In this document: positions 1-57,769 of the stretch, in pieces
How positions within the stretch are numbered: position 1 is the first letter of the stretch
Layout: every line of letters starts with the position of its first letter
Notes under the pieces: model-generated
What the model was told of the DNA's origin: nothing
Database searches by the model: none
What the model saw: only the letters and a program-made list of their open reading frames with translations
Assembly: GCA_964631855.1 (NCBI GenBank)
Contig: CAZWAM010000004.1
Span: forward strand, 3,508-61,276
Source: an uncultured bacterium
GTDB taxonomy: Bacteria; RBG-13-66-14; B26-G2; WVWN01
Length of the DNA: 57,769 nt
Direction of reading: 5' to 3'
Translations under genes and position numbers: made by a program

Positions 1-2010
1 CCAGGCGCGAAGCGCCACGACGAACTGCGCGCCGCCGCACAACCCCGCGCCGAGCGCGACGCCGCCGAAAACGACGTGCACGACGCCGGCCGGCGCGGCG
101 CCCCACCGCGACAATAAATAGAGTACGGGAGGCAGCGCGAACGCGATTAAAATCGTACAGCCCAAAATATCGACCAGCCGCTGGCGGTCGGCCTCGGACG
201 CACCCGGCCGGGGCAGCAAGCCACCCAGCGCGACGCCGGCCATAAAGGCACCTACGATTAAAGCGAGCTCCAGGTAGGCCGCGCCGTATACTACCTGGTA
301 ACCGAATATGATCAAGAGCTCGAGCGAAATTTCGATAAACCCTTGCGCCGCGACGGCGAGCGTCAACGCGGGGCCGCCGCTCAGGCGCCGGCGCCATATA
401 AGCCACGGCGCCGCAAGGGCCGCGGCGAACGCGATAATATACCATAAACGCAGGCGCCGCGCGGCAGCTAATACGCCTCGCTCCGCGCCGCCGACCCTCG
501 ACGCCCAGAGCGCCAGGCCGTAGTACAGCGCCTTGGGCTTCAAGTCCGCGTTTACCTCCGCGGGGAGGCTCGTCGCGCGCGCCGCGGCCTCGACACGGTC
601 CGGCGTCAGGCCGTATTTGAAATGCGCCTCCGTCAGGTAATAATTTTTAATATGGAACCGGCGCAGAGTTTGCACGTAAGATGCGGCCGAGGCGTCCAGC
701 GGCGCCTCCGAAGCCAGGAAGATAAAACGTTCGCCGGGCAAATACGCGACGTGGGGGAAAACGGCGGCCGCGGTCCGATACGTCGAGCTAAGAAATTCGG
801 ACAAGTCGGGCGAATAATAATTGGCGGCGCCGGGGGCGCTGAAGGCCAAAAGGCCCCCCGGCGTAAGAAGGCGCCTTACGTCTTCGAAGAACTCTACCGT
901 GAAATAACGGTTGACCTGCGCCGAGACGGGTGTCGGCATCGCCACGACCACGACGTCGGCACGTAAACCCTCGGCGGCGGCGCGGCGCACCCAAAGGCGG
1001 CCGTCCGCGGCCACGTAGCGCGCGCGGGCGAGGCCCGGGACGCCGCGGGGGAACGTCGCGGCCGCGGCCTCGACGAGCGCCGCGTCCAACTCCACGTATA
1101 AAAGGTCCCGTACGGAACGGAATTTCTTAAACTCGTCGAGCGCCCCGTTCAAGCCGCCGCCGACCAGGACCACCCGCCTCGCCCGCGGGCGGAGCAACAT
1201 CGCCGGTTGGACCGTCTCCTCGGCGGCAAGGCGGTCCGGGTACGACGCGACCAACAGGCCGTTTTCGTAAAGGGCGTATTGGTCGGCGCGCGCCGCGGCC
1301 ACCACCGCGCCGTAAGGCGACGTGCCGTACGCCAGCACTTCCTCGCCGGGAAAAGACCGCTCGAAAAACCAGCGGCGAACCAGCTCGGTGCGGAATGTCG
1401 TGACCAAAATGCCCCCACCGAGCGTCAGCGCCGCCAACGCGACCGCGGCGAACTTGTACCTTCGCCCTGCACCGGCGGCCGCCGCGGCGGCCACGGTCGC
1501 GCAAAAAAGAACGACCGCCCCGGCAATCAAAGGCGTGATCCAACGGTAAAGCAGCGTGGTGAAGAGCAAGCCGGCTACGCAGGAACCGGCCGCCTCCGCA
1601 ATATAAACCGTCTTCGCGCTACCCGCGGCGCGGGCCACGAGCGCAAAAGCAGCCCCGCTGAAGAAGGCCGGCGGCCCCACGGCCGCGAAGGCAAAGGCGA
1701 ACGCCTTGAGCCAGCTCACGACCTCGCCCGGCAGCGCGCCCAATATAGGCCGGCCCCCCCAAACCAGCCACAGGCCCAACATGTAAGAAGCGCCGAGCGC
1801 GGTGAAGGAAAGTGCCGCCGCCCACCAGCCGGCCTTACGTACGCGACTCGCCGCCAGGCTGCCGAGGCCCCCCGCGGCAAGCCAGGCGCCGAGGGTAAGG
1901 CCGACCGCGATCTCGTTGCCGCCCGAGAGCGATAAGTATTCGCGCAAGAGCTCGAGCTGGCTCACGATGGCCGCGGCGCCAAGACAGAACGCGAAAACGA
2001 CGGTCAACAT
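1..2010 (-). CDS. Fused polytopic membrane / spermidine-synthase-like (aminopropyltransferase fold) protein; the C-terminal end runs off the window
   Basis: Absent from the ORF track because no stop lies in the window. I read the minus frame triplet by triplet from ATG 2010..2008 (in-frame TAG upstream at 2019..2017) down to position 1 and found 670 codons with no stop. The N-terminus is hydrophobic (MLTVVFAFCLGAAAIVSQLELLREYLSLSG...). It is followed by ...RRVVLVGGGLNGALDEFKKFRSVRDLLYVELDA... and ...ADVVVVAMPTPVSAQVNRYFTVEFFEDVRRLLTPGGLLAF, which is the spermidine-synthase/class-I methyltransferase pattern. Confidence 0.7.
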   Translation of the reverse strand, partial: MLTVVFAFCLGAAAIVSQLELLREYLSLSGGNEIAVGLTLGAWLAAGGLGSLAASRVRKAGWWAAALSFTALGASYMLGLWLVWGGRPILGALPGEVVSWLKAFAFAFAAVGPPAFFSGAAFALVARAAGSAKTVYIAEAAGSCVAGLLFTTLLYRWITPLIAGAVVLFCATVAAAAAAGAGRRYKFAAVALAALTLGGGILVTTFRTELVRRWFFERSFPGEEVLAYGTSPYGAVVAAARADQYALYENGLLVASYPDRLAAEETVQPAMLLRPRARRVVLVGGGLNGALDEFKKFRSVRDLLYVELDAALVEAAAATFPRGVPGLARARYVAADGRLWVRRAAAEGLRADVVVVAMPTPVSAQVNRYFTVEFFEDVRRLLTPGGLLAFSAPGAANYYSPDLSEFLSSTYRTAAAVFPHVAYLPGERFIFLASEAPLDASAASYVQTLRRFHIKNYYLTEAHFKYGLTPDRVEAAARATSLPAEVNADLKPKALYYGLALWASRVGGAERGVLAAARRLRLWYIIAFAAALAAPWLIWRRRLSGGPALTLAVAAQGFIEISLELLIIFGYQVVYGAAYLELALIVGAFMAGVALGGLLPRPGASEADRQRLVDILGCTILIAFALPPVLYLLSRWGAAPAGVVHVVFGGVALGAGLCGGAQFVVALRAW

Positions 2011-2018
2011 AAAAACCT

Positions 2019-2045
2019 AAAAAAACAGCGGCGTCCCACGCCGCT
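2019..2045 (-). terminator. Intrinsic terminator-like hairpin after yggT
   Basis: Stem 2027-2033 (agcggcg) pairs with 2039-2045 (cgccgct) around a 5-nt loop. On the minus strand it is followed by a run of 7 T (plus-strand A-run 2019-2025). Confidence 0.5.
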
Positions 2046-2064
2046 CTCGGCTGGGAAGTTCCGT

Positions 2065-2367
2065 TTAACCCAAACTACTAACGGCGATAATTAGCCGAGG
2101 AATTAGTAGGTCGCGCAACGCCCACAAAGCCGCCAGCACGACCAACGGCGAAATATCTATGCCACCGAGGTTCAGGCGGAGGCGGTAGTAAATAAAATCG
2201 CGCACCGGGTTGAGGACCGGGTCCGTAACCGCGTACAGGAACCTGAAGACGGGGTTGCGAGGGTTCGGCCGAAACCAGGATGCGATGGCGCGGATGACGA
2301 TAACGACCATGTAAATGCTGATCGCCCGCTCGAGGATAACGAGGATTACAAGTAAGCCGTCGCGCAT
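2065..2367 (-). CDS. yggT: YggT family small integral membrane protein
   Basis: 100 aa, two hydrophobic segments. ...IRAIASWFRPNPRNPVFRFLYAVTDPVLNPVR... matches the YggT/Ycf19 signature. Confidence 0.8.
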   Translation of the reverse strand: MRDGLLVILVILERAISIYMVVIVIRAIASWFRPNPRNPVFRFLYAVTDPVLNPVRDFIYYRLRLNLGGIDISPLVVLAALWALRDLLIPRLIIAVSSLG

Positions 2368-2375
2368 ATCCTTAC

Positions 2376-3275
2376 TTAAAAACGGGTCATGTCCCCCAGC
2401 CGTTTCAGGCGCTCGTCGACGTCGCCGCGAGTCAGGCCGGCGAGGCCGCTCGTTCCCAAGCCCTCGACGGCGAAAGAGGCCACCGTCGCGCCGTACGCGA
2501 CGGCCCGGCAGAGGTTGGCCGGCGAGACATCTTCCGACTCCGCAAGGTAGCCCAGGAAGCCGCCGGCAAAGCTGTCGCCCGCGCCCGTCGGGTCCGCCAC
2601 CTCGCGCACGGGAAAGGCCGGGAGAACGAATTCGAAATCGTGCGACATCAGGATTGCGCCATGCTCACCCTTCTTAGCGAGCACGTACCGCGGCCCCAGA
2701 TCGAGAAGGCGGGCCATGGCGCGGATTAAATTGGCTTCTCCACCGAGCATCTTCGCCTCCGCGTCGTTCACCGTCAAGACGTCGGCCCGTCTAATAACCT
2801 CCTTCAAATCGTCGCGCTGGCGGTCGATCCAATAGTTCATCGTATCGACGGCGACAAAGGTAGGTTTACGCAACTGCTCGAGTACCGCCAGCTGCACCAG
2901 CGGGTCGACGTTGCCGAGGGCGACGAACGGGTGGTCGCGGTACGCTTCCGGGATGACGGGGCTAAAGTCGGCGAAGACGCCCAGCTCGGTGCTTTCCGTT
3001 ACGGCTACGTTTACGTCGCCTTCGTAGCGGCCGCACCAGCGGAAGGTCCGTCCCGCACGACGCTCGAGGCCCGCGCAGTCTACGCCGCGGTCGAAAAACA
3101 TTTGCGCCGCCTCCGCGGGAAAATCGTCGCCCACGACCGCGACGACGGCGACGGGGGCAAACAACGACGCCGCCAACGAAAAATAAGTAGCCGAGCCGCC
3201 GAGCTCTTCCTCCGCACGGCCGCCCGGCGCCTCGATGGTATCCAGCGCTACGGACCCTACGGCGAGTATGCTCAT
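2376..3275 (-). CDS. PfkB-family carbohydrate/nucleoside kinase
   Basis: 299 aa. N-terminal GSVALD...GGSATY and C-terminal DPTGAGDSFAGGFLGYL (the PfkB DTxGAGD anion-hole motif). Confidence 0.85.
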   Translation of the reverse strand: MSILAVGSVALDTIEAPGGRAEEELGGSATYFSLAASLFAPVAVVAVVGDDFPAEAAQMFFDRGVDCAGLERRAGRTFRWCGRYEGDVNVAVTESTELGVFADFSPVIPEAYRDHPFVALGNVDPLVQLAVLEQLRKPTFVAVDTMNYWIDRQRDDLKEVIRRADVLTVNDAEAKMLGGEANLIRAMARLLDLGPRYVLAKKGEHGAILMSHDFEFVLPAFPVREVADPTGAGDSFAGGFLGYLAESEDVSPANLCRAVAYGATVASFAVEGLGTSGLAGLTRGDVDERLKRLGDMTRF

Positions 3276-3300
3276 AACGCCCGCCGGAAGCGATACCCCT

Positions 3301-3328
3301 TTGACTTTAAGTTCATTTCAACTATAAT
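3301..3328 (+). promoter_or_regulatory. Sigma70-like promoter for the amidohydrolase gene
   Basis: TTGACT (3301-3306), 16-nt spacer, TATAAT (3323-3328). It sits in an AT-rich gap of a GC-rich sequence, about 20 nt upstream of the ORF. Confidence 0.55.
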
Positions 3329-3348
3329 GCTACCATACGCATTTTCGG

Positions 3349-4944
3349 GTGTCAACGACCGGCCGAAAGCACGACGTGGAAGCCGATAAGATATTCAAAG
3401 CCGGAACGATTACAACGGCACCGGGCGGGGCCGACGCGGAATTTCTGGCCGTGGGGCGGGGGCGCGTCGTAGCCACTGGCCGCGGCCCGGAAGGCGTCGC
3501 CATCGAGCGGGCGGGGGTGCCGGTTATCGACTTCGGCGACGCCGCGGTGCTGCCCGGGTTGTGGGACGCCCACGTACACTTGCTGTTGACCGGCCTGGCC
3601 CTGCGGCAAACGGACCTGAGCGGCGCGCGCAGCCTGGCCGACGTCTTCGAGGTCATCCGCGAAGCGTCCGGGGGCGGCGACGAAATCGCGATTTGCAACG
3701 GCCTGGACGAAACCCGTCTCGCCGAAGGGCGGCTCCCCACCGGCGCGGAACTCGACGCCGCTTCGCCGCAAAAGCCGATAGTTGTTGTGCGGGTGGATTC
3801 CCACTCGCTGGTTATCAACGAAGCCGCGCGGCGGCATCTAACGGTAGAGCCGTCGTGGCCGGGGGTAGAGCTGGACGCGGACGGGCGACTGACGGGCGTA
3901 TTACGCGGCCGCGCGAACGAAATGGCGCGGACGAAAATCTACAACGGCGTCGACGCGACGACGAAGGCCGCGGCCTACGCCGAGGCCGCGGCGCTCGCGG
4001 CCTCGCGCGGCGTCGTCGCGCTGTGCGCGCTCGAAGGGGGACGGCTCTTCGGCGAGGACGACGTACCGGTCCTTCTCGCGTGCCGCGACCGACTCCCCGT
4101 CGAGACTTTCGTCTTTCCCCAAATACCCTCGGCGACGGCCGCGCGCGAACTGGGCCTGCCCCGCCTCGGCGGCTGCATCCTGGTCGACGGCTCGTTGGGC
4201 TCGTGGACCGCGGCGTTAACCGAACCCTATGCCGACCGCCCCACGACGCGCGGCGAGTTATATTTCGCGGCCGACGACCTCAACGCCGTCGTCCTTGCAG
4301 CCCACGCCACCGGCCTACAGGTCGCGCTCCACGCCATAGGCGACCGGGCCGTAACGCAGGTTCTCGACGCCTACGAAATCGCGGCGCAAGAACACCCGCG
4401 GGCCGATTGCCGCCACCGCGTCGAACACGCAGAACTCGCCACGGACCGGGATTTGGCTCGGGCGGCCGAACTCGGCATCATATTCTCGATGCAACCTGCG
4501 TTCGAATGGTATTGGGGCGGCCCGGGTAAGATGTACGAATCCCGGCTGGGAAAAAGGTTCCGCCGGACGAACAGATTGCGGTCGGCGCTCAAAGCGGGCG
4601 TCGCCCTCGCGGGCGGCTCCGACTCCAACATTACGCCGCTGAACCCGCTGTTGGGCATCGCCGCGGCGATGGCCCATCCCGTTGAAGACGAACGTCTGTC
4701 GTTCGACGAGGCATTCGCGATGTTTACCACCGGCGCCGCCGCGGCCGCGTTCGCCGAGGACGATTGGGGGACGCTCGAGCCGGGCAAATCGGCGTCGTTC
4801 GCCGTGCTCCCGCGGGACCCCCGGTCGTTGAACCCCGAAGAAATCGCGGCTATGGAATTCGTCGCGACGGTAGTACGAGGAGAGTTTACTTTCCGAAGGG
4901 GGAACGAAAAGGCCGGCGGTCAAGAAGCGCGCGCGGCTTCGTAG
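3349..4944 (+). CDS. Metal-dependent amidohydrolase (Amidohydro_3 / YtcJ-like)
   Basis: 531-aa ORF. GLWDAHVHLLLTG carries the HxH metal motif; later HAIGDRA and ...GGSDSNITPLNP... The true start may be the GTG at 3376 (VEADKIFKAGTI...). Confidence 0.8.
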   Translation: MSTTGRKHDVEADKIFKAGTITTAPGGADAEFLAVGRGRVVATGRGPEGVAIERAGVPVIDFGDAAVLPGLWDAHVHLLLTGLALRQTDLSGARSLADVFEVIREASGGGDEIAICNGLDETRLAEGRLPTGAELDAASPQKPIVVVRVDSHSLVINEAARRHLTVEPSWPGVELDADGRLTGVLRGRANEMARTKIYNGVDATTKAAAYAEAAALAASRGVVALCALEGGRLFGEDDVPVLLACRDRLPVETFVFPQIPSATAARELGLPRLGGCILVDGSLGSWTAALTEPYADRPTTRGELYFAADDLNAVVLAAHATGLQVALHAIGDRAVTQVLDAYEIAAQEHPRADCRHRVEHAELATDRDLARAAELGIIFSMQPAFEWYWGGPGKMYESRLGKRFRRTNRLRSALKAGVALAGGSDSNITPLNPLLGIAAAMAHPVEDERLSFDEAFAMFTTGAAAAAFAEDDWGTLEPGKSASFAVLPRDPRSLNPEEIAAMEFVATVVRGEFTFRRGNEKAGGQEARAAS

Positions 4945-6011
4945 ACGGCCTCGGTCCTCCGCGCCACCTCTTCCCAGGAGTACAAATCGGCGACGCGCCG
5001 TTGGGCCGCGGCGCCTTTTTCTTTTAACTCCTCCGGGACACGGATTAACCTCTGCAATTGCTCCCGGAGGGAGGCGACGTTGCCGCTCGGGAAGTAGAAG
5101 CCGGCGTCGCCCAGCGCTTCGACGTTAGCGGGGATGTCCGAAGCCAAAACGCCCGCGCCGTGGCTCATCGCCTCGAGCAACGCGATCGAAAGGCCCTCCA
5201 ACGTCGACGGCTGGACGTAGAGGTACGCGCCGGCGAAGAAGGCCGCGAGGGGCGGGCCGTAGACGTACCCCACGAAGCGCACCCGTTCGTCCGCGGCCCC
5301 CCTCAGTTGCGCGAGGTATTTGCCGTACGGGTCGTCGCCCACGACGACGAGCGGTACGTCGGTCCGGGTATCGCGGTAGGCCTCGAGTAAGAGGTGGATG
5401 CCCTTTTCCGGGACGAGCCTGCCAACGGTCAGGATATAACGTCCCGGCTCGAGGCCGTACGTTTTTAAATTTTCGAGATTCACGGGCCCGGGTGCACTCA
5501 CGGCGTTCGGGACGTACGTGGCCCGCCGGCGGTAGCGGCGCGCGAAATAACGCTCGAGCTCGCGCGAAACGACGATGGTCCGCGAGGCGAGGCGCGCCGC
5601 GGCCCGCTCGCCGAGGCGGAGGTACGCCGAGGCCAACGGGCCCCACTTCTCCCGCCGCCAGTCCAGGCCGTGGACCGTCACGACGACCGGCTTGCCCAAC
5701 AACCGCGGGATGAAGGCGAGCGTGGCCGGGCCGAGGGCGTGGTAGTGGTAGACGTCGAACGGACGGGGCGCGGCGTCGAGGGAGGCGAGCAACGTGTGGG
5801 TCCACGCGTCGAGGTGCTTGGTGTTTACGCTGGGAAGGCGGCGGAGCTTCAATCCCTCTATCGAGCCTTCGGGGGGGGTATAACGTCGTCGGCAATAAAC
5901 GGTAACGTCGTGGCCGCGACGGGCCAGGCCGCGGCCGAGCTCTTCGACGTGGCGCTCGACGCCGCCGTGGAGCGCGGGAACGCCCTTGAGCCCTATCATG
6001 GCTACTCTCAC
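4920..6011 (-). CDS. Glycosyltransferase family 4 (GT-B)
   Basis: 363 aa. Begins MRVAMIGLKGVPALHGGVERHVEELGRGLARRGHDV. The C-terminal half has ...VQPSTLEGLSIALLEAMSHGAGVLASD... (the E-x7-E region). Confidence 0.85.
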   Translation of the reverse strand: MRVAMIGLKGVPALHGGVERHVEELGRGLARRGHDVTVYCRRRYTPPEGSIEGLKLRRLPSVNTKHLDAWTHTLLASLDAAPRPFDVYHYHALGPATLAFIPRLLGKPVVVTVHGLDWRREKWGPLASAYLRLGERAAARLASRTIVVSRELERYFARRYRRRATYVPNAVSAPGPVNLENLKTYGLEPGRYILTVGRLVPEKGIHLLLEAYRDTRTDVPLVVVGDDPYGKYLAQLRGAADERVRFVGYVYGPPLAAFFAGAYLYVQPSTLEGLSIALLEAMSHGAGVLASDIPANVEALGDAGFYFPSGNVASLREQLQRLIRVPEELKEKGAAAQRRVADLYSWEEVARRTEAVYEAARAS

Positions 6012-7216
6012 GCCGCGACCTCGCGGTAGATTTCGAGCAAGCGGCCTATATGGTCCTTGAACGAGAAATCGCGCGCGAGGCGCTCCTGCCCCGCGGCGCC
6101 CAGCTTCCTCGCGGCTCGAGCATCCCCTGCCAACCGGGCCAGGATGTCTGCGAGGCCGCGTACGTCGCCCGGCTCGAAAAGCACACCCTCGACGCCGTCC
6201 GCCAACATCTCGGGGACGCCGCCGATGCGGGCCGCCACGACGGGCGCGCCGGCCGCGAAGGCCTCTAATATTACGGCCGGCGTATTTTCGGGCCAGCGCG
6301 ACGGCACGACGACCGCGCGCGCCGAGGCCATCTGCGCGGCGAGGCCCCGCGCGTCAAGGTGCCCCAAAAACTCGACGTTGCCGGGGGCGTAATATTCAGC
6401 CAATCTAAGAAGTTCGGTTTCTTCCGGGCCCGCACCCGCCACCTTCAGGCGGACCGGGAGGCCGGCCAGGCCGACGGCCTGAACGAGCACGTCCACGCCT
6501 TTCTCGGCCGCGAGGCGGCCGGCATATAGGAAATAATTTTCCTTACGCGCGATCTCTGCCACCTTGATGTTGACCGCCGGCGGGAGGAGCGTCACTTTCT
6601 CGCCGCCGTAACCGGCGGCCCTCACCTTTTCGCCGAGGAAGGCCGAAGGGACGACGACGCGGGCCAGCTTGCGATATACGCCGGTACGCCGGGCCACGAG
6701 GTGCGCGACGTAACCTATGGCCGACGCGCCGAGTCTGCCTTTTACACATCGCCGCGTTATGCACGAAAAATACTTCCCCTCCGCGCAACGGAAGCAAGGC
6801 TCGTCGCGGCTGTAGAAGTAATGGTTAGGGCAGAGCAAGTTATAATCGTGCAGCGTCATAACCGCGGGCACGCCCGCCCGCGCTAATGCCGCGACGACGG
6901 AAGGCGTAAGGTGGTACGCGACGTTGTGGAGGTGCGCGACGTCGGGTTTGACCTCCGCCACGAACTCGCGCAAGCCCGCCGCGGCCGCCCGCGACCAAAT
7001 CGCCGCCAGCGCGGCCCCAGCCGGCACGTGGGGCGCGGCGAAGTCGTGGTAAGGCGGGTAATACCGGCGGTACTCGCCCTCGACGTTTTCCGGGTGGGCC
7101 GTCCCGAAGAAAAAGACGTCGTGGCGCCGCCTTTTAAGGGCCCGGGCGACGTCGAACATGTAGCGCTCCGCGCCGCCCCGGCGATATAAAAATTTATTTA
7201 TGTGAACAATACGCAC
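6008..7216 (-). CDS. Glycosyltransferase family 4 (GT-B)
   Basis: 402 aa. ...VVPSRWPENTPAVILEAFAAGAPVVAARIGGVPE... is a typical GT4 C-terminal domain. Overlaps the downstream GT4 gene by 4 nt. Confidence 0.85.
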   Translation of the reverse strand: MRIVHINKFLYRRGGAERYMFDVARALKRRRHDVFFFGTAHPENVEGEYRRYYPPYHDFAAPHVPAGAALAAIWSRAAAAGLREFVAEVKPDVAHLHNVAYHLTPSVVAALARAGVPAVMTLHDYNLLCPNHYFYSRDEPCFRCAEGKYFSCITRRCVKGRLGASAIGYVAHLVARRTGVYRKLARVVVPSAFLGEKVRAAGYGGEKVTLLPPAVNIKVAEIARKENYFLYAGRLAAEKGVDVLVQAVGLAGLPVRLKVAGAGPEETELLRLAEYYAPGNVEFLGHLDARGLAAQMASARAVVVPSRWPENTPAVILEAFAAGAPVVAARIGGVPEMLADGVEGVLFEPGDVRGLADILARLAGDARAARKLGAAGQERLARDFSFKDHIGRLLEIYREVAA

Positions 7217-8035
7217 TCAACGCCGGCGCCGCCCGCGCCGGGAACGGAATTCGTAATAGCTTAACACAGCTTGCGCCGCGTCGAGAAAACACGCCAGGAA
7301 ACCGGCCCAACCGTCCAGGAAACCCCATTTGAACAAATAGCGACGCCAGAATCTGGCGGCCGGGCGTATGAAAAAATAATATACATCCGCGGCGACGCCG
7401 CCGCGCAGGCCGCGCCGCTCGAGGTAATCGGCGCCCGCGGCCACGTAGAGCGGCAACTTCCGAACGTAGTCGCCCACGGTGGGATAGGTCCGGTGGTACA
7501 GCGGCGCGTCGAGCCTTCCGACGCGGCCGTCCACGCGCAGTCGTTCGTGCACCGAAAGGCAGCGAAAACGCGCGCGGCCCCGGCGGAACAGGCGGAGTTG
7601 GTAGTCGGGGTACGCGCCGCCGTGTTTGACGTATTTACCGAAGTAGTTGTTCCGCCGCGGGAACTCGTAGGCGGCGTAAGGGGCGTCGCCGTCGGCGACC
7701 GCGGCCTCTACCGCGGCCGCCAGCTCCGCGGTAACGCTCTCGTCCGGGTCGAGGTAGATTATCCATTCGCCGCGGCACGCGTCAATGGCCTTCGTTTTGT
7801 TTACGTTCAAGTTGAAGTCGTTTTTGACGGGAATAACCACCGCACCCGCCTGCCCGGCGACGGCGGCCGTGTCGTCGGTGGACTCGGCGTCGGCGACGAC
7901 GATCTCGTCCGCGAACGTCAGCGTCTCGAGGAGCGCGGCGAGGTCGCCCGCCTCGTTGTGGGCGAGTATCGCGACCGATATGCGGGGGGTTTCGCCTTGC
8001 ATAGGGTTATAATTTATGTTAGTATAACAATTCAA
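7217..8035 (-). CDS. Glycosyltransferase family 2
   Basis: [14 protein letters not shown]...[12 protein letters not shown]...IIYLDPDE (GT-A with DxD). The likely true start is Met12 (MQGETPR, about 8002). Confidence 0.8.
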
Positions 8036-8049
8036 AAAAGGAATATATT

Positions 8050-8238
8050 ATGGCTTATAGATGCGATATATGCGGTAAACGGCCTATGTTCGGCCACAAC
8101 ATCAGCCACGCGCACAACGTCACGAAACGCAAATTTATGCCGAACCTGCACCGCGTCCGCGTGCGCGTCAACGGCCGCGTAAAGCGGATCCGGGTATGCA
8201 CGCGATGCCTGAAGGCCGGTAAAGTTCATAAAGTATAA
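8050..8238 (+). CDS. rpmB: 50S ribosomal protein L28
   Basis: 62 aa. [34 protein letters not shown] is the canonical L28 N-terminus. Confidence 0.95.
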
Positions 8239-8256
8239 AACTTGTCGGAGCGCAAT

Positions 8257-8284
8257 AAAAGCCCGCGCGCGGGCTTTTTTTATT
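8257..8284 (+). terminator. Intrinsic terminator after rpmB
   Basis: Stem gcccgcg (8261-8267) / cgcgggc (8268-8274), followed by a T-run from 8275. Confidence 0.7.
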
Positions 8285-8323
8285 TTACGGCCCGGCCCGC
8301 GCCACGTCAAGCCAATTCTCCGC

Positions 8324-8351
8324 TTGACATTTAACGCGCCTCCTCTATAAT
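8324..8351 (+). promoter_or_regulatory. Consensus sigma70-like promoter
   Basis: TTGACA (8324-8329), 16-nt spacer, TATAAT (8346-8351). Confidence 0.55.
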
Positions 8352-8361
8352 CTCAATATAA

Positions 8362-8385
8362 GGCCGCCAAAGCGGCGGCCTTTTT
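8362..8385 (+). terminator. Terminator-like hairpin plus T5 directly downstream of the predicted transcription start site (TSS)
   Basis: ggccgcc (8362-8368), loop aaagc, ggcggcc (8374-8380), then ttttt (8381-8385). It lies about 14 nt before ATG 8399. Confidence 0.4.
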
Positions 8386-10363
8386 GCCCTTCGCAACCAT
8401 GCCCTCGAGCGACGAAAAATTGGGCGAAAGGCCGCGGGTACTGGTGACGGGTGCCGCGGGCTTCATCGGCTCGAGCCTCGTGGACGAGCTTCTCGCGCGC
8501 GAATACGAGGTTATAGGCGTCGACAATTTCCTCGGAAATTACCCCCGCGACGTAAAACTATCCTATCTAAACGCGGCCCTCGCCCACGCCGGCTTCACCT
8601 TCCGCGAGTTGGACCTCGCCGAAGACGAGCTGGACGAGCTCGTCGCGGGCGTCGACGCGGTATTTCACCTCGCCGCCCGGCCGGGGGTGCGCGAATCCTG
8701 GGGCCGACATTACGAGGAATACTTAACCCACAACGTCCTCGCGACGCAGCGCCTGTTGGAGGCGCTCCGCGCGCGGCCCGAGGTCCCGCTAGTCTTCGCC
8801 TCCTCGAGCTCGGTCTACGGCGACGCGACGCGGCTCCCGGTGAGCGAGGACGCGACGCCGACGCCGGTCTCGCCGTACGGCGCGACGAAGCTCGCCGCGG
8901 AGGACCTGGTCCACTTGTACGTCGGAAGCTACGGCCTTAAAGCAACGATATTGCGCTACTTCACGGTATACGGCCCGCGGCAACGACCCGACATGGCCAT
9001 CTACAAGTTTATCCGGGCGATCCTCGCGGGCGAGGCCATCGCGCTGTACGGTGGCGGGGAGGAACGGCGCGACTTCACGTACGTGGGCGAAGCGGTGAAG
9101 GCCACGGCGGACGTGCTGGCGCGGGGCATTACGTCGGGGACGTACAACGTTGCCTCCGGGAAAACGGTCTCGTTACTCGAGCTGACCGCGGCCCTCGAAA
9201 AAGTCCTGGGGAAAAAGGCGAAAGTCGCGCGCGAGCCGCACCAACGCGGCGACGTACGCGCGACGCACGCCGACATCACCGCGCTCCGGAAGGCCATAGC
9301 GTACGAGCCGGCCACGCCCCTCGAGGAAGGGCTCGCGGCGCAGGCGGCGTGGATGACGGACCGGCCCGCGGCGAGTGCGGCCGGGGTCCGACCGAGGGTT
9401 CGGCGGCGCGCGGTGTACGCCGCCAAGTTGTCCGCGGTAATCGTCAACTATAACGCCGGCCACGTCATACATAAATGCATCGAATCCTGTTGGAAAAACC
9501 CGCCCGCCGACGGCGAAATGGAAATAATCGTTGTGGACAACGCCTCGGCCGACGGCTCGGCGCAATCGCTCGCCGTCCGGGACGATATTATCTTAATCCG
9601 CAACCGCCAGAACCTGGGCTACGCCGCGGCCAACAACCAAGGCCTCGCCTGCGCCCGGGGAGAATACTTCATATTGCTCAACCCGGACGTAGAGGTAGGC
9701 CCCGGTATCTTCGACGCGTTGATAAATTTCCTGGACGAGAATCCGGAGGCCGGCATCGTAGGTCCCGCGCTCGTAGAGCCCACGGGCCGCCTCCAGGAAT
9801 CGTACCGCCGCTTCCCCAACCTGCTACATCTCCTCGGGAGCCGGCGCTCGCCCATCTACCGCCTTTGGCCCCGCAATCCTATCTCGCGCCAGGGTTTCTA
9901 CCGCGACCTCGAGCTCGGCGGCCCCGTAAGGGTGGACTTCATCGCGGGCGCGGCGATGATGTTCAAACGAGAACTCGTCGAATTGATAGGGCCGATGGAC
10001 GCCAAGTATTTCTTGTACGTCGAGGACGCCGATTTCAGCCGACGGGCGCGCGACGCCGGCCATTACACTTATTTACTGCCCAACCTCACCGTACTCCACC
10101 ACCGGGGCGAATCGGCGGCCCTGCATCCCTACCGCATAGTGTTTATTCACCACATCTCGATGATGCGCTACTTGAGAACACACCAGCCGTTGCAGTTCGC
10201 CTTGTATCTGCTGCTATTGCCCGCCGTGGGCGTACACATCCTGTTCGAGCTGGCGTACGCGTGGCGTGGGACGCGCCGCCGGAAGAAGCAACTCGCCGCC
10301 CGGCAAAAAGACGCGGGCGGAAGCGCGGCGGAGAAGCTCGAGGAGATTTCGCCCGCGGCTTAG
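8384..10363 (+). CDS. Fusion protein: N-terminal NAD-dependent sugar epimerase/dehydratase (extended SDR) plus C-terminal family-2 glycosyltransferase
   Basis: A single 659-aa ORF; the probable start is ATG 8399. N-terminal half: VTGAAGFIGS (Rossmann motif) and SPYGATKLAAE (YxxxK). After the linker ...RPAASAAGVRPRVRRRAVYAAK comes LSAVIVNYNAGHV...IVVDNASADGS...LNPDVEV...YVEDADFSRRA, a GT2 of WbbL-like type. Confidence 0.8.
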   Translation: MPFATMPSSDEKLGERPRVLVTGAAGFIGSSLVDELLAREYEVIGVDNFLGNYPRDVKLSYLNAALAHAGFTFRELDLAEDELDELVAGVDAVFHLAARPGVRESWGRHYEEYLTHNVLATQRLLEALRARPEVPLVFASSSSVYGDATRLPVSEDATPTPVSPYGATKLAAEDLVHLYVGSYGLKATILRYFTVYGPRQRPDMAIYKFIRAILAGEAIALYGGGEERRDFTYVGEAVKATADVLARGITSGTYNVASGKTVSLLELTAALEKVLGKKAKVAREPHQRGDVRATHADITALRKAIAYEPATPLEEGLAAQAAWMTDRPAASAAGVRPRVRRRAVYAAKLSAVIVNYNAGHVIHKCIESCWKNPPADGEMEIIVVDNASADGSAQSLAVRDDIILIRNRQNLGYAAANNQGLACARGEYFILLNPDVEVGPGIFDALINFLDENPEAGIVGPALVEPTGRLQESYRRFPNLLHLLGSRRSPIYRLWPRNPISRQGFYRDLELGGPVRVDFIAGAAMMFKRELVELIGPMDAKYFLYVEDADFSRRARDAGHYTYLLPNLTVLHHRGESAALHPYRIVFIHHISMMRYLRTHQPLQFALYLLLLPAVGVHILFELAYAWRGTRRRKKQLAARQKDAGGSAAEKLEEISPAA

Positions 10364-10381
10364 AGAGCCGCAGGCGATGAT

Positions 10382-11674
10382 ATGAGAGCCGGGAGGGGAA
10401 CCGAGGTACGCAGGTTTTCCAGGGCCCTTTTCGCAATCGCCGCCGCGGCGGCAGCGCACGCGGCCTCGGCCGGCGCCGCCTATTTGCTCGTCCCGATGGA
10501 CGACGCGCAGGCGGACCACCTCCGCGCCTACGGCGTCTGCTACGCGGCCCTGCTCGAAGGGGCCCGCGCGGAATGGCTCCTCAATTTCCGCGGCGGGTCC
10601 TTTCTTATTGAAGACTTCGAGGGGCTGCCGGAAATGTGCCGGGAGCGGGGCGTCACCGCGGAATACGTCGCCGACCCGGGCTCGATTTACGCCGTAATCG
10701 AGGCGAACAACATGGAGGCGGTGCCCCTCACCAAGGCGCCCCGCGTCGCGCTATACGCGCCGTCCAACGAGGAGATGTGGGACGACGCGGTGATGCTCGC
10801 GCTCGACTACGCCGAGATCCCGTACGACGTGATTTGGAACGACGTGGTTCTGACGGGGGGCCTTTACGAGTACGACTGGCTCCACCTGCACCACGAGGAC
10901 TTCACGGGGCAATTCGGGAAATTCTACGGCTCGTTCGCCGGGACGCCGTGGTACGAGATGACGGTAGCGCAGTACGAGGCGGAGGCGAAAGCCGCCGGGT
11001 ACGCCTCGGTCGCCGCGTACTTGGGCGACGCGGCGGAAGCTATCGAGCGCTACGTCGCGAGCGGCGGCTTCCTCTTCGCGATGTGCGCGGCCGCCGATAC
11101 CCTCGATATTGCGCTGGCGGCCCGCGGCCTGGACGTCGTCGCCGACGTCTTCGACGGCACCCCGGTCGACCCAAACGCAAACGAACTTCTCGACTACGCG
11201 CGGACGCTGGCCTTCACGGATTTCGAATTAATACCCAACCCCTACATATACGAATACTCCGATATCGATACGCCGCGTTCGAACTCCCCCGCGGTGGACC
11301 CGACGAACAAAGGCTCCTTCACGCTTTTCGAGTTCAGCGCCAAAGCCGACACCGTGCCCACCATCCTCACGCAAAACCACCGCAACCGGATAACCGAGTT
11401 TATGGGTCAAACCACGGCCTTCACCCGCAAAACGTTGAAGAAGCGACTCGTCGTGCTCGCGACGGTGGACGGCTACGAGGAGGCGAAGTACGTCTACGGG
11501 AATCACGGCGAGGGTTTCTTCTCCTTCCTCGCCGGCCACGACCCGGAGGATTTTCAGCACTTCGTCGGCGAGCTGCCCACGGACCTTCGCTTCCACAAAA
11601 ACTCGCCCGGCTACCGCCTTATCCTAAACAACATCCTCTTCCCGGCGGCGCAGCGCGAAGAACTAAAAACGTAG
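10382..11674 (+). CDS. Secreted conserved protein of unknown function
   Basis: 430 aa with a signal peptide (FAIAAAAAAHAASAGA). Conserved-looking blocks include YDWLHLHHEDFTGQFGKFYGSF, GGFLFAMCAAADTLDIALAA, FMGQTTAF and SPGYRLILNNILFPAA. From memory this resembles a Bacteroidota family often labelled 'asparagine synthetase B'; I have not verified that. Confidence 0.6.
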   Translation: MRAGRGTEVRRFSRALFAIAAAAAAHAASAGAAYLLVPMDDAQADHLRAYGVCYAALLEGARAEWLLNFRGGSFLIEDFEGLPEMCRERGVTAEYVADPGSIYAVIEANNMEAVPLTKAPRVALYAPSNEEMWDDAVMLALDYAEIPYDVIWNDVVLTGGLYEYDWLHLHHEDFTGQFGKFYGSFAGTPWYEMTVAQYEAEAKAAGYASVAAYLGDAAEAIERYVASGGFLFAMCAAADTLDIALAARGLDVVADVFDGTPVDPNANELLDYARTLAFTDFELIPNPYIYEYSDIDTPRSNSPAVDPTNKGSFTLFEFSAKADTVPTILTQNHRNRITEFMGQTTAFTRKTLKKRLVVLATVDGYEEAKYVYGNHGEGFFSFLAGHDPEDFQHFVGELPTDLRFHKNSPGYRLILNNILFPAAQREELKT

Positions 11675-11746
11675 CCGCGTAGCGCACGACGCGTTTACCT
11701 CGGGCGTTGTGGCCGGCCGGCCTCGCGCCTTCGCAACGGCGCGCCG

Positions 11747-12985
11747 TCAGTAGCCGAACAGCCTCGTCCGCTGCGCCACCCACTCCCGCCGCAACTTCAC
11801 GTTCAGGATTAAACCGATCGCGATAAACGACGATATCGTCGCCGTGCCGCCGTATGACACAAAGGGGAGCGGCAGGCCGGTAACGGGGACGAGGCCTACG
11901 GCCATCGCCGCGTTTACCGCGAACTGAGTGAAGAAGAGCGTGCCGAGGCCGAACGCGAGCACGCCTCCCCGTCGGTCGCCGGCGCGATAGGCGATCAGGA
12001 ACGAGCGGAAAACGACGACCGCGAACAATATCACGACCAGCAGGCATCCGGCGAAGCCGAACTCCTCGCCCCAGGCCGACAACACGAAGTCCGTGTGGCC
12101 CGCGGGAACGAACTCCAGGTGGACCTGGCTCCCCTCGAGAAAACCTTTGCCGAAAAGCCGGCCCGAGCCGAGCGCGATCTTCGCCTGGATGATGGAATAC
12201 CCGGCGCCGTGCGGGTCCGCGGTGGGCGATAGGAACGCCAGTATGCGCGCCTTTTGGTAACCTTTGAGCAGCCCCCAAAGTAAGGGGGTCGCGGCCCCGG
12301 CGAAGACGTTGACGCCGAAAAAGAACGCGCGCTCCCACCACGCCGTTCGCGCGATCAACGCGATTATAACCACCGCGCCGAGGAAGATGAGGAATGCGGT
12401 CAGCTGAAACGAAACGGCCAACGCCACGAGCGGCGATAACAACAACAACAAGTAAGGAAGCGGCGCGCCGGCCCAGTAAAGGGCGGCGAAGAGTAACGGC
12501 ACGAACACCGCGGCCGTGCCCAGGTCGGGCTCGAGCGCGATGAGCACCGCGGGAACCGCGGCCACCGCTATCGGCAGGACGAAATGGGGGAGACGCTCGA
12601 GCCGCCGGAAGACGTCGAGGACCAGCGCGAGCGTCAGGACCGTCGCGATCTTAGCGAGCTCGGAGGGTTGAAATTCGAAGAGCCCAAGCGAAAGCCATCT
12701 ACGGGGAGCGCCGCCGCGCGACACCGCTTCCGCGGCCAGGAGCACTAAAGCCACCACGACCAGCAGATAGACAGCCCAGGAAAATTTGACCACGGTCCGG
12801 TAAGGTACCGCGGCCGCGAGGGCGCACGCCCCCCATCCCAGGCCCACCCACAACAGCTGTTTCCAAAAAACGTCGCCCCCTTCTACCGCGGAATAAACCG
12901 CGACCAGCCCCACGAGGCTCAACGCGAAAGCTGCGACCAACAAAGGCAGGTCGACGCGTCGCCCTATCTCGCGAAAAGCCCCCAT
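11747..12985 (-). CDS. rodA: SEDS-family peptidoglycan glycosyltransferase RodA
   Basis: Polytopic membrane protein with ...HTDFVLSAWGEEFGFAG... and ...TGLPLPFVSYGGTA... The ORF track starts at 13159. I prefer ATG 12985 (MGAFREIGRRVDLPLL), which overlaps the mrdA stop as TAATG. Confidence 0.85.
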   Translation of the reverse strand: MGAFREIGRRVDLPLLVAAFALSLVGLVAVYSAVEGGDVFWKQLLWVGLGWGACALAAAVPYRTVVKFSWAVYLLVVVALVLLAAEAVSRGGAPRRWLSLGLFEFQPSELAKIATVLTLALVLDVFRRLERLPHFVLPIAVAAVPAVLIALEPDLGTAAVFVPLLFAALYWAGAPLPYLLLLLSPLVALAVSFQLTAFLIFLGAVVIIALIARTAWWERAFFFGVNVFAGAATPLLWGLLKGYQKARILAFLSPTADPHGAGYSIIQAKIALGSGRLFGKGFLEGSQVHLEFVPAGHTDFVLSAWGEEFGFAGCLLVVILFAVVVFRSFLIAYRAGDRRGGVLAFGLGTLFFTQFAVNAAMAVGLVPVTGLPLPFVSYGGTATISSFIAIGLILNVKLRREWVAQRTRLFGY

Positions 12986-14808
12986 TAGCGGGAGGCCGCC
13001 TCCACGGACGCGTTCTTCGCCATGTCGGCGGGAGTCACGCCGGCGGGAGGCGCCGGCCACGCCGCTTCGCCGATAATATTCTCGCGGCAATAACCGACTA
13101 TCTCCTTGGCCCGTTTTATGTAAGATTCGCCGTACCCGCCGTTCTCTATGAGGATGCACACCGCGACCCTGGGCCGGTAGGCCGGCGCGAAGCCGGTAAA
13201 CCAGGCGTGGGTATCGCCGAAGGGGTTTTCCGCGGACCCGGTTTTCCCGGCCAGATAATGAGCGTTTACGCCGAGACGGTTAACCACGCCGATAAGGCCG
13301 CGGAGAATGGCCTCCCGGGACGCGGGCTTGAGGTCGATCACGCCGCGGACATGAGGGGGGGAAGTCGCGCGCACGACGCCGTCGCAATCCACGACCCGGC
13401 TCACCAGCCGCGGTCGGTAGATACGGCCGCCGTTCGCGAACGCGCTAAAAGCCACCAACTCCTGTATCGGCGTAAGGAGAACCTGGCCCTGGCCGATGGA
13501 GTTGTTGACGACCTCGCCGCGGGGCCACTTCTCGCCCCACTTGCGCTCGAGGAGTTCGCGGCTCGGTATAAGGCCGGGATTCTCGTGGGGGAGGGGGATG
13601 CCCGTAGGCGAACCGTAACCGTACGCGAGCGCGTACTTGTTCAGGTTGTCGATGCCGACGCGCAGGCCGACCTGGTAGAAGAAGACGTTGCAAGAATTCC
13701 TCAAGCCTCCGGCGACGTCGAGCGGCCCGTGGCCGGAACGATTCCAACAGTGGAACACCCAGCGCCCGTAACGGAACGCGCCGGAGCAGGGTCGGGGCAT
13801 ATTCTCCTCCGGTCCAACCAACCCCTCTTCCAACCCCGCGGTAGCGGTAATTAATTTGAAAGTGGAACCCGCGGGATAGGAACACTGGATGGCGCGGTTG
13901 AGCAGGGGGTGGTCGGGCGCATCGGCGTACGCGGCCCACTTGGCCGCGGAAATGCGGCCCGCGAAGTCGTTGGGGTCGAACGTGGGCGAGGAGGCGAGGG
14001 CCCAGACGTCGCCGTTCGTAACATCCATTACGATTATGGCGCCCCGGCGCCCACCCAAAAAACCCTCGACCAGGCGCTGGAGGCCCACATCCAGCGTAAG
14101 GTGCAGGTCGTACCCGGCGCACGGCGGCGTAACCTCCTCGGCATATTTTAGGCCGAGTTTCTTCTCGAGCGCGTTAACCTCGACGGTCTCAAAGCCGTCG
14201 CGGCCGCGTAAGTACTCCTCAAAAGCGTATTCTAAGCCGGCGCACCCCACGGTATCCCCCAAATTATACCCGCGGGGCCTCAGCGCCGCGAGGCGCTCGG
14301 GCCCTATCTCGCCCACGTAGCCCAACAGGTGGCCGGCCAAGGCGCCGTGCGGATAGTAACGCACCGGCCTCGAGACGACCGTCATCTCCGGGTAACGCGC
14401 CCGCACCTCCTCGAAAGCGAAAATCTCCTCGGCCGTAAGGCCGACGGCGACCTCCGACGGCTCGTACGGGAACTCGCGATTCCTCTCGATGGTAGCCGCC
14501 AAGGCTTCGGGGGTAGTTCGCAGGTAGGCGGCGGACCGCTCGAGCGCGGCCGCGGGCACGGCTTCCGCCGTCGGCAGCATCCAGAGTATCGCGTACGAAG
14601 GTTCGCTACGTGCGAGAACGCAACCGTTGCGGTCGTATATCCTACCCCGGGGCGCGCGCACGGGGATGCGGCGCAGCCGATTTTGCTGGCTGAGGGTGTA
14701 GAAGTCGTCGCCGGAGGCGAGCTGAAGGTCGGCTACCCGGAACGTGAGGGTCCCGAAAATCGCCGTGGCGAAAAACGCCACTATTATAAACCGCGCCTTA
14801 GGCGCCAT
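12985..14808 (-). CDS. mrdA: Penicillin-binding protein 2 (elongation transpeptidase)
   Basis: 607 aa with an N-terminal TM anchor. Motifs AGSTFK (SxxK), SCN and KTGS/KTGT-like (AGKTGSAE). Confidence 0.9.
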   Translation of the reverse strand: MAPKARFIIVAFFATAIFGTLTFRVADLQLASGDDFYTLSQQNRLRRIPVRAPRGRIYDRNGCVLARSEPSYAILWMLPTAEAVPAAALERSAAYLRTTPEALAATIERNREFPYEPSEVAVGLTAEEIFAFEEVRARYPEMTVVSRPVRYYPHGALAGHLLGYVGEIGPERLAALRPRGYNLGDTVGCAGLEYAFEEYLRGRDGFETVEVNALEKKLGLKYAEEVTPPCAGYDLHLTLDVGLQRLVEGFLGGRRGAIIVMDVTNGDVWALASSPTFDPNDFAGRISAAKWAAYADAPDHPLLNRAIQCSYPAGSTFKLITATAGLEEGLVGPEENMPRPCSGAFRYGRWVFHCWNRSGHGPLDVAGGLRNSCNVFFYQVGLRVGIDNLNKYALAYGYGSPTGIPLPHENPGLIPSRELLERKWGEKWPRGEVVNNSIGQGQVLLTPIQELVAFSAFANGGRIYRPRLVSRVVDCDGVVRATSPPHVRGVIDLKPASREAILRGLIGVVNRLGVNAHYLAGKTGSAENPFGDTHAWFTGFAPAYRPRVAVCILIENGGYGESYIKRAKEIVGYCRENIIGEAAWPAPPAGVTPADMAKNASVEAASR

Positions 14809-15727
14809 CGCCCCGAGCCCCCGCGCCGGCCGGCTCGACCGCCGCTACGGCCATCAGGCGGCCGGCCGCCTTGCCGTCCCGCCGCGCCGAAATAAAAAGC
14901 TCGGCCTCGCAAGAAGTGCACGTCGCGACGCGATAAATATTTTCGGGAAGCACGCCCGCCTCTTGCGCCGCGAGCTCGTTCGCACGGTGCAGCTCGAGCC
15001 GGCGAACGCCCCCCTCTTCAATTAAAACCTGGCCCGCTTTCTTGCCGAAGGCGGCCGCCACCGCCCGGGCGACGTCGTCGCCAACGTCGTAACAACACGG
15101 CCCAACGCCGGGCCCGAGAAAGACGACGACCTCCTCCGGGCGAACTTGCCAATAGGCCTCGAGGCGGGACACTCCCGCCGCGGCTATTTTCCCAAGGGTT
15201 CCCCGCCACCCGGCGTGCAAAAGCGCGAGCGCCCGCGCGCGCGCCGCCCACAATACGATGGGAACGCAGTCCGCCGTGAACACCGCGAGCGGCGCGTCGA
15301 CGAGGTCCGTCGCGAGGCCGTCGCACGCGCCGAGCCACCGCCGCTCCGCGACGGCAACGCGGCATATCGCCGTGCCGTGTACCTGGCGACAGCTCGAGAG
15401 GCGGCCGTACGGAAAGCCGACCGTCGCGCAAAGGCGCGCGACGTATTCCTCGTTTATGCGGCCGTCTTCGTCCAAAACCGGGCCCTCGAACCCGGCCGCG
15501 GGGCCTTCCTCAAGCGTCTTCTTAGTCGCGAAGGCCGCGGCAACACCCTCGAAGGCCGCTACCTTGTCGAGCCACAGCGCGCCTCCCGGCCCGAGCAGCT
15601 CAGCCGGCGCGTATTCGTTTTCGACGTTCACCGAAATCTCCTCACGCCCGGTAGATACGGCGTTCGGCCGTCGAGAAGAAACCAAGCCACCTCGGGTCTT
15701 TGGCGGCCTCCGCGGCCATATCGGCAA
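14798..15727 (-). CDS. pgeF: YfiH/PgeF family (peptidoglycan editing factor / laccase-domain protein)
   Basis: ...CRQVHG...TADCVPIVL...LHAGWRG...GPCCYDVG...TCTSC...FISARRDG... is the DUF152 pattern. The N-terminal 30-40 aa of the ORF are probably not translated. Overlaps the mrdA start by 11 nt. Confidence 0.8.
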   Translation of the reverse strand: MPIWPRRPPKTRGGLVSSRRPNAVSTGREEISVNVENEYAPAELLGPGGALWLDKVAAFEGVAAAFATKKTLEEGPAAGFEGPVLDEDGRINEEYVARLCATVGFPYGRLSSCRQVHGTAICRVAVAERRWLGACDGLATDLVDAPLAVFTADCVPIVLWAARARALALLHAGWRGTLGKIAAAGVSRLEAYWQVRPEEVVVFLGPGVGPCCYDVGDDVARAVAAAFGKKAGQVLIEEGGVRRLELHRANELAAQEAGVLPENIYRVATCTSCEAELFISARRDGKAAGRLMAVAAVEPAGAGARGDGA

Positions 15728-16253
15728 CGTTCGCCACTTTTTTATTCTAACATAAATTGCCGGTTAAAATTAACCGACCGAAAAGCTCGCCTTAGCGCGT
15801 ACATTTATAACCCCATTTTAAATAAAAAACGCCCCTCGCGCCCGCGTCTACGGCCCGGGCGCGAGCCGCGCGCTCGGCGACAAATGGGCGCTGGCGTTCG
15901 GGCCCCGCGTTACCTTCCTTTTCGACAACCCGGTAGAGAGTTACCAAATCCACGCTATACCGTTACAGGCCGATTATCGAAGGGCCGGTCGCGGCACCAT
16001 CCTCGTCGACCTAATGATAGGGTTTAATTACTACCTATAAACGCTACCGTTCTACTAATCGTTGGCAGCCCGCGAGGGCCGCTTTTTATTGCAAACGCCT
16101 TTTCGGACCCGCCGGCGGCCGCGACATTTAACTAAGCTCGTTTGACGCAGTAAAATTAACCCCACCAATAATAAAAACCACAAGGCGGTTTAAGGCGAAC
16201 AACGTGCAACAACGGACGCGGCCCCGTTACAAATAATCGTACAGACAAAATAA

Positions 16254-16282
16254 TTGACAAAACGGCCGGGCCCAAGTAAAAT
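16254..16282 (+). promoter_or_regulatory. Sigma70-like promoter for the small OMP gene
   Basis: TTGACA (16254-16259), 17-nt spacer, TAAAAT (16277-16282). A GGGAGG Shine-Dalgarno (SD) sequence at about 16320 precedes ATG 16333. Confidence 0.5.
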
Positions 16283-16332
16283 TAATAAGGTACTAAATCG
16301 CAACCAACAAACAACGATCGGGAGGTTACGGA

Positions 16333-16947
16333 ATGGGGAAAATAACCGGTATCGCAGTATTGGCCTTGGTTACCTTAGCCGCGGCGGCGTCGGCGTTGGA
16401 CGTAGGCGTCGGCGCCTTCTACGCGCCGGCCCGGGTCGTTGGCGAAGTAACGGAAATGGGCGAATACAGCGGCAAGGAGTTTAGCAAAGGGGGCTTTAAA
16501 GGCCGCGTATCCGTAGGTGTTTACGAGGGCCTTAACGTCGCCGTAGGCTTCGGTTACAACAACCTAAGCTACCGCGAAGAGCCGATCACATTCCCGGAAA
16601 TAGGGTACGTTACTTCAATACCGACATATATTACCACCTTAGGCGCCGACTACGCCTTCCGTCTCGGGCCCCTTAGGCCCTACGCCGGCGGCGGCGCCGC
16701 GATAGCGCGCGAGTCCGTGGAAGGTTTCCGTTATACAATTACCGATTGGTACGGCGGCCTGTACGTCGAAGGCGGCGCGCGCTACTTCCTCATAGACGGC
16801 CTGGCGGTGGAGGCCGGGCCGCGCTACACTCTCCTCTTTGACGAGCCGGTCGTTTACTACGACGGTTTAATTAAACACGACTTCGTGAGGGCCGAGCACC
16901 GAACCCAGTTAATAGAGTTGCTATTCGGGATCAACTACTACTTCTGA
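16333..16947 (+). CDS. Small outer-membrane beta-barrel protein (OmpW/OmpA-beta-barrel-like)
   Basis: 204 aa. Signal peptide (AVLALVTLAAAASA), alternating amphipathic strands with aromatic girdles, C-terminal ...GINYYF (terminal Phe). Confidence 0.7.
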   Translation: MGKITGIAVLALVTLAAAASALDVGVGAFYAPARVVGEVTEMGEYSGKEFSKGGFKGRVSVGVYEGLNVAVGFGYNNLSYREEPITFPEIGYVTSIPTYITTLGADYAFRLGPLRPYAGGGAAIARESVEGFRYTITDWYGGLYVEGGARYFLIDGLAVEAGPRYTLLFDEPVVYYDGLIKHDFVRAEHRTQLIELLFGINYYF

Positions 16948-16973
16948 ACCGATATTCTTACCCCGTAATAGAA

Positions 16974-16996
16974 GCGGCCCGGGAGGGCCGCTTTTT
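16974..16996 (+). terminator. Intrinsic terminator
   Basis: gcggccc (16974-16980), loop ggga, gggccgc (16985-16991), ttttt (16992-16996). Confidence 0.7.
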
Positions 16997-17064
16997 CGCC
17001 GGCTTAGGGCCGCGGCGGGCCGGCACCGATATCCCAAATTTATTCAAAATAAGTGTAAAAACAC

Positions 17065-17093
17065 TTGACAAAGGTACGTCTAATTTCTATACT
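17065..17093 (+). promoter_or_regulatory. Sigma70-like promoter driving the tRNA
   Basis: TTGACA (17065-17070), 17-nt spacer, TATACT (17088-17093). The tRNA 5' end is at 17104. Confidence 0.6.
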
Positions 17094-17103
17094 TAGGATA
17101 AAC

Positions 17104-17176
17104 GGGCCCATAGCTCAGTGGCTAGAGCCACCGGCTCATAACCGGTCGGTCCCAGGTTCGAATCCTGGTGGGCCCA
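17104..17176 (+). tRNA. tRNA with anticodon CAT (elongator Met, or Ile2 after lysidine modification); CCA not encoded
   Basis: Hand-folded cloverleaf. Acceptor GGGCCCA/TGGGCCC, D arm GCTC-AGTGGCTA-GAGC, anticodon arm ACCGG-CTCATAA-CCGGT (CAT at 17137-17139), variable loop CGGTC, T arm CCAGG-TTCGAAT-CCTGG, discriminator A. Confidence 0.9.
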
Positions 17177-17213
17177 TAGTGTTAACTTAAGCCCGAGCGG
17201 GCGTTCGTGCGAG

Positions 17214-18683
17214 GTGAAGATGCGCTCGGTATTAGGTGTTGTTGTCTTTTTCGCCGCGGGGCTCCCGGCCTTCGCGCAAGAACCCCCTCCCGCGCCAATA
17301 ACCACTCCCACGCCCGTACCCGCGCCCAAGGCCAAAGACTACCCCGCCTTCGACGGCGGCACGCGCATCGAGTTCTACGCGGAGCAGAACGTCTACCGCG
17401 CCTACCTGGCCAACCCCGCGGACTTCACCCTCCTTCAGGAGACCTTCGTCGCGGGAGACTTCGGCGGCGACCTGAGCTTCGGCGGCTTCAGCTACTCGCG
17501 GAACCGCGGCACGGCCGAGCCCGGGCCGACGGAGCCGGAAGACAAGGCCGGCCTCGACGTCTCGTATACCGCGGGCCTGGGGGGCCGGGCATTCGGGGCC
17601 TACCGCCGGGATTTCCTCGTCGCGGGCGGCGCGTTCGACTTCAACCGCGGCGCCGCGTCTTTCGGGTACAACGGCGAGGCGATAACGGTGGACCCCTTCT
17701 TCGCCGCCGACGAGGGCTATAACGATGTCGACCTGGTGAGCCAAAAATACGGCATCACCGCGGTGGCCGCGGCCGCGCTCGAGCCCCACGCCGTCGGCCT
17801 CTCGTTCTCGCTCACACCGGAGCGTATCGAGGGCGACTACGACTTCGAATACCTGCCGCCGACGAGCGAGGAGGGTATACACCGCGTCGAGAGATTGTGG
17901 GGGCGGCGCGAGGTCAAAGACTACTGCATCAAGGGAGGCTACTCGCTCAGGCCGGGGGAAGATTTCGACGTGGGCGGCGCCTTCGGCCTGCGAATACTGC
18001 GAAGCAACCTGGACTGGCGCGACGAAAGCGCGGAAGAAGTGCCCACGGTCATCACGAAGGAGGGGGAAACCGGAACCTTAAAAATGAAGGGGAGCGCCGT
18101 CACCTTGGGCGGCAACGGCCGCTATAAATTACTCGAGAACCTGCGCGTGGGCGGCGCACTCGCGATGGAGTTCATCCCCGGGATTACGATGGATTGGCAG
18201 GGCGAGACCTGGGACCTCGCGGGCCCGTTCGGTGAGCGGGAAATCGAGGACTACCGGCTCGCGAAGGGGAGCGAACGCCACTACGGGTTCGGCGGCGGCC
18301 TGGCCTTTTATCCCGACGAGAAGACGACGTTGGCGTTCGACTACGGTTACGACAGGTTTAGCGCGTCGGCCGAGGTGTACGACGAAGGGCGTTCCGTGGG
18401 TGACGAGCTCGAGTTCAGCTACTATCACACGTTTACGCGGCTGGGCGTCGAACGTTGGATAATCGACGACCTCGCGGCCAAAGTGGGCTGGGAACAGGAC
18501 CTGTTCAGCTACCCGCGCAACGTCTTCTTCGGCGGCCTCGCTTACAAGTTCGACGACGATTGGTTTATAAACTACGATTATAGAGGAGGTCAATTAACGG
18601 TCAATAACCTATCGCTATTCGTGCCCTTCGACGACGTGGTCAAACCGGCCAGCCACCGGTTCACGGTGGTCCGGTACTTTTAG
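17214..18683 (+). CDS. Large outer-membrane beta-barrel protein, function unknown
   Basis: 489 aa. Signal peptide (VVVFFAAGLPAFAQE), a Pro-rich linker, many short amphipathic strands, C-terminal ...HRFTVVRYF. The start could be ATG 17220, with GAGG 5 nt upstream. Confidence 0.65.
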   Translation: MKMRSVLGVVVFFAAGLPAFAQEPPPAPITTPTPVPAPKAKDYPAFDGGTRIEFYAEQNVYRAYLANPADFTLLQETFVAGDFGGDLSFGGFSYSRNRGTAEPGPTEPEDKAGLDVSYTAGLGGRAFGAYRRDFLVAGGAFDFNRGAASFGYNGEAITVDPFFAADEGYNDVDLVSQKYGITAVAAAALEPHAVGLSFSLTPERIEGDYDFEYLPPTSEEGIHRVERLWGRREVKDYCIKGGYSLRPGEDFDVGGAFGLRILRSNLDWRDESAEEVPTVITKEGETGTLKMKGSAVTLGGNGRYKLLENLRVGGALAMEFIPGITMDWQGETWDLAGPFGEREIEDYRLAKGSERHYGFGGGLAFYPDEKTTLAFDYGYDRFSASAEVYDEGRSVGDELEFSYYHTFTRLGVERWIIDDLAAKVGWEQDLFSYPRNVFFGGLAYKFDDDWFINYDYRGGQLTVNNLSLFVPFDDVVKPASHRFTVVRYF

Positions 18684-18719
18684 GGGCGCGAGGGGGCCCT
18701 GGGCGATAAAGGAGCAATC

Positions 18720-19757
18720 ATGAAGAAGACGGCGATAATGACGGTAATCGTGGCCGCGGGCTTGATGGGCTGCGGCTCGGACGATGGTCCGGTGGGGCCG
18801 GCCGACGTCGTCTACTGGGACGTCGCGTGGTCGTCGCCGGATACGGTCTTAACCGATATCGAAATGCTGGGCGAGAAATCGGGTTGGGCGTGCGGCTACC
18901 GCTACAACGAAACGACGGGAACGTACGACGGCCTGATCTACCGTTACGCCGGCGATACCTGGGACGTGGCACTCTTCATGCCGGCGGAAATGGGCGCCAA
19001 GCTGATGGCGATCGACTTCTTGGCGGGAAACGACGGCTGGGCGGTGGGGAACCGCGTAGGCGAAGGCATCGAAATGCCGGTCGTGCTTCACTACGACGGG
19101 GAGGCGTGGAACGAGGTCTTTGCCGAGGGTTTGACCAGCGGCCCCCTGAAGCTTTTGGCCGCGGTCGGAGAGAACGACGTCTGGGTATCGGACGGCTTCG
19201 ACTCCTTCCACTACGACGGCATTTGGTGGAACTGGTTCCCGCTGGCCGCGGGGACGGGCGTCGACAGGTGGGTCTTCCCGAACGCACAAACCGGCTGGGC
19301 GGTCAGCTACACTAGCGGCTATTGCTACCGGTGGGACAACGTGCTCGGCTTCTGGGTTTTGGAACCGCAACCGCTCTACGACGCGACGGCGTTCCATTTC
19401 CGGGCCGACGGCTCAGGCGTCTACGCCGATTACGCGAACACGCCGCCGGTGGCGGAACGGGCGAACATCTACTGGCGGGAAGCGGCCGAGGCGCCGATCT
19501 ACCGAAGGATATACTCCACCGGCGTGCCCCGCCAGCTAACGGCGTGCGACTATCTCCCCCCCGACTACTTCTTCTTCGCCGGGCCGAATGCGGCCTTCGA
19601 GGTCGTCGAGGACAACGTAAACCCGCTCGGCTACTTACCGCCGAGCGGCCTGGGCGCCGTCCGGGCCATCAGCATCGCCGCCCGGGGAGACGTCTGGGGC
19701 ATAATGGGGCAGAGCTTGAACGAAGGCCCCTCGTTTATAGTACACAAGGAAATGTAA
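18720..19757 (+). CDS. Lipoprotein with beta-propeller-like repeats (Ycf48/BNR-like, without Asp-boxes)
   Basis: Lipobox AAGLMGC|GS. Recurrent ...GWACGY / GWAVGN / DVWVSDG / GWAVSY ... motifs about 45-50 aa apart. AAGGAG SD sequence upstream. Confidence 0.6.
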   Translation: MKKTAIMTVIVAAGLMGCGSDDGPVGPADVVYWDVAWSSPDTVLTDIEMLGEKSGWACGYRYNETTGTYDGLIYRYAGDTWDVALFMPAEMGAKLMAIDFLAGNDGWAVGNRVGEGIEMPVVLHYDGEAWNEVFAEGLTSGPLKLLAAVGENDVWVSDGFDSFHYDGIWWNWFPLAAGTGVDRWVFPNAQTGWAVSYTSGYCYRWDNVLGFWVLEPQPLYDATAFHFRADGSGVYADYANTPPVAERANIYWREAAEAPIYRRIYSTGVPRQLTACDYLPPDYFFFAGPNAAFEVVEDNVNPLGYLPPSGLGAVRAISIAARGDVWGIMGQSLNEGPSFIVHKEM

Positions 19758-19780
19758 CCCAGCCCTTCGAGTGAACAAAG

Positions 19781-19808
19781 GCTGACGCTCAGCGCGTCGG
19801 CTTTTTTT
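19781..19808 (+). terminator. Intrinsic terminator
   Basis: gctgacgc (19781-19788) pairs with gcgtcggc (19794-19801) with one G-T pair; followed by T7 (19802-19808). Confidence 0.6.
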
Positions 19809-19840
19809 ACGAAAAATCGTCGCGGCAGAATAGGCGGAGG

Positions 19841-20866
19841 TCATTCCCCCGCCATTATGCCGTCGTAGACGGCGCGGGCGTCGCCCTCGTCGCGGGCGCC
19901 GTACAGGAGCGCGCGGCCGTCGCCGAACATCACCACCGATACGCCGCCCGCGGCAATTAACAAAAGGCCGTGGGATTTTTTCACCAGGTAACGGCGGGAG
20001 AGGCGGTCGGCCGTTTCGTCCAGATTCGGCCTTACGCCGCCTCCCGGGAAAATCTCGAAGGCCCGTCCGCCGCAACAACGTCCTACGTAAACGGGGACCC
20101 TTCCCTCGAGAAAATGAAACTCGCGACGGCCACAGGCCGGACAGTCCTCGAGCCGCTTCACGGTAATTGTGGCAACGCGCCCCGGCTCCTCGAGCCGGCT
20201 CAGCCGACCGGCCACGGCGTCGCCCTCGCCCCTTAACAAGGCGAAGGTTAAACCGGCGCCGAGCGCCGCCGTCGCGGCCACGACCGCGGGCGATACCCCC
20301 ACCCGGGCGCAGGAGCCGGCGTCGTCCGCGTCCGCAAGCGAGGGCAACAAACAACGGAGGCAAGGCCCCACGCCCGGGACGACGGCCATCGCCGCGCCGC
20401 GCCGCCCCTCGGCCCCCTGATAGACCAAAGGCCGGCCGGCCTTCACGGCGACGTCGTTTAGCAAGAAGCGGAGGCGGAAGTTATCCGAACAATCGACGAG
20501 CACGTCCAAACCCGCGGCGAGCTCGGATATGTTGTCCGCGTTCGCGAAAGCGACCACGGCCTCGGCGGTCACGTCGCCGTTGATCTCGGCCAGGCGGCGC
20601 GACGCGGCCTCCGCCTTGGGCACGGGTTCCGCGGCGTCCCGCTCGTCGAACAGTTGGGTCCGGTGCAAGTCCAACGCGTCGACGATGTCGCGGTCCACGA
20701 GGCGGAGGTACCCGACGCCGGCGCGCGCGAGTATTTGCGCGTGGGCGGCGCCCGTCCCGCCGACGCCGAAGATGCCTACGCGACCCGCGCGTACGCGGGC
20801 CTGCGCCCTCTCACCCCAAAGTACCTCCTGGTAGCGGTACTTCTCCGTCGGGCGCGTCGTTCTCAA
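19841..20866 (-). CDS. ThiF/MoeB/HesA-family E1-like adenylyltransferase with an extra ~90-aa C-terminal domain
   Basis: YRYQEVLWG..., GIFGVGGTGAAHAQILARAGVGYLRLVDRDIV (nucleotide-binding fold), and two CxxC pairs (CLRC, CPAC). An uncharacterised tail follows: ...VYVGRCCGGRAFEIF...GVSVVMFGDGRALLYGARDEGDA... The TTG start overlaps the radical-SAM gene's TGA stop (TTGA). Confidence 0.8.
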   Translation of the reverse strand: MRTTRPTEKYRYQEVLWGERAQARVRAGRVGIFGVGGTGAAHAQILARAGVGYLRLVDRDIVDALDLHRTQLFDERDAAEPVPKAEAASRRLAEINGDVTAEAVVAFANADNISELAAGLDVLVDCSDNFRLRFLLNDVAVKAGRPLVYQGAEGRRGAAMAVVPGVGPCLRCLLPSLADADDAGSCARVGVSPAVVAATAALGAGLTFALLRGEGDAVAGRLSRLEEPGRVATITVKRLEDCPACGRREFHFLEGRVPVYVGRCCGGRAFEIFPGGGVRPNLDETADRLSRRYLVKKSHGLLLIAAGGVSVVMFGDGRALLYGARDEGDARAVYDGIMAGE

Positions 20867-22311
20867 CGCGTGCCCCCTATAAGGTGCCGCAAGAACCGGC
20901 GACCCGAACGCCAGGTCCGTTTCAACTCCGCCGGCCTTGTGAGGACTTGCGCAAATTTACGCGCGAGGTAACCGAAAGAGAGATAGAACTCACGACGCGC
21001 GCGGTCGCAAAACGCCACGAGCTCCGACGCCGGGAGGTCGGGACGGTCGATAACGCAGTTGTGTTGGCCCTCCGGCGTCAACCAATCGGCGAAAGAATCG
21101 GCCCGGAGGAAACCTCGCTCCTCGGCCCAGCGGTAGAGCGCCGTGCCGGGGTAAGCCATCACCGGGAAGAATTGCGCGGTATCGGGCCGCAGCTCCTTCG
21201 CGAACGCCAGCGTCTCCTCCATCGTCCGCCGCGTCTCGCCCGGGTTGCCGACCATGAAGCAGCCGTGTATCATAATCCCGGCCTTCGCCGCGTCCCCGAA
21301 GAACCGTTCGACGCGCGCGCGGTCGATCCTCTTGTTCATGCTGCGGAGCATCTCGTCGCTGCCGCTCTCGACGCCCACGCACAACAGCCTACATCCGGCG
21401 CGCTTCATCAGCTTGAGCGTCTCGAGGTCGAGGTCGCAGCGGGCGTTCGCGCTCCACTTAAGGCCGAGGTCCGCCTCCGCTATCGCCGCGCAAAGCCGCC
21501 TCGTACGTTCGCGCTCGACGGAAAACGTATCGTCCTCGAACATGACCTCGCGCACGTCGGGCCAGGTCCGCTTGATGAACCGCAACTCCTCCACGACCGC
21601 GGACACGGCCCGCGGCCTATACGAATGGCCGGAGAAGGTCTGGGGGTAAACGCAATATATGCAGTAATTGGGGCAACCGCGCGCGGAAAGTATCGTCACG
21701 ATGGGATAGAGGCTGTGGGCATAAAAATAGTTGTGGACGTCGAGGAAGCGGGCATAAGTTTCGGACACGAAAGGCCACCGGTCCGGGTCCTCGGCTTCCC
21801 GGTCGGGCCCGGCCGTGACCCCGCCGTCAAGCCGCCACGTAACGCCGGGAGCGGTGCCCGGGTTAACGCCCTCGGCCAACGCCTCCGCGAGCTCGAGCAC
21901 GGTCCCCTCGTACTCGCCGCGAAGCACGCCGTCGAGCCACGGGTATTCCGCCAGCGTCCGCTCGGCAAGCACGGAGACGTGTGGGCCGACGAGCACCACC
22001 CTGAGACCCGAGCAGCTCTCCTTAAGCAACCGCGCGACGCGGGCGTCGTTCGCGACGCTGGGCGTGCTCGCAGCTATAACCGCGAGTTCGAACTCTCGCG
22101 CAGCCGCGTCCTCGACGACGCGCTCCAGCCGCCAACGGCCGTCGGCGGGAGCGTCGACCAGCGTCACGTCGTGGCCGGCTTGAATTGCCGCGCCCGCGGC
22201 GTAGGAAAGCCACATCGGGTAGTAGATCGTCCCGCTCTTGGTCACCGCCGGGCTTCGCTGTTCGCGGGAGAATTTGGGAAGGAAGGGGGGATTTAAGAAA
22301 AGTATTTTCAC
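20863..22311 (-). CDS. B12-binding-domain radical SAM enzyme (class B)
   Basis: 482 aa. N-terminal MKILFLNPPF...YYPMWLSYAAG...ASTPS looks like a B12-binding domain. The radical SAM cluster motif is ARGCPNYCIYCVYPQ (CxxxCxxC). Later: FEDDTF and VGVESGSDEML. From memory it resembles HpnJ-like lipid-modifying members; not verified. Confidence 0.85.
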   Translation of the reverse strand: MKILFLNPPFLPKFSREQRSPAVTKSGTIYYPMWLSYAAGAAIQAGHDVTLVDAPADGRWRLERVVEDAAAREFELAVIAASTPSVANDARVARLLKESCSGLRVVLVGPHVSVLAERTLAEYPWLDGVLRGEYEGTVLELAEALAEGVNPGTAPGVTWRLDGGVTAGPDREAEDPDRWPFVSETYARFLDVHNYFYAHSLYPIVTILSARGCPNYCIYCVYPQTFSGHSYRPRAVSAVVEELRFIKRTWPDVREVMFEDDTFSVERERTRRLCAAIAEADLGLKWSANARCDLDLETLKLMKRAGCRLLCVGVESGSDEMLRSMNKRIDRARVERFFGDAAKAGIMIHGCFMVGNPGETRRTMEETLAFAKELRPDTAQFFPVMAYPGTALYRWAEERGFLRADSFADWLTPEGQHNCVIDRPDLPASELVAFCDRARREFYLSFGYLARKFAQVLTRPAELKRTWRSGRRFLRHLIGGTR

Positions 22312-22332
22312 CGCGTTGACGCGCCAAGGGCA

Positions 22333-23049
22333 CTAGTCGGGTAAAGCGGAAAAAATAAACCGACCGCAAGATTCACATCTGTAGAGCTTGCTGCCGGATC
22401 GCAAATCGGCCACGACCTTTGCCGGTATGTTTACGTAACAACCCTGGCATACGCCGTCGGCGGCTACGGCAAAAGCGCCGCCTTGGTAACGCTCGAACAA
22501 GCGTTTATACCCCGCGCGCACCGGCTGAGACAGCGTCGGTATTAGGCGCTTGCGTTTCTCCTCCACCTCGATCAGCTGTACCTCGACATCCTTCAAGCGC
22601 GCCCTCGCTTCCTCGTTGGCGCGCGTAACTTCGGCCTTTAGTTGCTCGAGCCCCCCGAGGCGCTCGTCGATACTCCGCCGCGTCTTCTCGACGCCCTCCA
22701 AAAGCTCGAGCAGTTTATCTTCCGTACCCGAGATTTGCTCCCTCGTCACCTTGATTTCGTTTTGGAGGCTCTGGTATTCCTTATTCGTTTTGACCGACTC
22801 GAGTTGAACGCGGTATTTCGCCAACAGCTGCGTTTTATCGTCGATCGAAGCCTCGAGGCGGCGCCTCTCACGTTGCTTCTCCTCTAATACTCGTTGTAAC
22901 TTAGCCAACTCCTCTTGCCGGGCGTCAAGGTCGCCATCCCGTTTCTCCACCTCCGCCGGCAACGCCGCGGTGAGAGCGTCCAGCTCCTTCTTGCGCGCGT
23001 CGAGTTCCGACAAAGCTATTAAACACTCGAGGTCGCTTCGTTCATCCAT
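22333..23049 (-). CDS. Coiled-coil protein with C-terminal C4 zinc ribbon (COG1579/DUF164-like)
   Basis: 238 aa. Long heptad-rich region, then ...CQGCYVNIPAKVV...YRCESCGRFIF. Confidence 0.75.
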   Translation of the reverse strand: MDERSDLECLIALSELDARKKELDALTAALPAEVEKRDGDLDARQEELAKLQRVLEEKQRERRRLEASIDDKTQLLAKYRVQLESVKTNKEYQSLQNEIKVTREQISGTEDKLLELLEGVEKTRRSIDERLGGLEQLKAEVTRANEEARARLKDVEVQLIEVEEKRKRLIPTLSQPVRAGYKRLFERYQGGAFAVAADGVCQGCYVNIPAKVVADLRSGSKLYRCESCGRFIFSALPD

Positions 23050-23061
23050 AGCCTCTCACAT

Positions 23062-24267
23062 TCAGCTAAGAAGGTGGCGCAGCCTGAGGACGATCCTGGG
23101 GTTCTTCCAAAGAGCCTTCAAAAACGTCGCGAATATCTCCGACGACTTTATCTTGCTGACGTCCAACTTATCGCGCAATATCGCGACCGTGTCGTCTATC
23201 TCGGAATCTGCCATCGCGAGGATAACACGTCGGACCTTATAATGCTGTTTGTAGCGCCGGCCATAGGTTTCCATCCACTCTTCCTGGTAGCCCCGGAGTT
23301 CCCCCGCCAGGTCGCCGCTCGCCAACCCCCGCCGTATCGCGCGCGCCGCGGATTGCCCCGCCATCAAAGCCTGGCAAATACCTTCTCCCGAGAACGGGTC
23401 CGCCTGGCGGGCCGCGTCGCCCACGAGTGCGACGTAACCGTTCACTATGCTCGGCAAGGGTTTACACGCCGGTACGGCGCCGGTCCGGACGGCGACGACT
23501 TTGGCGTCCGGGAAGCGCCCCGCTACGAACGCGTCGAGGTAATGGATAGGCCCGCGGCCCCGTGCCTCCGTCGGCGTAATGCCGACGCCGACGGTGTGGA
23601 GGCCGTCACCCTTGGGGAACACCCAGGCGTATCCCCCCGGCGCGAAGGAACGGCCTAGAAAAAAGTGGATATAATCCGGCGGGTCTTCGGCGGCGTCGGC
23701 CAAAATGTACTCGGCGCAAACGTCCATGTCGCCCGCCGAAACCGTAGTCGCGAGGCCCGCAGCCCGACCCACCGCCGACTCGACGCCGTCGGCCGCCACT
23801 ACGGCACGACACGAGACCGTACGCCCAAAAAGGCCGTCGTGTGCGACGTCGACCTCGACGACGCCGCCCGTGCAACGAACGTCGCGAGCCTCGGCCTTGA
23901 GGAGCGTCGTCGCGCCCGCCGCGGCGGCACGAGCGAACAGGTCGCGTTCGAATATCTCCCGGTCTAGTATATACCCCACGTTTGCGTAATCGCGGCGAAC
24001 CGTAATGCCCGCCGGCGAGTGCCCCATGCCGCCGTTGACGACGGCACTAACCCATCTCTTATCCAACTCGACGAGCGATTCGAACTTCCGGCGTGGAACC
24101 CCCTCGCCGCAACGGACCGGTCGCCCGACCTCTTTCTTTCGCTCGAGCAGCAGCGTTTTCACGCCGTTGCGCGCCAACGACAACGCCGCGGCCGAGCCCG
24201 CCGGCCCGCCCCCCACGACCACGACGTCGTAGCTTCCTTTTAATACCTCTTCAACGTACGAAGCCAT
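23062..24267 (-). CDS. Geranylgeranyl reductase family flavoprotein
   Basis: 401 aa. YDVVVVGGGPAGSAAALSLARNGVKTLLLERKKEVGRPVRCGEG (FAD fold plus the characteristic xCGEG/xCGG motif), and VALVGDAARQADPFSGEGI. Confidence 0.8.
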   Translation of the reverse strand: MASYVEEVLKGSYDVVVVGGGPAGSAAALSLARNGVKTLLLERKKEVGRPVRCGEGVPRRKFESLVELDKRWVSAVVNGGMGHSPAGITVRRDYANVGYILDREIFERDLFARAAAAGATTLLKAEARDVRCTGGVVEVDVAHDGLFGRTVSCRAVVAADGVESAVGRAAGLATTVSAGDMDVCAEYILADAAEDPPDYIHFFLGRSFAPGGYAWVFPKGDGLHTVGVGITPTEARGRGPIHYLDAFVAGRFPDAKVVAVRTGAVPACKPLPSIVNGYVALVGDAARQADPFSGEGICQALMAGQSAARAIRRGLASGDLAGELRGYQEEWMETYGRRYKQHYKVRRVILAMADSEIDDTVAILRDKLDVSKIKSSEIFATFLKALWKNPRIVLRLRHLLS

Positions 24268-24271
24268 CGCA

Positions 24272-25132
24272 TCACGAAAGGGTTTCCCAGTATACGCCGG
24301 CGAAGAATACGAAAATCAGGAACTTCATCAAACGCGCGGTCGAGCCGGCCAACAACGGATCGGGCTCACGGCGCCGCAGGTTTAATATCGTGTAAATTAA
24401 CACAAGGCCCCCCACGGCCGCCACGAACGCAAGGTTACGCCGGGAATACTCCTCGAGACGGTAAGAAATTACGGACACGGCCACCGCGGCCAGAGCGAAA
24501 GCCCCGGCCACCACTACCGGGAATCGTCCCCCGCCTGCGGCTACGGTCCTTCTCCCCACGAGCTCGTCCGCGCGCCGGTTCTCGACGTCCCGAAAAACAC
24601 TCGCGGCCAAGGCTATCAAACCGCCGACCACGGCGGCGATTATCGCCCGCCCCCCGGCGCCGCCGAACCATAACCACCCGTAACAAACGGGGAAAGCCAC
24701 CACCCCCGCGGCGAGAACGTTTCGAGCGAAATACGATTTGTCGAAAAAATAGTTGATCAACAAAACGAACGCCGCCGTAAAAAGCGCGGCGGCGAAAGGG
24801 CGGAAACCTAAAAAAGCCGCGGCCGTTAACCCAGCCGCGAGCAAGATAAAGCCCAACCACTTCGCTTCGCCGGGGCGAACTAAGCCCCGCGCGATCGGAT
24901 TGCTCGGGTTCGCCAAAACGCGGCTGCGACGGTGGAACCAATCGCCGTTCACGAAAGTGCCCGCTATTACCGTCGCGACCGCGACGGCGCCGAACGTTAT
25001 CGTGCCGCGGGGGGGGCCGCCCGCAAGGCCCGCGCCCAGCAAGGCGCCCGCGAACGCCAAACCCCAATCCGCAGGTCGCATCAAACGCAAAAACGCCAAC
25101 GCCGCGGCGTTAAGGTCCCGTTTACGTGGCAT
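24272..25132 (-). CDS. UbiA-superfamily prenyltransferase-like membrane protein (divergent first Asp-rich motif)
   Basis: 286 aa, about 8 TM segments. The first motif region reads AGTFVNGDWFHRRSRVLANPSNPIARG; the second reads FRDVENRRADELVGRRTVA. Confidence 0.65.
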   Translation of the reverse strand: MPRKRDLNAAALAFLRLMRPADWGLAFAGALLGAGLAGGPPRGTITFGAVAVATVIAGTFVNGDWFHRRSRVLANPSNPIARGLVRPGEAKWLGFILLAAGLTAAAFLGFRPFAAALFTAAFVLLINYFFDKSYFARNVLAAGVVAFPVCYGWLWFGGAGGRAIIAAVVGGLIALAASVFRDVENRRADELVGRRTVAAGGGRFPVVVAGAFALAAVAVSVISYRLEEYSRRNLAFVAAVGGLVLIYTILNLRRREPDPLLAGSTARLMKFLIFVFFAGVYWETLS

Positions 25133-25173
25133 ACCCGCTGCGAACTACCTTAATAAAATCTCCACCTACGCCC

Positions 25174-25779
25174 TTAACGCTTACCCCGGGAGGCCGCAAT
25201 CTTGGCTCGCGTGTAGAATATCCTCTGCACCGCGGTAATATGAGAGAGCACTGCCAGGAGCAACAGCGCTACCAAAGCCCCGTATCCGCCCACCAGGTAG
25301 CCCAAAGCGAGGAGGACCACCCTCTCGGGCCGTTCCATTATACCTACCTTACAACCTTCGATCAAACTCTCGGCCCGGGCCTTGGTATAAGAAACGAACA
25401 CCGACCCGGTTAGAACCAAGACGGTCAGGACGGCCATTAGGCCGTCGCGGGCCGCAGCGTAAAAATAGACTAAACCGGTCAAGTAGGCGGCCTCGCTATA
25501 TCGATCAATAACGGAGTCCATAAACGCGCCGAAAGGACTACCGAGTTCGTTGGCGCGAGCCACGGCGCCGTCCACCATGTCCGCGAAGCCCGCGGCCAGC
25601 ACGAGCAGCGCGCCCACACGCAACCGCCCGAACGCGAATGCTATCCCCGCGGCCCCCGCCAAGGCCAAACCCAGCAACGTGAAAACGCTCGGGCCTATGC
25701 CGAGCCGGCCGATTAAACGGGCCGGCGGATAGAGTATCTTCTTGCTTAACCGCCGGCCTAAGTCGTGAAAAGCTTGCAA
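25174..25779 (-). CDS. CDP-alcohol phosphatidyltransferase family protein
   Basis: 201 aa. Exact signature D-MV-DG-AV-AR-ANELGSPF-G-AFM-D-SVI-D (DxxDGxxAR-x8-GxxxDxxxD). Confidence 0.85.
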   Translation of the reverse strand: MQAFHDLGRRLSKKILYPPARLIGRLGIGPSVFTLLGLALAGAAGIAFAFGRLRVGALLVLAAGFADMVDGAVARANELGSPFGAFMDSVIDRYSEAAYLTGLVYFYAAARDGLMAVLTVLVLTGSVFVSYTKARAESLIEGCKVGIMERPERVVLLALGYLVGGYGALVALLLLAVLSHITAVQRIFYTRAKIAASRGKR

Positions 25780-25792
25780 TTCGCTTAAGTTT

Positions 25793-26698
25793 CTAAGGTT
25801 TACCGACTTCCGTCGGCTGCCCGGACAACCGCTGAGCCTTATTTATTTTATCCTGAGCGATGAAACTAGTCACCAGGTCGTACTCCGCGCGGATAGCCAG
25901 GATGAAGCTCTCTAACGCCAACGGCTTTAACGCCGCGTCACCTTTCGGGATTTTCCTTAGCGCCTGCCGCACCCGGCCGCCCAGCACCTTATCACCGCCT
26001 ACGTCGACGAAGGCAAAGACCTCCACCGGGACCTTTTCCGTATAGGTCAACGCCTCGGTTCCCTTGACCGGTTTGCGCGAGGGAAACAGGTTCGCCGGTA
26101 CGCAACCGTATTCGACCTCACCCGCGGCCACCCCGGCGATGACTTCGTCCGCCGTCCCGTTGGGCGCTTCGCGGAGGTCGAAGTCGAGGTCGAGGTCGAG
26201 GCCGTTGCGGTCGAAGAACATCTTCTGGGACAGATAGCCGTCGAGCGAGTTCTTCGAGACGATCATAATCGAACTACCCTTCAGCTCGGGGACTTCACGG
26301 ATTTTTTGGGTCCCTCCCTCGGGGACAATAATACATCCCTGGGCCATCGAGCCTTTATCGGCGTAATTAGCCTTGACTAGCACGATGCACCCGTCGGCGA
26401 CCTCTGCATAATCCAACGGGTTCGCGAAGACGAACGCGGCCTTGCCTTCTTTGACCAACGAAGAGAATTCCTCGCGCGATTTCGTGGGTTGAAATCTAAA
26501 AGGGCGGCCGACCCGTTCCTCCAAATACGCCGCCAGCGGCTCGAACTTCTTGCCCGCTTCGGCCTTCTCGAACGTCGGCCCGAGCGCAACCACGATGGCC
26601 TCCATCTCGGAGACGCCCTTACCCTTCTTACAACCCGGGTTAGCGATTAAAACCGCTACCAAACCCGCGGCAACTACGATCGTCCACGAACGCTTCAT
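25793..26698 (-). CDS. PhnD-like (phosphate/phosphonate-type) periplasmic substrate-binding lipoprotein, with no transporter partner nearby
   Basis: Start preferred at ATG 26698 (MKRSWTIVVAAGLVAVLIANPGC lipobox; GGGAG SD sequence 8 nt upstream). ...FVFANPLDYAEV...GYLSQKMFF... has a type-2 binding-protein look. Confidence 0.55.
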   Translation of the reverse strand: MKRSWTIVVAAGLVAVLIANPGCKKGKGVSEMEAIVVALGPTFEKAEAGKKFEPLAAYLEERVGRPFRFQPTKSREEFSSLVKEGKAAFVFANPLDYAEVADGCIVLVKANYADKGSMAQGCIIVPEGGTQKIREVPELKGSSIMIVSKNSLDGYLSQKMFFDRNGLDLDLDFDLREAPNGTADEVIAGVAAGEVEYGCVPANLFPSRKPVKGTEALTYTEKVPVEVFAFVDVGGDKVLGGRVRQALRKIPKGDAALKPLALESFILAIRAEYDLVTSFIAQDKINKAQRLSGQPTEVGKP

Positions 26699-26738
26699 AT
26701 TGCTCGCTCCCGTCAACGTAAGAGCCGCCTTTTTTAAA

Positions 26739-26767
26739 AGTTTACCAGCGGCTCAGGAGGGTGTCAA
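26739..26767 (-). promoter_or_regulatory. Possible internal promoter
   Basis: Minus strand: TTGACA (26767-26762), 17-nt spacer, TAAACT (26744-26739). Confidence 0.35.
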
Positions 26768-26792
26768 GTTAAAACACTTCCCACTCCGCAAA

Positions 26793-27254
26793 TCACGGGA
26801 CTACGAGAACGGCGCAATCGGCGTCCTCCACGACGCGCTGGGCGAGGCCGCCGAGGGGGTACCCCGCGGCGTGGAAGCCGCTCTTTTTACCGATCACGAC
26901 CAGGTCCGCCTCGGCCTCGTCCGCGACCGTAACTACTTCGATATGAGGTCGGCCCTTCCTCACGATTATCTCGGCGTCCACGCCCTCTTCCGCCGCCATC
27001 TTGCCCACTTTGGCCACGGCCTCCTCGGCGTTGGCCTCCAGTTCGCGGCCTACTTTCTGCTGTTGCGCTTCCGGCCTACCGGCGAAATCCGCGACCACCG
27101 ACGTATCGACGACCGAAATTACGATTATCTTCGCGCCGTCCCTTTTGGCCAAGCGAAACGCCGTCCCAACCGCGCGCATCGCGAACGGCGTTCCGTCCGT
27201 GCTCACGACGATAGTGTGGAAGCCGGCCGTCTCCGGGAAATTTTTACCCGCCAT
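26793..27254 (-). CDS. Universal stress protein (UspA family)
   Basis: 153 aa. ...IVVSTDGTPFAMRAV...DLVVIGKKSGFHAAGYPLGGLAQRVVEDADCAVLVV. Confidence 0.85.
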   Translation of the reverse strand: MAGKNFPETAGFHTIVVSTDGTPFAMRAVGTAFRLAKRDGAKIIVISVVDTSVVADFAGRPEAQQQKVGRELEANAEEAVAKVGKMAAEEGVDAEIIVRKGRPHIEVVTVADEAEADLVVIGKKSGFHAAGYPLGGLAQRVVEDADCAVLVVP

Positions 27255-27255
27255 T

Positions 27256-27756
27256 TCAATTAGCTCGCGCCGCCAACCTCTCTCGTAAACGCACGTTAAC
27301 TACGGCCGGGACGAAACAATCCACCGGGCCCCCCAGTCGCGCGATCTCTTTGACCAGGCTCGAGTTCAGATAAAAGTACTTTTCCGACGGCAACATCAAA
27401 ACGGTGTTGACCTCGTCGGCGAGCTTACGATTGACCGAGGCCATCTTCAACTCCTCTTCAAAATCCGAAACCGCGCGCAAGCCCCGCACGATCACCTGGG
27501 CCCCTTTACGGCGCGCATATTCGACGGTTAAACCCTCGAAGCTGTCTACCTCGACCCCCGGCAGCTCGCCGGTTACTTCGCGCAACATCTCCAACCTTTC
27601 TTCGACTTCGAACAAAGGCTGTTTATCAGAGTTGACGGCTATCGCCATAATGAACCGATCGAATATGCGGACGCATCTCTCCGCTATGTCGAGATGGCCG
27701 TACGTTACCGGGTCGAACGTCCCGGGGTACAACGCTACGACACTTTTATTAGCCAT
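27256..27756 (-). CDS. coaD: Phosphopantetheine adenylyltransferase
   Basis: 166 aa. ALYPGTFDPVTYGHLDIAER (T/HxGH motif)...VRGLRAVSDFEEELKMA... Confidence 0.95.
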   Translation of the reverse strand: MANKSVVALYPGTFDPVTYGHLDIAERCVRIFDRFIMAIAVNSDKQPLFEVEERLEMLREVTGELPGVEVDSFEGLTVEYARRKGAQVIVRGLRAVSDFEEELKMASVNRKLADEVNTVLMLPSEKYFYLNSSLVKEIARLGGPVDCFVPAVVNVRLRERLAARAN

Positions 27757-27774
27757 AACCGCTAACGCCCGACC

Positions 27775-29808
27775 CTATCTCGCGACGGCCAACCGGCGCG
27801 CCGCGGAACCCGCCGACGAGGCGAAACAGCAGACGTAAACGCCCGGCGGCAGCGGCCGGCCCGCGCCGTCGGCAACCGACCACGTTATAACGTTCTCCCC
27901 CGCGCGAGCGCCGCGCGCCACCGTCGCTATGCGCCGGCCGGCGAGGTCGAAAACCGCGAGCTCCGCCCCGGGGTCGTCCGAGGGGAGCGAGAACGCGAAA
28001 GTTACGCTCCCGGACGCCGGGTTCGGCCTCGGTTGGGCAAAAGCAAACGGCGCGGCCTTTACGCCCGCCCGGGCCTCCGCCGGGCCAAAGGTACGGCTCG
28101 CGCCGGCGCGCGGTACGTACTCCAGCCAATAGCGGTAAGTGATACCGCCCTCGACGTCCCGGTCGAAGAAGCGGAAGGGCGGCCGGCCGCTGACCGGCGC
28201 CCGGTTTATTCTCGCGAGGCTTTTACCCGGGCGTCCGCGGTAGACGTTAAAAACGCCGGCCAACCCGCCCTCGCCCGGAGCCCACGACAGAAGGATACCC
28301 TCCGCGCGGCCCGCGGCTCGGAAATATCTCAGCTCGACGGGCGTCAGTAACTTCATAGCGGCCTCGTAAACGTCGAGCCGGCCGGCGCCGTAGTCGTTAT
28401 CCTTGCCGGGAGGGCCCAGGTCCAACGCGGTGATTTGCATTATCTCCGATAAATCCTCGGGGGTGAGGTTCTCGTCGACGTCCAAAAGCAGCGCGGCGCA
28501 ACCTGCGGCGTGGGGCGACGCCATCGACGTCCCGGACATATCCCTATACCCCGAATTGTCGTTGTGCCGACAGGATTTAATCTGGTACCCGGGAGCCGCG
28601 ACATCCGGCTTCAGAAGGCCCATCTTGGCGCCGTTCTCGTAAGGGTAGTCGCGCCACGGGTCGATGGTCTCCCAACTGCTCGGGCCCATGCTTGAGAAAT
28701 AGGCATACACGTCGTCCTGCGTCGTCGCGCCGACGGCCATCATCGACGCCAGGCCGCCCTTCAACTTCTGGTCGGGGTGGAGCCACGGCGGCGGACAATT
28801 GCCGGGAGCCGAGACGTTCCAGGGCAGGGGGTCCGTCGTATTGACCGAACTGCGGTAGTTCCCCGCCGATTTAAACTGGATGAAGCCGGCGCTGAGCTGT
28901 ATCTCGGAGGCGTAACGCCACGTCGCGTAGTCCGGGTTGGTATAAACGCGCCAGCCGAATGAGAGCGTTCCCAGGTCCGCGCCCTGACCGACGGCCCACT
29001 GCCAGGCTTCCCACACCGTGGACTCGACGCCGCTTATTTTACAAATCATAATCGTGGCATCGGGCGCGACGCCGGCTTGAGTACCGGCCGTGCCGTCGGA
29101 GGCCACGATGCCGCACACGTGGGTGCCGTGGCCGTTGTAATCCATGGTCTCTTCGTTATTGTCGGCGAAGTTCCAACCGTGCTTCGGGAAATTCGGGCCG
29201 CCCTCCCACATGTGGTCCCGGAGGTCGAGGTGGTTGTAATTGCACCCCGTATCGAAGACCGCAACCGTAACCCCCTCGCCCCGGTAGTCCATCGTCCAGA
29301 CGTCGGGGGCGCGGACTTTGGCGACGCCCCAAGCTATCTCGTCGCGGGAAGCGTCCGCCGCCGCGGCCTCGAATTCCAGGACCTGGTCGAGCGGGATCTC
29401 CTCATCCCAGTCGACGCTGCGGACGTCGCGCCGCGCGGCGAGGCGGCGGGCGATATCGGCGTCCACCCAGGCGTTTATAGCGTTCACGAGCCACATCACG
29501 CGCACGTCGCGCGCGCGGGCCGCCCGCTCGGCTTCCGCGAGTAAATCCAAAACGCCCCCTTGCGTATCACGCGCGAATCGCCGGAGCTCGTCCACGACGA
29601 CCGCCCGACGTTCCCCGCGCGAAAGGCCCCGCGCAATCGAAGCCATAACCTCCGGGTCGTATCGTTCCCTCATCATTATGTTGACCCGTACCAGCTCGCC
29701 CGACTCGAGGGTTTGGAGGCGAGCGGCGAGCTGAGGCGTCATACCGTCGAAGCCGCGCGCGGGTACGACGGCCGCGAGGGCGATAATTACAATTAAAATA
29801 GTCCTCAT
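27775..29808 (-). CDS. Secreted S8 (subtilisin-like) serine peptidase with Por/T9SS-type C-terminal sorting domain
   Basis: Catalytic triad contexts VFDTGCNYNH (Asp), HGTHVCGIV (His) and SGTSMASPHAAG (Ser). Start preferred at ATG 29808 (MRTILIVIIALAAV; GGAGG 5 nt upstream). C-terminus: ...PNPASGSVTFAFSLP...LAVFDLAGRRIATV...GVYVCCF...RRLAVAR. Confidence 0.9.
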   Translation of the reverse strand: MRTILIVIIALAAVVPARGFDGMTPQLAARLQTLESGELVRVNIMMRERYDPEVMASIARGLSRGERRAVVVDELRRFARDTQGGVLDLLAEAERAARARDVRVMWLVNAINAWVDADIARRLAARRDVRSVDWDEEIPLDQVLEFEAAAADASRDEIAWGVAKVRAPDVWTMDYRGEGVTVAVFDTGCNYNHLDLRDHMWEGGPNFPKHGWNFADNNEETMDYNGHGTHVCGIVASDGTAGTQAGVAPDATIMICKISGVESTVWEAWQWAVGQGADLGTLSFGWRVYTNPDYATWRYASEIQLSAGFIQFKSAGNYRSSVNTTDPLPWNVSAPGNCPPPWLHPDQKLKGGLASMMAVGATTQDDVYAYFSSMGPSSWETIDPWRDYPYENGAKMGLLKPDVAAPGYQIKSCRHNDNSGYRDMSGTSMASPHAAGCAALLLDVDENLTPEDLSEIMQITALDLGPPGKDNDYGAGRLDVYEAAMKLLTPVELRYFRAAGRAEGILLSWAPGEGGLAGVFNVYRGRPGKSLARINRAPVSGRPPFRFFDRDVEGGITYRYWLEYVPRAGASRTFGPAEARAGVKAAPFAFAQPRPNPASGSVTFAFSLPSDDPGAELAVFDLAGRRIATVARGARAGENVITWSVADGAGRPLPPGVYVCCFASSAGSAARRLAVAR

Positions 29809-29865
29809 AACGGCCTCCAAAAAACGCCGGCCCCGTTGGCATACCGGCGATTCATACCCCAAACG

Positions 29866-29894
29866 ATACTAAAAGACGCCGCCGTAAATAGCAA
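29866..29894 (-). promoter_or_regulatory. Possible promoter for the S8 gene
   Basis: Minus strand: TTGCTA (29894-29889), 17-nt spacer, TAGTAT (29871-29866). Confidence 0.35.
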
Positions 29895-30025
29895 GGAAAA
29901 AACGGCGTTCTCAATTACCGCCTTCCCCGTGGGAAAGCGTCGCCGCGAGCGAAGGAGTGAGATTAAAAGGGGTGATTCTATTTAGCATCGAATGAGCTAA
30001 ACCTACCGGCGCGGGGGAGGGAAAT

Positions 30026-32191
30026 CTACCGACCGATTATAACCAGCTTCCCGACCTCGAGCTGGTCATTCCCCATAACGCGATATATGTAAAGCCCCGG
30101 CACCAAAGGCCTCCCGTCGTGACCGGGCCGCCATATGAAATTCTCGCGGCCGGGCGCCACGTCGCTGCGGGCAACCTTCCGCCCGGCGACGTCGAAAACG
30201 GTCACGGTTGCGGGCGACGAAATGCCGTCGAAAGTTATGCCGGCGCCCGAGGCATAATTATAAGGGTTGGGAAATACGCGGAAAGGCCGGCGGGGCCGCG
30301 GTTCCTCCCTCGCCGCGACCGCGGGGTCTCGTACGCCGATGTACTCCGAGCGCGCGAGATGGCCTACGGTCGCGGCGGCGGTTTTGCCCACGCGCGTCGC
30401 GAGGGGTATGGTTAGCTTGTCTAAAGTATCGTCCGGCGTATGATAATAAGGGTAAACTAAGTCGGGTTTGGAGCCCGGGCCGCCCTCGAAAAGGCCTACC
30501 GCCTCGTATTTTGCTTCCCAAAAAGAGCAGTGGTCCCCCTGGCCGCCGTAGATTTCGTAGTCGAACATCAGCTCGAGCCCGTATAGCTTGCCGACCGCGG
30601 CGACGTAGTCGCCGAGCCATATGGAAGCGCCGTCCACTCTGATTATCGCGTCGTCGCGCGAGCCCCGGTCCTCGTCATACGCGACCATATCGAGAACGAC
30701 GGCCGCGACTATCTTCTCGTCCTTAACCGAACATTCCTCCACGTACGCGCGGCTGCCGCCGTAGCTCTGCTCGGCGCCGCCGAAGAGTACGAAACGCAGC
30801 GTCCGGCCGACGCCGAGGTTGCCGAAGGCCGTCGCGGCGGCGAGAACGCAGCTCACCCCCGAGGCGTTCGCGTCCGCGCCTGGCGCGCCGTCGGCCGGCC
30901 GGGAGGAGGTGGAATCGTAGTGAGCCCCGAGCAGGATAATTTCGTCGTCCGCGACCGAGCCGCGACGCTCCGCCACGACGTTCTCCCAGAACATGTCCAA
31001 CCGAAGGTTGATCTTTTCGAAACTTACGCCGCCGTCACGAGTCAAATAGATCTCCCGGCCGAAGAGGTCGGTTAAGAGGCCGTGCTCGGCGTCGCCGAAG
31101 GCCCCGTCGCCCCAAAATACCTCCGGCGCGCTCGGTACAAGCGACCACGTCCGGCCGCCGTCTTCCGTCTTGTAAATTACGCCTTTGCCCGCGGTGAACC
31201 CGGTGGCCGCGTCCGGAAAAGAGACCGTCGTTAAAACGGCCGCGGAACCCGTTTCCACGTACGACCAATTTTCGCCGCCGTCTTTCGTGTACAGGAGTCT
31301 CGGGCCCCCGTACGCGGCCCACGCGACGTCGCCGTCAATAGCGACGAACGACCTGACGTCCGCCGGGGGAACGGGAAAGCCTTGCACCGTCCAACGCGTG
31401 CCGCCGTCTTCGGTCCGATAGATAACGCCGTCGTCGTACCAACTCGGCACCGCCCAACCCCTCCCGGCGTCGCCGAAAGCGATTGTATGGGGACAACCGA
31501 AATTGGGCAACGACTGCGCCGCCCAACTCCCCCCGCCGTCGTCGGTATAGTATATTCGCGGCGAAGACTCGTGGGAACAAGCGGCCCAACCCACGTCGCG
31601 GTCGACGAAAAATACGGACCTGAGGATATCGGCCGCGCCCTCGTCGACGCGAAGGTTTTGCCACGTTCGCCCGCCGTCCTCCGTTTTGGCCACGGTGCTC
31701 TCCGCCGACGCCGCGTACCCCACGGCGGCGTCGACGAAATGAGCGTCGTAAAGGCGCCCCGGCGCGAACGGGAATTGGCGCTGCCAGGAAGCGCCGCCGT
31801 CCGCGGAATTGTAAAACGTACTCCCGGCGGTAAAGACCCAGGCCGTTTTGTCCGCGTCCCCCCAATAGCTCCGCTTAAGGCATACGCCCCTGAACTCGTG
31901 CAAACGCGTCGAGTAGCCGAGGCCCGCGAGGATTTGCCGGGCGTAATCGCGCGCTTCCTCGCTTCCGGGCATATAGGAATACCGGCTTTTGAGATCTTGT
32001 AAGTATTGGATGTGGCCCGCGACAAGCTCGTCCGTAATGCCGTCCAAAGCCGCGGCGATAGCCGAGTCGCGGCCCGAGGGCGGCGGCTCGTCGCAGAAAG
32101 CCGGCGGCAAAGGGCCAATTAAAAAGTATAAAAAAGCCGTGGCCTTTACATATTCAATCTTTAAAACTCCGCGCATAAGCCCTCGCCACAT
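30026..32191 (-). CDS. M28-like protein, paralog 1 (short form): split M28 fold with a nested 7-blade Asp-box propeller and a sorting C-terminal domain (CTD); catalytic residues substituted
   Basis: 721 aa. Seven SxDxGxxW-type boxes: SADGGASWQ, TEDGGRTWQ, TDDGGGSWA, TEDGGTRWT, TKDGGENWS, TEDGGRTWS, TRDGGVSF. M28 blocks: GAHYDS, APGADANASG, FGGAEQSYGGS, VLDMV, YYHTPDD. CTD: VFPNPYNYASGAGITFDG...VFDVAGRKV...GLYIYRV...GKLVIIGR. Confidence 0.85.
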   Translation of the reverse strand: MWRGLMRGVLKIEYVKATAFLYFLIGPLPPAFCDEPPPSGRDSAIAAALDGITDELVAGHIQYLQDLKSRYSYMPGSEEARDYARQILAGLGYSTRLHEFRGVCLKRSYWGDADKTAWVFTAGSTFYNSADGGASWQRQFPFAPGRLYDAHFVDAAVGYAASAESTVAKTEDGGRTWQNLRVDEGAADILRSVFFVDRDVGWAACSHESSPRIYYTDDGGGSWAAQSLPNFGCPHTIAFGDAGRGWAVPSWYDDGVIYRTEDGGTRWTVQGFPVPPADVRSFVAIDGDVAWAAYGGPRLLYTKDGGENWSYVETGSAAVLTTVSFPDAATGFTAGKGVIYKTEDGGRTWSLVPSAPEVFWGDGAFGDAEHGLLTDLFGREIYLTRDGGVSFEKINLRLDMFWENVVAERRGSVADDEIILLGAHYDSTSSRPADGAPGADANASGVSCVLAAATAFGNLGVGRTLRFVLFGGAEQSYGGSRAYVEECSVKDEKIVAAVVLDMVAYDEDRGSRDDAIIRVDGASIWLGDYVAAVGKLYGLELMFDYEIYGGQGDHCSFWEAKYEAVGLFEGGPGSKPDLVYPYYHTPDDTLDKLTIPLATRVGKTAAATVGHLARSEYIGVRDPAVAAREEPRPRRPFRVFPNPYNYASGAGITFDGISSPATVTVFDVAGRKVARSDVAPGRENFIWRPGHDGRPLVPGLYIYRVMGNDQLEVGKLVIIGR

Positions 32192-32197
32192 AATACG

Positions 32198-32225
32198 ATT
32201 ATACCAAACTTACCACAAATAGCAA
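32198..32225 (-). promoter_or_regulatory. Promoter-like element abutting the paralog-1 start codon
   Basis: Minus strand: TTGCTA (32225-32220), 16-nt spacer, TATAAT (32203-32198). ATG 32191 lies only 6 nt past the -10 box. Confidence 0.4.
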
Positions 32226-32399
32226 ATCGCACCCCGAGAAACGCGCTCGCGCCGGACGAAAATAAATTATGAAGAAGCGACGACGCGTCAAAGGTCGTCC
32301 TTCTTCCGACGCGTAATTCTATATTAATTTTAATAAAAATGCGGCCGCCCGCCCGCGTAAGGCAGGCGACCTGGCCGGACGTCACGCGAGGCGCTGCCC

Positions 32400-34901
32400 T
32401 TATTTCGAGACGACGATTTTCCCCGCCTCTCTCTGCTCGCGCCCCTCGACGCGGTAGAGGTAGACGCCGGGTGCGAGCGAATCGCCGTTAGCGCCGGCAG
32501 GCCGCCATACGCACTCGTCGCTGGGCGCGGCCACCTCCTCGCGGCCTACGCGCCGGCCGGCGAGGTCGTATACCTCAACCGTCGCCGGCGATTTAATGCC
32601 GACGAAGTTGACGCCGCCCGCGGACGTCGCGTAGCAATACGGGTTCGGGTAAACGGCAAACGGTCGGACGAAGGGGACCGCGGCCGTCCCCGGCGGCGCA
32701 GGTTCGAAGAAGTACGGCCCCACGCCGGCGAGGTGCGCCAGCGTCGCGGCGTAATCGCGGACGAAGCGCACGCCGAGCTCGGGATGGAGCTTGTCGAGGG
32801 TATCTTCGGTGGTGTGGATATACGGATATTCTTCGCCGCCGCCCACGCCCTTTTCCCCCTCGATAACGCCCATCGCGGCGTAACCGACATCTTCGAACGG
32901 CCCATGGTCGCCGACGCTGCTCGCCTCGTAGTCGTATATAAGGGCATTACCGTACAACCGGCCGACGCGTTTCAGGTATTCGTACAACCACCACGATTTT
33001 CGAGTCTCGGCCGTGAAGTCGTCGCGTGCCCCGCCCTCCTCGTCGTAACAAACCATATCGGCGTTGAGGACCGCGACTACCTTCTCCCCTTTTTGGGCGC
33101 AATAATTCGCGTAGGCTTTACTACCTATCACGCCTTGCTCTTCGGCGCCGAAAGCCACGTAGCGAACGGTCCTTTTAAAGGACATATTCCGAAAAGCCCT
33201 CGCCGCAGCCATCGCGCACGCCGTCCCGGAGGCGTTATCGTCGGCCCCCGGGCAATCCGAAGGGTAACGGGGCCCCGCGAATGAATCGAAATGGCCGCCG
33301 ATGAGTACGATTTCTTCCAGACGTTCGCAGCCCCGCCTCTCGCCGACGACGTTTTCGGAGGCCAACCCTATCCTCCCAACGACGTCGCGGAAACTCTTAC
33401 CGCCGTCCCCCGTTACGAATAATTCGGATTCGGCCGTGGCGCCCAAAAGGCCGTGCGCCGCGCCGGCGAAAGATAAAATATCGCAGAAACCCTCGCCGGG
33501 CTTACGTAACAAACGCCACGTCTTGCCGCCGTCGGAGGTCGCGACCAGCCGGTCGCCCGCGGCGAAGCCGTGGGTACGGTCCGGGAACTCGATTTGCGAC
33601 AAGTGCCCCTCGTGCCCCGGGTTGACGTAATACCAGTCCGTACCGTTCTTCGTGCGGATCAGTCTCGAGTCGCCGACTGCCGCCCACGCCTCGGCCTCCG
33701 AAACGGGCGCTATGTCGTATATCCGGAACGCAGGCTTCGAGCACAACCGCCAACTACTGCCGCCGTCGCGGGAATAGTAAACGAGGTAATGGTCCGTAAC
33801 CCAAAGGCAATTCTCGTCGTACGCGCGGATCATGCGCACCGCGAAATCTTCGGCGACGTGCTGGGGGGCCCACGTCTTGCCCCCGTCAGAGGTCTTATGG
33901 AGAATTAGCTCGTACCGCCGCCGCGGTACACCCTTTCCCCCGCCGAACCACCCTACGTTTGCCGAGGCGAAAAATAAGTCGTTGATTACGAACCGGGCGC
34001 CCGGTTCCGACGGCGCAATTTTATAAGTCTTCCAAGTATAGCCGCCGTCCGAGGTCTTGCCGATCGTTTTAGCATAATCGTCGCGGTAAATAAAACCGAC
34101 CCGCTCGTTCACCCAAAACGAGTTATCGAGCCAATCCGTCCGCGCACCGTAAAAAGAATCCCACGAGGTACCGCCGTCCCGCGTCCTTTTGAAAACGCCT
34201 ACGTCCGTGTCGACGTATATAACGCCGTTCTTGTCCGCGAAGTGGGCGTTTTTAATCCCGGCACAATCGAAAGGGAAAAAGGAAGTTTCTAGATTTTGGA
34301 GGGCGAAGAAGTTACGGATATAATCGCGGGCCGCGTCGCAACCGGCGGTCTCTACCGCCCGGGTTTTAAAATCTTGTAATTGTTTAATATACGAGGCGTA
34401 CTCTTCCGCCGTTATCGTGTTAATAGCTCCTTCGATCGCCGGGTCCTTCTTCGTAGGCGGCGCCTCGCCGTCGTAGCGCCAGTCGACCGGCGTCACCGGC
34501 TCAAGCTTTATCAGCTCGATTCTATGCTCGACGGCGCGGAGCGCTCCCGGGCCCAAGCCCCGCTCGAGCCCTACGAGGATTTCATATTCCGAGAGCCGTA
34601 CCGCGGCGCCCAGGTGCTCGAAATGCTCGGGCGTGATTTTTACCCACGCCGGCGCCCAGACGATATAGTAATCCTTCGTTTGCGCTTCCCGGTCGAGGAG
34701 GCGGTACGGCGCCACGCGGCCTAACGCCGCGCTCGAGCCGTTGTACAAATACCCTCCCGCCGCCTGCCCGAGATAATAAAGCCCCGCCGCCTCGTCGGGC
34801 CGGACTTCCTTTTCGGAAATTACGACGAGGTCGCCGGGCAGCGCGTACGCCGCCGCGGCGAAAATAAAACCCACGACGGCCGCAACTATCGTCTTCCTCA
34901 T
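32400..34901 (-). CDS. M28 peptidase, paralog 2: N-terminal domain + split M28 + nested 7-blade propeller + sorting CTD
   Basis: Start preferred at ATG 34901 (MRKTIVAAVVGFIFAAAAYA; GGAGG 8 nt upstream). Blocks: GGHFDS, CPGADDNASG, FGAEEQGVIGS, LNADMV, YIHTTEDT. Asp-boxes include TRDGGTSWD, TSDGGYTWK, TSDGGKTWA, SRDGGSSWR, TSDGGKTWR. Confidence 0.85.
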   Translation of the reverse strand: MRKTIVAAVVGFIFAAAAYALPGDLVVISEKEVRPDEAAGLYYLGQAAGGYLYNGSSAALGRVAPYRLLDREAQTKDYYIVWAPAWVKITPEHFEHLGAAVRLSEYEILVGLERGLGPGALRAVEHRIELIKLEPVTPVDWRYDGEAPPTKKDPAIEGAINTITAEEYASYIKQLQDFKTRAVETAGCDAARDYIRNFFALQNLETSFFPFDCAGIKNAHFADKNGVIYVDTDVGVFKRTRDGGTSWDSFYGARTDWLDNSFWVNERVGFIYRDDYAKTIGKTSDGGYTWKTYKIAPSEPGARFVINDLFFASANVGWFGGGKGVPRRRYELILHKTSDGGKTWAPQHVAEDFAVRMIRAYDENCLWVTDHYLVYYSRDGGSSWRLCSKPAFRIYDIAPVSEAEAWAAVGDSRLIRTKNGTDWYYVNPGHEGHLSQIEFPDRTHGFAAGDRLVATSDGGKTWRLLRKPGEGFCDILSFAGAAHGLLGATAESELFVTGDGGKSFRDVVGRIGLASENVVGERRGCERLEEIVLIGGHFDSFAGPRYPSDCPGADDNASGTACAMAAARAFRNMSFKRTVRYVAFGAEEQGVIGSKAYANYCAQKGEKVVAVLNADMVCYDEEGGARDDFTAETRKSWWLYEYLKRVGRLYGNALIYDYEASSVGDHGPFEDVGYAAMGVIEGEKGVGGGEEYPYIHTTEDTLDKLHPELGVRFVRDYAATLAHLAGVGPYFFEPAPPGTAAVPFVRPFAVYPNPYCYATSAGGVNFVGIKSPATVEVYDLAGRRVGREEVAAPSDECVWRPAGANGDSLAPGVYLYRVEGREQREAGKIVVSK

Positions 34902-34924
34902 TCCCGCCGCCTCCTTCAACGTAT

Positions 34925-34953
34925 ATTTAATGACATCCCGCCCGGCTAGTCAA
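34925..34953 (-). promoter_or_regulatory. Possible promoter for paralog 2
   Basis: Minus strand: TTGACT (34953-34948), 17-nt spacer, TTAAAT (34930-34925). Confidence 0.4.
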
Positions 34954-34958
34954 GTTAT

Positions 34959-34996
34959 AAAAAAATGCCCGCCCGCGCAACCCGGGCTTTTTTTTT
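34959..34996 (-). terminator. Bidirectional-looking terminator between paralogs 3 and 2
   Basis: An A7 run, a GC hairpin (gcccg...cgggc within tgcccgcccgcgcaacccgggc), then a T9 run. On the minus strand the hairpin is followed by ATTTTTTT. Confidence 0.45.
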
Positions 34997-35025
34997 GCCA
35001 GTACTACGTACGAAAGCCTTTTTGC

Positions 35026-37569
35026 CTACTTCACGACGACGATTTTCCCGGCTTGCTTCTGCTCTCGCCCCTCGACGCCGTAGAGGTAGACGCCCGGCGC
35101 GAGCGCGCCGCCGTCGTCCCCGGCAGGCCGCCACACGCACTCGTCGCGACCCACGGCCACCTCCTCGCGGCCTACGCGCCGCCCCGCAAGGTCGTATATC
35201 TCCACCGTCGCGGGTGACTTAAGGCCGACGAAGTTCACGCCTCCCGCGGATGTCGCGTAGCAATACGGATTCGGATAAACGGCGAAGGTCCGGGCGTAGG
35301 GAACGGCCTCGCCCCCGGGCGGCGGCGGCTCGGTAAAGGTCCCGGCCACGCCCGCCAGGTGGGCCAGCGTCGCGGCGAGGTCCCGGGCGCAGCGCGCGCC
35401 GAACGCCGGCTGGAGCTTGTCGAGCGTATCCTCGGGCGTGTGGTACCAGGGATATTCTATACCGCCGCCCTCGCCGACCTCGCCTTCGATGACGCCCAGC
35501 GCCGCGTAACCAACTTTAGTGAACGACCAGTCGTCGCTGACCCAATCGTCGTCCCAATCGTATATAAGCTCCTGGCCGTAGAGGCTACCTACGGCCTGTA
35601 AGTAACCCACCAACCAGGATGCCTCTTTAGGCGCGCCAACCGTCAGGTCGTCGCGGGAGCCGTTCTCTTCGTCGTAACTCACCATATCGGCGTTGAGGAC
35701 CGCCACGATCTTTTCGCCCTTTTCGGCGCACTCCCGGGCGTAGGCCTCGCTGCCGAGGAGGTACGCCTCCTCGTCGCCGAATCCCATAAACCGCACGGTC
35801 CGTTTGAAGCTGACGTTGCGGAAGGCGCGGGCGGCGCACATCGCGACCGCCGTCCCGGAGGCGTTGTCCTCCGCGCCGGGGCAGACCCAGGGCCGTTCGG
35901 TGGAAATGGAGTCGTGGTGGCCGCCCACGATAACGATCTCGTCCGGCCTCTCGGTCCCCTTACGCTCGGCGACGACGTTGTACTCCGGGGCGTTGAGACG
36001 GCCGGATATATCGGTCCAGCTCGAGCCGCCGTCGTCGGTCCGGTAGACGGCGTCGCCGTAGTAATCGCCGATGACGCCACGCGAGGCGTCGGCGAACGCC
36101 ATAACGACGCATTCGATCGCGGGCGCGGCCTTGACCCGCGCCCAGGTCCGGCCGCCGTCGTTCGTTTTAATCAGCGGGTCGCCGCCTATATAGCCCCGGG
36201 CCGTGGTCGGGAACTCCACCTGCCGGAAGTCGCCCCTGAAGCCGGTATCGACTTCTTTCCAGTTCACGCCGTCGGTGGTGTGGAGGACGCGGTTAAGGGT
36301 CGTTACGCCCCACGCATCCGCGGCCCCCACGGCCGCAACGTCGTATACGTATTCGCCGCGGCCTAACGGAACCGAACAGACCTGCCAATTATCACCGCCG
36401 TCTGCGGTGTAATAAAGCGGGGGGGCGTACACGGTATACACCACCGCCCATATATGACTCGAGGTATAACAAACCATACGGTTGAAGTAACGCATGGCAG
36501 GATGCATTAGCGGAATCCCGCGCCACGTTTGGCCGCCATTTTCCGTTTTTACCAGCCGGTCAGTTCCGATATAACCACCGCCCGCGGCCTTCCAATCCGC
36601 ATAGCTTATCCAGCCGACGCGCGGCGTCGCGAACGCTATGCCGTAGATGGAACGGAAAGCCACCGGCAGGGCCGGCGCGTATCGCACGTATTGACAGGAA
36701 TCGCCGCCGTCCTCGGTTATCGCGACGTAACCGTCGATGCCCGCGACGAAACCCGCGTCGCCGTCGAGCCACCAACACGACGGCGGGTTATAATAATTCC
36801 CGGCGGCCCCCTTGGCGGGGCGGAGGGTGTCCCAGCTCGCGCCGCGGTCCCGGGAGCGCCGGACCATGCAGTGGTAATCGTCTAGGTAGATATTGCCGCC
36901 CGCCTCCGGATAATGGGCGACCTCGTAGCGGCCGCACGCGAACGCGTGCCAATCAGCGTCCAGGTTTTGCCCGGCGAACCAGTTGCGGAGCCAGTTGCGC
37001 GCCCCCTCCATGTTCGGCGTAAAGGAATAGCGCGTCCCGTAACTCTGAAGCTTGCCGATGTACCCCGCGTATTCTTCCGCCGTGATGGTTTTGATGGCCG
37101 CGTCCACCGTGGCGTCTTTCTTGGTGGGCGGCGCCTCGGCCACCCCCTTCCAGGCCGCGCGCGTCGTAGGCCGCAGCTCGCGGACGCGCAGGCGCGGCTC
37201 CATAGCCAACAGGATGCCGATATCGCCGGGGGCCGCGACCGCAACCACGTAGTCGTCGCCGAGCCGTTGGACGTCGCCTACCGTCGCCATATCCGCCGCC
37301 GTCAGCGCCGTTCGCCTGGGCGGCGAGACGAGGAAGTAATGCTTGCCGCGGGCGCCCTCGTCCAACACCCGGTACGGCGCCACGCGCCCGAGCGCGGCGC
37401 TCGAGCCGTTATACAAATACCCCGCCGCGCACAAGCCCAAATAATAAAGCCCCGCGCCTTCGTCGGGCCGGACCTCTTTATCGGAAATCACGACGAGGTC
37501 GCCAGGCAACGCGTACGCCGCCGCGGCTGCGAGAGCGGCCCCGACGACTATAATATTTATTATCTTCAC
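35026..37569 (-). CDS. M28 peptidase, paralog 3: same architecture
   Basis: 847 aa, GTG start (VKIINIIVVGAALAAAAAYA). Blocks: GGHHDS, CPGAEDNASG, FGDEEAYLLGS, LNADMV, WYHTPEDT. Seven Asp-box-like repeats. CTD: VYPNPYCYATSAGGVNFVGLKSPATVEIYDLAGRRV. Confidence 0.85.
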   Translation of the reverse strand: MKIINIIVVGAALAAAAAYALPGDLVVISDKEVRPDEGAGLYYLGLCAAGYLYNGSSAALGRVAPYRVLDEGARGKHYFLVSPPRRTALTAADMATVGDVQRLGDDYVVAVAAPGDIGILLAMEPRLRVRELRPTTRAAWKGVAEAPPTKKDATVDAAIKTITAEEYAGYIGKLQSYGTRYSFTPNMEGARNWLRNWFAGQNLDADWHAFACGRYEVAHYPEAGGNIYLDDYHCMVRRSRDRGASWDTLRPAKGAAGNYYNPPSCWWLDGDAGFVAGIDGYVAITEDGGDSCQYVRYAPALPVAFRSIYGIAFATPRVGWISYADWKAAGGGYIGTDRLVKTENGGQTWRGIPLMHPAMRYFNRMVCYTSSHIWAVVYTVYAPPLYYTADGGDNWQVCSVPLGRGEYVYDVAAVGAADAWGVTTLNRVLHTTDGVNWKEVDTGFRGDFRQVEFPTTARGYIGGDPLIKTNDGGRTWARVKAAPAIECVVMAFADASRGVIGDYYGDAVYRTDDGGSSWTDISGRLNAPEYNVVAERKGTERPDEIVIVGGHHDSISTERPWVCPGAEDNASGTAVAMCAARAFRNVSFKRTVRFMGFGDEEAYLLGSEAYARECAEKGEKIVAVLNADMVSYDEENGSRDDLTVGAPKEASWLVGYLQAVGSLYGQELIYDWDDDWVSDDWSFTKVGYAALGVIEGEVGEGGGIEYPWYHTPEDTLDKLQPAFGARCARDLAATLAHLAGVAGTFTEPPPPGGEAVPYARTFAVYPNPYCYATSAGGVNFVGLKSPATVEIYDLAGRRVGREEVAVGRDECVWRPAGDDGGALAPGVYLYGVEGREQKQAGKIVVVK

Positions 37570-37670
37570 GTCTGCACTTCCCCTACTCGCCGGCGTTACC
37601 TGGCGATGACTATCTTGCCCGCCTTCTTCTGCTCCCGCCCGACGACGCGGTAGAGGTAGACGCCGGGGGC
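37510..37670. repeat. 161-bp perfect direct repeat, copy 1 (junction of paralogs 4 and 3)
   Basis: Base-for-base identical to 40071-40231 at an offset of 2561 bp; mismatches at 37509/40070 and 37671/40232 bound it. It covers the last ~25 codons of one gene, the 26-nt spacer with SD sequence, and the first ~20 codons (signal peptide) of the next gene. Confidence 0.9.
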
Positions 37671-40130
37671 AAGCGTTTCACCCTCCCGAGTAGCGGGCCG
37701 CCACACGCACTCGTCGCAGCCGTCGGCTACTTGCTCTCGAGCAACGCGCCGGCCTGCCAGATCGTATATCTCCACCATCGCTGGCGACTTCAGGCCGACG
37801 AAGTTGACGCCTCCCGCGGATGCCGAATAACAATACGGGTTCGGGTAAACGGCGAAGGGTCGGGAGAACGGGACCGCGGCGTACCCCGGCGGCGCAGGTT
37901 CGAAGAAGTACGGGCCCAAGCCGGCTAAGTGCGCCAACGTCGCCGCCAGGTCGCGGCAAAGGCGGACGCCCAGGGCCGGGTGGAGTTTATCCAACGTATC
38001 CTCGGCGGTATGATAGTACGGATAGTCGATAACGCGACCTTCGCCCTTACCTCCTTCGATGACGCCGAGCGCCGGATAACCGGCATCCCAGAACCGGGCG
38101 TGGTCGGCCCACCACTCCTCCGAATCGTAAATTAAGTCGTTACCGTACAGGCGGCCCACGCCCACTAAATAATCGTAAAGCCACTTGTACGTATCCTCTT
38201 TATGGGCCACGGCAAAATCGTCACGCGCGCCGCGGTCCTCGTCGTATGATACCATGTCGGCGTTTAATACCGCGACGACCTTCTCGCCGCGCCGCGCGCA
38301 TTCTTCCGCATAATATTTACTTCCGATACAACCGTATTCCTCGGCGCCGAAGGCAACGTAACGCACGGTCCTTTTAAAAGACATATTCCGAAACGCCCGC
38401 GCCGCGGCCATCGCGCAAGCCGTCCCGGAGGCGTTATCCTCGGCGCCGGGAGCCACCCACGGCCTTTCGTCCGAATAGGAGTCGTAGTGGCCGCCGACGA
38501 TGACGATCTCCTCAGGGACCTCACAACCTAAGCGCTCCCCTATCACGTTGTCCGCGGACAAGTTCAAGTCTTGTGATATATCCACGAACGTTTTGCAACC
38601 GTCGTCGGTCCGGTATTGATGTTGGCCTTTCTCATCTCCCACTACGCCATGCAAACGGTCCGCAAACGCGAGAAGGTCGCATTCCATCTCGGGCGCGCCC
38701 GCTACTTCGCGCCACGTCTTGCCGCCGTCGTCGGTGGCTATTAAGGTTGAACCCGCGGCGTATCCGTGCTCGGCGTCTGGGAATTCGACGTTGTAAAACC
38801 ATCCCGAGACGCCGGGGTTAACGTACTGCCAATTGAGGCCGTCGATGGTATGCAAGAGCATATTCGAACGGTCCGCGGCCCAAGCCTCGCGCTCGCCAAC
38901 CGCGGCGAGGTCGATGTAATATACCATCCCCCCTATAGGGTCGGCGCAAGGCCGCCACGTCGCACCGCCGTTGTCGGTGTAAATAAAACACGGTTTGAAA
39001 TTAGTATAGCAGTTCGCCGCCCAACCGCATTTCCCGTCAAAGAAGCTGATACTACCGGCCCGGAAGTGCTCGGGAAGATTTTGTTCCTTCCATGTCCGCC
39101 CGCCGTCCGTAGTTTTCAAAATATAAGCACCGTAGTAGAAACCCTGGGGCGTTACGTAAGGCGGGTACGCAACAACGCCGAGCCAGCCGACATATTCCGA
39201 CATGAAATGGCACGAATAAGGGTAATAGCTCCACGTGCGGCGTTCCTGGCCGAAGTCCACCGTATCCCACGTGTCGCCGCCGTCGCGCGTCTTCGCAAGC
39301 TTCTTGTTCGAGCCGGGGGCAAAGCCCGTAAGGCTGTCTAACCAGTAACCTTCCCCGTAGGCATTTACGCCACGGGGCCAGACCGCATCCCACGTACCAC
39401 CGCCGTCGCGCGAACGCCGTATTAGGCCGTGCCGGGTATCGAGGTATATATTGCCGCCGGCCTTAGGATAATGAGCGGCCGCGAATTCGGTGCACGGGAA
39501 CGGGAATAACGTCGTCTCGAGGTTTTGCGTCGCGAAGAAGTTCCGGAGGTAATCGCGCGCGCCTTCGCAACCGCGCGTCAACGTATATCGCGTCCAGTAA
39601 TCCTGCAATCGTTTTATATAACCGGCGTACTCTTCTTCGGTAATTGTGTTTATAGCCCCTTCTATAGCCGGATCCTTCTTCGTCGGCGGCGCCTCGCCGT
39701 CGTAGCGCCACTCCACCGGCGTCACGGGCTCGAGCTTTATCAGCTCAACTCTGTGGTCGACGGCCCGGAGCGCGCCCGGGCCCAGGCCCCGCTCGAGCCC
39801 TACCAGTATTTCATATTCCGAGAGCCGAACTGCCGTACCCAAATGCACAAAGTCCGCGGCCGTAACCTTCACCCATTCCGGCGCCCAGACGATATAGTAA
39901 TCTTTGGCCTCCGCGTCGCGGTCCAGGAGGCGGTACGGCGCCACGCGGCCTAACGCGGCACTCGAGCCATTGTACAAATACCCCGCCCCGCACGAGCCCA
40001 AATAATAAAGCGCCGCCGCCTCGTCGGGCCGGACTTCCTTAGCAGAAATCACGACGAGGTCGCCGGGTAGCGCGTACGCCGCCGCGGCTGCGAGAGCGGC
40101 CCCGACGACTATAATATTTATTATCTTCAC
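37596..40130 (-). CDS. M28 peptidase, paralog 4: same architecture
   Basis: The ORF track extends to 40262, but that extension reads through the CTD of paralog 5 in another frame. The GTG at 40130 gives the same VKIINIIVVGAALAAAAAYA signal peptide as paralog 3. Blocks: GGHYDS, APGAEDNASG, FGAEEYGCIGS. Confidence 0.85.
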   Translation of the reverse strand: MKIINIIVVGAALAAAAAYALPGDLVVISAKEVRPDEAAALYYLGSCGAGYLYNGSSAALGRVAPYRLLDRDAEAKDYYIVWAPEWVKVTAADFVHLGTAVRLSEYEILVGLERGLGPGALRAVDHRVELIKLEPVTPVEWRYDGEAPPTKKDPAIEGAINTITEEEYAGYIKRLQDYWTRYTLTRGCEGARDYLRNFFATQNLETTLFPFPCTEFAAAHYPKAGGNIYLDTRHGLIRRSRDGGGTWDAVWPRGVNAYGEGYWLDSLTGFAPGSNKKLAKTRDGGDTWDTVDFGQERRTWSYYPYSCHFMSEYVGWLGVVAYPPYVTPQGFYYGAYILKTTDGGRTWKEQNLPEHFRAGSISFFDGKCGWAANCYTNFKPCFIYTDNGGATWRPCADPIGGMVYYIDLAAVGEREAWAADRSNMLLHTIDGLNWQYVNPGVSGWFYNVEFPDAEHGYAAGSTLIATDDGGKTWREVAGAPEMECDLLAFADRLHGVVGDEKGQHQYRTDDGCKTFVDISQDLNLSADNVIGERLGCEVPEEIVIVGGHYDSYSDERPWVAPGAEDNASGTACAMAAARAFRNMSFKRTVRYVAFGAEEYGCIGSKYYAEECARRGEKVVAVLNADMVSYDEDRGARDDFAVAHKEDTYKWLYDYLVGVGRLYGNDLIYDSEEWWADHARFWDAGYPALGVIEGGKGEGRVIDYPYYHTAEDTLDKLHPALGVRLCRDLAATLAHLAGLGPYFFEPAPPGYAAVPFSRPFAVYPNPYCYSASAGGVNFVGLKSPAMVEIYDLAGRRVAREQVADGCDECVWRPATREGETLAPGVYLYRVVGREQKKAGKIVIAR

Positions 40131-40231
40131 GTCTGCACTTCCCCTACTCGCCGGCGTTACCTGGCGATGACTATCTTGCCCGCCTTCTTCTGCTCCCGCC
40201 CGACGACGCGGTAGAGGTAGACGCCGGGGGC
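40071..40231. repeat. 161-bp perfect direct repeat, copy 2 (junction of paralogs 5 and 4)
   Basis: Identical to 37510-37670. Confidence 0.9.
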
Positions 40232-42652
40232 CGCGGCCCGCGCTGCAGGCCGCCACACGCACTCGTCGCTGGGCGCGGGCACCTCCTCCCGCGCCACGCG
40301 CCGGCCGGCAAGGTCGTATATCTCCACCGTCGCCGGCGACTTGACGCCGACGAAGTTCACGCCGCCCGCGGATGTCGCGTAGCAGTACGGGTTGGGGTAG
40401 ACGGCGAAGGGGCGGGCGAAGGGCACCGCCGCCACGCCTGGGCGCGGGTCCTCGACGCCGGTGTCGTCGAACGCGGCGAGATGCGCGAACATGGCGGCGT
40501 AGTCGCGGGCGAAGCGTACGCCCAGGGCGGGGCGGAGCTTATCGAGGGTGTCCTCGGTCGTGTGGTAATATGGGTATACCATACACCCGCCGGGCCCGAC
40601 GTTACCTTCGATTACGGCCAGAGCGGCGTAATTGAAAAGCCGAAAAGCCTCCTCGTCGCTACCGACGACGCCGACCTCGTAAATAACATTATTACCGTAT
40701 AGGCCACCGACGGCCTTCAAATAATCGAATAACCACTTGTCACGGCCGTAATCCACCGCGTAATCGTCGCGGTTACCGCCATCCTCGTCGTAACAAACCA
40801 TGTCGGCGTTGAGGACCGCGACGATATCGTGGCCCCGGTCCGCGCAGTACCGGGCGTAAAATTTACTGCCGACCAATCCGTCCTCTTCGGCCGCGAACGC
40901 AACGTACCGGACCGTCCTCGGAAAATCATTTCCTTTCAAAGCCCGGGCCGCGGCCAGGACGCAGGCGGTTCCCGAAGCGTTATCTTCGGCCCCGGGAGCG
41001 AGGGACGGAAGCATATCCGAGAGCGAATCGTAATGGCCGCAAATAATTACTATTTTATCCGGTTGGGAGCTGCCCCGCCGCTCGCCGACGACATTCTCGC
41101 CCGATATATCCACGTTATCGACAATATTGGTGAATGAGATACCGCCGTCGTCGGTCAGACACAGGTATTCCCCTAAGTGATCGCCCACGACGCCGTGGTT
41201 CCTATCGGCGAACGATAGCGCGAAACAAGCGCCGGTGGGCAACCCCGTAATCTCGCGCCACGTAGCCCCGCCGTCGGAAGTCGCGAAGAATTCAATCCCG
41301 GCGGCGTAGCCGTATTGACTATCAGGGAATTCTAAACGATATATCGGCCGGAAGGCGCCGACGTCTACCCGCGACCACGTCAACCCGTCGGTCGTATGTA
41401 GAATATTATTTTTGCCGGAGGTCGCCCACGCTTCGCGAGGGCCGACAGCTTCGATATCATTGACCGCTCCTACGCCACCCGGTAGGTTCCCTTCCTGCCA
41501 CGATTCCCCGCCGTTGGCAGTATAGAAAATCCGGCCGTCCGAACCGAAGTCCCAGGCCCAACCGTGATTGACGTCGTAGAAACCCATGGCGCCAATACGG
41601 GCCCCCCCCGGTGCGGGCCGAGGAGTCCAGGTCCGGCCTCCGTCCGTCGTCTTCGCCAGGAAGCCCGTGGGGATTTCGCTGTTCCTTTGGTAATCGCCGC
41701 CGAGCCATCCGATTTCGGGCGTCGTAAAACAAATACTAAACGCCTTGTATTTGTGTTCGGGATACCCGGAAGCGAACGTGATCGTCTCCCAGGTATCGCC
41801 GCCGTCGGTGGTTCTTGCGATTCGGTTGTTTTTCGCGCCGATGAACCCCGTATCGCGGTCATACCAAAAAACCGAAAGTATCCCGTCCGTACCTTCCGCA
41901 TAAACCGTGTCCCAAGTTAGGCCGTTGTCCTTGGACCTTTTAATGGTACTACGGTTCGTCCTAAGGTATATCCTAGCCGAAGCGGCGTCGTAATACGCTC
42001 CCCGGAAGCCCACGCAATCGAATTCGAACAACGACGTATCCAGCCCTTGCGCGGAGAAGAAGTCCCGGATGTAATCGCGTGCGGCGTCGCACCCCTTCGT
42101 GTCGGTACGCCGGGTTTTAAAACCCTGTAGCGTTCTAATATAACCGGCGTATCCCGCTTCCGTAATCGTATTGACCGCGGCCTCGATTACGGGGTCCTTT
42201 TCCGTCGGCGGCGCCTCGCCGTCGAACCGCCAATCCACGGGCGTTACGGGCTCGAGCTTGCGTAGTTCTATGCGATGCTCTACGGCCCGGAGGTCGCCCG
42301 GGCCCAGGCCCCGCTCGAGGCCGACCAGTATCTCGTATTCCGAGAGCCGCACCGCGGCGCCCAAGTGTTCGAAATCCTCGGCCTTAACCTTCACCCATTC
42401 CGGCGCCCAGACGATGTAGTAATCCTTGAGCTGGGCGTCACGGTCAAGGAGGCGGTACGGCGCCACGCGGCCTAACGCCGCACTCGAGCCGTTATATAAA
42501 TAACCGTCCCCCGCTTGCCCCAAATAGTACAACCCGGCCGCCTCGTCGGGCCGAACTTCTTTATCGGAAATTACGACGAGGTCGCCGGGTAACGCGTACG
42601 CCGCCGCGACAAAAGTTACGCTCGCGACGGCGGCATATAGTAACCTCTTCAC
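40157..42652 (-). CDS. M28 peptidase, paralog 5: same architecture
   Basis: Start preferred at GTG 42652 (VKRLLYAAVASVTFVAAAYA; GGGAG 7 nt upstream). The track start at 42673 lies 1 nt from the -10 box. Blocks: CGHYDS, APGAEDNASG, FAAEEDGLVGS, LNADMV, YYHTTEDT. Confidence 0.85.
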   Translation of the reverse strand: MKRLLYAAVASVTFVAAAYALPGDLVVISDKEVRPDEAAGLYYLGQAGDGYLYNGSSAALGRVAPYRLLDRDAQLKDYYIVWAPEWVKVKAEDFEHLGAAVRLSEYEILVGLERGLGPGDLRAVEHRIELRKLEPVTPVDWRFDGEAPPTEKDPVIEAAVNTITEAGYAGYIRTLQGFKTRRTDTKGCDAARDYIRDFFSAQGLDTSLFEFDCVGFRGAYYDAASARIYLRTNRSTIKRSKDNGLTWDTVYAEGTDGILSVFWYDRDTGFIGAKNNRIARTTDGGDTWETITFASGYPEHKYKAFSICFTTPEIGWLGGDYQRNSEIPTGFLAKTTDGGRTWTPRPAPGGARIGAMGFYDVNHGWAWDFGSDGRIFYTANGGESWQEGNLPGGVGAVNDIEAVGPREAWATSGKNNILHTTDGLTWSRVDVGAFRPIYRLEFPDSQYGYAAGIEFFATSDGGATWREITGLPTGACFALSFADRNHGVVGDHLGEYLCLTDDGGISFTNIVDNVDISGENVVGERRGSSQPDKIVIICGHYDSLSDMLPSLAPGAEDNASGTACVLAAARALKGNDFPRTVRYVAFAAEEDGLVGSKFYARYCADRGHDIVAVLNADMVCYDEDGGNRDDYAVDYGRDKWLFDYLKAVGGLYGNNVIYEVGVVGSDEEAFRLFNYAALAVIEGNVGPGGCMVYPYYHTTEDTLDKLRPALGVRFARDYAAMFAHLAAFDDTGVEDPRPGVAAVPFARPFAVYPNPYCYATSAGGVNFVGVKSPATVEIYDLAGRRVAREEVPAPSDECVWRPAARAAAPGVYLYRVVGREQKKAGKIVIAR

Positions 42653-42674
42653 GACATCACTCCCTTCTCGCACA

Positions 42675-42704
42675 ATTATATACCAACAAGTCGGGATAAG
42701 TCAA
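42675..42704 (-). promoter_or_regulatory. Sigma70-like promoter at the head of the M28 array
   Basis: Minus strand: TTGACT (42704-42699), 18-nt spacer, TATAAT (42680-42675). Confidence 0.5.
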
Positions 42705-42795
42705 GGCAAATAAAAAGCCGGCCCGGGCAAGGGAAATCTCCGCGAGCCGAGCCGGCGTTGTTAACTGAGGTCGAGAGGCGAAGAAGCCTCTCTAA

Positions 42796-44727
42796 TTATT
42801 TTTGGCTTTCCCCCTCGTCCTCAACGATTTCGTAGTCGGCGTCCACGACGTCGCCCTTGGGGCCGTCGCCGCCCGGGGGCGGCGGCTGCGCGCCCGTTCC
42901 GCCGGGAGGCGGCTGCGCCCCCGCGCCGGCCTGCTGGTAGAGCCGCGTGGACATCTCGTTCAGCGCGACCTCCAGGCCCTCGGTGGCCGAACGGATCTCG
43001 GCCGCGTCGCCCTTCTCGCGGGCGTCTTTGAGGCGCCGGATGGCCCCGTCTATCTTGTTCTTCTCTTCAGCGGTGACCTTGTCGCCAAGCTCCTTCAAAA
43101 GCTTCTCGGACTGGTAGACGGCGGAGTCGGCGCGGTTCTTGATCTCGGCCTCCTCGCGCATCTTCTTGTCCTCCGCCTCGTGGTCCTTGGCCTCCCCAAC
43201 CATCCCGTCGATCTCGTCGTCGGTGAGGCCGCTGGAGGCCGTGATGGTGATGCGCTGCTCCTTGCTGGTGGCCATGTCCTTCGCCGAGACGTTCAGGATG
43301 CCGTTGGCGTCGATGTCGAAGGTCACTTCGATTTGCGGGACGCCGCGGGGCGCGGGCGGTATACCCTCCAGGTGGAAGCGGCCTATGGTCCGGTTGTACG
43401 CGGCCATCTCGCGCTCGCCCTGCAGGACGTGGATTTCGACCGTCGTCTGGTTGTCGTCCGCGGTGGTGAAGATCTGGCTCTTGCGGGTGGGGATGGTGGT
43501 GTTGCGCTCGATGAGGCGGGTCGTAACGCCGCCCAAGGTCTCGATTCCCAGCGAGAGCGGCGTGACGTCGAGGAGCAGGACGTCCTTGACGTCGCCGGCG
43601 AGAATGGCGCCCTGAATCGCGGCGCCCAGGGCCACGACCTCGTCCGGGTTGACGGACCTGTTGGGTTCCTTGCCGAACAGCTGCCTGACTTTGTTCTGGA
43701 CCGCGGGCATACGCGTCTGGCCGCCGACCAGGATGACCTCGTCGACTTCGGCCGGCGCAAGGCCCGCGTCCTTGAGGGCCTGTTGGCACGGCCCGACGGT
43801 CCTCTCGACGAGGTCGGCTACCAGCTCTTCGAGCTTGGCCCGCGTGACCTGCTTCTCGAGGTGCTTGGGCCCGGTGGCGTCCGCGGTGACGTACATCAGG
43901 TTAATAGCGGTCTCTGTTAGGGTAGAGAGCTCGCATTTGGCTTTCTCCGCGGCCTCCTTGAGCCGCTGGAGCGCCATCTTGTCCTCGCGCAGGTCGATGC
44001 CCGTATCGTTCTTGAACTCGTCGGCGAGCCAGTTGATGACGCGTTCGTCGAAATCGTCGCCGCCCAGGTGCGTATCGCCGTTGGTCGCCAGCACCTGGAA
44101 GACGCCTTCCTCGCCGATCTCGAGGATCGAGATGTCGAAGGTCCCGCCGCCGAGGTCGAAGACCGCGACCTTCTCGTTGGCCTTCTTCTCGAGGCCGTAG
44201 GCAAGGGCCGCGGCGGTAGGTTCGTTGATGATGCGCTCGACCTCGAGGCCGGCGATCTTGCCCGCGTCCTTGGTGGCCTGGCGTTGGGAGTCGTTGAAAT
44301 AGGCCGGCACCGTCACCACGGCCTTATTGACGCGCTCGCCCAGGTAGTCTTCCGCGGTCTCGCGCATCTTCTGCAGGACCATGGCGCTTATCTCGGGCGG
44401 CGAATACTGTTTGTCGCCGATTTGGACGCGGCAATCGCCGTTGGCCGCCTCGACCACCTTGAAGGAAACCGTCTTGATCTCCGCGGGCACCTCCGCGTGC
44501 CGGCGCCCCATGAAGCGCTTTATAGAATAAACGGTATTCTCCGGGTTGGCTATCGCCTGCCGCTTGGCGACGGAACCGACGACCCTTTTGCCGTCTTTCA
44601 GGAATGCCACCACGGAAGGCGTCGTCCGCGACCCCTCGGCGTTGGGGATCACCACCGGCTCGCCACCCTCCATCACGGCCACGCACGAGTTGGTGGTCCC
44701 CAGGTCGATACCGATTATCTTAGGCAT
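42796..44727 (-). CDS. dnaK: Molecular chaperone DnaK (Hsp70)
   Basis: 643 aa. [22 protein letters not shown]..., DLGGGTFD, and a C-terminal acidic tail. Confidence 0.97.
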
Positions 44728-44789
44728 AGTTTCTCCTCAGCGCCTTACGGCACTTATAAAATTAATACCCCCGGGTACGACATCGCACG

Positions 44790-45992
44790 CTACTCGGGCA
44801 ACGGCGTGTCCTCGGCCTGGGCTTCGGTTGCAGTATTCTCTTTTACGGCCTCTTGGACGAGACCCTCGCTCGCCACCTTGTTGTCGATGAAGCGGGCCCA
44901 TTCCGGGAAGCGCTGGCTCAACATGTCGTAGTTCTCCAGGGCACGGGCGCGCAGACACATATCTCGCAGCTCGCCCGGGCGGTTCAGTTCAATTAAGGCC
45001 TTTATGGCCATTACGTAGGCCGAGAAGTCGCGGCCGTAAACGTCTAGGTATCTTCGGAAGCGGTCGGCGGCTTCTTCAAACCTCATCTTCTCGAACGCCT
45101 CTACGCCGGCAACGAAGTTCGCGTCGCTATGGTCTTCCGGGGGGGGAGAATCGAGGCGCGGCTCGACCATCGGGCGCGGCTCGGGGACGGCGTCCGGGTC
45201 GATGCCGCGCGCCAGGAGGCGGTTCCGGACGAGGGGGTGTTTGCGGTTGGGGATTATGACGAAGACCTCGCCCTTGATGGAAGCGGGGTCGGGGCGGCGC
45301 TCCGTCATAAAGACGCCGTCGGTGATTATGCGGTGCACGAGTTCGCGGAAATTCACTTGCGGGTTCTCGCGACTTAGGATGTCGATTAACAATTTATAAC
45401 CGACGTAATCAAGCCGCTGTTCCATATCCAAACCCAGGTCCACGATCCGTTCCGCGATCGCCGATTCGTTTGCGCGCGCGAGGTCGTCGAGCGAGACGAA
45501 CTGGTCGGCCTGCGTGCGGAGAAATTCGGACGTGTTGCGCTCGAAGCCCATCACGAAGACCCGTTTGCCGTTCTGCTGGGCGCGCTTCACGATCTCGACG
45601 AAATCGCCGTCGCCCGTGACGAGCGCGTATTTTTGGATATTTTGATTGGTGTAAATCAATTGCGCCACGTCCCAAGCGATGTAGATGTCGGCGTTGTTCT
45701 GGAGGACGGTGCAACGTTGGCCGGTATTGACGTCCGTTTTATCGACTTGTTTGGAGCTTATATTCACGGTTTCGACCCGCCACTTACTCAATTGGGCCAA
45801 ACCTTCTACAAAATTGCTCCAAGGCGCGTACGCTCTCTCCAAGATTATTTTCCCGAACGGCTTAGTTTTTCCGTGGATGCCTTCGATAACCACTTCCAAA
45901 TCCATCGGCACCCCGTACAATCTCTCGAGCGTAATGAACACGTACTCATAATCGATAAAAATCCCGATTCCTTCTTCATTGATCTCATTCAC
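44790..45992 (-). CDS. NYN-domain (LabA/DUF88-like) protein with a helical C-terminal region
   Basis: 400 aa, GTG start. IGIFIDYEYV...NADIYIAWD...ALVTGDGDFVEIVKRAQQNGKRVFVMG is typical of NYN/PIN-like nuclease folds. The C-terminal third is helical and TPR-like. Confidence 0.65.
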   Translation of the reverse strand: MNEINEEGIGIFIDYEYVFITLERLYGVPMDLEVVIEGIHGKTKPFGKIILERAYAPWSNFVEGLAQLSKWRVETVNISSKQVDKTDVNTGQRCTVLQNNADIYIAWDVAQLIYTNQNIQKYALVTGDGDFVEIVKRAQQNGKRVFVMGFERNTSEFLRTQADQFVSLDDLARANESAIAERIVDLGLDMEQRLDYVGYKLLIDILSRENPQVNFRELVHRIITDGVFMTERRPDPASIKGEVFVIIPNRKHPLVRNRLLARGIDPDAVPEPRPMVEPRLDSPPPEDHSDANFVAGVEAFEKMRFEEAADRFRRYLDVYGRDFSAYVMAIKALIELNRPGELRDMCLRARALENYDMLSQRFPEWARFIDNKVASEGLVQEAVKENTATEAQAEDTPLPE

Positions 45993-46144
45993 TATACTTC
46001 TCCTTCTTTCGTGGAAAGTTGAAAAATAATAATCCGATCAACACCTTAGTTCCCCAAAACCCAAAAGCTCACGACCGCATCTTTGACGAGCGCGCGGACG
46101 CCCGCCGATCCCCGCGCGCCCCGCCACGCGGCAAGGCGGTAAGC

Positions 46145-46588
46145 CTACTCGCCCTCGATGGCTATCTCTTTCGGCTTGACCTCCTCGCTCTTGGGCAGTA
46201 CGATGCTAAGGACGCCGTCCTTGTAATGGGCTTTGACCTTGTCCGCCTGGACCATCGTCGGAAGCTCGAGCGCGCGGTAAAAACTCCCGTACACGCGCTC
46301 TACGCGGTGATAGTTCTCCTCGGACGTCTCCTTCTCCATCTTCTTTTCGCCCCGGACCGTTAGGACGTTGTTGGTTACGGAAATCTTGAAGTCGTCCTTG
46401 CTTACCCCGGGCGCTTCGACCTTCACGTTAATGGCATCGTCGGTCTCGGAAACGTCTACCGCCGGAACCCACACCGCGCCTTCCGCGCCCCCTTCGGCAC
46501 GACGGCTCATCAAATCCTCGAACAGGCGGTTTACCTCTTGCTGAATCCCCAATAAATCTCTAAAAGGACTCCACCGCACCAACGCCAT
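46145..46588 (-). CDS. Possible stand-alone Hsp20 translated from an internal start within the fusion ORF
   Basis: ATG 46588-46586 is preceded by AAGGAGGT (46602-46595) at 6-nt spacing. The product would be 147 aa and begin MALVRWSPFRDL, a canonical sHSP N-terminus and length. Confidence 0.55.
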   Translation of the reverse strand: MALVRWSPFRDLLGIQQEVNRLFEDLMSRRAEGGAEGAVWVPAVDVSETDDAINVKVEAPGVSKDDFKISVTNNVLTVRGEKKMEKETSEENYHRVERVYGSFYRALELPTMVQADKVKAHYKDGVLSIVLPKSEEVKPKEIAIEGE

Positions 46589-47044
46589 ATTTTTACCTCC
46601 TTTGCCCCCGCGGCCCTCGCGCCGCCGTTCGTCGGCGGCGACCGTCGAGACCCTGAGGCCGCGGAATTTTTCCGGTAAATCCTTCGTTAATATGTCGTGT
46701 ACTATTTTCTCTAAAAGTTCCAAGTCCCACGGCTTCGTTACGAAAGCATATGCGCCGTGCTCCATAGCGGTCATAATATCCCCCGACGAGGGCAAGCCGC
46801 TCATCATAACCACGGCGAGCGAAGGCCTCAGTTCCTTGGCGATTTTGAGCAGGGACAGGCCGTCGAGGAGTGGCAGCTGCAGGTCCAAAAAAGCCAAATC
46901 GGGGTTCGCGGCCTTGACGAAGTCCAAACCCTCAACGCCGTCCGCGGCCTCCTCCGCGGCGACTTCGGCCCGCGCCAGAAACGCGCATAACGAACTCCTG
47001 ACCTCCGTGTCGTCGTCGGCTACTAATGCTAAGGGCTTCGGCAT
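46145..47044 (-). CDS. In-frame fusion of a response-regulator receiver domain and an Hsp20/alpha-crystallin small heat-shock protein
   Basis: One 299-aa ORF. Residues 1-125: LVADDD...DLAFLDLQLP...VMMSGL...FVTKPW, a complete set of REC signature residues. A low-complexity linker (RVSTVAADERRREGRGGKGGKN) follows. Then MALVRWSPFRDLLGIQQEVNRLFED...INVKVEAPGVSKDDFKISV...LTVRGEKK...YGSFYRALELP...DGVLSIVLPK, which is Hsp20. Confidence 0.85.
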   Translation of the reverse strand: MPKPLALVADDDTEVRSSLCAFLARAEVAAEEAADGVEGLDFVKAANPDLAFLDLQLPLLDGLSLLKIAKELRPSLAVVMMSGLPSSGDIMTAMEHGAYAFVTKPWDLELLEKIVHDILTKDLPEKFRGLRVSTVAADERRREGRGGKGGKNMALVRWSPFRDLLGIQQEVNRLFEDLMSRRAEGGAEGAVWVPAVDVSETDDAINVKVEAPGVSKDDFKISVTNNVLTVRGEKKMEKETSEENYHRVERVYGSFYRALELPTMVQADKVKAHYKDGVLSIVLPKSEEVKPKEIAIEGE

Positions 47045-47350
47045 AATTCTTTCTCGTCAAAGAATTTCTGTATCCGTTATATTTGAGCAAAATATATGCC
47101 ACCGCCCCGAGCCGTAAATTATAGCATTTCTTTCATAAAATATATAGTATATATTCACAGGTTAACGCTTCTGCGAGCAAAAGACGTATCGCCACGAATT
47201 TGAGCAACGGCCCTAATGCGCCACAATGGCGCGCCCGTTCGCCGGGGCCGTATTTTTGGCGTATAAAAGGTCGGCGCTACGTCGCCTTACCGCCGAATCC
47301 CACCCACCGTCTAAAACCTGAATACCCTATCCTGCCCCTAACCCAAGCCT

Positions 47351-48043
47351 TTACGGCCCGGGGCCTCCCTCGGTTTCCACGTCGTGGTGGTGCTTTATTA
47401 TCTTCGCCGTCATTAGGTAGACAACCATCTCGCCGATGTTCGTGGAGTGGTCCGCGATGCGCTCGAGCGCCCGGGCGACCGCCAGGAGGTGGACGCAAGC
47501 CGCGACCTCGCCGGGGTGCTTTTCGGCGTACGCGATAACGTCGCCGTGGATCTTGCGCTCGAGGTCGTCGGCCTCGTCGTCGCGCTCGCAGACCCGCCGG
47601 GCCCACGCCGGGTCTTTTTTAACGAAGGCGCGGACCGCGTCGTGGACCATGGCCCCCGAGACCCGCGCGAGCGAGGGGAGGTCGAATAGCGTGTCCGGTT
47701 TGTTTCTTAGCGCGTGGAGGCCCAACGCGTCCTGGCATATGTCTATCGAGATGTCGTCTATGCGCTCGAGGTCCCGGATGATGTTTATCGCCGTAATTAT
47801 CATGCGGAGGTCGACCGCCACCGGTTGGTGGAGCGCGATGAGTGCCAGGCACCGCTCCTCGATGGCCACCTCCAGGCTGTCCACGCGACCCCGCTCGTCG
47901 ATAACCTTTTGCGCCTGCGCCGGGTTATCCATCAAGACGCTCTCGACGGCGTCGTCGAATATCTCCAATACCAGGCTGCTCATGCCGAGGAGCATGTCGT
48001 TGACCTCGGCCAGCTCTTCGTGGAAATGCCTTTCCGGCGTCAT
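47351..48043 (-). CDS. phoU: Phosphate signalling complex protein PhoU
   Basis: 230 aa. Two PhoU repeats, with ...HQPVAVDLRMIITAINIIRDLERIDD... and ...LLAVARALERIADHSTNIGE... Confidence 0.9.
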   Translation of the reverse strand: MTPERHFHEELAEVNDMLLGMSSLVLEIFDDAVESVLMDNPAQAQKVIDERGRVDSLEVAIEERCLALIALHQPVAVDLRMIITAINIIRDLERIDDISIDICQDALGLHALRNKPDTLFDLPSLARVSGAMVHDAVRAFVKKDPAWARRVCERDDEADDLERKIHGDVIAYAEKHPGEVAACVHLLAVARALERIADHSTNIGEMVVYLMTAKIIKHHHDVETEGGPGP

Positions 48044-48085
48044 AATGCCACCCGCTGCTTCGGGCCGCGGCGACGGCGGCTCCGC

Positions 48086-48844
48086 TTAGCCGAACCGGCC
48101 CGTGATGTAATCCTCCGTCAGCCTATTGGCGGGTTGGGTGAACATCTTCTCCGTATCGCTGACCTCGACCAGCCTGCCGTTCAACAGGAAGGCGGTTCGG
48201 CCGGATATGCGCGCGGCCTGCTGCATATTATGCGTTACGATTATTATAGTATAATTTTTCTTGAGTTCAACTATGAGGTCCTCGATCTTTTGCGTCGAGG
48301 TGGGGTCGAGGGAGGCCGCGGGCTCGTCCATCAAAAGCACGCCCGGCTCGACGGCGAGCGCGCGGGCGATGCACAGCCGCTGCTGCTGGCCGCCGGACAA
48401 GCGGAGCGCGGAAGTCGGCAAGCGGTCGCGCACCTCGGGCCAGAGCGCCGCGCGTCGCAACGACTCCTCGACCACCGCCTCCAGGTCCCGTCGTCCGGTC
48501 ACGCCGAACAACCGCGGGCCGTACGCGACGTTGTCGAAGACCGACATAGGAAACGGGTTGGGTTTCTGAAAGACCATGCCCACCCGGCGCCGCAGCGATA
48601 CGAGGTCCACCCCCGGCGCGTAAACGTCCTCCCCCTCCAATAATATCCTGCCCGCGACGCGAACGTCGGCCTCGAGCTCGGCGATACGGTTTACCGATTT
48701 TATCAACGTCGACTTGCCGCAGCCGGAAGGGCCGATGATCGCCGTGACCGACTTCGGCGCCACGTCGAGGTCGACGTCGCTGAGCGCCTGGAAGTCGCCG
48801 TACCAGAACGAAAAACGGTCGTACTTTACGATTGGCGCTACCAC
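48086..48844 (-). CDS. pstB: Phosphate ABC transporter ATP-binding protein
   Basis: 252 aa. GPSGCGKST (Walker A), [21 protein letters not shown], and the PstB-specific ...[23 protein letters not shown]... Confidence 0.95.
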
Positions 48845-49758
48845 GCCCGCCGCCTCCGCAACCGCGCGCGGTACAGGACCCCGATAAGGTTGAAGGCGAA
48901 GACGAGGACCAGGAGGACGAACGCGGTGGCGAACGCTATCGGCATAGACTTCGTGATGTCCGAGGCCTGCGTCGCCATCGCGAATATGTGGTACGAGAGC
49001 TCCATAAATTGTTGGCGCGGATGGTCCGGCAGGTGGGGGAGGTAGAACGCGGCGCCCGTAAAGAGGATGGGCGCCGTCTCGCCGGCGACGCGGCCTATCG
49101 ACAGGATCGTCCCCGTTATTATCCCCGGGACCGCCTGCGGCAGCGTCACGCGCGAAATCGTCTGCCAGCGCGTCGCCCCCAGCGCCGCGGAGCCCAGGCG
49201 ATAATCGCGCGGCACGGCCTTCAGCGCCTCCTCCGTGGCGACTATTACTATGGGCAACACTACGACCGCGAGCGTGAGCGACGCCGCCAGAATCGACGCC
49301 CCTATCCTGAGGAAGACGACGAAGAACGCCAGGCCGAAAAGGCCTAAGACGATGGAGGGCACGCCCGCCAGGTTGTTAACCGCGGCCCGGACCACGCGCG
49401 CCCTCGCCCCCCGCCCGACAAACTCATTTACGTACACCGCGGCGCCGACGCCCAAAGGCACGGCCAAGGCCGCCGTCAACATCAGAAGCGCCACCGTTCC
49501 GTAGATGCACGTCGATACGCCGCCTTCGAGCATGCCGTGCCGTGGCGGCTGCGTAAGGAACGTAAAGCTCAGGACCGGCAGCGCACGGACCAGGATATAG
49601 GCGACGATGCCGCCGAAGATCGCGACGACCAGATAGGAGATGACGCGGAAAATTTGCCTCGCGACGGCGTCCGCGATTTTCCGGCGCACCGTCAACCCGG
49701 GCAGTTCCCCTATCTTTCTTTGCTCCGCCAAAGCGCTATCCCCGGAACTTCTTCGCAA
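48838..49758 (-). CDS. pstA: Phosphate ABC transporter permease PstA
   Basis: 306 aa polytopic protein. ...[26 protein letters not shown]...GETAPILFT... Overlaps pstB by 7 nt. Confidence 0.9.
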
Positions 49759-50770
49759 AGCGGTCCATCACCGCCTGCGACGCCAGGTTGACGACAAAGG
49801 TAATCGAGAAGAGTACCACGCCCAACGCGAAGAGGACGCGGTAATGCTCGCCGCCGAAGACCGCGTCCCCCATCTCGATCGCGATCGTCGCCGTTATCGT
49901 CCGCACCGACGAAAGGGGATTGGCCGTAAAGGCCGCCATGTTGCCCGTGGCCAAGAGGACCGCCATCGTTTCGCCCAGCGTACGCGCGACCGATAACAAT
50001 ATCGCCGCGGCCACGCCCGACGCGGCCGCGGGCACCACCGTCCTGCGTATCGTCTCCCACCGCGTCGCGCCCAAGGCGAAAGCGGCTACGCGGTACGACC
50101 GCGGCACGCTGTACAGCGCGTCCTCGGCCAGCGAGGCCAACATCGGCGTCAGCATAATCGCCAACACCAGGCCGCCGTTGACGGCGTTGAGGCGGAAAGG
50201 CGTGCCCGTAATCGCGGGTATGACCTCGCCGAGCACGACCATACCCAGCAGGCCGTAAACGACCGACGGGATCGCCGACAAAAGTTCCACCACCGGCTTG
50301 ACCAGTTCGCGCTCCCGCGCGCCCGCGACCTCGGAGAGGTAAATCGCCGTCCCCAGGCCGAGGGGGATGGCGGCAGCCATCGCGATAGCGGTGACCATAA
50401 CGGTCCCGACGGCCAGGGGAATGATGCCGTACTTGGGCGTCTCCGCCGCGGGCTGCCAGACCGTCTTTACGAACTCAGCGAACGGTACGGCCCTGAACGC
50501 GGAGAAACCCTCTTTGAAGATGAAAATAAATATGAAGGCGATGATCACGATCGCCGCGTAACCCGCGCCCCGGACGACGACGCCGACGAAACCCTCCCGT
50601 ACCTTCCGCGGTACCAGGCGCGCCGCAACGCGGCTCGCGAGCTGGCCGCCCAACGCCGCAAGGCCGCCCCAGAAGAGGAGCCACCCGATTACGCCGACGA
50701 CGGCGAACGACAACGCTACCATCGCCAGCGGTATCAAGTATTTCAGGTATCTCGTACGAGCGGGCCGCAT
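49736..50770 (-). CDS. pstC: Phosphate ABC transporter permease PstC
   Basis: 344 aa polytopic protein. ...FALGATRWETIRRTVVPAAASGVAAA...GETMAVLLATGN... Confidence 0.9.
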   Translation of the reverse strand: MRPARTRYLKYLIPLAMVALSFAVVGVIGWLLFWGGLAALGGQLASRVAARLVPRKVREGFVGVVVRGAGYAAIVIIAFIFIFIFKEGFSAFRAVPFAEFVKTVWQPAAETPKYGIIPLAVGTVMVTAIAMAAAIPLGLGTAIYLSEVAGARERELVKPVVELLSAIPSVVYGLLGMVVLGEVIPAITGTPFRLNAVNGGLVLAIMLTPMLASLAEDALYSVPRSYRVAAFALGATRWETIRRTVVPAAASGVAAAILLSVARTLGETMAVLLATGNMAAFTANPLSSVRTITATIAIEMGDAVFGGEHYRVLFALGVVLFSITFVVNLASQAVMDRFAKKFRG

Positions 50771-50894
50771 AACAGCTAAGCTTCTCGGCCTTATGCCGCG
50801 CGCTTACCGCGGCACCTAAGCCGAACGCGGCGAGAGAAGGGTAATATAATTTCGTCTTACCCGGCTCCGCGCCCCCGGGCGCCCCCTTTTTACC

Positions 50895-51782
50895 CTATTG
50901 CACTTTCGCAAGCTCCGCAAGGCGAACGTCCTCCGGGAGCGCGACGTACTCGACCTCCTCCGCTATCTTTTGTCCCTCCGCGGAGAGCGCGAAGGCGACG
51001 AAAGCCGCCGTTAAACCCTTAGGTTTGCCGTTCACGTAATTGAAAAGGTAACGGCTTAGCGGGTATTCCATCGAGCCGACGGCTTCGACGGTGGGTTTAA
51101 CCGCGGCGGACGCGTCGTCCTTTTTAACCGCCAAAATCTTCACGTCGTCTCGCTTCCGCGCGTAGCCGTAGCCGACGTACGCGATGCCGTTTGCGTCTCG
51201 GGCGACGGCGTCGCAGAGAAGCGAGTTGCCCTGCATCTCCTGGATGTCGACGCGGTAGTCGTCCTTGTTGAGGACGCGCTCTTTGACGAAGTCGTACGTT
51301 CCGGAAGTGGACTGGCGGCCGTAGCACATTATCCTGCCCGCGGCGCCGCCTAGCGCACCCCAATCCTTGGTCCTACCGCGGTAGATGTCGCCCAGCCGGC
51401 CGACGGTGAGCTCCGCGAGAACGTTGGAAGGGTGCACGATGAAGCACACGCCGTCCACCGCCACGGCGATCTCGTTCACGTCGACCCCTTTGGCCTGGGC
51501 TTCCTCGCGCTCCCCGTCCTTTATCGGCCGGGAGGCGTTGGCGACATCGGTCGTGCCCTCGACTAAGGCCTTGATGCCGACGCCGGAGCCGCCGCCCGTC
51601 ACCTGGACCACGGCCTCCGGGTTCTTCTCCATGAACGCCTCGGCCCAGCGCTGGCTGAGCATCAGCAGCGTGTCGGAGCCCTTCACCTGGATGGTGTCGG
51701 GTTCCTCGCCCTTCCGACAACCGCCCGACAAGGCGGTTAGCGCGGCGGCCGATAAAGCCGCGACTAAGTATATCTTCTTCAT
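50895..51782 (-). CDS. pstS: Phosphate-binding lipoprotein PstS
   Basis: 295 aa. Lipobox LTALSGGC. IQVKGSDTLLMLSQRWAEAF...VTGGGSGVGIKAL...ANASRPIK. Confidence 0.9.
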   Translation of the reverse strand: MKKIYLVAALSAAALTALSGGCRKGEEPDTIQVKGSDTLLMLSQRWAEAFMEKNPEAVVQVTGGGSGVGIKALVEGTTDVANASRPIKDGEREEAQAKGVDVNEIAVAVDGVCFIVHPSNVLAELTVGRLGDIYRGRTKDWGALGGAAGRIMCYGRQSTSGTYDFVKERVLNKDDYRVDIQEMQGNSLLCDAVARDANGIAYVGYGYARKRDDVKILAVKKDDASAAVKPTVEAVGSMEYPLSRYLFNYVNGKPKGLTAAFVAFALSAEGQKIAEEVEYVALPEDVRLAELAKVQ

Positions 51783-51844
51783 CGCCTGCTGCTCCTATTT
51801 CGTTTTACGGGCCGCCCGGCGCGCAAGGCCGCCTTTCGCAGCGG

Positions 51845-52987
51845 CTACATCCAATCCCACTGGCAGTGGAGATAGACGTAGTCGGTCGACTTGTCCTCGG
51901 TAGTCTGCGTCTGTTCGTCGAATACCTTATACGACTCGGTCTGGTAGTTGGGGATGAGGGCGAGCTTGTCGTCGAAGAACTTGAAGCCGACGCCGCCGAT
52001 GAGCAGCGTCCGCTCGTCGTCGTCTTGGTCTTTATTAGGTTCGATTATGTCGTACCGAGCCAGGGGGTGTACGGTCATACCCTCCGTCGCTTGGAAGTGG
52101 CCGGTGGCGTAGGCCGTCATGATGTTGCCGTCGACCTTGTTGTCGCCCGCGCCCGCGGACCTCGCGAAGTAGCCGACGCCGAAGCTCACGAACTCGTGCT
52201 TAAGGCCGAGCAAGCCGCCGTAGACCGTAACGGCGTTCTTCTCCTCGCCCGCGGCGACCTTTTCGCCCAAATTGTCGCCCTTGACGACCGCGTTAAGCGA
52301 AAGGCCCTTCCACGCGTCGTTGGCGACGAGCGGGAAGACCGACAGTCGGTAGGCGACGGCCTTGCCGGAAAGGCCGTCCTCGGCTTTCTTGAAGCCGGCG
52401 CCGTTGGTGTACGTCAGATGATGTTGAATAAGGCCGTTGGCGAACTCGCCGCCGACGCCCAAGCCGAGGTCCGAAGTCGTACCGTATCCCCGTTCGTGAT
52501 AAGCCACCCTGCGTATAACCCGCCAACCCCAGATGCCGTTCTCGTAGGGGGCCCAAGCCGTCTTCTCGATGCCGCCGTAGATGCTGTGGTTGGGGATGAC
52601 GTCGCGTACGTCGACGTACGCGTACTTGGCGTAGAAGTCGAGGCTGCCCTTTTTCGTATGCCGCGTTTCGACGAGCGAATACTCGCCTGAAACCGGGTCT
52701 TGTACGAGCTCGTAAGTATAATAAATATCTTCTTCTCGCCCCACGTCGGCCGTGACGTGGTAGTGGAATTTCTCCGTTACCGCGCCTATAAAGTTAACGT
52801 ACACGCGGTCGACGCCGAATTCGTTGGCACCTTCTTGGTACGATTCCTCTTTGCTCGTCAGGTCGTGCCGGTAGTAGGCGAAGACGGTCCCCGAAAGCGC
52901 CGGGGCCTTAAAAGAGTCGGCCCACGCGACGGACGTCATTAACGCCGACGCGAGCAGAACGAAGAGCAATTTCTTGGTCGCTTTCAT
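51845..52987 (-). CDS. Outer-membrane porin; phosphate-selective (OprO/P-like) suggested only by its position ahead of pstSCAB-phoU
   Basis: Signal peptide (LLFVLLASALMTSVAWA) and a beta-strand-rich, Tyr/Gly-rich sequence. Start preferred at ATG 52987 (AAGGAGG 10 nt upstream) rather than the track start at 52996. Confidence 0.6.
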   Translation of the reverse strand: MKATKKLLFVLLASALMTSVAWADSFKAPALSGTVFAYYRHDLTSKEESYQEGANEFGVDRVYVNFIGAVTEKFHYHVTADVGREEDIYYTYELVQDPVSGEYSLVETRHTKKGSLDFYAKYAYVDVRDVIPNHSIYGGIEKTAWAPYENGIWGWRVIRRVAYHERGYGTTSDLGLGVGGEFANGLIQHHLTYTNGAGFKKAEDGLSGKAVAYRLSVFPLVANDAWKGLSLNAVVKGDNLGEKVAAGEEKNAVTVYGGLLGLKHEFVSFGVGYFARSAGAGDNKVDGNIMTAYATGHFQATEGMTVHPLARYDIIEPNKDQDDDERTLLIGGVGFKFFDDKLALIPNYQTESYKVFDEQTQTTEDKSTDYVYLHCQWDWM

Positions 52988-53011
52988 CGTTGTCATTCCT
53001 CCTTATGGTTT

Positions 53012-53039
53012 TTTATAAAATAAAGAAAGCTCACGTCAA
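53012..53039 (-). promoter_or_regulatory. Possible promoter for the porin-pst operon
   Basis: Minus strand: TTGACG (53039-53034), 16-nt spacer, TATAAA (53017-53012). Confidence 0.35.
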
Positions 53040-53429
53040 AAGCGGCGCCGCGTTTTCGCACTACCTCCGGCCCCGGCTTGGTTTATTTAAAAAAATACCC
53101 GCGGAGCGGGGTAAAAATTCAAATATAAACTTTCCCGCGGCGACGACGTTCCAAGCGCTTAAAGCGCCCGCCCGCGTCTTCGTCGCGAAGCGGTGCTACT
53201 TTTAGGCCGGCGAAATTCGGCGGCATTATACGAAACGGACGCCGCTTGTCAAGCGTGAATAGTTGCCGAGGCGTTTAAATATACCATTTTCGACTTAGGA
53301 CGTGCGGAAAAAATTATTTTGCGCGTAACGCGCCCCTTGGCGCGACGAACCGCCGTCCGGCAACGGGAGGATAAACAATTTGAACATATAGTTTTGCGCC
53401 GCGTTTTCTCTGTGGTATACTTTTTCTCG

Positions 53430-55763
53430 ATGGACGAAGGTTCGTTGAAAGCGCTCGAGTTCGAACGCATCCGCGAGGCCGTCGCGTCGTACGCCTTCTC
53501 GCCGCTGGGGGCCGAGCGCGCCCGGGCCATGGTGCCGGAGGCGAAGACTGCCGCGCGCCGTCAGGCCGAAGCGGCCGAGATGATGGCCTACGCGTCCGCG
53601 GGGAAGGATATACCGTTAACCGGCTTAGCCGACGTCAGGCCCCTGCTGAAAAGGCTCGAGCTGGAGGGCGTCTTGACGGGCGCCGAGCTCGTCCAAATCC
53701 GCGACTTCCTGTTCGCCGCGGCGCGCGCGAAAAAAGCTTTCGGCGCGGAGGGCGATTTCCCGAGCGTCGCCACGTACGCGGCGCCGCTCGAGCCGCTCCG
53801 CGACGTCGCCGACGATATCACGGGCCAGGTGGACGACGACGGCGCGGTCCGCGACGACGCCACCGCGAAGCTCGCCCAGCTACGCAAGAAGATAGCGGCC
53901 AAAAGGGAGGAGATCCAGGCGGCGCTCGAGCGCCTACTCAATTCGCCCAAAATAAAGCGCGCGCTGCGCGAGCCTATCGTAACGCAGCGGAGCGGCCGCT
54001 ACGTCCTCCCGGTGCGCACGGACTCTATGGGCGCCGTTCGCGGCATCGTCCACGCCCATTCCGGCAGCGGCGTCACCGCCTTCGTCGAGCCGATGTCCGT
54101 GGTCGAGCTCAACAACGACCTCGAGGGCCTGACGGCGGAGGAGCAGGCGGAGGTGGAGCGCATTCTCCGGACGCTGTCGGCGCGGTGCGCGGCGGAACGC
54201 GACGGCTTAGCGCTGGATATAGAGCTTCTGGCGGAATTGGACTTCGTCGCCGCCCGGGCCGGCTACGGCCTCGCGTACCGCTGCACGATACCCGCGATAA
54301 CGGCCCAACCGACGTTATCGCTCTTGTCGGCCAAACACCCCTTGCTCCTCGCCTCGCGCGCGCCCGAGGAGGTCGTCCCGGTCGACTTTTCGCTCGGCGA
54401 CGGCTTCGCGGGAATGGTTATCTCCGGGCCCAACAACGGCGGCAAAACCGTATCGCTCAAAACCGCCGGCCTTCTGGCCGCGATGGCCCTGGCCGGCGTG
54501 CCGGTCCCCGCCTCCGAAGGGAGCACCGTCGGCGAATTCACGCGCATCCTCGCCGACATCGGCGACGAATCTTCCATCGAGGGCAACCTCAGCACGTTCA
54601 CGGCTCATATGAGAAACGTGGGCCGGTTCCTGGAGGCCGCGGACGAACGCTCGCTCGTCCTGCTCGACGAGGTGGGCGTGGGCACGTCGCCGAAATACGG
54701 CGTCGCGATCGCGATTACGGTCCTCCGCCGGCTGGAAGAACGCGGCGCCCGCGTGGCCTGCACGACCCATTACGACGAACTTAAAACGTTCGCCTCCGAC
54801 GAAGAGGGCTTCGTCAACGCCGCGGTCGACTTCGACGCCGCGACGCTTAAGCCCACCTACGAATTAAAAATAGGCCGCCCGGGCACGAGCGAGGCCGTGG
54901 CCATTCTCGAGCGGCTGGCGTTTCCCCGGGAAGTAGTCGCCGGCGTCGTCGACGCCCTCGGCGAAGAAGAGGTCTCGCTGGCCCGATTGATCGCCCGGCT
55001 CGAGCAACGCGAGGCGGCTGCCGCGGCGCTGGCCGACGGGCTCGCCGCTTTGAAGGCGGAATACGAAACCAAGCTCGCCGCGCTTGAGGAAGAACGGCGC
55101 CGTCACGACGCCCACGTGGCCCGCCTCCGCGAAGACGCTTACGCCGAGGCGGCGAAGATTGTCCGCGAAGCCCGCCGGGAGGCCAACGTGATCATCCGCG
55201 AGTTGCGCGCAAAAACGGACATCGCCGCGGCCGAGGAACAGCGACAACGGCTGCTCGAGGCGGAAAAGGAGGCGACGGCGCAAAAAGAACGCCTCGCGCC
55301 GCGCGTTCCGCCCGGCGACGAGCCGAGCGCGGCAATAAACGAAGGCTCGTGGGTGACGGTGCGCGGCACCGGGACCAAAGGCCGGGTGGTGGAGGTGGAC
55401 CGGTCCAAAGGGCGCGCGCGCGTCCGCTTCGGCGCCGTGGAGGCGTGGGTGGACCTGGCCGACCTGGCGCAGGCGCGGGAACCGGCGAAAAGGGGCGGCG
55501 TGAAAGTCTCTTTGGAGGCGGAGGTCTCGCCCAGCTTAAACCTTATCGGCTACAACGTGGAGGAGGCGCTCCTCGAGCTCGCGCGCTACCTCGACCGCGC
55601 GGTCGCGGCGCAGATGCCGAGCGTCGAGATAATCCACGGCCACGGGACCGGGCGCCTCCGCGAGGGGATTCGCCAATTCCTGCGCACCCACGCCGCGGTG
55701 GCCTCGTACGGCCCGGGCGCAGGCGGCAATGAGGGCGTTACGGTCGTACGGTTCCGTAACTAA
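53430..55763 (+). CDS. mutS2: Endonuclease MutS2 (MutS domain V ATPase plus C-terminal Smr domain)
   Basis: Start preferred at ATG 53430 (MDEGSLKALEFERIRE). ISGPNNGGKTVSLKT (Walker A), LVLLDEVGVGTSP, and C-terminal LNLIGYNVEEAL...VEIIHGHGTGRLREGIRQFL (Smr). Confidence 0.9.
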   Translation: MDEGSLKALEFERIREAVASYAFSPLGAERARAMVPEAKTAARRQAEAAEMMAYASAGKDIPLTGLADVRPLLKRLELEGVLTGAELVQIRDFLFAAARAKKAFGAEGDFPSVATYAAPLEPLRDVADDITGQVDDDGAVRDDATAKLAQLRKKIAAKREEIQAALERLLNSPKIKRALREPIVTQRSGRYVLPVRTDSMGAVRGIVHAHSGSGVTAFVEPMSVVELNNDLEGLTAEEQAEVERILRTLSARCAAERDGLALDIELLAELDFVAARAGYGLAYRCTIPAITAQPTLSLLSAKHPLLLASRAPEEVVPVDFSLGDGFAGMVISGPNNGGKTVSLKTAGLLAAMALAGVPVPASEGSTVGEFTRILADIGDESSIEGNLSTFTAHMRNVGRFLEAADERSLVLLDEVGVGTSPKYGVAIAITVLRRLEERGARVACTTHYDELKTFASDEEGFVNAAVDFDAATLKPTYELKIGRPGTSEAVAILERLAFPREVVAGVVDALGEEEVSLARLIARLEQREAAAAALADGLAALKAEYETKLAALEEERRRHDAHVARLREDAYAEAAKIVREARREANVIIRELRAKTDIAAAEEQRQRLLEAEKEATAQKERLAPRVPPGDEPSAAINEGSWVTVRGTGTKGRVVEVDRSKGRARVRFGAVEAWVDLADLAQAREPAKRGGVKVSLEAEVSPSLNLIGYNVEEALLELARYLDRAVAAQMPSVEIIHGHGTGRLREGIRQFLRTHAAVASYGPGAGGNEGVTVVRFRN

Positions 55764-55781
55764 TATTGAAGGTGTATAGGC

Positions 55782-56975
55782 GTGACAGATAAGCTCGCTA
55801 TCGACGGCGGCCCGCCGGTACGGGAGGAATTCCTCCCCTATTCGCGGCCGGTCCTCAGCGACGAAGACGTAGCCGCGGCGGTGCGCGTCTTGAGGTCCGG
55901 GTGGCTCACCACCGGCCCGGACATCCCCGAACTCGAGCGGAAATTCGCCGCGTTCGTCGGCGCGGAGCACGCCGTGGCCGTCTCGAGCTGTACCGCGGCG
56001 CTCCACATCACTTACCTAACCGTACCCCTGCGCGCGGGCGACGAGGTTATAGTCCCGGCGCTAACGTTCTCCGCCACGGCGGCGGCGGCGGTGGCGGTGG
56101 GAGGCCGGCCCGTCGTCGCGGACGTCCGCGAAGACTTGAACATAGACCCGGCCGACGTCGAAAGGCGGCTGGGCCCCAGAACTCGAGCCGTGGCCGTCGT
56201 CCACATGGGCGGCCTGCCCTGCGACATGACGTCGCTCGAGGCTACCTGCCGCGAGCACGACCTCGCGCTAATCCAGGACTGCGCCCACGCCGTGGGCGCT
56301 ACGTACGAGGGCCGACCGTTGGGGGGGCGGGGCCACACGGCCTGTTATTCTTTCCACGCCGTAAAGCAAATCGCCGCGGGAGAGGGCGGCGCCGTCACGA
56401 CGAACGACGCCGCGGTCGCGGCCAAAGGCCGGCTATACCGGAACCACTCCTTGACAACTTCCGCCGCGGAACGACACGGCCCGGCCGCCGGCTACCGCTA
56501 CGACATCGTCGGCCTGGGTTACAACTACCGGATGCCGGACGTGAACGCCGCGCTCGCGAGCTCCCAGCTCGAGCGGTTCGCCGAGGACGACGCGCGCCGC
56601 CAGGCCGTGGCCGCGGCCTACGACGATGCCTTCGCCTCCCGCGACGACCTCGAGATTATCCAAACGCCGGCCGACGTCAAAAACGGCCGACATTTATACG
56701 TCGTAAAGCTCCGGCTCGAGGCGCTAAGCGAGGGCCGCGACGCCGTATTCCGGGCCCTCCGCGCCGAGAACGTCGGCGTGAACGTCCATTACATACCGCT
56801 TCATTACCACTCGTTCTACCGCGACAACTTCGGGTACCGGCGCGGAGATTTCCCCAAGGCCGAGGCGCTGTTCGAACGCATCGTAACGTTGCCGCTCTTC
56901 GCCGCGATGACGGACCGCGACGTCGGCGACGTCCTGACAGCCGTCGACAAAGTCCTAAGCTATTATAGGAAGTGA
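55782..56975 (+). CDS. DegT/DnrJ/EryC1/StrS-family PLP aminotransferase (PseC-like sugar aminotransferase)
   Basis: 397 aa. ...SGWLTTGP...SSCTAALH...DCAHAVGA...SFHAVKQIAAGEGGAVTTND (PLP-binding Lys context)...NYRMPDVNAAL... Confidence 0.85.
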   Translation: MTDKLAIDGGPPVREEFLPYSRPVLSDEDVAAAVRVLRSGWLTTGPDIPELERKFAAFVGAEHAVAVSSCTAALHITYLTVPLRAGDEVIVPALTFSATAAAAVAVGGRPVVADVREDLNIDPADVERRLGPRTRAVAVVHMGGLPCDMTSLEATCREHDLALIQDCAHAVGATYEGRPLGGRGHTACYSFHAVKQIAAGEGGAVTTNDAAVAAKGRLYRNHSLTTSAAERHGPAAGYRYDIVGLGYNYRMPDVNAALASSQLERFAEDDARRQAVAAAYDDAFASRDDLEIIQTPADVKNGRHLYVVKLRLEALSEGRDAVFRALRAENVGVNVHYIPLHYHSFYRDNFGYRRGDFPKAEALFERIVTLPLFAAMTDRDVGDVLTAVDKVLSYYRK

Positions 56976-56976
56976 A

Positions 56977-57741
56977 TTGGGCGTGGACGAGGCGGTCGCA
57001 TTAATACAAGCCCGCCTGGGCTCGAGCCGCTTGCCGGGCAAGGTCCTATTACCCCTCGCGGGAAGGCCGGTGCTGGCACACGTGGTCGAGCGTTGCCGAG
57101 CAACGCCCGGCGTCGAAGGGGTGGTGGTCGCCACGACGGAGGCGGCCGAAGACGACGCCGTCGCGGCCTGCGCGCGGGCGTGGGGCGCGGAAGTATTCCG
57201 CGGCTCGGCGGAGGATGTCCTGGGGCGCTTCGCCGCGGCGGCGCAAGTCTTCCCGGCGCGCGACTACGTTCGCATCACCGCGGACTGTCCGCTCACGGAC
57301 CCGCAAATCGTCGCCGCCGTGCTCGCCGCTCACGGAACCGGCGGCTACGACTTTTCGTACAACGAGGTACCGACCGACTTCCCGCGAGGATACGACGTAG
57401 AGGTCGTCAAAGGCGAAACGCTGACGTGGCTCGCCGCGCACTGCCAAGACCCCACGTCGCGCGAACACGTAACGGCCTACTTCTTCGAACACGGAACCGA
57501 CTTTAAAATATTCAAGTTGCCGCCGGCCCGGGCGGAGGCGGACTTCTCCCGCTTCCGCCTGGTTTTGGACGAGCCGTCCGATTATGAGCTTCTGCGCCGA
57601 ATTTTCGATAGGCTGGCCCGGAAACGACTCTTCGGCCTCGCGGACGTGGTGGAGCTTCTCGAGGCCGAGCCGGCGCTCGCGGAAATAAACCGCGACGTAG
57701 CGCAGAAAGAGCCGCCGCGGCCGCCGCACGTAAAAAAATAA
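56977..57741 (+). CDS. Cytidylyltransferase-fold protein (SpsF / COG1861-like)
   Basis: 254 aa. ALIQARLGSSRLPGKVLLPLAGRPVL...VVATT...ITADCPLTDP... Confidence 0.75.
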   Translation: MGVDEAVALIQARLGSSRLPGKVLLPLAGRPVLAHVVERCRATPGVEGVVVATTEAAEDDAVAACARAWGAEVFRGSAEDVLGRFAAAAQVFPARDYVRITADCPLTDPQIVAAVLAAHGTGGYDFSYNEVPTDFPRGYDVEVVKGETLTWLAAHCQDPTSREHVTAYFFEHGTDFKIFKLPPARAEADFSRFRLVLDEPSDYELLRRIFDRLARKRLFGLADVVELLEAEPALAEINRDVAQKEPPRPPHVKK

Positions 57742-57762
57742 GGGGCCGCGCGGCCCCTTATT
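57742..57762 (+). terminator. Hairpin after the last gene (weak T tract)
   Basis: ggggcc (57742-57747), loop gcgc, ggcccc (57752-57757), then ttatt. Confidence 0.35.
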
Positions 57763-57769
57763 CGCTCGA

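What the first reader, a model, noticed from the sequence alone, without database searches (positions are those of the whole stretch)
19841..25779. Compact operon combining isoprenoid-lipid-type genes (CDP-alcohol phosphatidyltransferase, UbiA prenyltransferase, geranylgeranyl reductase) with a B12 radical SAM and a ThiF-like E1
**Gene order.** On the minus strand the gaps run from -4 to 41 nt: CDP-alcohol phosphatidyltransferase (201 aa), UbiA-family prenyltransferase, geranylgeranyl-reductase flavoprotein, zinc-ribbon coiled-coil protein, class-B radical SAM, ThiF-like protein.

**Precedent.** The first three genes are the same enzyme families that archaea use to attach the second prenyl chain (DGGGP synthase), saturate the chains, and add polar head groups. 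FCB-group bacteria have been reported to carry archaeal-type ether-lipid genes. Several class-B radical SAM enzymes modify lipid tails or head groups (hopanoid HpnJ/HpnP/HpnR, archaeal GDGT ring synthases).

**Interpretation.** The cluster may therefore encode synthesis and tailoring of an unusual isoprenoid-based membrane lipid in a bacterium.

**Alternatives.** Menaquinone prenylation plus side-chain reduction, or chlorophyll-type ChlG/ChlP-like chemistry, cannot be excluded from sequence alone.
Basis: partly seen in the sequence, partly recalled or inferred. Interest (0 to 1): 0.65.

Follow-up and report, generated by a model that had tools for sequence, protein, structure and literature searches.

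The report
Archaeal-type lipid genes, degenerate prenyltransferase
An uncultured bacterium (Coatesbacteria type) keeps a conserved gene string that joins archaeal-style isoprenoid-lipid genes to a sugar-modifying-type radical enzyme, but its prenyltransferase has lost its catalytic residues, so the pathway is not the simple archaeal ether-lipid route first proposed.

Summary
The six minus-strand genes, their order and their gaps (-4 to 41 nt) are confirmed, and all six family assignments hold.

**Conserved core.** Comparative context shows the block is composite. UbiA-like + GGR, followed by a CT398 zinc-ribbon protein + B12 radical SAM (rSAM), is kept across four Coatesbacteria-type lineages, with UbiA identity down to 26%. 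Two of those lineages carry Wza/Wzz polysaccharide-export genes in the middle.

**Lineage-specific neighbours.** The CDP-alcohol transferase and ThiF sit next to the core only in this window's lineages.

- The UbiA-like protein is closest to DGGGP synthase in both sequence and fold.
- GGR is closest to archaeal DGGGPL reductases and to FCB-type bacterial homologues.
- The CDP-alcohol transferase is closest to archaetidyl-/phosphatidyl-inositol-phosphate synthases.
- A KSB1 genome independently clusters UbiA, ferredoxin, GGR and a CDP-alcohol transferase.

**Evidence against.**
- The window's UbiA-like clade has lost the near-invariant Asp motifs (NDxxDxxxD is GDxxHxxxR here), yet it is under purifying selection.
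- The rSAM is an HpnJ sister. In other phyla its family sits next to GT2 and polyprenyl glycosylphosphotransferase genes, not lipid-tail genes.
- The window holds no GGGPS, G1PDH or CarS.

**Verdict.** Partly supported. This is a new variant of a known kind, of moderate interest.

The parts
26739..26767 (-). Promoter-like site (TTGACA-17-TAAACT with a TG extension) in the 76-nt gap above the binding-protein gene. It is a possible start of the transcription unit.
   Evidence: Consensus scan only. Function was not shown.
25793..26716 (-). Orphan PhnD-type periplasmic binding lipoprotein. It lies 13 nt upstream of the CDP-alcohol transferase and is probably the first gene of the unit.
   Evidence: PF12974 scores 98.5 bits. 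The N-terminus carries a lipobox...LIANPGC. It is conserved directly upstream in lineages A and A' and absent in lineages B and B'.
25174..25779 (-). CDP-alcohol phosphatidyltransferase of the inositol-phosphate-lipid synthase type (AIP/PIP-synthase-like).
   Evidence: PF01066 matches. NCBIfam archaetidylinositol-phosphate synthase scores 153.9 (cut-off 180) and PIP synthase scores 133.2 (cut-off 170). PDB PIP synthases 5d92, 6h53 and 6wm5 match at E about 1e-25. The D67xxDGxxARx8GxxxDxxxD motif is intact. dN/dS is 0.10-0.13.
24272..25132 (-). UbiA-fold membrane protein derived from the DGGGP-synthase branch, with both Asp-rich catalytic motifs degenerate.
   Evidence: PF01040 scores 60.5. DGGGPS-type NCBIfam models score only 76, 60 and 43 against cut-offs of 269-353. 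The only PDB sequence hit is 6m31. The AF2 model has pLDDT 94.4, and its best fold matches are 7bpu/6m31 at TM 0.70-0.72. The near-invariant residues N, D, D, D, Y, E, D are G63, D64, H67, R71, I126, S178, N185 here. dN/dS is 0.12-0.22.
23062..24267 (-). Geranylgeranyl-reductase-family flavoprotein of the archaeal DGGGPL-reductase type.
   Evidence: TIGR02032 scores 216, above its cut-off of 158.8. PDB 3oz2 (T. acidophilum DGGGPL reductase) matches at E 9e-59 over the full length. The GxGxxG, RCGE and YAWVFPx8GVG motifs are present. The nearest relatives outside the phylum are Methanocellales, Methanoperedens, KSB1, Edwardsbacteria and Cloacimonadota.
22333..23049 (-). CT398/HP0958-type coiled-coil protein with a C4 zinc ribbon. 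It always lies directly upstream of the radical SAM gene in this phylum.
   Evidence: PF24481 and PF02591 match. Two CxxC motifs are present. The Zn-rSAM pair is kept in lineages A, A', B and B'. None of 62 radical SAM loci in other phyla has it.
20863..22311 (-). B12-binding radical SAM enzyme, a member of an HpnJ-sister family.
   Evidence: PF02310 and PF04055 match. HpnJ TIGR03471 scores 378.6 over the full length, below its cut-off of 577.6; the next family scores 141. C213xxxCxxC is present. Relatives at 46-55% identity occur in at least 574 species genomes.
19841..20866 (-). ThiF/MoeB-type E1-like adenylyltransferase with a C-terminal extension. It overlaps the radical SAM gene by 4 nt and is a lineage-specific neighbour.
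   Evidence: PF00899 scores 168.7. PRK12475 scores 190.6, below its cut-off of 510. PDB ThiF and MoeB match at E about 1e-23. GxGxxG and two CxxC motifs are present. It adjoins the core in lineages A and A' only. The window holds no GG-ended small partner ORF.

Best explanation
This is a phylum-specific, selectively maintained envelope-lipid gene string of Coatesbacteria-type bacteria. It is built from three layers.

**1. Isoprenoid-lipid module.** It has three genes:
- an AIP/PIP-synthase-like CDP-alcohol phosphatidyltransferase;
- a membrane protein derived from DGGGP synthase;
- an archaeal-type geranylgeranyl (DGGGPL-type) reductase.

**2. Obligate partner pair.** A CT398-type zinc-ribbon protein is followed by an HpnJ-sister B12 radical SAM enzyme.

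**3. Lineage-specific add-ons.** These are a PhnD-like lipoprotein upstream and a ThiF-like E1 downstream.

**Most likely working (inferred).** The cell makes a polar lipid with isoprenoid chains. GGR saturates the chains. The CDP-alcohol transferase installs an inositol-phosphate-type head group from a CDP-activated lipid. The radical SAM enzyme remodels a sugar or cyclitol head group, or a lipid-linked glycan, by HpnJ-like chemistry rather than modifying the tails.

In this window's lineage the UbiA-like protein has lost the Mg2+/diphosphate-binding aspartates. It is therefore probably not the prenyl-diphosphate transferase of the pathway. It may survive as a lipid-binding partner or scaffold, or as an enzyme with changed chemistry. 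The prenyl-transfer step must then come from elsewhere in the genome.

**Shown:** gene content, conservation, family placement, motif loss and purifying selection. **Inferred:** substrates, products and the link to the radical SAM enzyme.
For: **Placement of the three lipid genes**
- Searches give the family and fold placement.
- 146 of the 150 sequences in the nearest-relative set (window protein plus 149 representatives) match DGGGPS-type models.
- the closest GGR relatives outside the phylum are euryarchaeal DGGGPL reductases and homologues from KSB1, Edwardsbacteria and Cloacimonadota.

**Independent clustering elsewhere**
- KSB1 has UbiA-Fd-GGR-CDP-alcohol transferase; Edwardsbacteria has UbiA-GGR.

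**Conservation of the core**
- UbiA-GGR...Zn-rSAM is kept in lineages A, A', B and B' with different flanks.
- Identities between this window and locus L008 (lineage B'): UbiA 26%, GGR 44.5%, Zn 37%, rSAM 60%.

**Motif loss with retained function**
- Motif loss.
- dN/dS is 0.12-0.22, in the same range as the neighbouring genes.
- The catalytic motifs of the other enzymes are intact.

**Radical SAM family**
- It scores closest to HpnJ (378-453 bits). In other phyla it is followed by a GT2 in 43 of 62 loci and by a polyprenyl glycosylphosphotransferase in 24 of 62.

**Literature**
- FCB bacteria carry GGGPS and DGGGPS, plus euryarchaeal-type GGRs. Cloacimonetes enzymes make archaeal-type lipid in E. 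coli without CarS or G1PDH (PMC7852524; PMC6431249).
Against: - No equivalog cut-off is met for DGGGPS, AIP synthase, DGGGPL reductase or HpnJ.
- The UbiA-like protein lacks its catalytic residues, so the central archaeal-lipid step is unaccounted for.
- The 57.8-kb window has no GGGPS, G1PDH, CarS, inositol-1-phosphate synthase or polyprenyl synthase. The genome-wide check could not be run.
- In lineages B and B' the operon carries Wza/Wzz polysaccharide-export genes and no CDP-alcohol transferase. That points towards a glycoconjugate role.
- All four lineages belong to one phylum, so the synteny evidence is not fully independent.
- NJ bootstrapping does not recover the A and B UbiA proteins as one clade (9/200).
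Confidence: 0.42

Rival explanations
1. The string is a lipid-linked glycan or carrier-lipid pathway. The UbiA-like/GGR pair makes or saturates a polyprenyl-phosphate (dolichol-like) carrier, or a lipid anchor for an exported envelope polysaccharide. The HpnJ-like radical SAM enzyme modifies the sugar attached to it. The membrane phospholipids themselves stay ordinary.
For: - In lineages B and B' the operon reads UbiA-GGR-Wza(Poly_export)-Wzz-Zn-rSAM.
- The radical SAM family sits next to GT2 and TIGR03025-type polyprenyl glycosylphosphotransferase genes in many phyla.
- Cloacimonadota GGR sits next to an ArnC-like polyprenyl-phosphate glycosyltransferase and a UDP-sugar pyrophosphorylase.
- Archaeal GGR also saturates dolichol phosphate (Naparstek 2012, as cited in PMC10821996).
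- UbiA-fold enzymes include decaprenyl-phosphate phosphoribosyltransferase (fold hit 8j8j).
Against: - Wza and Wzz are absent from the block in this window's lineage.
- The UbiA proteins score much higher on DGGGPS-type models than on DPPR-synthase models (151 against 43 bits for L022).
- A phospholipid head-group enzyme (CDP-alcohol transferase) adjoins the block here and in KSB1.
Confidence: 0.25
2. All six genes form one pathway for an unusual isoprenoid membrane lipid: UbiA acts as an active DGGGP synthase, the radical SAM enzyme tailors lipid tails (GDGT-ring-synthase, Tes or HpnP/R-like), and ThiF takes part.
For: - The gaps are tight or overlapping.
- The nine-gene order is kept in lineages A and A'.
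- The three lipid genes have archaeal-lipid best hits.
Against: - The UbiA Asp motifs are lost.
- The radical SAM enzyme is closest to HpnJ, a head-group ring-contraction enzyme. HpnR scores only 85 bits and the ladderane-type lipid radical SAM model 125 bits.
- The family's context elsewhere is glycan genes.
- ThiF is absent from lineages B and B' and from 62 of 62 other radical SAM loci.
- No ubiquitin-like partner gene is present.
Confidence: 0.1
3. There is no common pathway. The string is a conserved syntenic run of unrelated envelope and housekeeping genes, co-transcribed for convenience. It continues upstream into Usp, CoaD and secreted peptidases.
For: - The minus-strand run continues without a strand switch from 19841 to about 52996.
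- CoaD and Usp are part of the conserved order in lineages A and A'.
- The CT398-type zinc-ribbon protein has no known lipid role.
- All the evidence comes from a single phylum.
Against: - Between lineages A and B every flank changes, yet UbiA-GGR and Zn-rSAM stay together, even though UbiA identity is only 26%.
- UbiA-GGR adjacency recurs in KSB1 and Edwardsbacteria with a different UbiA subfamily.
Confidence: 0.18
4. The genes serve quinone or chlorophyll chemistry: MenA/UbiA-type prenylation plus MenJ- or ChlP-type side-chain reduction.
For: GGR gives secondary hits to BchP/ChlP (146.6 bits) and MenJ (72 bits). UbiA gives weak hits to BchG/ChlG (25 and 20 bits).
Against: - All these scores are far below the hits to the archaeal-lipid families and far below their own cut-offs.
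- The window's UbiA-like protein matches no MenA or UbiA model at E<0.01.
- The window has no quinone-ring or tetrapyrrole genes.
- The best fold match is DGGGPS.
Confidence: 0.04

Closest known systems
Archaeal ether-lipid enzymes in FCB-group bacteria (GGGPS/DGGGPS/GGR of Ca. Cloacimonetes; Villanueva et al. 2021, PMC7852524; Coleman et al. 2019, PMC6431249)
   Same: - A bacterium of an uncultured, FCB-like phylum carries a DGGGPS-branch UbiA protein.
- It also carries a GGR of the euryarchaeal type. That GGR is 37.6% identical to a Cloacimonadota GGR and 39-41% identical to KSB1 and Edwardsbacteria GGRs.
- CarS and G1PDH were not seen here, as in Cloacimonetes.
   Different: - The UbiA-like protein has lost the catalytic Asp motifs.
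- The genes are clustered with an AIP/PIP-synthase-like enzyme, a zinc-ribbon protein, an HpnJ-like radical SAM enzyme and ThiF.
- No ferredoxin gene lies next to GGR, unlike in KSB1 and Cloacimonadota.
- The presence of GGGPS is untested.
M. jannaschii DGGGP synthase (PDB 6m31/7bpu) and the UbiA superfamily
   Same: - It has the same nine-helix UbiA fold, with TM 0.70-0.72.
- 6m31 is the only PDB sequence hit.
- Pfam PF01040 is passed.
   Different: - Identity is 20%.
- Motif 1 (NDIFDIEID) reads NGDWFHRRS(R) here.
- Motif 2 (KDFEDMEGD) reads RDVENRRAD here.
- Seven of the 14 columns that are at least 90% conserved in the 150-sequence nearest-relative alignment are changed.
HpnJ (hopanoid BHT-cyclitol-ether radical SAM enzyme) and archaeal calditol synthase Cds
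   Same: - It has a B12-binding domain plus a radical SAM core.
- It aligns over the full length with the HpnJ model (378.6 bits), far above any other family.
- Like HpnJ with HpnI, relatives in other phyla are paired with a GT2 glycosyltransferase.
- HpnJ and Cds are proposed to contract a lipid-bound sugar ring (PMC13459092).
   Different: - The score is below the HpnJ cut-off of 577.6.
- No hopanoid genes are nearby.
- Here the neighbours are a zinc-ribbon protein and UbiA/GGR, not a GT2.
- The relationship to Cds could not be tested because no Cds sequence was available.
Archaetidylinositol-phosphate synthase and bacterial phosphatidylinositol-phosphate synthase
   Same: - The CDP-alcohol motif is intact.
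- These are the best NCBIfam and PDB matches.
- The nearest relative outside the phylum found by the pattern scan lies on an archaeal contig, at 34% identity.
   Different: - The scores are below both equivalog cut-offs (153.9 against 180; 133.2 against 170).
- No inositol-1-phosphate synthase or phosphatase gene is nearby.
- The lipid substrate (CDP-archaeol or CDP-DAG) is unknown.

Membership tests
UbiA prenyltransferase superfamily (PF01040) | UbiA fold and the Pfam gathering score | tested here: met
   PF01040 scores 60.5, above 34.2. The AF2 model has pLDDT 94.4. The top fold hits are 7bpu/6m31, 4tq3 and 4od5, with TM 0.63-0.72.
UbiA prenyltransferase superfamily (PF01040) | First Asp-rich motif, NDxxDxxxD, which binds Mg2+ and the prenyl diphosphate | tested here: not met
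   The window has G63, D64, H67 and R71 where 141-142 of 143 nearest representatives have N, D, D and D. The same loss is seen in all relatives at 65-93% identity and in P0144, P0145 and P0293.
UbiA prenyltransferase superfamily (PF01040) | Second Asp-rich motif (DxxDxxxD) and conserved Tyr and Glu residues | tested here: not met
   The window reads RDVENRRAD. The central Asp is Asn185. E178 is Ser and Y126 is Ile. Only D189 (and the first Asp of the motif) is kept.
DGGGP synthase (NCBIfam PRK12882/12883/12884) | Equivalog score cut-off | tested here: not met
   The scores are 59.7, 43.4 and 75.8 bits against cut-offs of 296, 353 and 269. These are still the top three families. The lineage-B' orthologue by synteny scores 134, 99 and 151.
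DGGGP synthase (NCBIfam PRK12882/12883/12884) | A GGGP-supplying partner (GGGPS/PcrB) in the same genome | not testable with these tools
   None lies in the 57.8-kb window. The whole genomes CP070633.1 and CP070755.1 could not be read. Coleman et al. report that all 12 FCB-group phyla they surveyed, a set that includes Zixibacteria, have GGGPS and DGGGPS orthologues.
Geranylgeranyl reductase family (TIGR02032) | Subfamily cut-off, FAD GxGxxG motif, catalytic Cys, and YxWxFP...GxG motif | tested here: met
   The score is 216, above 158.8. G19GGPAG, R52CGE and Y213AWVFPx8GVG are present. PDB 3oz2 matches at E 9e-59.
Digeranylgeranylglycerophospholipid reductase equivalogs (NF041160/NF041080) | Equivalog score cut-off | tested here: not met
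   The scores are 200.4 against 780 and 141.8 against 580. Substrate specificity therefore remains open.
Archaetidylinositol-phosphate / phosphatidylinositol-phosphate synthase | CDP-alcohol motif Dx2DGx2ARx8Gx3Dx3D | tested here: met
   The motif reads D67MVDGAVARANELGSPFGAFMDSVID.
Archaetidylinositol-phosphate / phosphatidylinositol-phosphate synthase | Equivalog score cut-off | tested here: not met
   NF040950 scores 153.9 against 180. NF045883 scores 133.2 against 170.
HpnJ (TIGR03471) | Equivalog score cut-off and a hopanoid gene context | tested here: not met
   The score is 378.6 against 577.6. None of the window ORFs of at least 150 aa that were scanned matched a squalene-hopene cyclase or hpn family. 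Relatives in Desulfobacterales score 453.
Class B (B12-binding) radical SAM enzymes | N-terminal B12-binding domain plus a CxxxCxxC radical SAM core | tested here: met
   PF02310 scores 56.3 and PF04055 scores 76.6. C213PNYCIYC is present.
ThiF/MoeB E1-like adenylyltransferases | ThiF domain with a nucleotide-binding GxGxxG motif and zinc CxxC pairs | tested here: met
   PF00899 scores 168.7. G34VGGTG, C169LRC and C242PAC are present. PDB ThiF and MoeB match at E about 1e-23.
ThiF/MoeB E1-like adenylyltransferases | A cognate small carrier protein ending in GG (ThiS/MoaD/Ub-like) encoded nearby | tested here: not met
   The window has no plausible GG-ended ORF of 55-130 aa. The three found are Arg-rich shadow ORFs.

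The most novel reading that the evidence does not exclude
Coatesbacteria-type bacteria make a saturated isoprenoid-chain lipid whose head group is a carbocyclic, ether-linked cyclitol. It would be analogous to hopanoid BHT-cyclitol ether or archaeal calditol, and would be formed by the HpnJ-sister radical SAM enzyme.

The DGGGPS-derived protein would have become a non-catalytic lipid-binding subunit of this machinery.

The same radical SAM family, paired with GT2 and a phosphoglycosyl transferase, would make carbocyclic sugars on lipid-linked glycans in hundreds of other anaerobic bacteria and in DPANN archaea.
Probability: 0.1. Interest if true: 0.8.

Novelty: new variant of a known kind. Interest (0 to 1): 0.5.

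Why it matters
Archaeal-type lipid genes in FCB-type bacteria bear on the 'lipid divide'. This locus adds three points.

1. It extends such genes to another uncultured phylum, in a conserved operon with a head-group synthase.
2. A DGGGPS homologue can lose its catalytic aspartates and still be kept under selection. Gene-presence surveys that count 'DGGGPS homologues' as evidence for archaeal lipids can therefore over-call.
3. It exposes a large, uncharacterised HpnJ-sister radical SAM family tied to lipid-linked glycan genes. That family could be a source of unrecognised cyclitol-type biomarkers.

Tried and rejected
- **GGGPS, G1PDH, CarS, inositol-1-phosphate synthase and polyprenyl synthase.** I looked for them among the window ORFs of at least 150 aa that look like real genes (overlapping and shadow ORFs were not scanned). 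None was found. Whole-genome checks of the closed relatives CP070633.1 and CP070755.1 were not possible with these tools.
- **Metagenome scan with the CDP-alcohol transferase.** It returned almost only same-lineage loci. The one distant long contig was archaeal and had no lipid neighbours.
- **NJ bootstrap tree of UbiA proteins.** It supports monophyly of the motif-degenerate clade (198/200). It does not join that clade to the canonical Coatesbacteria UbiA proteins (9-16/200). A long branch is the likely cause, but I did not test this. Orthology therefore rests on synteny and on phmmer rank.
- **Calditol synthase paper (PMC6305003).** It is not held, so the relationship to Cds stays untested.
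- **Pseudogene idea for the UbiA-like gene.** Rejected: dN/dS is 0.12-0.22 and the length is conserved in the 23 close homologues found.
- **Quinone or chlorophyll roles.** Rejected as the leading explanation on model ranking.
- **ThiF as part of a ubiquitin-like system.** Considered, but no carrier gene was found.
- **Promoter and terminator scans.** These are consensus matches only.

Full report
**1. Observation**

The window has six abutting minus-strand ORFs at exactly the coordinates given, with gaps of 41, 4, 12, 21 and -4 nt. Pfam confirms every family:
- CDP-OH_P_transf
- UbiA
- GGR_cat with FAD_binding_3
- CT398 coiled coil with a C4 zinc ribbon
- B12-binding with Radical_SAM
- ThiF

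A PhnD-type binding lipoprotein (25793-26716) lies 13 nt upstream. The first real gap (76 nt) lies above that gene and holds a promoter-like site. Usp, CoaD and secreted peptidases continue on the same strand. Window GC is about 0.58-0.68. The nearest genomes are labelled Ca. Coatesbacteria, Zixibacteria or simply 'bacterium'.

**2. What each protein is**

*CDP-alcohol transferase*
- It has an intact Dx2DGx2ARx8Gx3Dx3D motif.
- Its best models are archaetidylinositol-phosphate synthase (153.9 bits, cut-off 180) and PIP synthase (133.2, cut-off 170).
- PDB PIP synthases match at E about 1e-25.

*GGR*
- It passes the GGR subfamily cut-off (216 against 158.8) and keeps the FAD, Cys and YxWxFP motifs.
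- Its best PDB match by far is Thermoplasma DGGGPL reductase 3oz2 (E 9e-59).
- Outside its own phylum, its closest relatives (36-41% identity) are Methanocellales, Methanoperedens and Syntropharchaeales reductases, and homologues from KSB1, Edwardsbacteria and Cloacimonadota.
- This matches the report that Cloacimonetes GGRs are euryarchaeal-like (PMC7852524).

*UbiA-like protein*
- It is very isolated. Among 1.84 billion representatives, only 318 hit at E<1e-3 and 11 at E<1e-10.
- Its best NCBIfam models are the three DGGGPS-type ones, but at 76, 60 and 43 bits against cut-offs of 269-353.
- Its only PDB sequence hit is M. jannaschii DGGGPS.
- A confident AF2 model (pLDDT 94.4) matches DGGGPS best, at TM 0.70-0.72.
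- 146 of the 150 sequences in its nearest-relative set (itself plus 149 representatives) match DGGGPS-type models.

*Radical SAM enzyme*
- It aligns end to end with HpnJ (378.6 bits, cut-off 577.6). All other class-B families score 142 or less.

*ThiF*
- It is a generic MoeB/ThiF-type E1 with two CxxC pairs. No GG-ended carrier gene is nearby.

**3. The key anomaly**

In the 143 nearest UbiA representatives outside the Coatesbacteria-type lineages, several residues are almost invariant:
- the first motif, N-D-x-x-D-x-x-x-D, is conserved in 141-142 of 143 sequences;
- Y126 is conserved in 143 of 143;
- E178, D185 and D189 are conserved in at least 134 of 143.

The window protein has G63, D64, H67, R71, I126, S178, N185 and D189 at these positions. 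Two metal- and diphosphate-binding aspartates are replaced by His and Arg.

The same degenerate pattern is fixed in all relatives at 65-93% identity and in deeper members of the clade (P0144, P0145, P0293). That clade is monophyletic in 198 of 200 NJ bootstraps.

The gene is not decaying. The close homologues found are mostly full-length (286-290 aa; a few shorter entries cover only part of the query). dN/dS is 0.12-0.22, like its neighbours. From established knowledge of UbiA enzymes, these aspartates are needed for Mg2+-dependent prenyl-diphosphate ionisation. I therefore infer that this protein is not a conventional prenyl-diphosphate transferase.

**4. Comparative context**

I distinguish four lineages.

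| Lineage | Example loci | Gene order | UbiA motif state |
|---|---|---|---|
| A | this window; L001-L007; L015-L021, including closed genome CP070633.1 | CoaD-Usp-SBP-CDP-UbiA*-GGR-Zn-rSAM-ThiF | degenerate |
| A' | L097; UbiA 36% identical | same nine genes, then cytochromes | degenerate |
| B | L095; UbiA 31% identical | UbiA-GGR-Wza-Wzz-Zn-rSAM-hypothetical-Aldedh | one Asp lost |
| B' | L008, L012, L022 = closed Coatesbacteria genome CP070755.1; UbiA 26%, GGR 44.5%, Zn 37%, rSAM 60% identical | divergent AlaRS, then UbiA-GGR-Wza-Wzz-Zn-rSAM-3xPPIase-Lgt | canonical |

Sources.

- The conserved core is therefore UbiA + GGR and Zn + rSAM.
- The CDP-alcohol transferase, SBP and ThiF are neighbours only in lineages A and A'.
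- The lineages that lack Wza/Wzz in the block are the ones with degenerate UbiA motifs.

**5. The radical SAM family at large**

A scan of GTDB species genomes found at least 574 species with a relative at 46-55% identity. They include Desulfobacteria, Planctomycetota, Nitrospirota, Fibrobacterota/Chitinispirillaceae, WOR-3, Stahlbacteria and DPANN Iainarchaeum.

My neighbourhood census covered 62 loci outside the Coatesbacteria type that have at least 1.5 kb of downstream sequence:
- 43 have a GT2 glycosyltransferase starting right after the radical SAM gene;
- 24 have a polyprenyl glycosylphosphotransferase (TIGR03025, 282-314 bits);
- none has a Zn-ribbon, ThiF or CDP-alcohol transferase gene;
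- UbiA or GGR hits are sporadic (2 each).

The Desulfobacterales member scores 453 bits on HpnJ.

HpnJ, and by proposal calditol synthase, contract a lipid-bound sugar ring (PMC13459092). The family therefore looks like a head-group or glycan-modifying enzyme, not a tail-modifying one.

**6. Independent support for a UbiA-GGR-head-group module**

- In a KSB1 genome, the GGR orthologue sits in UbiA-ferredoxin-GGR-CDP-alcohol transferase (PgsA-like).
- In Edwardsbacteria the order is UbiA-GGR.
- In Cloacimonadota it is ferredoxin-GGR-TM protein-ArnC-like GT2-UDP-sugar pyrophosphorylase.

The UbiA proteins in these loci belong to another subfamily, so the pairing has arisen or persisted more than once. 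The Cloacimonadota context, together with the finding that Haloferax GGR saturates both dolichol phosphate and diether lipids (cited in PMC10821996), keeps the carrier-lipid alternative open.

**7. Synthesis**

- *Shown:* a real, conserved, selectively maintained string; DGGGPS-branch, archaeal-GGR-type and AIP/PIP-synthase-type placement of the three lipid genes; loss of the UbiA catalytic motifs; the HpnJ-sister identity and glycan-gene affinity of the radical SAM enzyme; the lineage-specific position of ThiF and the CDP-alcohol transferase.
- *Inferred:* the core acts on one isoprenoid-chain envelope lipid. GGR saturates it. The CDP-alcohol transferase gives it an inositol-phosphate-type head group in this lineage. 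The radical SAM enzyme remodels a sugar or cyclitol moiety.
- *Unresolved:* which enzyme performs the prenyl transfer; whether the product is a membrane diether lipid or a glycan carrier or anchor; and what ThiF and the zinc-ribbon protein do.

The finding is a new variant of the known 'archaeal-type lipid genes in FCB-like bacteria' theme. Its interest is moderate, carried mainly by the conserved pseudo-prenyltransferase and by the large uncharacterised radical SAM family.

Noticed in passing
window 20863-22311 (-); loci L023-L094: The HpnJ-sister B12 radical SAM family occurs in at least 574 species genomes across many anaerobic phyla and in DPANN archaea. It is usually followed by a GT2 glycosyltransferase and often by a polyprenyl glycosylphosphotransferase. 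This appears to be an uncharacterised, widespread three-gene module.
   Followed up: partly
window 30026-42673 (-): Five tandem paralogous genes of about 720-890 aa lie here. The two that I scanned (30026-32191 and 40157-42673) encode BNR/Sortilin-type beta-propeller plus M28 peptidase domains. A secreted S8 subtilase lies at 27775-29862. Relatives keep the same array.
   Followed up: no
window 46145-47044 (-): A single ORF fuses a response-regulator receiver domain to an HSP20/alpha-crystallin domain. It lies next to DnaK and a NYN-domain protein.
   Followed up: no
window 25793-26716 (-): An orphan PhnD-type (PF12974) substrate-binding lipoprotein has no ABC permease or ATPase nearby. It is conserved directly upstream of the CDP-alcohol transferase in lineages A and A'. 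Its ligand and role are unknown.
   Followed up: partly
window 17214-18683 (+) and 18720-19757 (+): Two proteins with no Pfam or NCBIfam match converge on the ThiF gene. They are syntenic in every lineage-A locus, and tRNA-Met lies just upstream at 17104-17176.
   Followed up: no
L100 8867-11792; L099 9832-14131; L101 4053-6408: Other FCB-type phyla cluster the same GGR type with lipid genes. KSB1 has UbiA-ferredoxin-GGR-PgsA-like CDP-alcohol transferase. Edwardsbacteria has UbiA-GGR. Cloacimonadota has ferredoxin-GGR-TM protein-ArnC-like GT2-UDP-sugar pyrophosphorylase. Coatesbacteria have no ferredoxin gene next to GGR.
   Followed up: partly
window 4920-10363 and 55782-57741: Envelope-glycan genes lie elsewhere in the window: two GT4 genes, a GT2, an epimerase/dehydratase-GT2 fusion (8384-10363), a DegT-type aminotransferase and a CMP-sugar-type cytidylyltransferase. 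None resembles the GT2 that accompanies the radical SAM family in other phyla.
   Followed up: partly
L015, L018, L019, L022 record titles: Genomes that carry near-identical versions of this locus are labelled variously as Zixibacteria, Coatesbacteria or 'bacterium' in public records. The taxonomic labels for this lineage are inconsistent.
   Followed up: no

Follow-up and report, generated by a model that had tools for sequence, protein, structure and literature searches.

An array of five M28 peptidase paralogs with a predicted Ycf48-like Asp-box propeller inserted in the peptidase fold

The window analyzed here, a 57,769-nucleotide stretch of DNA from an uncultured sediment-type bacterium, holds five minus-strand open reading frames that fill positions 30026 to 42673, in agreement with an earlier note on this DNA that had listed five codirectional genes of 721 to 847 amino acids (aa). 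G1 (40157 to 42673; 838 aa) comprises, in order, a signal peptide, an N-terminal domain, an N-terminal segment of the M28 fold, a propeller, the M28 core, and a T9SS C-terminal domain. G2 (37596 to 40130; 844 aa) has the same architecture and a GTG start at 40130, G3 (35026 to 37569; 847 aa) has the most divergent N-terminal domain among G1 to G4, and G4 (32400 to 34919; 839 aa) is the paralog modeled with AF2; the catalytic set is full in these four genes. G5 (30026 to 32191; 721 aa) is without the N-terminal domain and, judged by its residues, is probably a pseudo-peptidase. The longest open reading frame at the G2 position (888 aa) extends into G1, and its start was rejected as that of G2; gene callers place the start of G4 at MRKT, giving a protein of 833 aa. 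The spacers between G1 and G2 and between G2 and G3 are 26 nt each, as previously described, and have the same sequence, and those between G3 and G4 and between G4 and G5 measure 106 and 208 nt. Directly upstream of G1 lies a promoter-like site, TTGACT-18-TATAAT (42675 to 42704, minus strand), called solely by its consensus match (11/12). The array adjoins a gene (27775 to 29862, minus strand) for a secreted S8 subtilase whose C-terminal, sorting-type domain is similar; this context suggests an extracellular proteolysis locus. Rfam and tRNA scans of the whole window returned a single tRNA-Met and no other RNA gene.

All five proteins matched Peptidase_M28 (PF04389) with E values of 1e-26 to 1e-34 and scores of 93 to 118 bits (cutoff, 21.3 bits), and phmmer reached the Aeromonas aminopeptidase (AAP; 1amp/3b3t) at an E value of ~5e-21. 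The AF2 model of G4 (pLDDT, 86.2; pTM, 0.70) was aligned by Foldseek with 1amp at an E value of 8e-17, a TMt of 0.66, an rmsd of 2.6 Å, and ~30% identity. The G4 core (aa ~519 to 735; 32715 to 33365, minus strand) carries H543, D561, E593, E594, D621, and H702. Because the five zinc ligands (His97, Asp117, Glu152, Asp179, and His256 in AAP numbering) and the general-base Glu151 are conserved in G1 to G4, these four proteins are most likely active di-zinc aminopeptidases; the full set was also present in 33 of 36 distant representatives. G5 has the replacements Asp117>Ala and Glu151>Ala, and the catalytic set is likewise incomplete in its orthologues P0100 and P0143. With the bridging Asp and the general base lost, G5 and these orthologues are probably inactive, and the lineage would consist of binding-only proteins.

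PSII_BNR (PF14870) matched all five proteins at 40 to 63 bits (cutoff, 27 bits), and Foldseek aligned the G4 model with Ycf48 structures at E values of ~4e-13 and a TMt of 0.60 to 0.67 (5oj5: E value, 4e-13; TMt, 0.64). As modeled, the insert is a seven-bladed Ycf48-like Asp-box propeller. Each of G1 to G4 has five or six recognizable Asp boxes and, in addition, one or two degenerate blades; G5 has seven boxes. The earlier note had read the region as seven SxDxGxxW repeats; the seven blades hold, but the strict motif occurs just once per protein, and most boxes read TxDGGxxW. Scores for the Ycf48 equivalog NF010237 (47 to 70 bits) stayed below its 326-bit cutoff. Sortilin/Vps10 (PF15902; cutoff, 33 bits) was passed by G1 (38.9 bits) and G5 (44.1 bits) only, and membership in this family was rejected, as the matches were partial (~110 of 446 profile positions) and the blades number seven, not ten.

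In all five copies, the ~295-aa propeller interrupts the peptidase fold at the hairpin that joins β-strands 1 and 2, with two helices and strand β1 (~68 residues) before the propeller and ~215 residues of the fold after it. Intact G4 aligned with AAP from AAP residue 68 only, and a propeller-less homologue, P0072 (537 aa), aligned contiguously with AAP residues 2 to 267. When aa 222 to 516 were excised in silico, G4 also aligned with AAP residues 2 to 267, and the score rose from 77.8 to 87.9 bits. Moreover, an insert of 284 to 310 aa was found at the same alignment column in 36 of 36 representatives at 50% identity. In G4, the segment upstream of the insert (aa ~152 to 219; 34263 to 34466, minus strand) contains helices α1 and α2 and strand β1, matches AAP residues 2 to ~70 after removal of the insert, is modeled at a pLDDT of ~95, and has a homologous counterpart in P0072. 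The insert itself (aa ~220 to 518; 33366 to 34262, minus strand) was recognized from the PF14870 match, the Foldseek alignment to Ycf48, and the excision alignment. The AAP-type α/β fold, its N-terminal helices and strand β1 included, was recovered both by Foldseek to 1amp and by the excision alignment, and the N-terminal boundary of the insert follows the equivalent of AAP β1, which puts the insert between strands 1 and 2 of the sheet. Propeller-less homologues and the excision alignment thus bear out the view that the propeller splits the M28 fold and is not appended, with a length of ~295 to 300 aa in place of the ~330 aa first given. The Pfam check proposed for a split M28 match turned out to be unsuitable: PF04389 matched contiguously downstream of the propeller (profile positions 1 to 186 of 193), because the Pfam model begins downstream of the insertion site, and a plain Pfam scan therefore shows no split. 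Since the Pfam/NCBIfam scan cannot detect nesting, comparison with full-length AAP was used instead.

The M28 domain of PaAP comprises residues 44 to 116 and 274 to 510 (PMC10449631). Foldseek alignments of the G4 model to PaAP span ~630 to 660 columns. G4 residue 520 aligns with PaAP chain index 248; for that index to be residue 274, the chain must begin at residue 27, an assumption drawn from the construct described in PMC10449631. Given this assumed offset, the C-terminal boundary of the insert aligns just after the PA domain of PaAP, and the insertion point appears to correspond to the PA-domain site of PaAP, BSAP, GCPII, and similar enzymes. As the PA domain occupies apparently the same hairpin in PaAP-type enzymes, the nested topology has precedent at this site, and the novelty lies in the propeller as the insert.

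The translations show hydrophobic signal peptides, and the T9SS sorting domain model TIGR04183 scored 24.4 to 29.6 bits in all five proteins (cutoff, 23 bits), in keeping with the Por/T9SS-type sorting domain noted before; in G4, this type A domain spans aa ~752 to 839 (32403 to 32666, minus strand; 27.5 bits). T9SS genes were not found among the ten neighboring open reading frames scanned in the 58-kb window. A domain of ~125 aa is present at the N terminus of G1 to G4 and absent from G5, that is, in four of five copies, as had been noted. In G4, it covers aa 25 to 150 (34470 to 34847, minus strand) and has a confident fold (pLDDT of 93 in a separate AF2 model), followed by a disordered linker (pLDDT of <50 at aa 143 to 149). 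The end of the linker coincides with the start of mature AAP. A Foldseek search of the PDB with this domain yielded no significant match (best E value, 0.12; weak matches to ACT/HMA-like ferredoxin folds), and Pfam gave no match at an E value of ≤10. Because these fold and Pfam searches were blank, position is the one ground on which the domain is a candidate pro-domain, most likely a removable one.

When clustered at 90% identity, the propeller-in-M28 family gives about 100 clusters, and at 50% identity it gives at least 36, with members in MAGs of Zixibacteria, Coatesbacteria, Calditrichia, Ignavibacteria, and Eiseniibacteriota. The architecture is thus fairly widespread yet uncharacterized and auto-annotated only, under the labels "M20/M25/M40 family metallo-hydrolase" or "photosystem II stability/assembly factor-like." No description of a characterized propeller-containing M28 peptidase was found in the literature searched, in line with the earlier note, which knew of none. 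Arrays in other MAGs contain 3 to at least 6 copies, some loci are syntenic (NYN-dnaK-array), and propeller-less paralogs share arrays with propeller-bearing copies. A scan of genome contigs yielded mostly generic M28 cores, with family members L003, L004, L005, and L006 among the matches listed; L019 (Zixiibacteriota) has another tandem M28 architecture without a propeller and was not accepted as a member. All propeller-less forms have the junction motif TLFPF[DE]YxGxTY in common, and a neighbor-joining tree without support values placed P0072 apart from the rest of them. Because the natural propeller-less paralogs retain the catalytic residues, the basic fold does not depend on the propeller, and catalysis probably does not either. 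Ycf48-like propellers that stand alone and bear a T9SS tail are also numerous among related metagenome proteins.

Divergence among the paralogs is uneven. Among G1 to G4, identity is 31 to 43% in the propeller, 57 to 71% in the M28 core, and 52 to 90% at the termini; the propeller is therefore more divergent than the rest, as claimed before, but the core is far from the near-identity that had been attributed to it. The termini are indeed similar, although their likeness partly reflects gene conversion. dS is 0.5 to 0.9 at the termini, whereas in the core and propeller it exceeds 1.2 or is saturated, and a 161-nt junction composed of the 3' end of G1, the 26-nt spacer, and the 5' end of G2 (approximately 40071 to 40231, minus strand) is identical to the junction of G2 and G3 (approximately 37510 to 37670, minus strand). 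Orthologues of each paralog in other MAGs share 68 to 82% identity, and within one orthologous lineage the propellers are 64 to 74% identical. dN/dS was <1 wherever dS was unsaturated; dS is saturated in most propeller pairs, so pairwise dN/dS says little about positive selection. The earlier note had proposed a recognition module undergoing diversification. The uneven divergence it relied on stands, whereas the lineage-specific orthologues, the conservation of propellers within a lineage, and the dN/dS values speak against an ongoing process; the paralogs represent old, stably maintained subfunctionalization.

Altogether, the reading we favor, and consider rather probable, is that the array encodes five old, Sec/T9SS-exported, AAP-type M28 paralogs in which the propeller serves as a lid for substrate binding or gating. 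Export by Sec and T9SS would make them surface or extracellular aminopeptidases, the N-terminal domain would be cleaved off as a pro-domain, and the propeller, by analogy with the PA domain, would lie over or beside the active-site cleft. The single basis for the lid or gating role is the insertion site shared with the PA domain. Since most of the difference among the paralogs lies in the propeller, they may provide a fixed repertoire of substrate preferences, which together with the S8 subtilase could serve the scavenging of extracellular protein and peptides.

Possible, but in our judgment doubtful, is a nonadaptive origin of the uneven conservation, with a relaxed propeller and ends homogenized by gene conversion, the array amounting to redundant gene dosage. 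The perfect 161-nt junction found twice, the two identical 26-nt spacers, the lower dS of the termini, and the lack of a positive-selection signal in any computable dN/dS would all fit such a history. It is at odds, however, with propellers that are 64 to 74% identical within a lineage and 36% identical between lineages, a contrast that points to purifying selection on lineage-specific sequences, with the occurrence of orthologues in other MAGs, and with the tight length of the insert (284 to 310 aa) across at least 36 distant clusters. The same identical junctions could in principle have misled an assembler into wrongly expanded repeats or chimeric genes. Such an artefact is extremely improbable, given that a 68-kb NCBI contig and a 59.7-kb ENA scaffold both carry these genes, that the paralogs are 40 to 60% different over most of their length, and that syntenic loci and similar arrays recur in other MAGs.

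Other alternatives concern the propeller itself. Beyond the Asp-box/GW structural positions, no polar residue of the propeller is invariant among the five paralogs or 68 homologues; no such residue marks a shared ligand site, and the ligand could therefore be a glycan or a surface polymer instead of a peptide. It is rather unlikely, though worth weighing, that the propeller anchors or targets an otherwise ordinary aminopeptidase to a substrate particle or the cell surface by binding a glycan, EPS, or a cell-surface polymer, with no gating or selection of peptides. Asp-box propellers are found mostly in carbohydrate-active proteins (PMC2716378), matches to the glycosylhydrolase family NF045728 occur below threshold (33 to 44 bits against a 175-bit cutoff), propeller-less paralogs coexist in arrays, as expected of an accessory module, and many stand-alone Ycf48-like propellers carry T9SS tails. 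For anchoring, however, an appended module would be simpler, whereas this propeller sits in the hairpin by the catalytic cleft, where the PA domain of PaAP regulates access, and its closest structural neighbor, Ycf48, binds a polypeptide (5oj5/5ojr entry titles, "YCF48 bound to D1 peptide"). BNR/Asp-box and Sortilin-Vps10 Pfam matches and the weak similarity to the F510_1955 glycosylhydrolase family might further suggest a sialidase- or GH74-like catalytic glycosidase and hence bifunctional enzymes. We regard this as very improbable: the propeller has no invariant Arg, Glu, Tyr, or Asp beyond the structural positions in the sets just given, its best structural neighbors are the noncatalytic Ycf48 proteins, and the NF045728 scores fall far short of the cutoff.

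Returning to the lid reading, a broader and more tentative idea, which we hold to be possible without thinking it likely, is that the β1/β2 hairpin of M28 is a general docking port, occupied by PA in most lineages and by a Ycf48-like propeller in FCB-group bacteria, and that the arrays form a substrate-selector repertoire that includes propeller-less and dead copies. If so, a single catalytic engine would be hard-wired to different propeller lids, and the catalytically dead, binding-only G5 lineage may serve as a receptor or decoy. By placing a propeller in the PA site, this large subfamily would have arrived independently at a second way of controlling access to the M28 active site. With propeller-bearing, propeller-less, and catalytically dead paralogs adjoining in one array, such loci offer a natural experiment on the tuning of exopeptidase specificity by nested domains. 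M28 aminopeptidases serve as markers of extracellular protein degradation. In sediment bacteria, few secreted peptidases are predicted more often (PMC6258724). Both current annotation labels miss the architecture, and the photosystem II label is misleading in nonphototrophs.

Among known systems, AAP (Aeromonas/Vibrio proteolyticus leucyl aminopeptidase; 1AMP, 1RTQ; MEROPS M28) shares the α/β di-zinc fold but has no insert in the β1/β2 hairpin, where the array proteins hold ~295 aa. AAP is made with propeptides, and its precursor logic of a signal peptide, an N-terminal extra domain, a mature peptidase, and a C-terminal extra domain recurs in the array. The C-terminal domain of the array proteins, however, is a T9SS sorting domain, and their N-terminal domain has no detectable similarity to known prodomains. 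PaAP (8AC7/8AC9), BSAP/YwaD (6HC6), the Aneurinibacillus aminopeptidase (2EK8), GCPII, and the transferrin receptor carry a nested domain in apparently the same hairpin, and PaAP/BSAP-type enzymes are secreted like the array proteins. The nested domain differs: it is a ~155-aa PA domain in the PaAP type, which in PaAP is a regulator and substrate binder (PMC10449631), and a ~295-aa seven-bladed Asp-box propeller in the array. The PA model PF02225 had no match at an E value of ≤0.01 in the five proteins, which also show no sign of the C-terminal autoinhibition of PaAP-type enzymes. Ycf48/HCF136 (2XBG, 5OJ5, 8AM5) is, like the insert, a seven-bladed Asp-box propeller of ~300 aa, at 15 to 20% sequence identity; it is a stand-alone lipoprotein of oxygenic phototrophs, whereas the array propeller is nested and belongs to a nonphototroph. 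In prolyl oligopeptidase, DPP-IV, and tricorn, a β-propeller beside the hydrolase domain restricts substrates or feeds them in. All three are serine peptidases and have a catalytic fold unrelated to that of M28, with the propeller appended N-terminally and not of the Asp-box type; what they share with the array proteins is the concept of a propeller placed next to a hydrolase.

Window positions 30026-42673 hold five co-directional ORFs, all on the minus strand, with a tandem period of 2.5-2.6 kb in direct-repeat analysis: G1 (40157-42673, 838 aa), G2 (37596-40130, 844 aa, GTG start taken), G3 (35026-37569, 847 aa), G4 (32400-34919, 839 aa), and G5 (30026-32191, 721 aa). A longer, 888-aa ORF for G2 was not credible, as it overlaps G1. 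The array occurs on both the 68-kb NCBI contig and the 59.7-kb ENA scaffold, which speaks against an assembly artefact. All five proteins matched Peptidase_M28 (PF04389; 93-118 bits), the Ycf48-type Asp-box propeller model PSII_BNR (40-63 bits; cut-off, 27 bits), and the T9SS type-A sorting domain TIGR04183 (24.4-29.6 bits; cut-off, 23 bits). G1-G4 carry a domain of ~125 aa behind the signal peptide that G5 lacks. The Asp-boxes mostly read TxDGGxxW rather than the SxDxGxxW of the earlier note; G1-G4 have 5 or 6 clear ones plus one or two degenerate blades, and G5 has seven. In a profile search, giant proteins of 2,000-6,600 aa (P0132-P0140 and similar) each gave 8-12 separate Ycf48-like propeller matches; thus, multi-propeller arrays of this type occur in metagenomes.

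To the earlier note, the propeller was an insertion that splits the peptidase, which was to be seen as a split M28 match in a Pfam scan. The scan alone gives no split: PF04389 profile positions 1-186 are contiguous and all follow the propeller, the model starting downstream of the insertion point. Nesting was instead judged against full-length crystallised AAP, the Aeromonas/Vibrio leucyl aminopeptidase (1amp/3b3t). With its propeller, G4 aligned to AAP only from residue 68. P0072, a natural 537-aa homologue without the propeller and 71% identical to G4 over aligned non-propeller columns, was contiguous with AAP residues 2-267, its segment "PPTKKD...ITETEYAGYIKQLEDFKTR...ARDYLRGFF...TLFPFDY" corresponding to residues 2 to ~70. 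In silico removal of residues 222-516 from G4 gave a single alignment to the same AAP residues 2-267, with the score up from 77.8 bits to 87.9. An AF2 model built for G4 from a 68-sequence alignment (mean pLDDT, 86.2; pTM, 0.70) placed the pre-propeller helices and strand at pLDDT ~95, and its best PDB neighbours were AAP (E, 8e-17; TMt, 0.66), Ycf48 (E, 4e-13; TMt, 0.60-0.67), and PA-domain M28 enzymes, among which the PaAP alignments, at ~630-660 columns, run across the insert. Thus, the M28 fold of G4 consists of aa ~152-219 and ~519-735, split by a propeller of ~295 aa, and the central claim of the earlier note is borne out.

Modelled alone, the N-terminal domain reached a pLDDT of 93; it had no significant PDB structural neighbour (best E, 0.12, the weak matches being tandem ferredoxin-like folds) and nothing in Pfam matched it at a threshold as loose as E≤10. 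The disordered linker behind it (aa 143-149, pLDDT <50) stops at the point from which mature AAP can be aligned (AAP residue 2). By position, the domain is the counterpart of the propeptide found at the N-terminus of AAP-type precursors, and a pro-domain role is put forward by this analogy purely as a hypothesis.

His97, Asp117, Glu151, Glu152, Asp179, and His256 (AAP numbering) are all kept in G1-G4. In G5 (30026-32191), the shortest paralog, the motifs read PGADANASG and FGGAEQ, replacing the bridging zinc ligand Asp117 and the general base Glu151 with Ala, and both changes recur in the G5 orthologues P0100 and P0143 (68% identity). Judging by AAP mutagenesis, an enzyme stripped of both its general base and its bridging ligand should be inactive; the lineage of G5, which retains propeller and sorting domain, is therefore probably a conserved pseudo-peptidase.

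The array is flanked on one side by dnaK (42796-44727) and on the other, immediately downstream, by the gene of a secreted S8 subtilase (27775-29862). At its C-terminus the subtilase has a domain (PNP...VFDLAGRR...PPGVY) similar to the sorting domain shared by all five M28 paralogs. The G1-G2 and G2-G3 spacers are the same 26-nt sequence; those of G3-G4 (106 nt) and G4-G5 (208 nt) contain terminator-like hairpins and promoter-like sites, and the top promoter-like match (11/12) lies directly upstream of G1. Judging from these consensus matches only, G1-G2-G3, G4, and G5 are likely separate transcription units. Adjoining dnaK and an NYN-domain gene, positions 46145-47044 encode a fusion of a response-regulator receiver domain with an HSP20 small heat-shock domain, an arrangement also found at 4672-5574 of L001, a locus in a related MAG. 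Just downstream of the protease genes lies a lipid-related run (22333-27756) with a cytidylyltransferase-like gene (27256-27756), a CDP-alcohol phosphatidyltransferase (25174-25779), a UbiA prenyltransferase (24272-25132), and a geranylgeranyl reductase (23062-24267); beyond it is a gene for a B12-binding radical SAM protein (20863-22311). The run resembles ether-lipid gene sets of archaeal type that have been reported in FCB-group bacteria.

Among G1-G4, pairwise amino acid identity was 31-43% in the propeller versus 57-71% in the M28 core, with 52-90% in the N-terminal domain and 73-79% in the linker plus C-terminal domain. Conservation is thus uneven, as noted earlier, but calling the core "nearly identical" was an overstatement. 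Synonymous divergence (dS) was saturated in propeller and core and merely 0.5-0.9 in the termini, and dN/dS was <1 wherever computable. Furthermore, a perfectly identical 161-nt stretch, made up of 75 nt from the end of one gene, the 26-nt spacer, and 60 nt from the start of the following gene, is present at both the G1/G2 (~40071-40231) and G2/G3 (~37510-37670) junctions, whereas DNA divergence in the remainder of these genes is 35-50%. Such a pattern is a sign of recent gene conversion limited to gene boundaries, which therefore adds to the similarity of the termini. Orthologues in other MAGs were 82% (G1), 69-71% (G2), 72-78% (G3), 71-82% (G4), and 68% (G5) identical, and propeller identity was 64-74% inside orthologous lineages versus a mean of 36% between paralogs. 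These values point to propellers that diverged anciently and have been conserved since. Together with dN/dS <1 and gene conversion at the termini, they weaken the earlier proposal of an actively diversifying recognition module; the pattern looks more like stable subfunctionalisation.

A word-indexed search found the nested architecture in about 100 clusters at 90% identity, which bear only automatic names ("M20/M25/M40 family metallo-hydrolase," "M28 family peptidase," or "photosystem II stability/assembly factor-like") and, where an organism is given, come from a Zixibacteria or Coatesbacteria MAG. Among the best 150 of a full HMM search over 1.84 billion representatives, no fewer than 36 clusters (at 50% identity) gave a single unbroken match through M28-N, propeller, M28-C, and CTD. 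The insert (284-310 aa) occupied the same alignment position in 36/36 representatives, 33 of which had the complete catalytic set. Other named sources were Calditrichia, Ignavibacteria, and Eiseniibacteriota. Related MAGs carry syntenic arrays: in L001, NYN-dnaK is followed by at least six copies, two of them propeller-less, and a complete Coatesbacteria genome has a trio of 819-537-842 aa. The propeller-less paralogs (536-537 aa; L001 11585-13198 and 20992-21558; L002, in another MAG, 8369-9982) lack the propeller at exactly the insertion hairpin (junction TLFPF[DE]YxGxTY[HY]) and retain the rest; the window's own array has none. They and the probable G5 pseudo-enzyme usefully extend the earlier picture. 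A tandem M28 pair without propeller, with a long C-terminal extension and T9SS-like tail, lies at L019 9746-14803 (Zixiibacteriota bin295); tandem M28 expansion in that phylum thus goes beyond the propeller family.

The nested architecture of the array, its secretion signals, and its catalytic residues are established here. In the mechanism we propose, G1-G4 would be secreted or surface-attached di-zinc aminopeptidases that may act with the adjacent S8 endopeptidase in scavenging extracellular protein. The propeller, presumably held by its adjacent N- and C-termini at a hairpin beside the active-site cleft, might, by analogy only, act like the PA domain of PaAP, which swings over the active site, controls access, and binds peptide termini (PMC10449631). 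The main rival explanation makes the propeller an anchor that binds a polymer or surface. A catalytic (glycosidase) propeller is argued against by its invariant positions, which are confined to the Asp-box and GW structural ones.

In PaAP, residues 44-116 and 274-510 form the M28 domain and residues 117-273 the PA domain (PMC10449631). The first residue after the propeller, G4 520, pairs with PaAP chain index 248. For this index to equal residue 274, the deposited chain has to begin at residue 27, an offset assumed from the construct (residues 27-536; PMC10449631). On that basis, the propeller would sit in the PA-domain insertion site, and nesting there is therefore an already known feature of M28 enzymes, PaAP, BSAP, and 2EK8 each having a domain nested at this site. 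The family is a moderately widespread, uncharacterised M28 aminopeptidase variant with a Ycf48-like propeller in place of the PA domain. The M28 relatives GCPII and transferrin receptor are also nested at the PA-domain site; what is new is the identity of the insert, a propeller, and not nesting itself.

Follow-up and report, generated by a model that had tools for sequence, protein, structure and literature searches.

The peptidase array and its repeated junction

The DNA analysed here, referred to as the window, is a stretch of 57,769 nt from an uncultured bacterium that carries five paralogous genes, A to E, in tandem on the minus strand. The predicted architecture of paralog A consists of a signal peptide, an N-terminal domain, a BNR/Asp-box propeller, an M28 peptidase and a T9SS type A sorting domain, and its start agrees with public gene calls. 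All five paralogs match PF04389 (peptidase family M28; 93-118 bits against a cut-off of 21.3). The C-terminal ~80 residues of A, B, C and D, and of the A gene of the related strain L046 described below, match TIGR04183 (Por_Secre_tail; 24.4-30.8 bits against a cut-off of 23). The best match to the PorU model consists of two stretches (241.7 and 130.1 bits) of one 1498-residue frame and falls short of the cut-off of 420 bits. The recA and mutS genes are present. The features of the array are as follows, with the terminator and promoter calls being pattern- or fold-based.

42675-42704, minus strand: promoter-like site upstream of A (TTGACT-18-TATAAT, 11/12; consensus match only)
40157-42652, minus strand: paralog A, 831 residues, GTG start (PF04389 105 bits, BNR families, TIGR04183 29.5 bits against a cut-off of 23)
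40071-40231, minus strand: repeat copy at the A/B junction, exact identity (last 24 codons and TAA of A, 26-nt spacer, first 20 codons of B)
37596-40130, minus strand: paralog B, 844 residues, GTG start, architecture as in A; signal peptide probably replaced by conversion
37510-37670, minus strand: repeat copy at the B/C junction, exact identity (last 24 codons and TAA of B, 26-nt spacer, first 20 codons of C)
35026-37569, minus strand: paralog C, 847 residues, GTG start, architecture as in A
32400-34901, minus strand: paralog D, 833 residues, ATG start, architecture as in A
30026-32176, minus strand: paralog E, 716 residues, without the N-terminal domain; own promoter-like site and upstream terminator

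The two repeat copies align without a single mismatch at an offset of 2561 bp, and the maximal exact match is 161 bp, just as the original prediction had it. Its account of what each copy contains (one paralog's 3' end, the intervening 26 nt and the signal-peptide codons of the following gene) is confirmed by the coordinates of both copies: on the minus strand each comprises 75 nt of coding sequence (24 codons and TAA), the 26-nt spacer and 60 nt of the following paralog, the last being GTG plus 19 codons that encode the signal peptide VKIINIIVVGAALAAAAAYA. Exactly two copies of the 161-bp sequence occur in the whole genome assembly. When the columns of the aligned junction units were shuffled 5000 times, the longest identical run was at most 33; when only the 561 locally conserved columns were shuffled, it was at most 57. 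A match of 161 bp is far beyond chance.

The sequence around the repeat is much less similar than its core. The flanking coding DNA had been estimated by eye at 80-90% identity, which proved too high: the nucleotides adjoining the repeat are 75% identical over 150 nt and 72% over 250 nt. Whole-gene nucleotide identity among the paralogs is 58-65%, and windows in the middle of the genes mostly fall to 35-60%. Synonymous differences per site amount to ~0.7 in the gene middle compared with 0.4-0.5 at the ends. The synonymous sites of the paralog bodies are saturated and the bodies are ancient; for each of A, B and C, distinct orthologues exist in other species. The suggestion that the junction has been homogenized independently of the gene bodies is upheld, and it generalizes, with the sorting domain evolving in concert within genomes across the genus (see below).

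Two haplotypes of the A/B junction

The array was compared with those of two strains that are ~99.9% identical to the window: L046 (ENA ERZ23499107, scaffold_119) and L055 (ENA ERZ23499174, scaffold_5586, from another BioSample). Subseafloor sediment of the Costa Rica Margin is the apparent source of the strains, an assignment made because their BioSample numbers fall within the range listed in PMC9723726 (Costa Rica Margin project).

Over the 17.6 kb compared outside the junction, 18 SNPs separate L046 from the window. At the A/B junction L046 has a different C-terminal tail for A, a 114-nt spacer, and an ATG start and a separate signal peptide for B, which reads MKNMVVAAVAAGLCSAAAFS. Its contig holds the genes in the single-copy order A-B-C-D-E without the repeat. 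The 114-nt spacer contains a terminator-like hairpin (-26.8 kcal/mol, z = -2.0), which a simple terminator scan did not list; the 124-nt C/D spacer of the window likewise holds a terminator-like hairpin, at 34971-34987. A long spacer of the L046 type is absent from the whole G000 assembly. Homologues of 68-78% identity are found in five sister species, from which we infer that the long spacer is ancestral, and in one of these genomes (G006) the homologue lies directly downstream of an A-type gene.

L055 differs from the window by nine SNPs and one indel. Its A/B junction is the same as that of the window base for base, including the unusual edges described below, and its B/C junction differs by one SNP, at window position 37668. 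Four SNPs in gene A of L055 are clustered in 25 nt. Micro-conversion was considered as their source and rejected, as the cluster matched no single array paralog.

A three-way comparison of informative sites (the window, L046 and the B/C junction) shows the limits of the exchanged tract and its polarity.

40059-40244, minus strand: converted block including its ragged edges

The informative sites comprise 207 of recipient type to the left, 146 of donor type inside and 353 of recipient type to the right, so that outside 40244-40059 the window carries the L046 allele at 560 sites. The B/C junction is the same in the window and in the unconverted L046. The donor is therefore unchanged and the exchange non-reciprocal, and we infer that the B/C junction acted as the donor and the A/B junction as the recipient.

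The edges of the tract do not reproduce the present donor exactly, which we counted against conversion. On the left (40244-40232) a 9-nt deletion accompanies 13 nt of novel sequence. On the right the edge is a mosaic, recipient-like at 40068, novel at 40065 and donor-like at 40063-40059, with three synonymous differences from the donor (CTA CCC versus TTG CCT). Nowhere else in the genome does the novel edge sequence occur, and a search there for a third donor of the left-edge 13 nt gave short matches at chance level only. Neither the window-specific left-edge sequence nor the core of the tight junction had a match in the JGI metagenome contigs.

Origin of the repeat

The 161-bp repeat is very probably the footprint of a very recent, non-reciprocal gene conversion. 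Homologous recombination within one chromosome or between sister chromosomes would have copied ~185 nt that span the B/C junction onto the A/B junction, where an older stretch of ~275 nt was lost. The transferred block would have carried the end of the sorting domain, the stop codon, the 26-nt spacer with its weak Shine-Dalgarno sequence, and the GTG start and signal peptide. The upstream anchor was probably a 22-nt identical block in the sorting domain, GCGACGAGTGCGTGTGGCGGCC, and the downstream anchor CTCGTCGTGATTTC together with the blocks that follow it in the conserved N-terminal domain. These anchoring blocks of identity, 22 and 14 nt, are short for a RecA-type exchange; this too was counted against conversion.

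Several features of the array would have been altered by this one event. The last ~27 residues of paralog A are predicted to have changed from AGSNGDSLAPGVYLYRVEGREQKKAGKIVIAK to AARAAAPGVYLYRVVGREQKKAGKIVIAR. Paralog B would have exchanged an ATG start, a near-consensus ribosome-binding site and its own signal peptide for the GTG start and signal peptide of C. The 114-nt spacer, with its terminator-like hairpin and an AT-rich promoter-like stretch, would have been deleted. After conversion A, B and C have no promoter-like site ahead of them other than that at 42675-42704, and these genes would now form one tightly spaced unit behind the predicted promoter of A.

Other explanations of the junction were weighed. 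The A/B junction could have been imported from another strain or a close species, by allelic replacement after DNA uptake. Import would suit those parts of the edges that are not accounted for by the present donor, and the four-SNP cluster in gene A of L055, matching no single paralog, suggests exchange between strains. However, the core is identical at 161 of 161 positions to the B/C junction of the same chromosome, while the strains differ by ~0.1%. No other source of the sequence was found in the genomes of the genus or in the JGI metagenome contigs, and import would still presuppose a prior conversion in the strain that supplied the DNA. We therefore regard import as improbable.

The repeat could also be an artefact of assembly, with the B/C junction written into the A/B position by the assembler or during polishing, or with two junctions collapsed into one. 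The window comes from a MAG assembled from short reads into 173 contigs, and if the reads are those of the Costa Rica Margin project they are 2x150, shorter than the repeat. A collapse is nevertheless implausible because the L046 junction has no spacer homology to the donor and its tail is only ~85-89% identical, and the unique boundary sequence on both sides could not have been produced by joining existing sequence. The second assembly, L055, with SNPs of its own, gives the identical converted junction; the MAG of the window and L055 may share overlapping read sets, so that the two are independent at the level of assembly and consensus only. Further, an assembly graph of the form A-R-B-R-C has a single traversal order in which only the number of B loops can be miscalled, and the repeat-free L046 contig contains one B. 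An artefact is accordingly very unlikely.

Selection might instead maintain the identity of a nucleic-acid element at the junctions, such as a regulatory RNA or a cassette recombination site, and tight junctions of the same type do occur in a sister species (G009). The two junction copies of G009, however, differ at ~17 of 110 spacer positions, the foldable 150 nt of the repeat have no excess of structure (z = +0.64), the element is absent from the A/B junction of L046, and selection would not explain identity at every synonymous site. With no conserved structure seen in the repeat, this explanation was rejected as extremely improbable. Finally, one gene and its junction might have been duplicated in tandem very recently, with the rest of the unit having diverged since; the offset of 2561 bp (one gene unit) would speak for this. 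Such a duplication is barely conceivable and was ruled out by the course of identity along the units and by the orthologues of the bodies: identity falls to 35-60% within a few hundred bases, the synonymous sites of the bodies are saturated, A, B and C have separate orthologues elsewhere, and the repeat is missing from L046, where the same genes are present.

The original prediction had left the choice between gene conversion and very recent duplication undecided. The former is favoured by the unconverted A/B junction of L046, and the latter fails on the ancient bodies with their own orthologues. With the unconverted original still present in a sister strain, an ordinary gene conversion appears to have been caught in the act.

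Concerted evolution in the genus and comparison with known systems

In all species sampled from this Coatesbacteria-type genus, the sorting-domain ends of the array are homogenized within the genome, a pattern of concerted evolution, while the predicted propeller-peptidase bodies diverge along old orthologous lines. The sorting-domain tree requires eight changes of genome label (the minimum is seven), and none of 200 shuffles was as low; the body tree requires 18, compared with a shuffled mean of 17.6. In AU tests the sorting-domain data reject the clades of body orthologues (p = 9e-6 and 2e-7) and the body data reject the genome clades (p = 2e-38 and 3e-4). At synonymous sites the nearest neighbour lies in the same genome for 18 of 24 sorting domains and for three of 24 bodies. 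In the controls, namely the sorting domains of paralog E and of paralogs outside the array, the grouping follows orthology and not genome; as the sorting domain of E is not homogenized with those of A to D, this gene serves as an internal control. Exact-match scanning, which was used to find long repeats in the arrays, revealed further exact repeats in other species, of 272 bp in G002 and of 149 and 59 bp beside successive junctions in G009. The conversion described here would be the most recent example of a process long under way in the genus.

The N-terminal regions show the same homogenizing tendency more weakly. In the tree the N-terminal region of A groups with a B-type gene of G007, but the incongruence between the N-terminal domain and the body was not significant in the AU test (p = 0.17-0.28) and is therefore not claimed.

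Paralog copy number and gene order differ between species, and the proposal that the array is recombinationally active is consistent with this. A more far-reaching reading, in which the conserved gene ends (sorting domain, junction, signal peptide and N-terminal domain) would act as recombination handles and the array as a cassette system, with junction conversion keeping export signals and operon wiring uniform or rewiring them, and with bodies moved, duplicated or lost as in-frame units, is tentative and on balance unlikely. The interspecies differences in order and copy number are compatible with it, but the N-terminal incongruence is not significant. If it were true, a slow-growing subsurface bacterium would gain heritable variation in its repertoire of secreted peptidases. 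Arrays of this kind break or confuse short-read assemblies, and the contigs of many relatives end inside the array.

Gene conversion between bacterial paralogs is a familiar process, though in most cases it has been deduced in retrospect (for a general review, see Santoyo and Romero 2005, cited in PMC2795765). Here, both haplotypes are available in near-identical natural strains, so that the donor, the recipient, the tract length and the edges can be read directly. One short conversion can, it seems, extend across a gene boundary and at once replace a sorting-domain tail, a start codon and a signal peptide and delete a spacer with a putative terminator and promoter. In this little-known Coatesbacteria-type lineage the export signals of the tandem secreted peptidases evolve in concert and their substrate-facing bodies diverge.

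Like a recent tandem or segmental duplication, the array contains a direct repeat whose spacing is that of a single gene unit. It differs in that the identity extends over only 161 bp (~185 with the edges), and outside this stretch the units diverged long ago.

In Porphyromonas gingivalis, rgpA, kgp and hagA encode T9SS cargo with shared modules that are rearranged and exchanged by recombination (PMC5266723). In both systems secreted proteases carry a Sec leader and, at the C terminus, a conserved T9SS domain of ~80 residues, and the paralogs have modules in common, and recombination or gene conversion has been invoked for the variation in P. gingivalis (PMC5266723). There, adhesin modules are exchanged, largely between strains, whereas here the sorting domain and the gene junction are homogenized within a tandem array whose products are putative T9SS cargo by their sorting-domain matches.

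There is also a likeness to the outer-membrane paralogs babA/babB and homA/homB of Helicobacter pylori, in which gene conversion within the genome causes concerted evolution of the 3' segments (Pride and Blaser 2002, as cited in PMC2795765). As far as the account in PMC2795765 goes, in these paralogs too the middle is divergent while the C-terminal segments cluster by strain or genome and not by gene, a pattern put down to non-reciprocal recombination within the genome. The H. pylori loci are dispersed and encode adhesins under immune pressure, whereas the present paralogs are adjacent tandem genes for predicted secreted peptidases of a free-living sediment bacterium. A further difference from the H. 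pylori case is that the tract in our array crosses a gene boundary and removes a terminator-like spacer, and so carries with it the stop codon, the spacer, the ribosome-binding site and the signal peptide of the next gene. The process is known in kind and is well documented in the present case.

An exact repeat across two junctions of the peptidase array

The window contains five tandem M28 peptidase paralogs (A to E) downstream of dnaK.

Features of the array and its neighbours
42796-44727, dnaK
40157-42652, minus strand, paralog A (831 aa)
37596-40130, minus strand, paralog B (844 aa)
35026-37569, minus strand, paralog C (847 aa)
32400-34901, minus strand, paralog D (833 aa)
30026-32176, minus strand, paralog E (716 aa)
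27775-29862, S8 subtilase, the next gene after E

The spacers from dnaK/A to E/S8 are, in order, 143, 26, 26, 124, 223 and 163 nt. All five paralogs match the Peptidase_M28 and BNR/Sortilin propeller families, and A to D score above the cut-off for the T9SS type A sorting domain (TIGR04183). The window also holds a second MutS-family gene at about 54414-54944 (G000:C4:57921-58451; MutS_V domain, 105 bits, 834-aa frame).

Positions 37510-37670 and 40071-40231 are identical, with 0 differences at an offset of 2561, and the 161 bp are a maximal exact match: at this offset, not one further base agrees on either side. Each copy, read on the minus strand, comprises the end of one paralog (its 24 final codons, ...PGVYLYRVVGREQKKAGKIVIAR, and the TAA stop), the 26-nt spacer, and the GTG start and 19 codons of the next paralog (VKIINIIVVGAALAAAAAYA). 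The original prediction was thus right about both the identity and the content of the repeat (paralog end, spacer and signal-peptide codons). Exactly two perfect copies are present in the 2.49-Mb, 173-contig genome assembly, where the only other matches are two further paralog tails at 81-83% identity. A run of 161 bases has a probability of ~6e-23 given the local flank identity, the longest run in column shuffles was 57, and the lack of differences places the divergence between the copies below 1.9% (95%).

As whole genes, A to D share 58-65% nucleotide and 49-62% protein identity. In the codon alignment identity is 75-95% in the first few hundred and last ~250 bases and mostly 35-60% between them; synonymous differences per synonymous site are ~0.7 (saturated) mid-gene and 0.4-0.5 at both ends. 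The direct flanks of the repeat are 75% (150 nt) and 72% (250 nt) identical, below the 80-90% first estimated by eye, and with such bodies the contrast between repeat and flank is therefore much sharper than that estimate implied.

Three haplotypes of the A/B junction

A near-identical strain contig (L046; ENA ERZ23499107, ZHAO22-1_SAMN13740709_METAG-scaffold_119, 59,674 nt), found by exact-protein look-up of C, differs from the window over 17.6 kb by only 18 single-base changes, apart from the A/B junction, which is entirely unlike that of the window. In L046, A ends in ...PAGSNGDSLAPGVYLYRVEGREQKKAGKIVIAK and its stop codon; the 114-nt spacer contains a GC-rich hairpin (-26.8 kcal/mol, z = -2.0) trailed by a T-rich run, an AT-rich, promoter-like stretch that scored weakly in the scan, and the ribosome-binding site AAGGTAGG; and B has an ATG start and its own signal peptide, MKNMVVAAVAAGLCSAAAFS. 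The B/C junction is the same in both assemblies. The A/B and B/C junctions of both were placed in a four-way alignment and scored at sites where the L046 A/B junction differs from B/C. The window carries the L046 allele left of 40247 (207 sites), the B/C sequence between 40242 and 40059 (146 sites) and the L046 allele again right of 40044 (353 sites).

The window's assembly has no copy of the L046-type long spacer anywhere, but homologues (68-78% identical) occur in five further species of the genus. In each case they separate two array genes, and in G006 the homologue is directly downstream of the A-type gene. Because a unique, anciently conserved sequence cannot come from a recent event, the long spacer is ancestral; the lineage of the window and of a second strain contig, L055, has lost it. 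The B/C junction was the donor and A/B the recipient, with ~185 nt taking the place of ~275 nt.

L055 (ENA ERZ23499174, ZHAO22-1_SAMN13740703_METAG-scaffold_5586, 7,366 nt; found by cluster look-up) differs from the window by nine single-base changes and one indel and carries the converted A/B junction base for base, odd edges included. Its B/C copy has one change, at window position 37668, so that its shared exact run is 158 bp. The BioSample numbers in both ENA names fall within the range of Costa Rica Margin subseafloor sediment, project PRJNA599172 (PMC9723726); we infer this origin for the metagenomes from the record names, the numbers being listed in PMC9723726 for amplicon data. Within gene A, L055 444-468 (window 42311-42287) shows four single-base differences from the window in 25 nt. 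No single array paralog matches this cluster, perhaps a short tract that passed from one strain to another.

The left boundary of the tract lies just past a 22-nt block common to the A and B sorting domains (GCGACGAGTGCGTGTGGCGGCC). At the upstream edge (40232-40244, minus strand) both the window and L055 have a 13-nt stretch, AGCGCGGGCCGCG, and a 9-nt deletion. The stretch matches neither the donor, the old allele nor any other part of the genome; patchy heteroduplex repair, a slightly different donor and a separate mutation are candidate sources. At the right edge two codons (CTA CCC) with synonymous differences from donor and old allele alike adjoin the exact block; after them come seven donor-type bases and then the recipient's own sequence. 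Since both edges recur in L055, they are real features of the haplotype.

An assembly artefact is unlikely. The window's MAG and L055 might have reads in common, but the sequence at both boundaries of the converted junction is unique, the junction recurs in a second assembly that has variants of its own, and the alternative junction is too different to be collapsed. The graph A-R-B-R-C (R, repeat) allows one traversal order and leaves only the number of B loops open to miscall; the repeat-free L046 contig has one B. Import of the converted junction from another strain seems very improbable: the unexplained tract edges leave some room for it, but the donor strain would itself need a conversion.

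Homogenised gene ends across the genus

Each of the nine other genomes in the genus has the same arrays, with varying paralog number and order, and many contigs end within the array. Related genomes carry the label Candidatus Coatesbacteria, one Zixiibacteriota and others just 'bacterium'. G002 has a 272-bp exact repeat inside the sorting domains of two adjacent genes, G009 has exact repeats of 149 and 59 bp either side of two successive tight junctions, and G001, G005, G006 and G008 have exact runs of 54-79 bp.

Trees were built from 25 full-length paralogs for three regions separately. In the tree of the propeller-peptidase body, grouping strictly follows orthologue type (18 genome-label changes; mean of the shuffles, 17.6). 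In that of the last 85 codons it follows genome (8 changes, minimum 7; none of 200 shuffles as low), and the N-terminal domain is intermediate (16 changes). In AU tests the sorting-domain data reject the body-orthologue clades (p of 9e-6 and 2e-7) and the body data reject the genome clades (p of 2e-38 and 3e-4), these values being somewhat weakened by the naming of the groups with the trees already in view. At synonymous sites the nearest neighbour is from the same genome for 18 of 24 sorting domains, 9 of 24 N-terminal domains and 3 of 24 bodies; the homogenisation signal is thus one of DNA. As two controls, the sorting domains of unlinked paralogs and those of paralog E cluster with their orthologues in other species, which argues against selection on a sorting signal particular to each genome.

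Nor is there support for an RNA or DNA element under selection: a search for excess RNA structure found none, the sequence is missing from the L046 A/B junction, and the spacer copies in G009 have diverged. Very recent duplication of the whole unit, the other origin originally offered, is refuted on two counts, the identity profile and the bodies' orthology.

Several array members elsewhere are worth recording. In G001 (L017 5556-15901) two tandem copies of a two-gene unit occur, whose identity peaks at 97-99% in the sorting-domain ends and is 32-60% in parts of the bodies; the genes at 8148-10697 and 13337-15901 are sisters in the body tree, indicating a lineage-specific duplication. In the closed genome G008 the sorting domains of L018 7866-10403 and L025 4294-6867, ~1.6 Mb apart, are sister (support 99), so homogenisation there is not confined to adjacent genes. 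G006 has a 110-bp exact direct repeat (L019 10514-10623 and 11454-11563, 940 bp apart) at and upstream of the first array gene's start. One G009 member (L022 7961-10551) is divided between two frames of 451 and 436 aa that overlap, which may reflect either a pseudogene with a frameshift or a misassembly. Four sister species have members of ~540-570 aa (L017 3848-5479; L018 6240-7856; L019 1270-2895; L022 3811-5523) that align to B residues ~12-212 and ~527-844 and thus comprise the N-terminal domain, M28 and sorting domain without the propeller. This arrangement fits a propeller insertion nested in the peptidase.

Probable gene conversion and the rewired junction

Gene conversion, as first proposed, is supported and sharpened, with donor, recipient, tract, ancestral state and recurrence identified. 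The haplotype comparison shows that a bounded tract was replaced non-reciprocally, with no change in the donor, which is on the same strand at a distance of 2,561 bp. The replacement probably arose by recombination of the RecA or template-switch type between copies misaligned on sister molecules or on a single one, seeded within the conserved sorting-domain and N-terminal sequences; recA and mutS are present in the genome.

In the sequence, A has a new C-terminal tail three residues shorter, and B has the start codon, the predicted weaker ribosome-binding site and the signal peptide of C. The putative terminator hairpin and promoter-like stretch are gone from A/B, which places A, B and C 26 nt apart behind a promoter-like TTGACT-18-TATAAT (42704-42675).

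The process is of a known kind and its novelty modest; what gives the case its value is an unusually clean record of the states before and after, together with the rewiring of the junction. In Helicobacter pylori babA/babB and homA/homB, intragenomic gene conversion makes the 3' segments cluster by strain, and the middle varies (PMC2795765), the same pattern as in the present array. Module recombination in the T9SS-secreted gingipains of Porphyromonas gingivalis (PMC5266723) also resembles this case. Unlike in both, the genes here form a tandem array, the tract spans the boundary between two genes and so rewires their junction, and the host is an uncultured sediment lineage.

Follow-up and report, generated by a model that had tools for sequence, protein, structure and literature searches.

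Small heat-shock proteins (sHSPs) form a cell's first defence against the aggregation of proteins, and in bacteria they are known to be controlled by temperature, by their own dynamics and at the level of transcription; we know of no bacterial sHSP that is switched by signalling phosphorylation. In HSPB1 (Hsp27) and alphaB-crystallin, MAPKAP kinases phosphorylate serines of the N-terminal region itself, which shifts large oligomers to small active species. E. coli has a two-sHSP system, IbpA/IbpB, in which ibpB has a sigma-54 promoter. Response regulators are catalogued by their output domain. No description of a receiver domain (REC) joined to an Hsp20 chaperone was found in the searchable literature, in agreement with the preliminary description of the locus studied here, whose author was aware of no characterised REC-sHSP fusion.

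Within the 57.8-kb window (i.e., the whole stretch of DNA analysed), positions 46145-47044 of the minus strand form a single ATG-to-TAG frame of 299 codons in which an intact receiver is followed by a disordered linker and a complete Hsp20 (Table 1). Pfam profiles identified the domains at both ends, as the preliminary description had read them from the translation alone: Response_reg (PF00072) scored 75.7 bits against a cut-off of 30.2, and HSP20 (PF00011) 82.3 bits against 20.8. The receiver residues named earlier (D10-D11-D12, D54 in FLDLQLP, S82, and K104-P105 in TKPW) were all correct by counting, the D54 codon being gac at 46885-46883, and D10, D11, D54, S82, K104 and P105 are invariant in an alignment of 28 homologs. 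An AlphaFold model shows the (beta-alpha)5 order of a receiver with pLDDT 82-95 (E5-9, H13-25, E29-33, H36-45, E50-54, H62-72, E77-82, H87-95, E100-103, H108-120), and the domain thus looks phosphorylation-competent as judged from its residues and predicted fold. In the same model the beta strands of the Hsp20 part span residues 195 to 285 (pLDDT mostly 70-89). This part was described as complete, and it indeed comprises an N-terminal region (NTR) whose motif MA(I/L)VRWSPFR is invariant or nearly so in the alignment, an alpha-crystallin domain (ACD), and a C-terminal IXI motif (I294-A-I296, at 46157-46165, with I294 invariant).

Table 1. Features of the REC-Hsp20 locus and its surroundings, in window coordinates.
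Feature	Position	Strand	Remarks
Distal enhancer-like box ACGCCAAAAATACGG	47248..47262	-	about -180 from predicted transcription start
Proximal enhancer-like palindrome GCGCCATTGTGGCGC	47218..47232	-	about -150; predicted, probable bEBP site
Sigma-54 (-24/-12) promoter TGGCATATATTTTGC	47087..47101	-	TGGCAT-N5-TTGCT, GG-N10-GC spacing
Leader, predicted ~31-nt, A/T-rich	47045..47075	-	weak SD-like GAGAAAG only
Full REC::Hsp20 ORF	46145..47044	-	299 aa; 46 full-length homolog clusters
Receiver domain	46700..47026	-	residues 7-115; Pfam Response_reg E 3.9e-21
Linker	46589..46684	-	residues ~121-152; ends in SD-encoded Gly-Gly
Internal Shine-Dalgarno AAGGAGGT	46595..46602	-	duplex energy -12.1 kcal/mol
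Internal ATG (Met153)	46586..46588	-	start of predicted 147-aa Hsp20
Alpha-crystallin domain	46157..46453	-	residues 198-296; Pfam HSP20 E 2.9e-23
Two G+C-rich hairpins	46089..46140	-	directly 3' of stop codon
NYN-domain gene	44790..45992	-	400 aa
dnaK	42796..44727	-	Pfam HSP70 E 1e-264

The linker begins with a conserved stretch (ILTKDLP..R..RVS) and is hypervariable in both sequence and length in its middle, and pLDDT falls below 50 at residues 123-166. The suggestion that it is a translated former intergenic spacer is plausible for its last ~5 codons; in the nearest unfused relative (locus L171), the equivalent upstream Shine-Dalgarno (SD) sequence and spacer would read KKGGVF-M if translated. 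Receiver and chaperone make no contact in the AlphaFold model (pTM 0.47), which therefore offers no structural hint of gating.

The REC-Hsp20 fusion is real. It recurs in 46 protein clusters of ~300 aa that share 51-96% identity, come from many independent assemblies (NCBI, JGI, ENA and Logan, including one complete 2.6-Mb genome), and are labelled Zixibacteria, Coatesbacteria or unclassified; the DNA of the window itself shows 92% identity to that of a Zixibacteria-labelled MAG. Because all 46 clusters carry the whole Response_reg plus HSP20 arrangement, for which a database search had been proposed, the fusion is neither chance nor a sequencing error. The proposed check for split orthologs was also run, and it yielded none: where REC and Hsp20 lay in separate ORFs among the 160 related loci screened, they were non-orthologous neighbours only. 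One such locus (L004) has an Hsp20 followed by an OmpR-type regulator, and another (L108) a kinase, a REC-REC protein and then an Hsp20. An exhaustive search of 1.84 billion representatives returned just one fusion representative among the best 150 matches listed. Two multi-stretch matches considered as REC-Hsp20 fusions of other lineages proved to be triple-receiver proteins.

A sigma-54 promoter appears, from its sequence and conservation, to drive the fusion gene. Tested with the consensus TGGCAC-N5-TTGCW at fixed spacing, the motif has a single match in the window (0.13 expected), and the strict pattern places it 25-58 nt 5' of the start of the fusion in 14 loci out of 15, with one mismatch in the remaining locus (L081). 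Farther upstream, about 110-160 nt from the promoter motif, two dyad-like boxes are conserved within DNA that cannot otherwise be aligned. The proximal palindrome is the only zero-mismatch match in the window, and 11 of 15 loci have CG(C/T)CAT-N3-TGGCG some 110-130 nt before the promoter motif; the distal box keeps the same relative position in most orthologous loci. The transcription start, and with it the leader, was predicted from promoter geometry. Pairing of the fusion's 5' start with the 16S tail is weak (-3.0 kcal/mol here; -0.9 to -6.5 kcal/mol in 14 of 15 loci). Sigma-54 motifs precede only 3 of 154 standalone Hsp20 loci, which rules them out as a general trait of related Hsp20 genes. 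The nearest unfused relative also has the motif and the upstream boxes, in the order sigma-54 motif, two tandem Hsp20 genes, dnaK and dnaJ, and a published survey predicts for Bacteroidota and Planctomycetota that chaperone genes are under sigma-54 control (PMC12316311).

Downstream, the gene order is fixed. The fusion had been described as lying directly upstream of a NYN-domain gene and dnaK; all three are on the same strand, and their order is invariant in every related locus long enough to show it, the NYN gene following the fusion in 11 of 11 distinct loci and dnaK following the NYN gene in 8 of 8. This invariance is new relative to the preliminary description, as are the sigma-54 promoter and its enhancer boxes. 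The C-terminal 230 aa of the NYN protein have no Pfam match. In every locus with DNA beyond the stop codon, a strong hairpin of differing sequence stands directly 3' of that codon, a clear U-tract follows it in none of these, and a simple terminator scan returned nothing at this place; the hairpins may act as a partial terminator or stabilise the mRNA. Neither the window nor the flanks of related loci contained a histidine kinase, a sigma-54 activator or rpoN, no ORF in the window carries a GAFTGA motif, and a search with the receiver alone gave a single weak OmpR-type match.

The locus also has an internal ribosome-binding site (RBS). The strong SD that was said to lie 6 nt 5' of the ATG at 46588 is there, at 46602-46595, with AAAAAT between AAGGAGGT and the ATG, and the predicted free 147-aa product begins MALVRWSPFRDL. 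Among the roughly 40 gene starts of the window, this SD has the strongest duplex energy. All 15 loci with DNA have AAGGAGG followed at 6-9 nt by ATG, at -11.5 to -12.5 kcal/mol in every one, and the nearest unfused relative shows the same SD-ATG geometry; AGGAGG-N4-9-ATG occurs only three times on both strands of the window. Another of these three probably marks where the gene at 32400-34919 really starts. The first linker glycine codon is GGA in 14 of 14 sequences (L168, identical to L084 across the RBS region, was left out) as compared to 10 of 242 (4%) elsewhere in these genes, where synonymous sites vary freely. Third-position GC content is 0.32 in the five codons before the internal ATG, 0.59 in the seven after it and 0.79 in the gene body, and it dips likewise at the 5' start. 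On this comparative pattern, the internal RBS is under selection at the nucleotide level. Met153 is invariant in the alignment, and residue 1 of standalone Hsp20s aligns to it; however, because Met153 lies within a highly conserved N-terminal motif, its invariance alone is no proof that it is used as a start codon. The conserved SD-ATG pair, the fixed GGA, the GC dip and the standalone alignment together indicate that free Hsp20 is very probably made alongside the fusion, and the two-product idea of the preliminary description thus gains comparative backing.

Other regulatory devices were sought in the same region. An RNA thermometer over the internal SD was rejected, as the probability that the SD is unpaired varied between 0.08 and 0.95 over 13 loci and these shared no pairing partner, and Rfam had no match in 44500-47500. 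Programmed frameshifting at GGAGGT-AAA-AAT was likewise set aside: the A-run is no proper in-frame slippery heptamer and is missing from most homologs, and stops in the other frames are inconsistently placed. A consensus scan of the minus strand found no internal sigma-70 promoter in the receiver-coding part.

We lean towards the view that this is a lineage-specific stress gene whose one mRNA yields two in-frame proteins that form receiver-controlled mixed oligomers. Transcription would proceed from the sigma-54 promoter once an unlinked AAA+ enhancer-binding activator had bound the two dyad boxes ~150-180 nt upstream and switched the gene on. Inefficient starts at the A/T-rich, SD-poor 5' ATG would yield the 299-aa receiver-Hsp20, and efficient starts at the internal AAGGAGG-N6-9-ATG the canonical 147-aa Hsp20. 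Because the N-terminal region, the alpha-crystallin domain and the IXI tail are common to both forms, they would be expected to co-assemble into mixed oligomers with the receiver on a minority of subunits. Since the receiver has all residues needed for phosphorylation of Asp54, an orphan histidine kinase probably acts on it. Phosphorylation may then alter self-association of the receiver and hence the oligomer-to-dimer equilibrium, and the shifted equilibrium might change holdase activity or the hand-over of clients to the co-located DnaK. The receiver could serve as a gate on chaperone assembly or as a stress-signalling module. Only tentatively do we propose a two-component-controlled chaperone in the full sense, in which receiver phosphorylation on a sub-stoichiometric long isoform would set the state and activity of the mixed oligomer or report client load to the sigma-54 activator circuit.

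Several other readings were weighed against this one. Artificial joining of two separate genes by an assembly, frameshift or sequencing error has nothing in its favour beyond its prior plausibility for a single metagenomic contig; with the same continuous frame in clusters from NCBI, JGI, ENA and Logan assemblies and in a complete genome, and with no split ortholog among the 160 related loci, its chance is vanishingly small, and the concordance of 46 clusters and 15 loci rules it out. It is also conceivable that only the 299-aa fusion is made and that the internal SD-like sequence is a relic of the fusion event or a pause in elongation at the domain boundary. With an uninterrupted ORF, the long form must arise whenever the receiver is translated, and SD-like motifs do occur by chance elsewhere in the gene (e.g., the 9-mer GAGGAGGT in the SEEV codons). 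However, a relic should decay, whereas the GGA-GGN pair is fixed against a background of 4% while other synonymous sites vary; a pause, moreover, needs no ATG at 6-9 nt, no A/T-rich spacer and no downstream dip in GC, and SD-induced pausing is itself disputed. We thus consider synthesis of the fusion alone to be quite unlikely.

The remaining alternatives concern what the receiver does. The fusion might be mainly a signalling device and only secondarily a chaperone, its Hsp20 half reporting the load of unfolded protein and its receiver serving as a phosphate sink or partner-binding module that feeds back on the kinase and activator pathway behind its own sigma-54 promoter, in parallel with the chaperone-titration circuits DnaK/sigma-32 and HspR/DnaK. 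An enhancer-dependent promoter requires an activator, and such activators often belong to the response regulators themselves; the best matches of the orphan receiver are NtrC/RssB-like, and a separate predicted free Hsp20 would be available for bulk chaperone work. Yet neither activator nor kinase was found in the window or the related-locus flanks, the database search shows no close receiver paralog, and the Hsp20 half is conserved as in bona fide chaperones, IXI motif included, so that we judge this view unlikely. Alternatively, the receiver might be a phosphorylation-independent appendage (a pseudo-receiver) that limits oligomer size or offers a docking surface. Orphan and atypical receivers exist, and no cognate kinase is encoded nearby; however, homologs of 51-96% identity all keep the five signature positions and the K-P pair unchanged, which is unexpected for pseudo-receivers and makes this explanation improbable. 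Regulation of mixed oligomers through a phosphorylatable receiver remains the interpretation that we prefer.

If the tentatively proposed two-component-controlled chaperone is real, the locus would connect His-Asp signalling directly to a holdase for the first time and give bacteria a counterpart of the phospho-regulated HSPB1 and alphaB-crystallin, built from one gene with two starts; a chaperone output would also add a new entry to the response-regulator catalogue. The locus is compact (0.9 kb), its conservation singles out the receiver active site, the internal RBS and the IXI motif, and it lends itself to direct tests in E. coli and in vitro. A clean natural case of selection keeping an internal start after gene fusion is offered as well, and an entry point to the study of sigma-54-dependent heat-shock control among uncultured FCB-related phyla.

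Comparison with described systems brings out what is shared and what is new. Like response regulators with non-DNA-binding outputs, the fusion has an N-terminal (beta-alpha)5 receiver, a flexible linker and a C-terminal effector, and its best solved receiver match is the RssB-type regulator 3eq2, followed by the Spo0F and NtrC receivers. It differs from them in that the output is a small heat-shock chaperone, no kinase is adjacent, and the effector is predicted to be made alone from the same mRNA as well. The closest solved sHSPs are 5j7n, 6ewn, 3w1z and 1gme (E 2e-22), and the Hsp20 part is 41-57% identical to standalone Hsp20s; Xanthomonas HspA (5j7n), Thermosynechococcus HspA (6ewn) and wheat Hsp16.9 (1gme) share its W-x-P-F N-terminal region, ACD and IXI motif. 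Unlike ordinary sHSPs, one of its two predicted isoforms carries a 152-residue receiver and linker before the N-terminus. By analogy with HSPB1 and alphaB-crystallin, phosphorylation may act on oligomer state, but here on an aspartate of a separate, fused receiver. The E. coli IbpA/IbpB pair likewise has two cooperating sHSP species and enhancer-dependent transcription, and sigma-54 chaperone regulons are predicted in Bacteroidota (PMC12316311); here the second species would be replaced by a receiver-tagged isoform of the same gene, and a NYN gene stands between the sHSP gene and dnaK, unlike in such systems as the nearest unfused relative, where the Hsp20 genes are followed by dnaK. Genes with an internal start and two isoforms have been the subject of surveys (bioRxiv 10.1101/520783; PMC11005335). 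ClpB-95/ClpB-80, CheA-L/CheA-S and IF2 alpha/beta likewise have an internal SD and start codon inside a longer ORF, with a short form that lacks a regulatory domain at the N-terminus and can enter oligomers together with the long form. In contrast to these, the internal site here is much stronger than the 5' site, and the predicted short form is the ancestral complete protein, whereas the long form is the novelty.

A search of 5.8 billion proteins with the receiver (REC)::Hsp20 fusion recovered 46 clusters in which both domains, PF00072 and PF00011, occur together at 51–96% identity to it; 44 of them measure 298–313 aa and two are truncated. Next in the list came standalone Hsp20s, matching over the C-terminal half only and at no more than 57% identity. 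The clusters derive from NCBI, JGI, ENA, and Logan assemblies. The fusion protein of the window has itself already been deposited (cluster mate NIT35819.1, 'Hsp20 family protein [candidate division Zixibacteria bacterium]'), and the window shares 92% DNA identity across 9.6 kb with a Zixibacteria-labelled MAG. The most distant fusion group includes UCE27143.1, 'response regulator [Candidatus Coatesbacteria bacterium]', from a complete 2.6-Mb genome. A sequencing error at the join between the two parts, the possibility against which the preliminary description had cautioned, is thus excluded together with mis-assembly, as 46 concordant clusters come from independent assemblies, one of them on a complete genome. 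Split orthologs, with receiver and Hsp20 in separate ORFs, were not found among 160 related loci screened, and it is virtually certain that the fusion is real. In an exhaustive HMMER search of 1.84 billion 50%-identity representatives, the best 150 matches held just 1 fusion representative, and the two multi-stretch matches were triple-receiver proteins, which suggests an architecture invented once and restricted to a narrow lineage. All its carriers are uncultured bacteria, its only database labels are the two quoted, and, as had been supposed, no description of a receiver-sHSP fusion was found in the searchable literature. Among other chaperone loci, a 501-aa database protein (P0091) carries HSP70 and HSP20 Pfam domains together and represents either a further fusion of chaperones or two genes called as one. 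An unrelated metagenome contig (L108:70-1803) encodes, as separate adjoining genes, a histidine kinase C-terminus, a 246-aa REC plus REC-like protein, and an Hsp20 with 45% identity to the query, and is an unfused two-component/sHSP neighborhood.

Features of the fusion locus, in window coordinates
Feature	Position	Strand	Details
REC::Hsp20 fusion ORF	46145..47044	minus	299 codons, ATG-to-TAG single frame
Internal Shine-Dalgarno (SD)	46602-46595	minus	AAGGAGGT
Internal ATG (Met153)	46588-46586	minus	opens predicted 147-aa product beginning MALVRWSPFRDL
Probable sigma-54 -24/-12 promoter	47087-47101	minus	TGGCAT-ATATT-TTGCT, canonical GG-N10-GC spacing
Putative enhancer box	47218-47232	minus	palindrome GCGCCATTGTGGCGC
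Putative enhancer box	47248-47262	minus	ACGCCAAAAATACGG, dyad-like
NYN-domain gene	44790-45992	minus	400 aa, predicted RNase
dnaK	42796-44727	minus	
phoU-pst operon			upstream of fusion in window

Both halves of the single frame are matched by Pfam, Response_reg at residues 7–115 (E 3.9e-21) and HSP20 at residues 198–296 (E 2.9e-23); NCBIfam gave sub-threshold matches only, to sHSP and receiver families. The receiver residues previously described as intact (D10–D12, D54 in FLDLQLP, S82, and K104-P105) are all at their claimed positions, and D10, D11, D54, S82, K104, and P105 are invariant in all 28 fusions of the alignment; purifying selection on the receiver is evident. In the same alignment the Hsp20 half keeps an N-terminal MA(I/L)VRWSPFR motif, the alpha-crystallin core, and the C-terminal I-x-I, and residue 1 of dozens of standalone Hsp20s aligns to Met153, so that the one ORF does contain a complete Hsp20 with its own N-terminus, as had been claimed. 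The linker is conserved at its start, to about residue 135 (ILTKDLP..R..RVS), hypervariable in both length and sequence in its middle, and closed by an invariant Gly-Gly with the invariant Met153 two or three residues on. An AlphaFold2 model built from a 65-sequence alignment shows a confident (beta-alpha)5 receiver (pLDDT 82–95), disorder over residues 123–166, and a beta-sandwich of moderate confidence for the Hsp20 half, with no inter-domain packing of receiver and chaperone (pTM 0.47). By sequence, the closest solved structures are the RssB-type regulator 3eq2, Spo0F, and NtrC for the receiver and bacterial, plant, and yeast sHSPs (5j7n, 6ewn, 1gme, 3w1z) for the Hsp20 half; on every sequence feature tested, the protein is a member of both families.

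The end of the linker also encodes a candidate start site, whose SD is followed by a spacer of six bases (AAAAAT), as first described. Across 15 fusion loci, window included, (A/G)GGAGG stands 6–9 nt ahead of the internal ATG in every case, with a duplex energy to the 16S tail of −11.5 to −12.5 kcal/mol; at the 5' start the energy is −0.9 to −6.5 kcal/mol in 14 of 15. Of about 40 gene starts in the window, none has a stronger SD than the internal one (dnaK, −8.6; NYN gene, −9.3), and AGGAGG-N4-9-ATG occurs only three times there. The first codon of the Gly-Gly is GGA in 14 of 14 sequences compared (L168 was dropped, being identical to L084 across this region); elsewhere in the fusion genes GGA makes up 10 of 242 Gly codons (4%) and GGC 66%. 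Because variation is free at the remaining four-fold sites of conserved residues (typically 1–1.8 bits), the fixed GGA cannot be put down to shared ancestry. Third-codon-position GC (GC3), 0.78–0.79 in the gene body, is 0.45 in codons 2–8 after the 5' start, 0.32 in the five codons ahead of the internal ATG, and 0.59 in the seven past it; a dip of this kind is the usual signature of a translation start. We conclude from these comparisons that the internal ribosome-binding site is under selection. Internal initiation is likely to be physiological, with free Hsp20 very probably made besides the fusion and probably outnumbering it. With no stop codon between the parts, any translation of the receiver must run on into the long form; the two products originally proposed are to this extent supported at the level of sequence. 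L171, the nearest unfused relative, has AAAGGAGGA 7 nt ahead of an ATG at the homologous point, and its over-extended gene call reads ...KKGGVF-M... ahead of the Hsp20 start; for the last few codons of the linker, this fits the idea of a translated former spacer.

No conserved structure was found over the internal SD (unpaired probability 0.08 to 0.95 among loci), nor any minus-strand sigma-70-like promoter within the receiver-coding stretch, conserved frameshift slippery site in fusion loci, or Rfam family in window 44500-47500. A second patch of A/T-ending synonymous codons lies at the end of receiver helix 5 (46670-46715, minus, residues ∼111–125), about 90–125 nt upstream of the internal ATG, with seven-codon GC3 of 0.46–0.56 vs. 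a 5th percentile of 0.65 and Leu encoded by TTA in 6–8 of 12 sequences; it could be an internal promoter, ribosome standby site, or RNase site. In codons 2–8 (47026-47044, minus), Val8 is GTA in 12 of 13 homologs, which together with the GC3 there suggests selection for an unstructured A/T-rich start offsetting the weak 5' SD. Just past the fusion stop codon every locus has a strong G+C-rich hairpin, differing in sequence between loci and without a clear U-tract, that could act as a partial terminator or stabilizer.

Between distant loci, only three islands can be aligned in the 300 nt upstream of the fusion. The sigma-54 motif stands 25–58 nt ahead of the start codon across loci, is the only match in the window (0.13 expected), and satisfies a strict pattern in 14 of 15 fusion loci, the fifteenth having one mismatch. 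Two dyad-like boxes lie about 110–160 nt further upstream, the usual layout of activator sites, and on these motifs the promoter is highly likely to drive the fusion. Among related standalone Hsp20 genes other than L171, only 3 of 154 have the motif. L171 (4507-7639) itself carries a sigma-54 motif, TGGCATAGGTTTTGCG, with TGTCATTATGAC-like boxes, ahead of two tandem Hsp20 genes that are followed by dnaK and then dnaJ; the second Hsp20 is called 31 codons too long, since the frame chances to stay open through the SD and spacer in front of it. In the related locus L083, a further sigma-54-like motif, TGGCATGGCTTTTGCG, occurs at position 10321, past dnaK and some 5.3 kb downstream from where the fusion starts; it has no counterpart in the window. 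The 57.8-kb window and the flanks of related loci encode no histidine kinase, no further receiver, and no activator of the GAFTGA type. According to a published PSSM survey (PMC12316311), Bacteroidota and Planctomycetota are predicted to place their IbpA, DnaK, and GroEL genes under sigma-54, which fits an FCB-related lineage for the window.

The NYN gene and dnaK follow the fusion on the same strand, as previously noted, and this order is fixed: the NYN gene comes next in 11 of 11 distinct related loci whose downstream sequence is long enough, and dnaK after it in 8 of 8 reaching that far. Upstream neighbors vary (phoU/pst, radA, or hypothetical genes). The NYN protein is as conserved as its neighbors (E 1e-136 to 1e-259; equivalents in L001, L003, L083, L161, L163, L165, and L167-L169), and Pfam matches nothing in its C-terminal 230 aa. 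Directly downstream of dnaK are five tandem paralogous genes of 721–888 aa (30026-42673, minus), each with BNR/sortilin-type beta-propeller repeats and an M28 peptidase domain; M28 genes occur downstream of dnaK in related loci too. Further along, adjoining geranylgeranyl-reductase-like, UbiA prenyltransferase, and CDP-alcohol phosphatidyltransferase genes (23062-25779, minus) form a trio that we take to resemble the archaeal-type ether-lipid gene sets that FCB-group bacteria are reported to carry.

Starting from the architecture and its conservation, selection on the internal ribosome-binding site, the promoter and enhancer motifs, and the gene order documented here, we propose that under stress an unlinked activator would switch on sigma-54 transcription of the fusion, and that the mRNA would yield much free Hsp20 and less receiver-tagged Hsp20. 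The two forms would co-assemble via their shared alpha-crystallin domain and IXI motif; since a cage of long subunits only would need room for 150 additional residues at each N-terminus, mixing would be the natural solution. An orphan kinase might then phosphorylate D54 and alter receiver self-association, shifting the oligomer equilibrium or client hand-over to DnaK. Phospho-gating of chaperone activity specifically is a possibility that we advance with some doubt, and its main rival is that the long form serves a signaling or feedback role. The interpretation in the preliminary description is supported by the sequence evidence, to which the conserved internal ribosome-binding site, the sigma-54 promoter with its enhancer, and the invariant NYN-dnaK linkage are added, and the locus is compact and readily testable. 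With phospho-gating, the fusion would work like phospho-regulated eukaryotic sHSPs, although the chemistry differs; the locus would likewise resemble two-sHSP systems such as IbpA/IbpB, and the gene would behave as do dual-isoform genes such as clpB and cheA.
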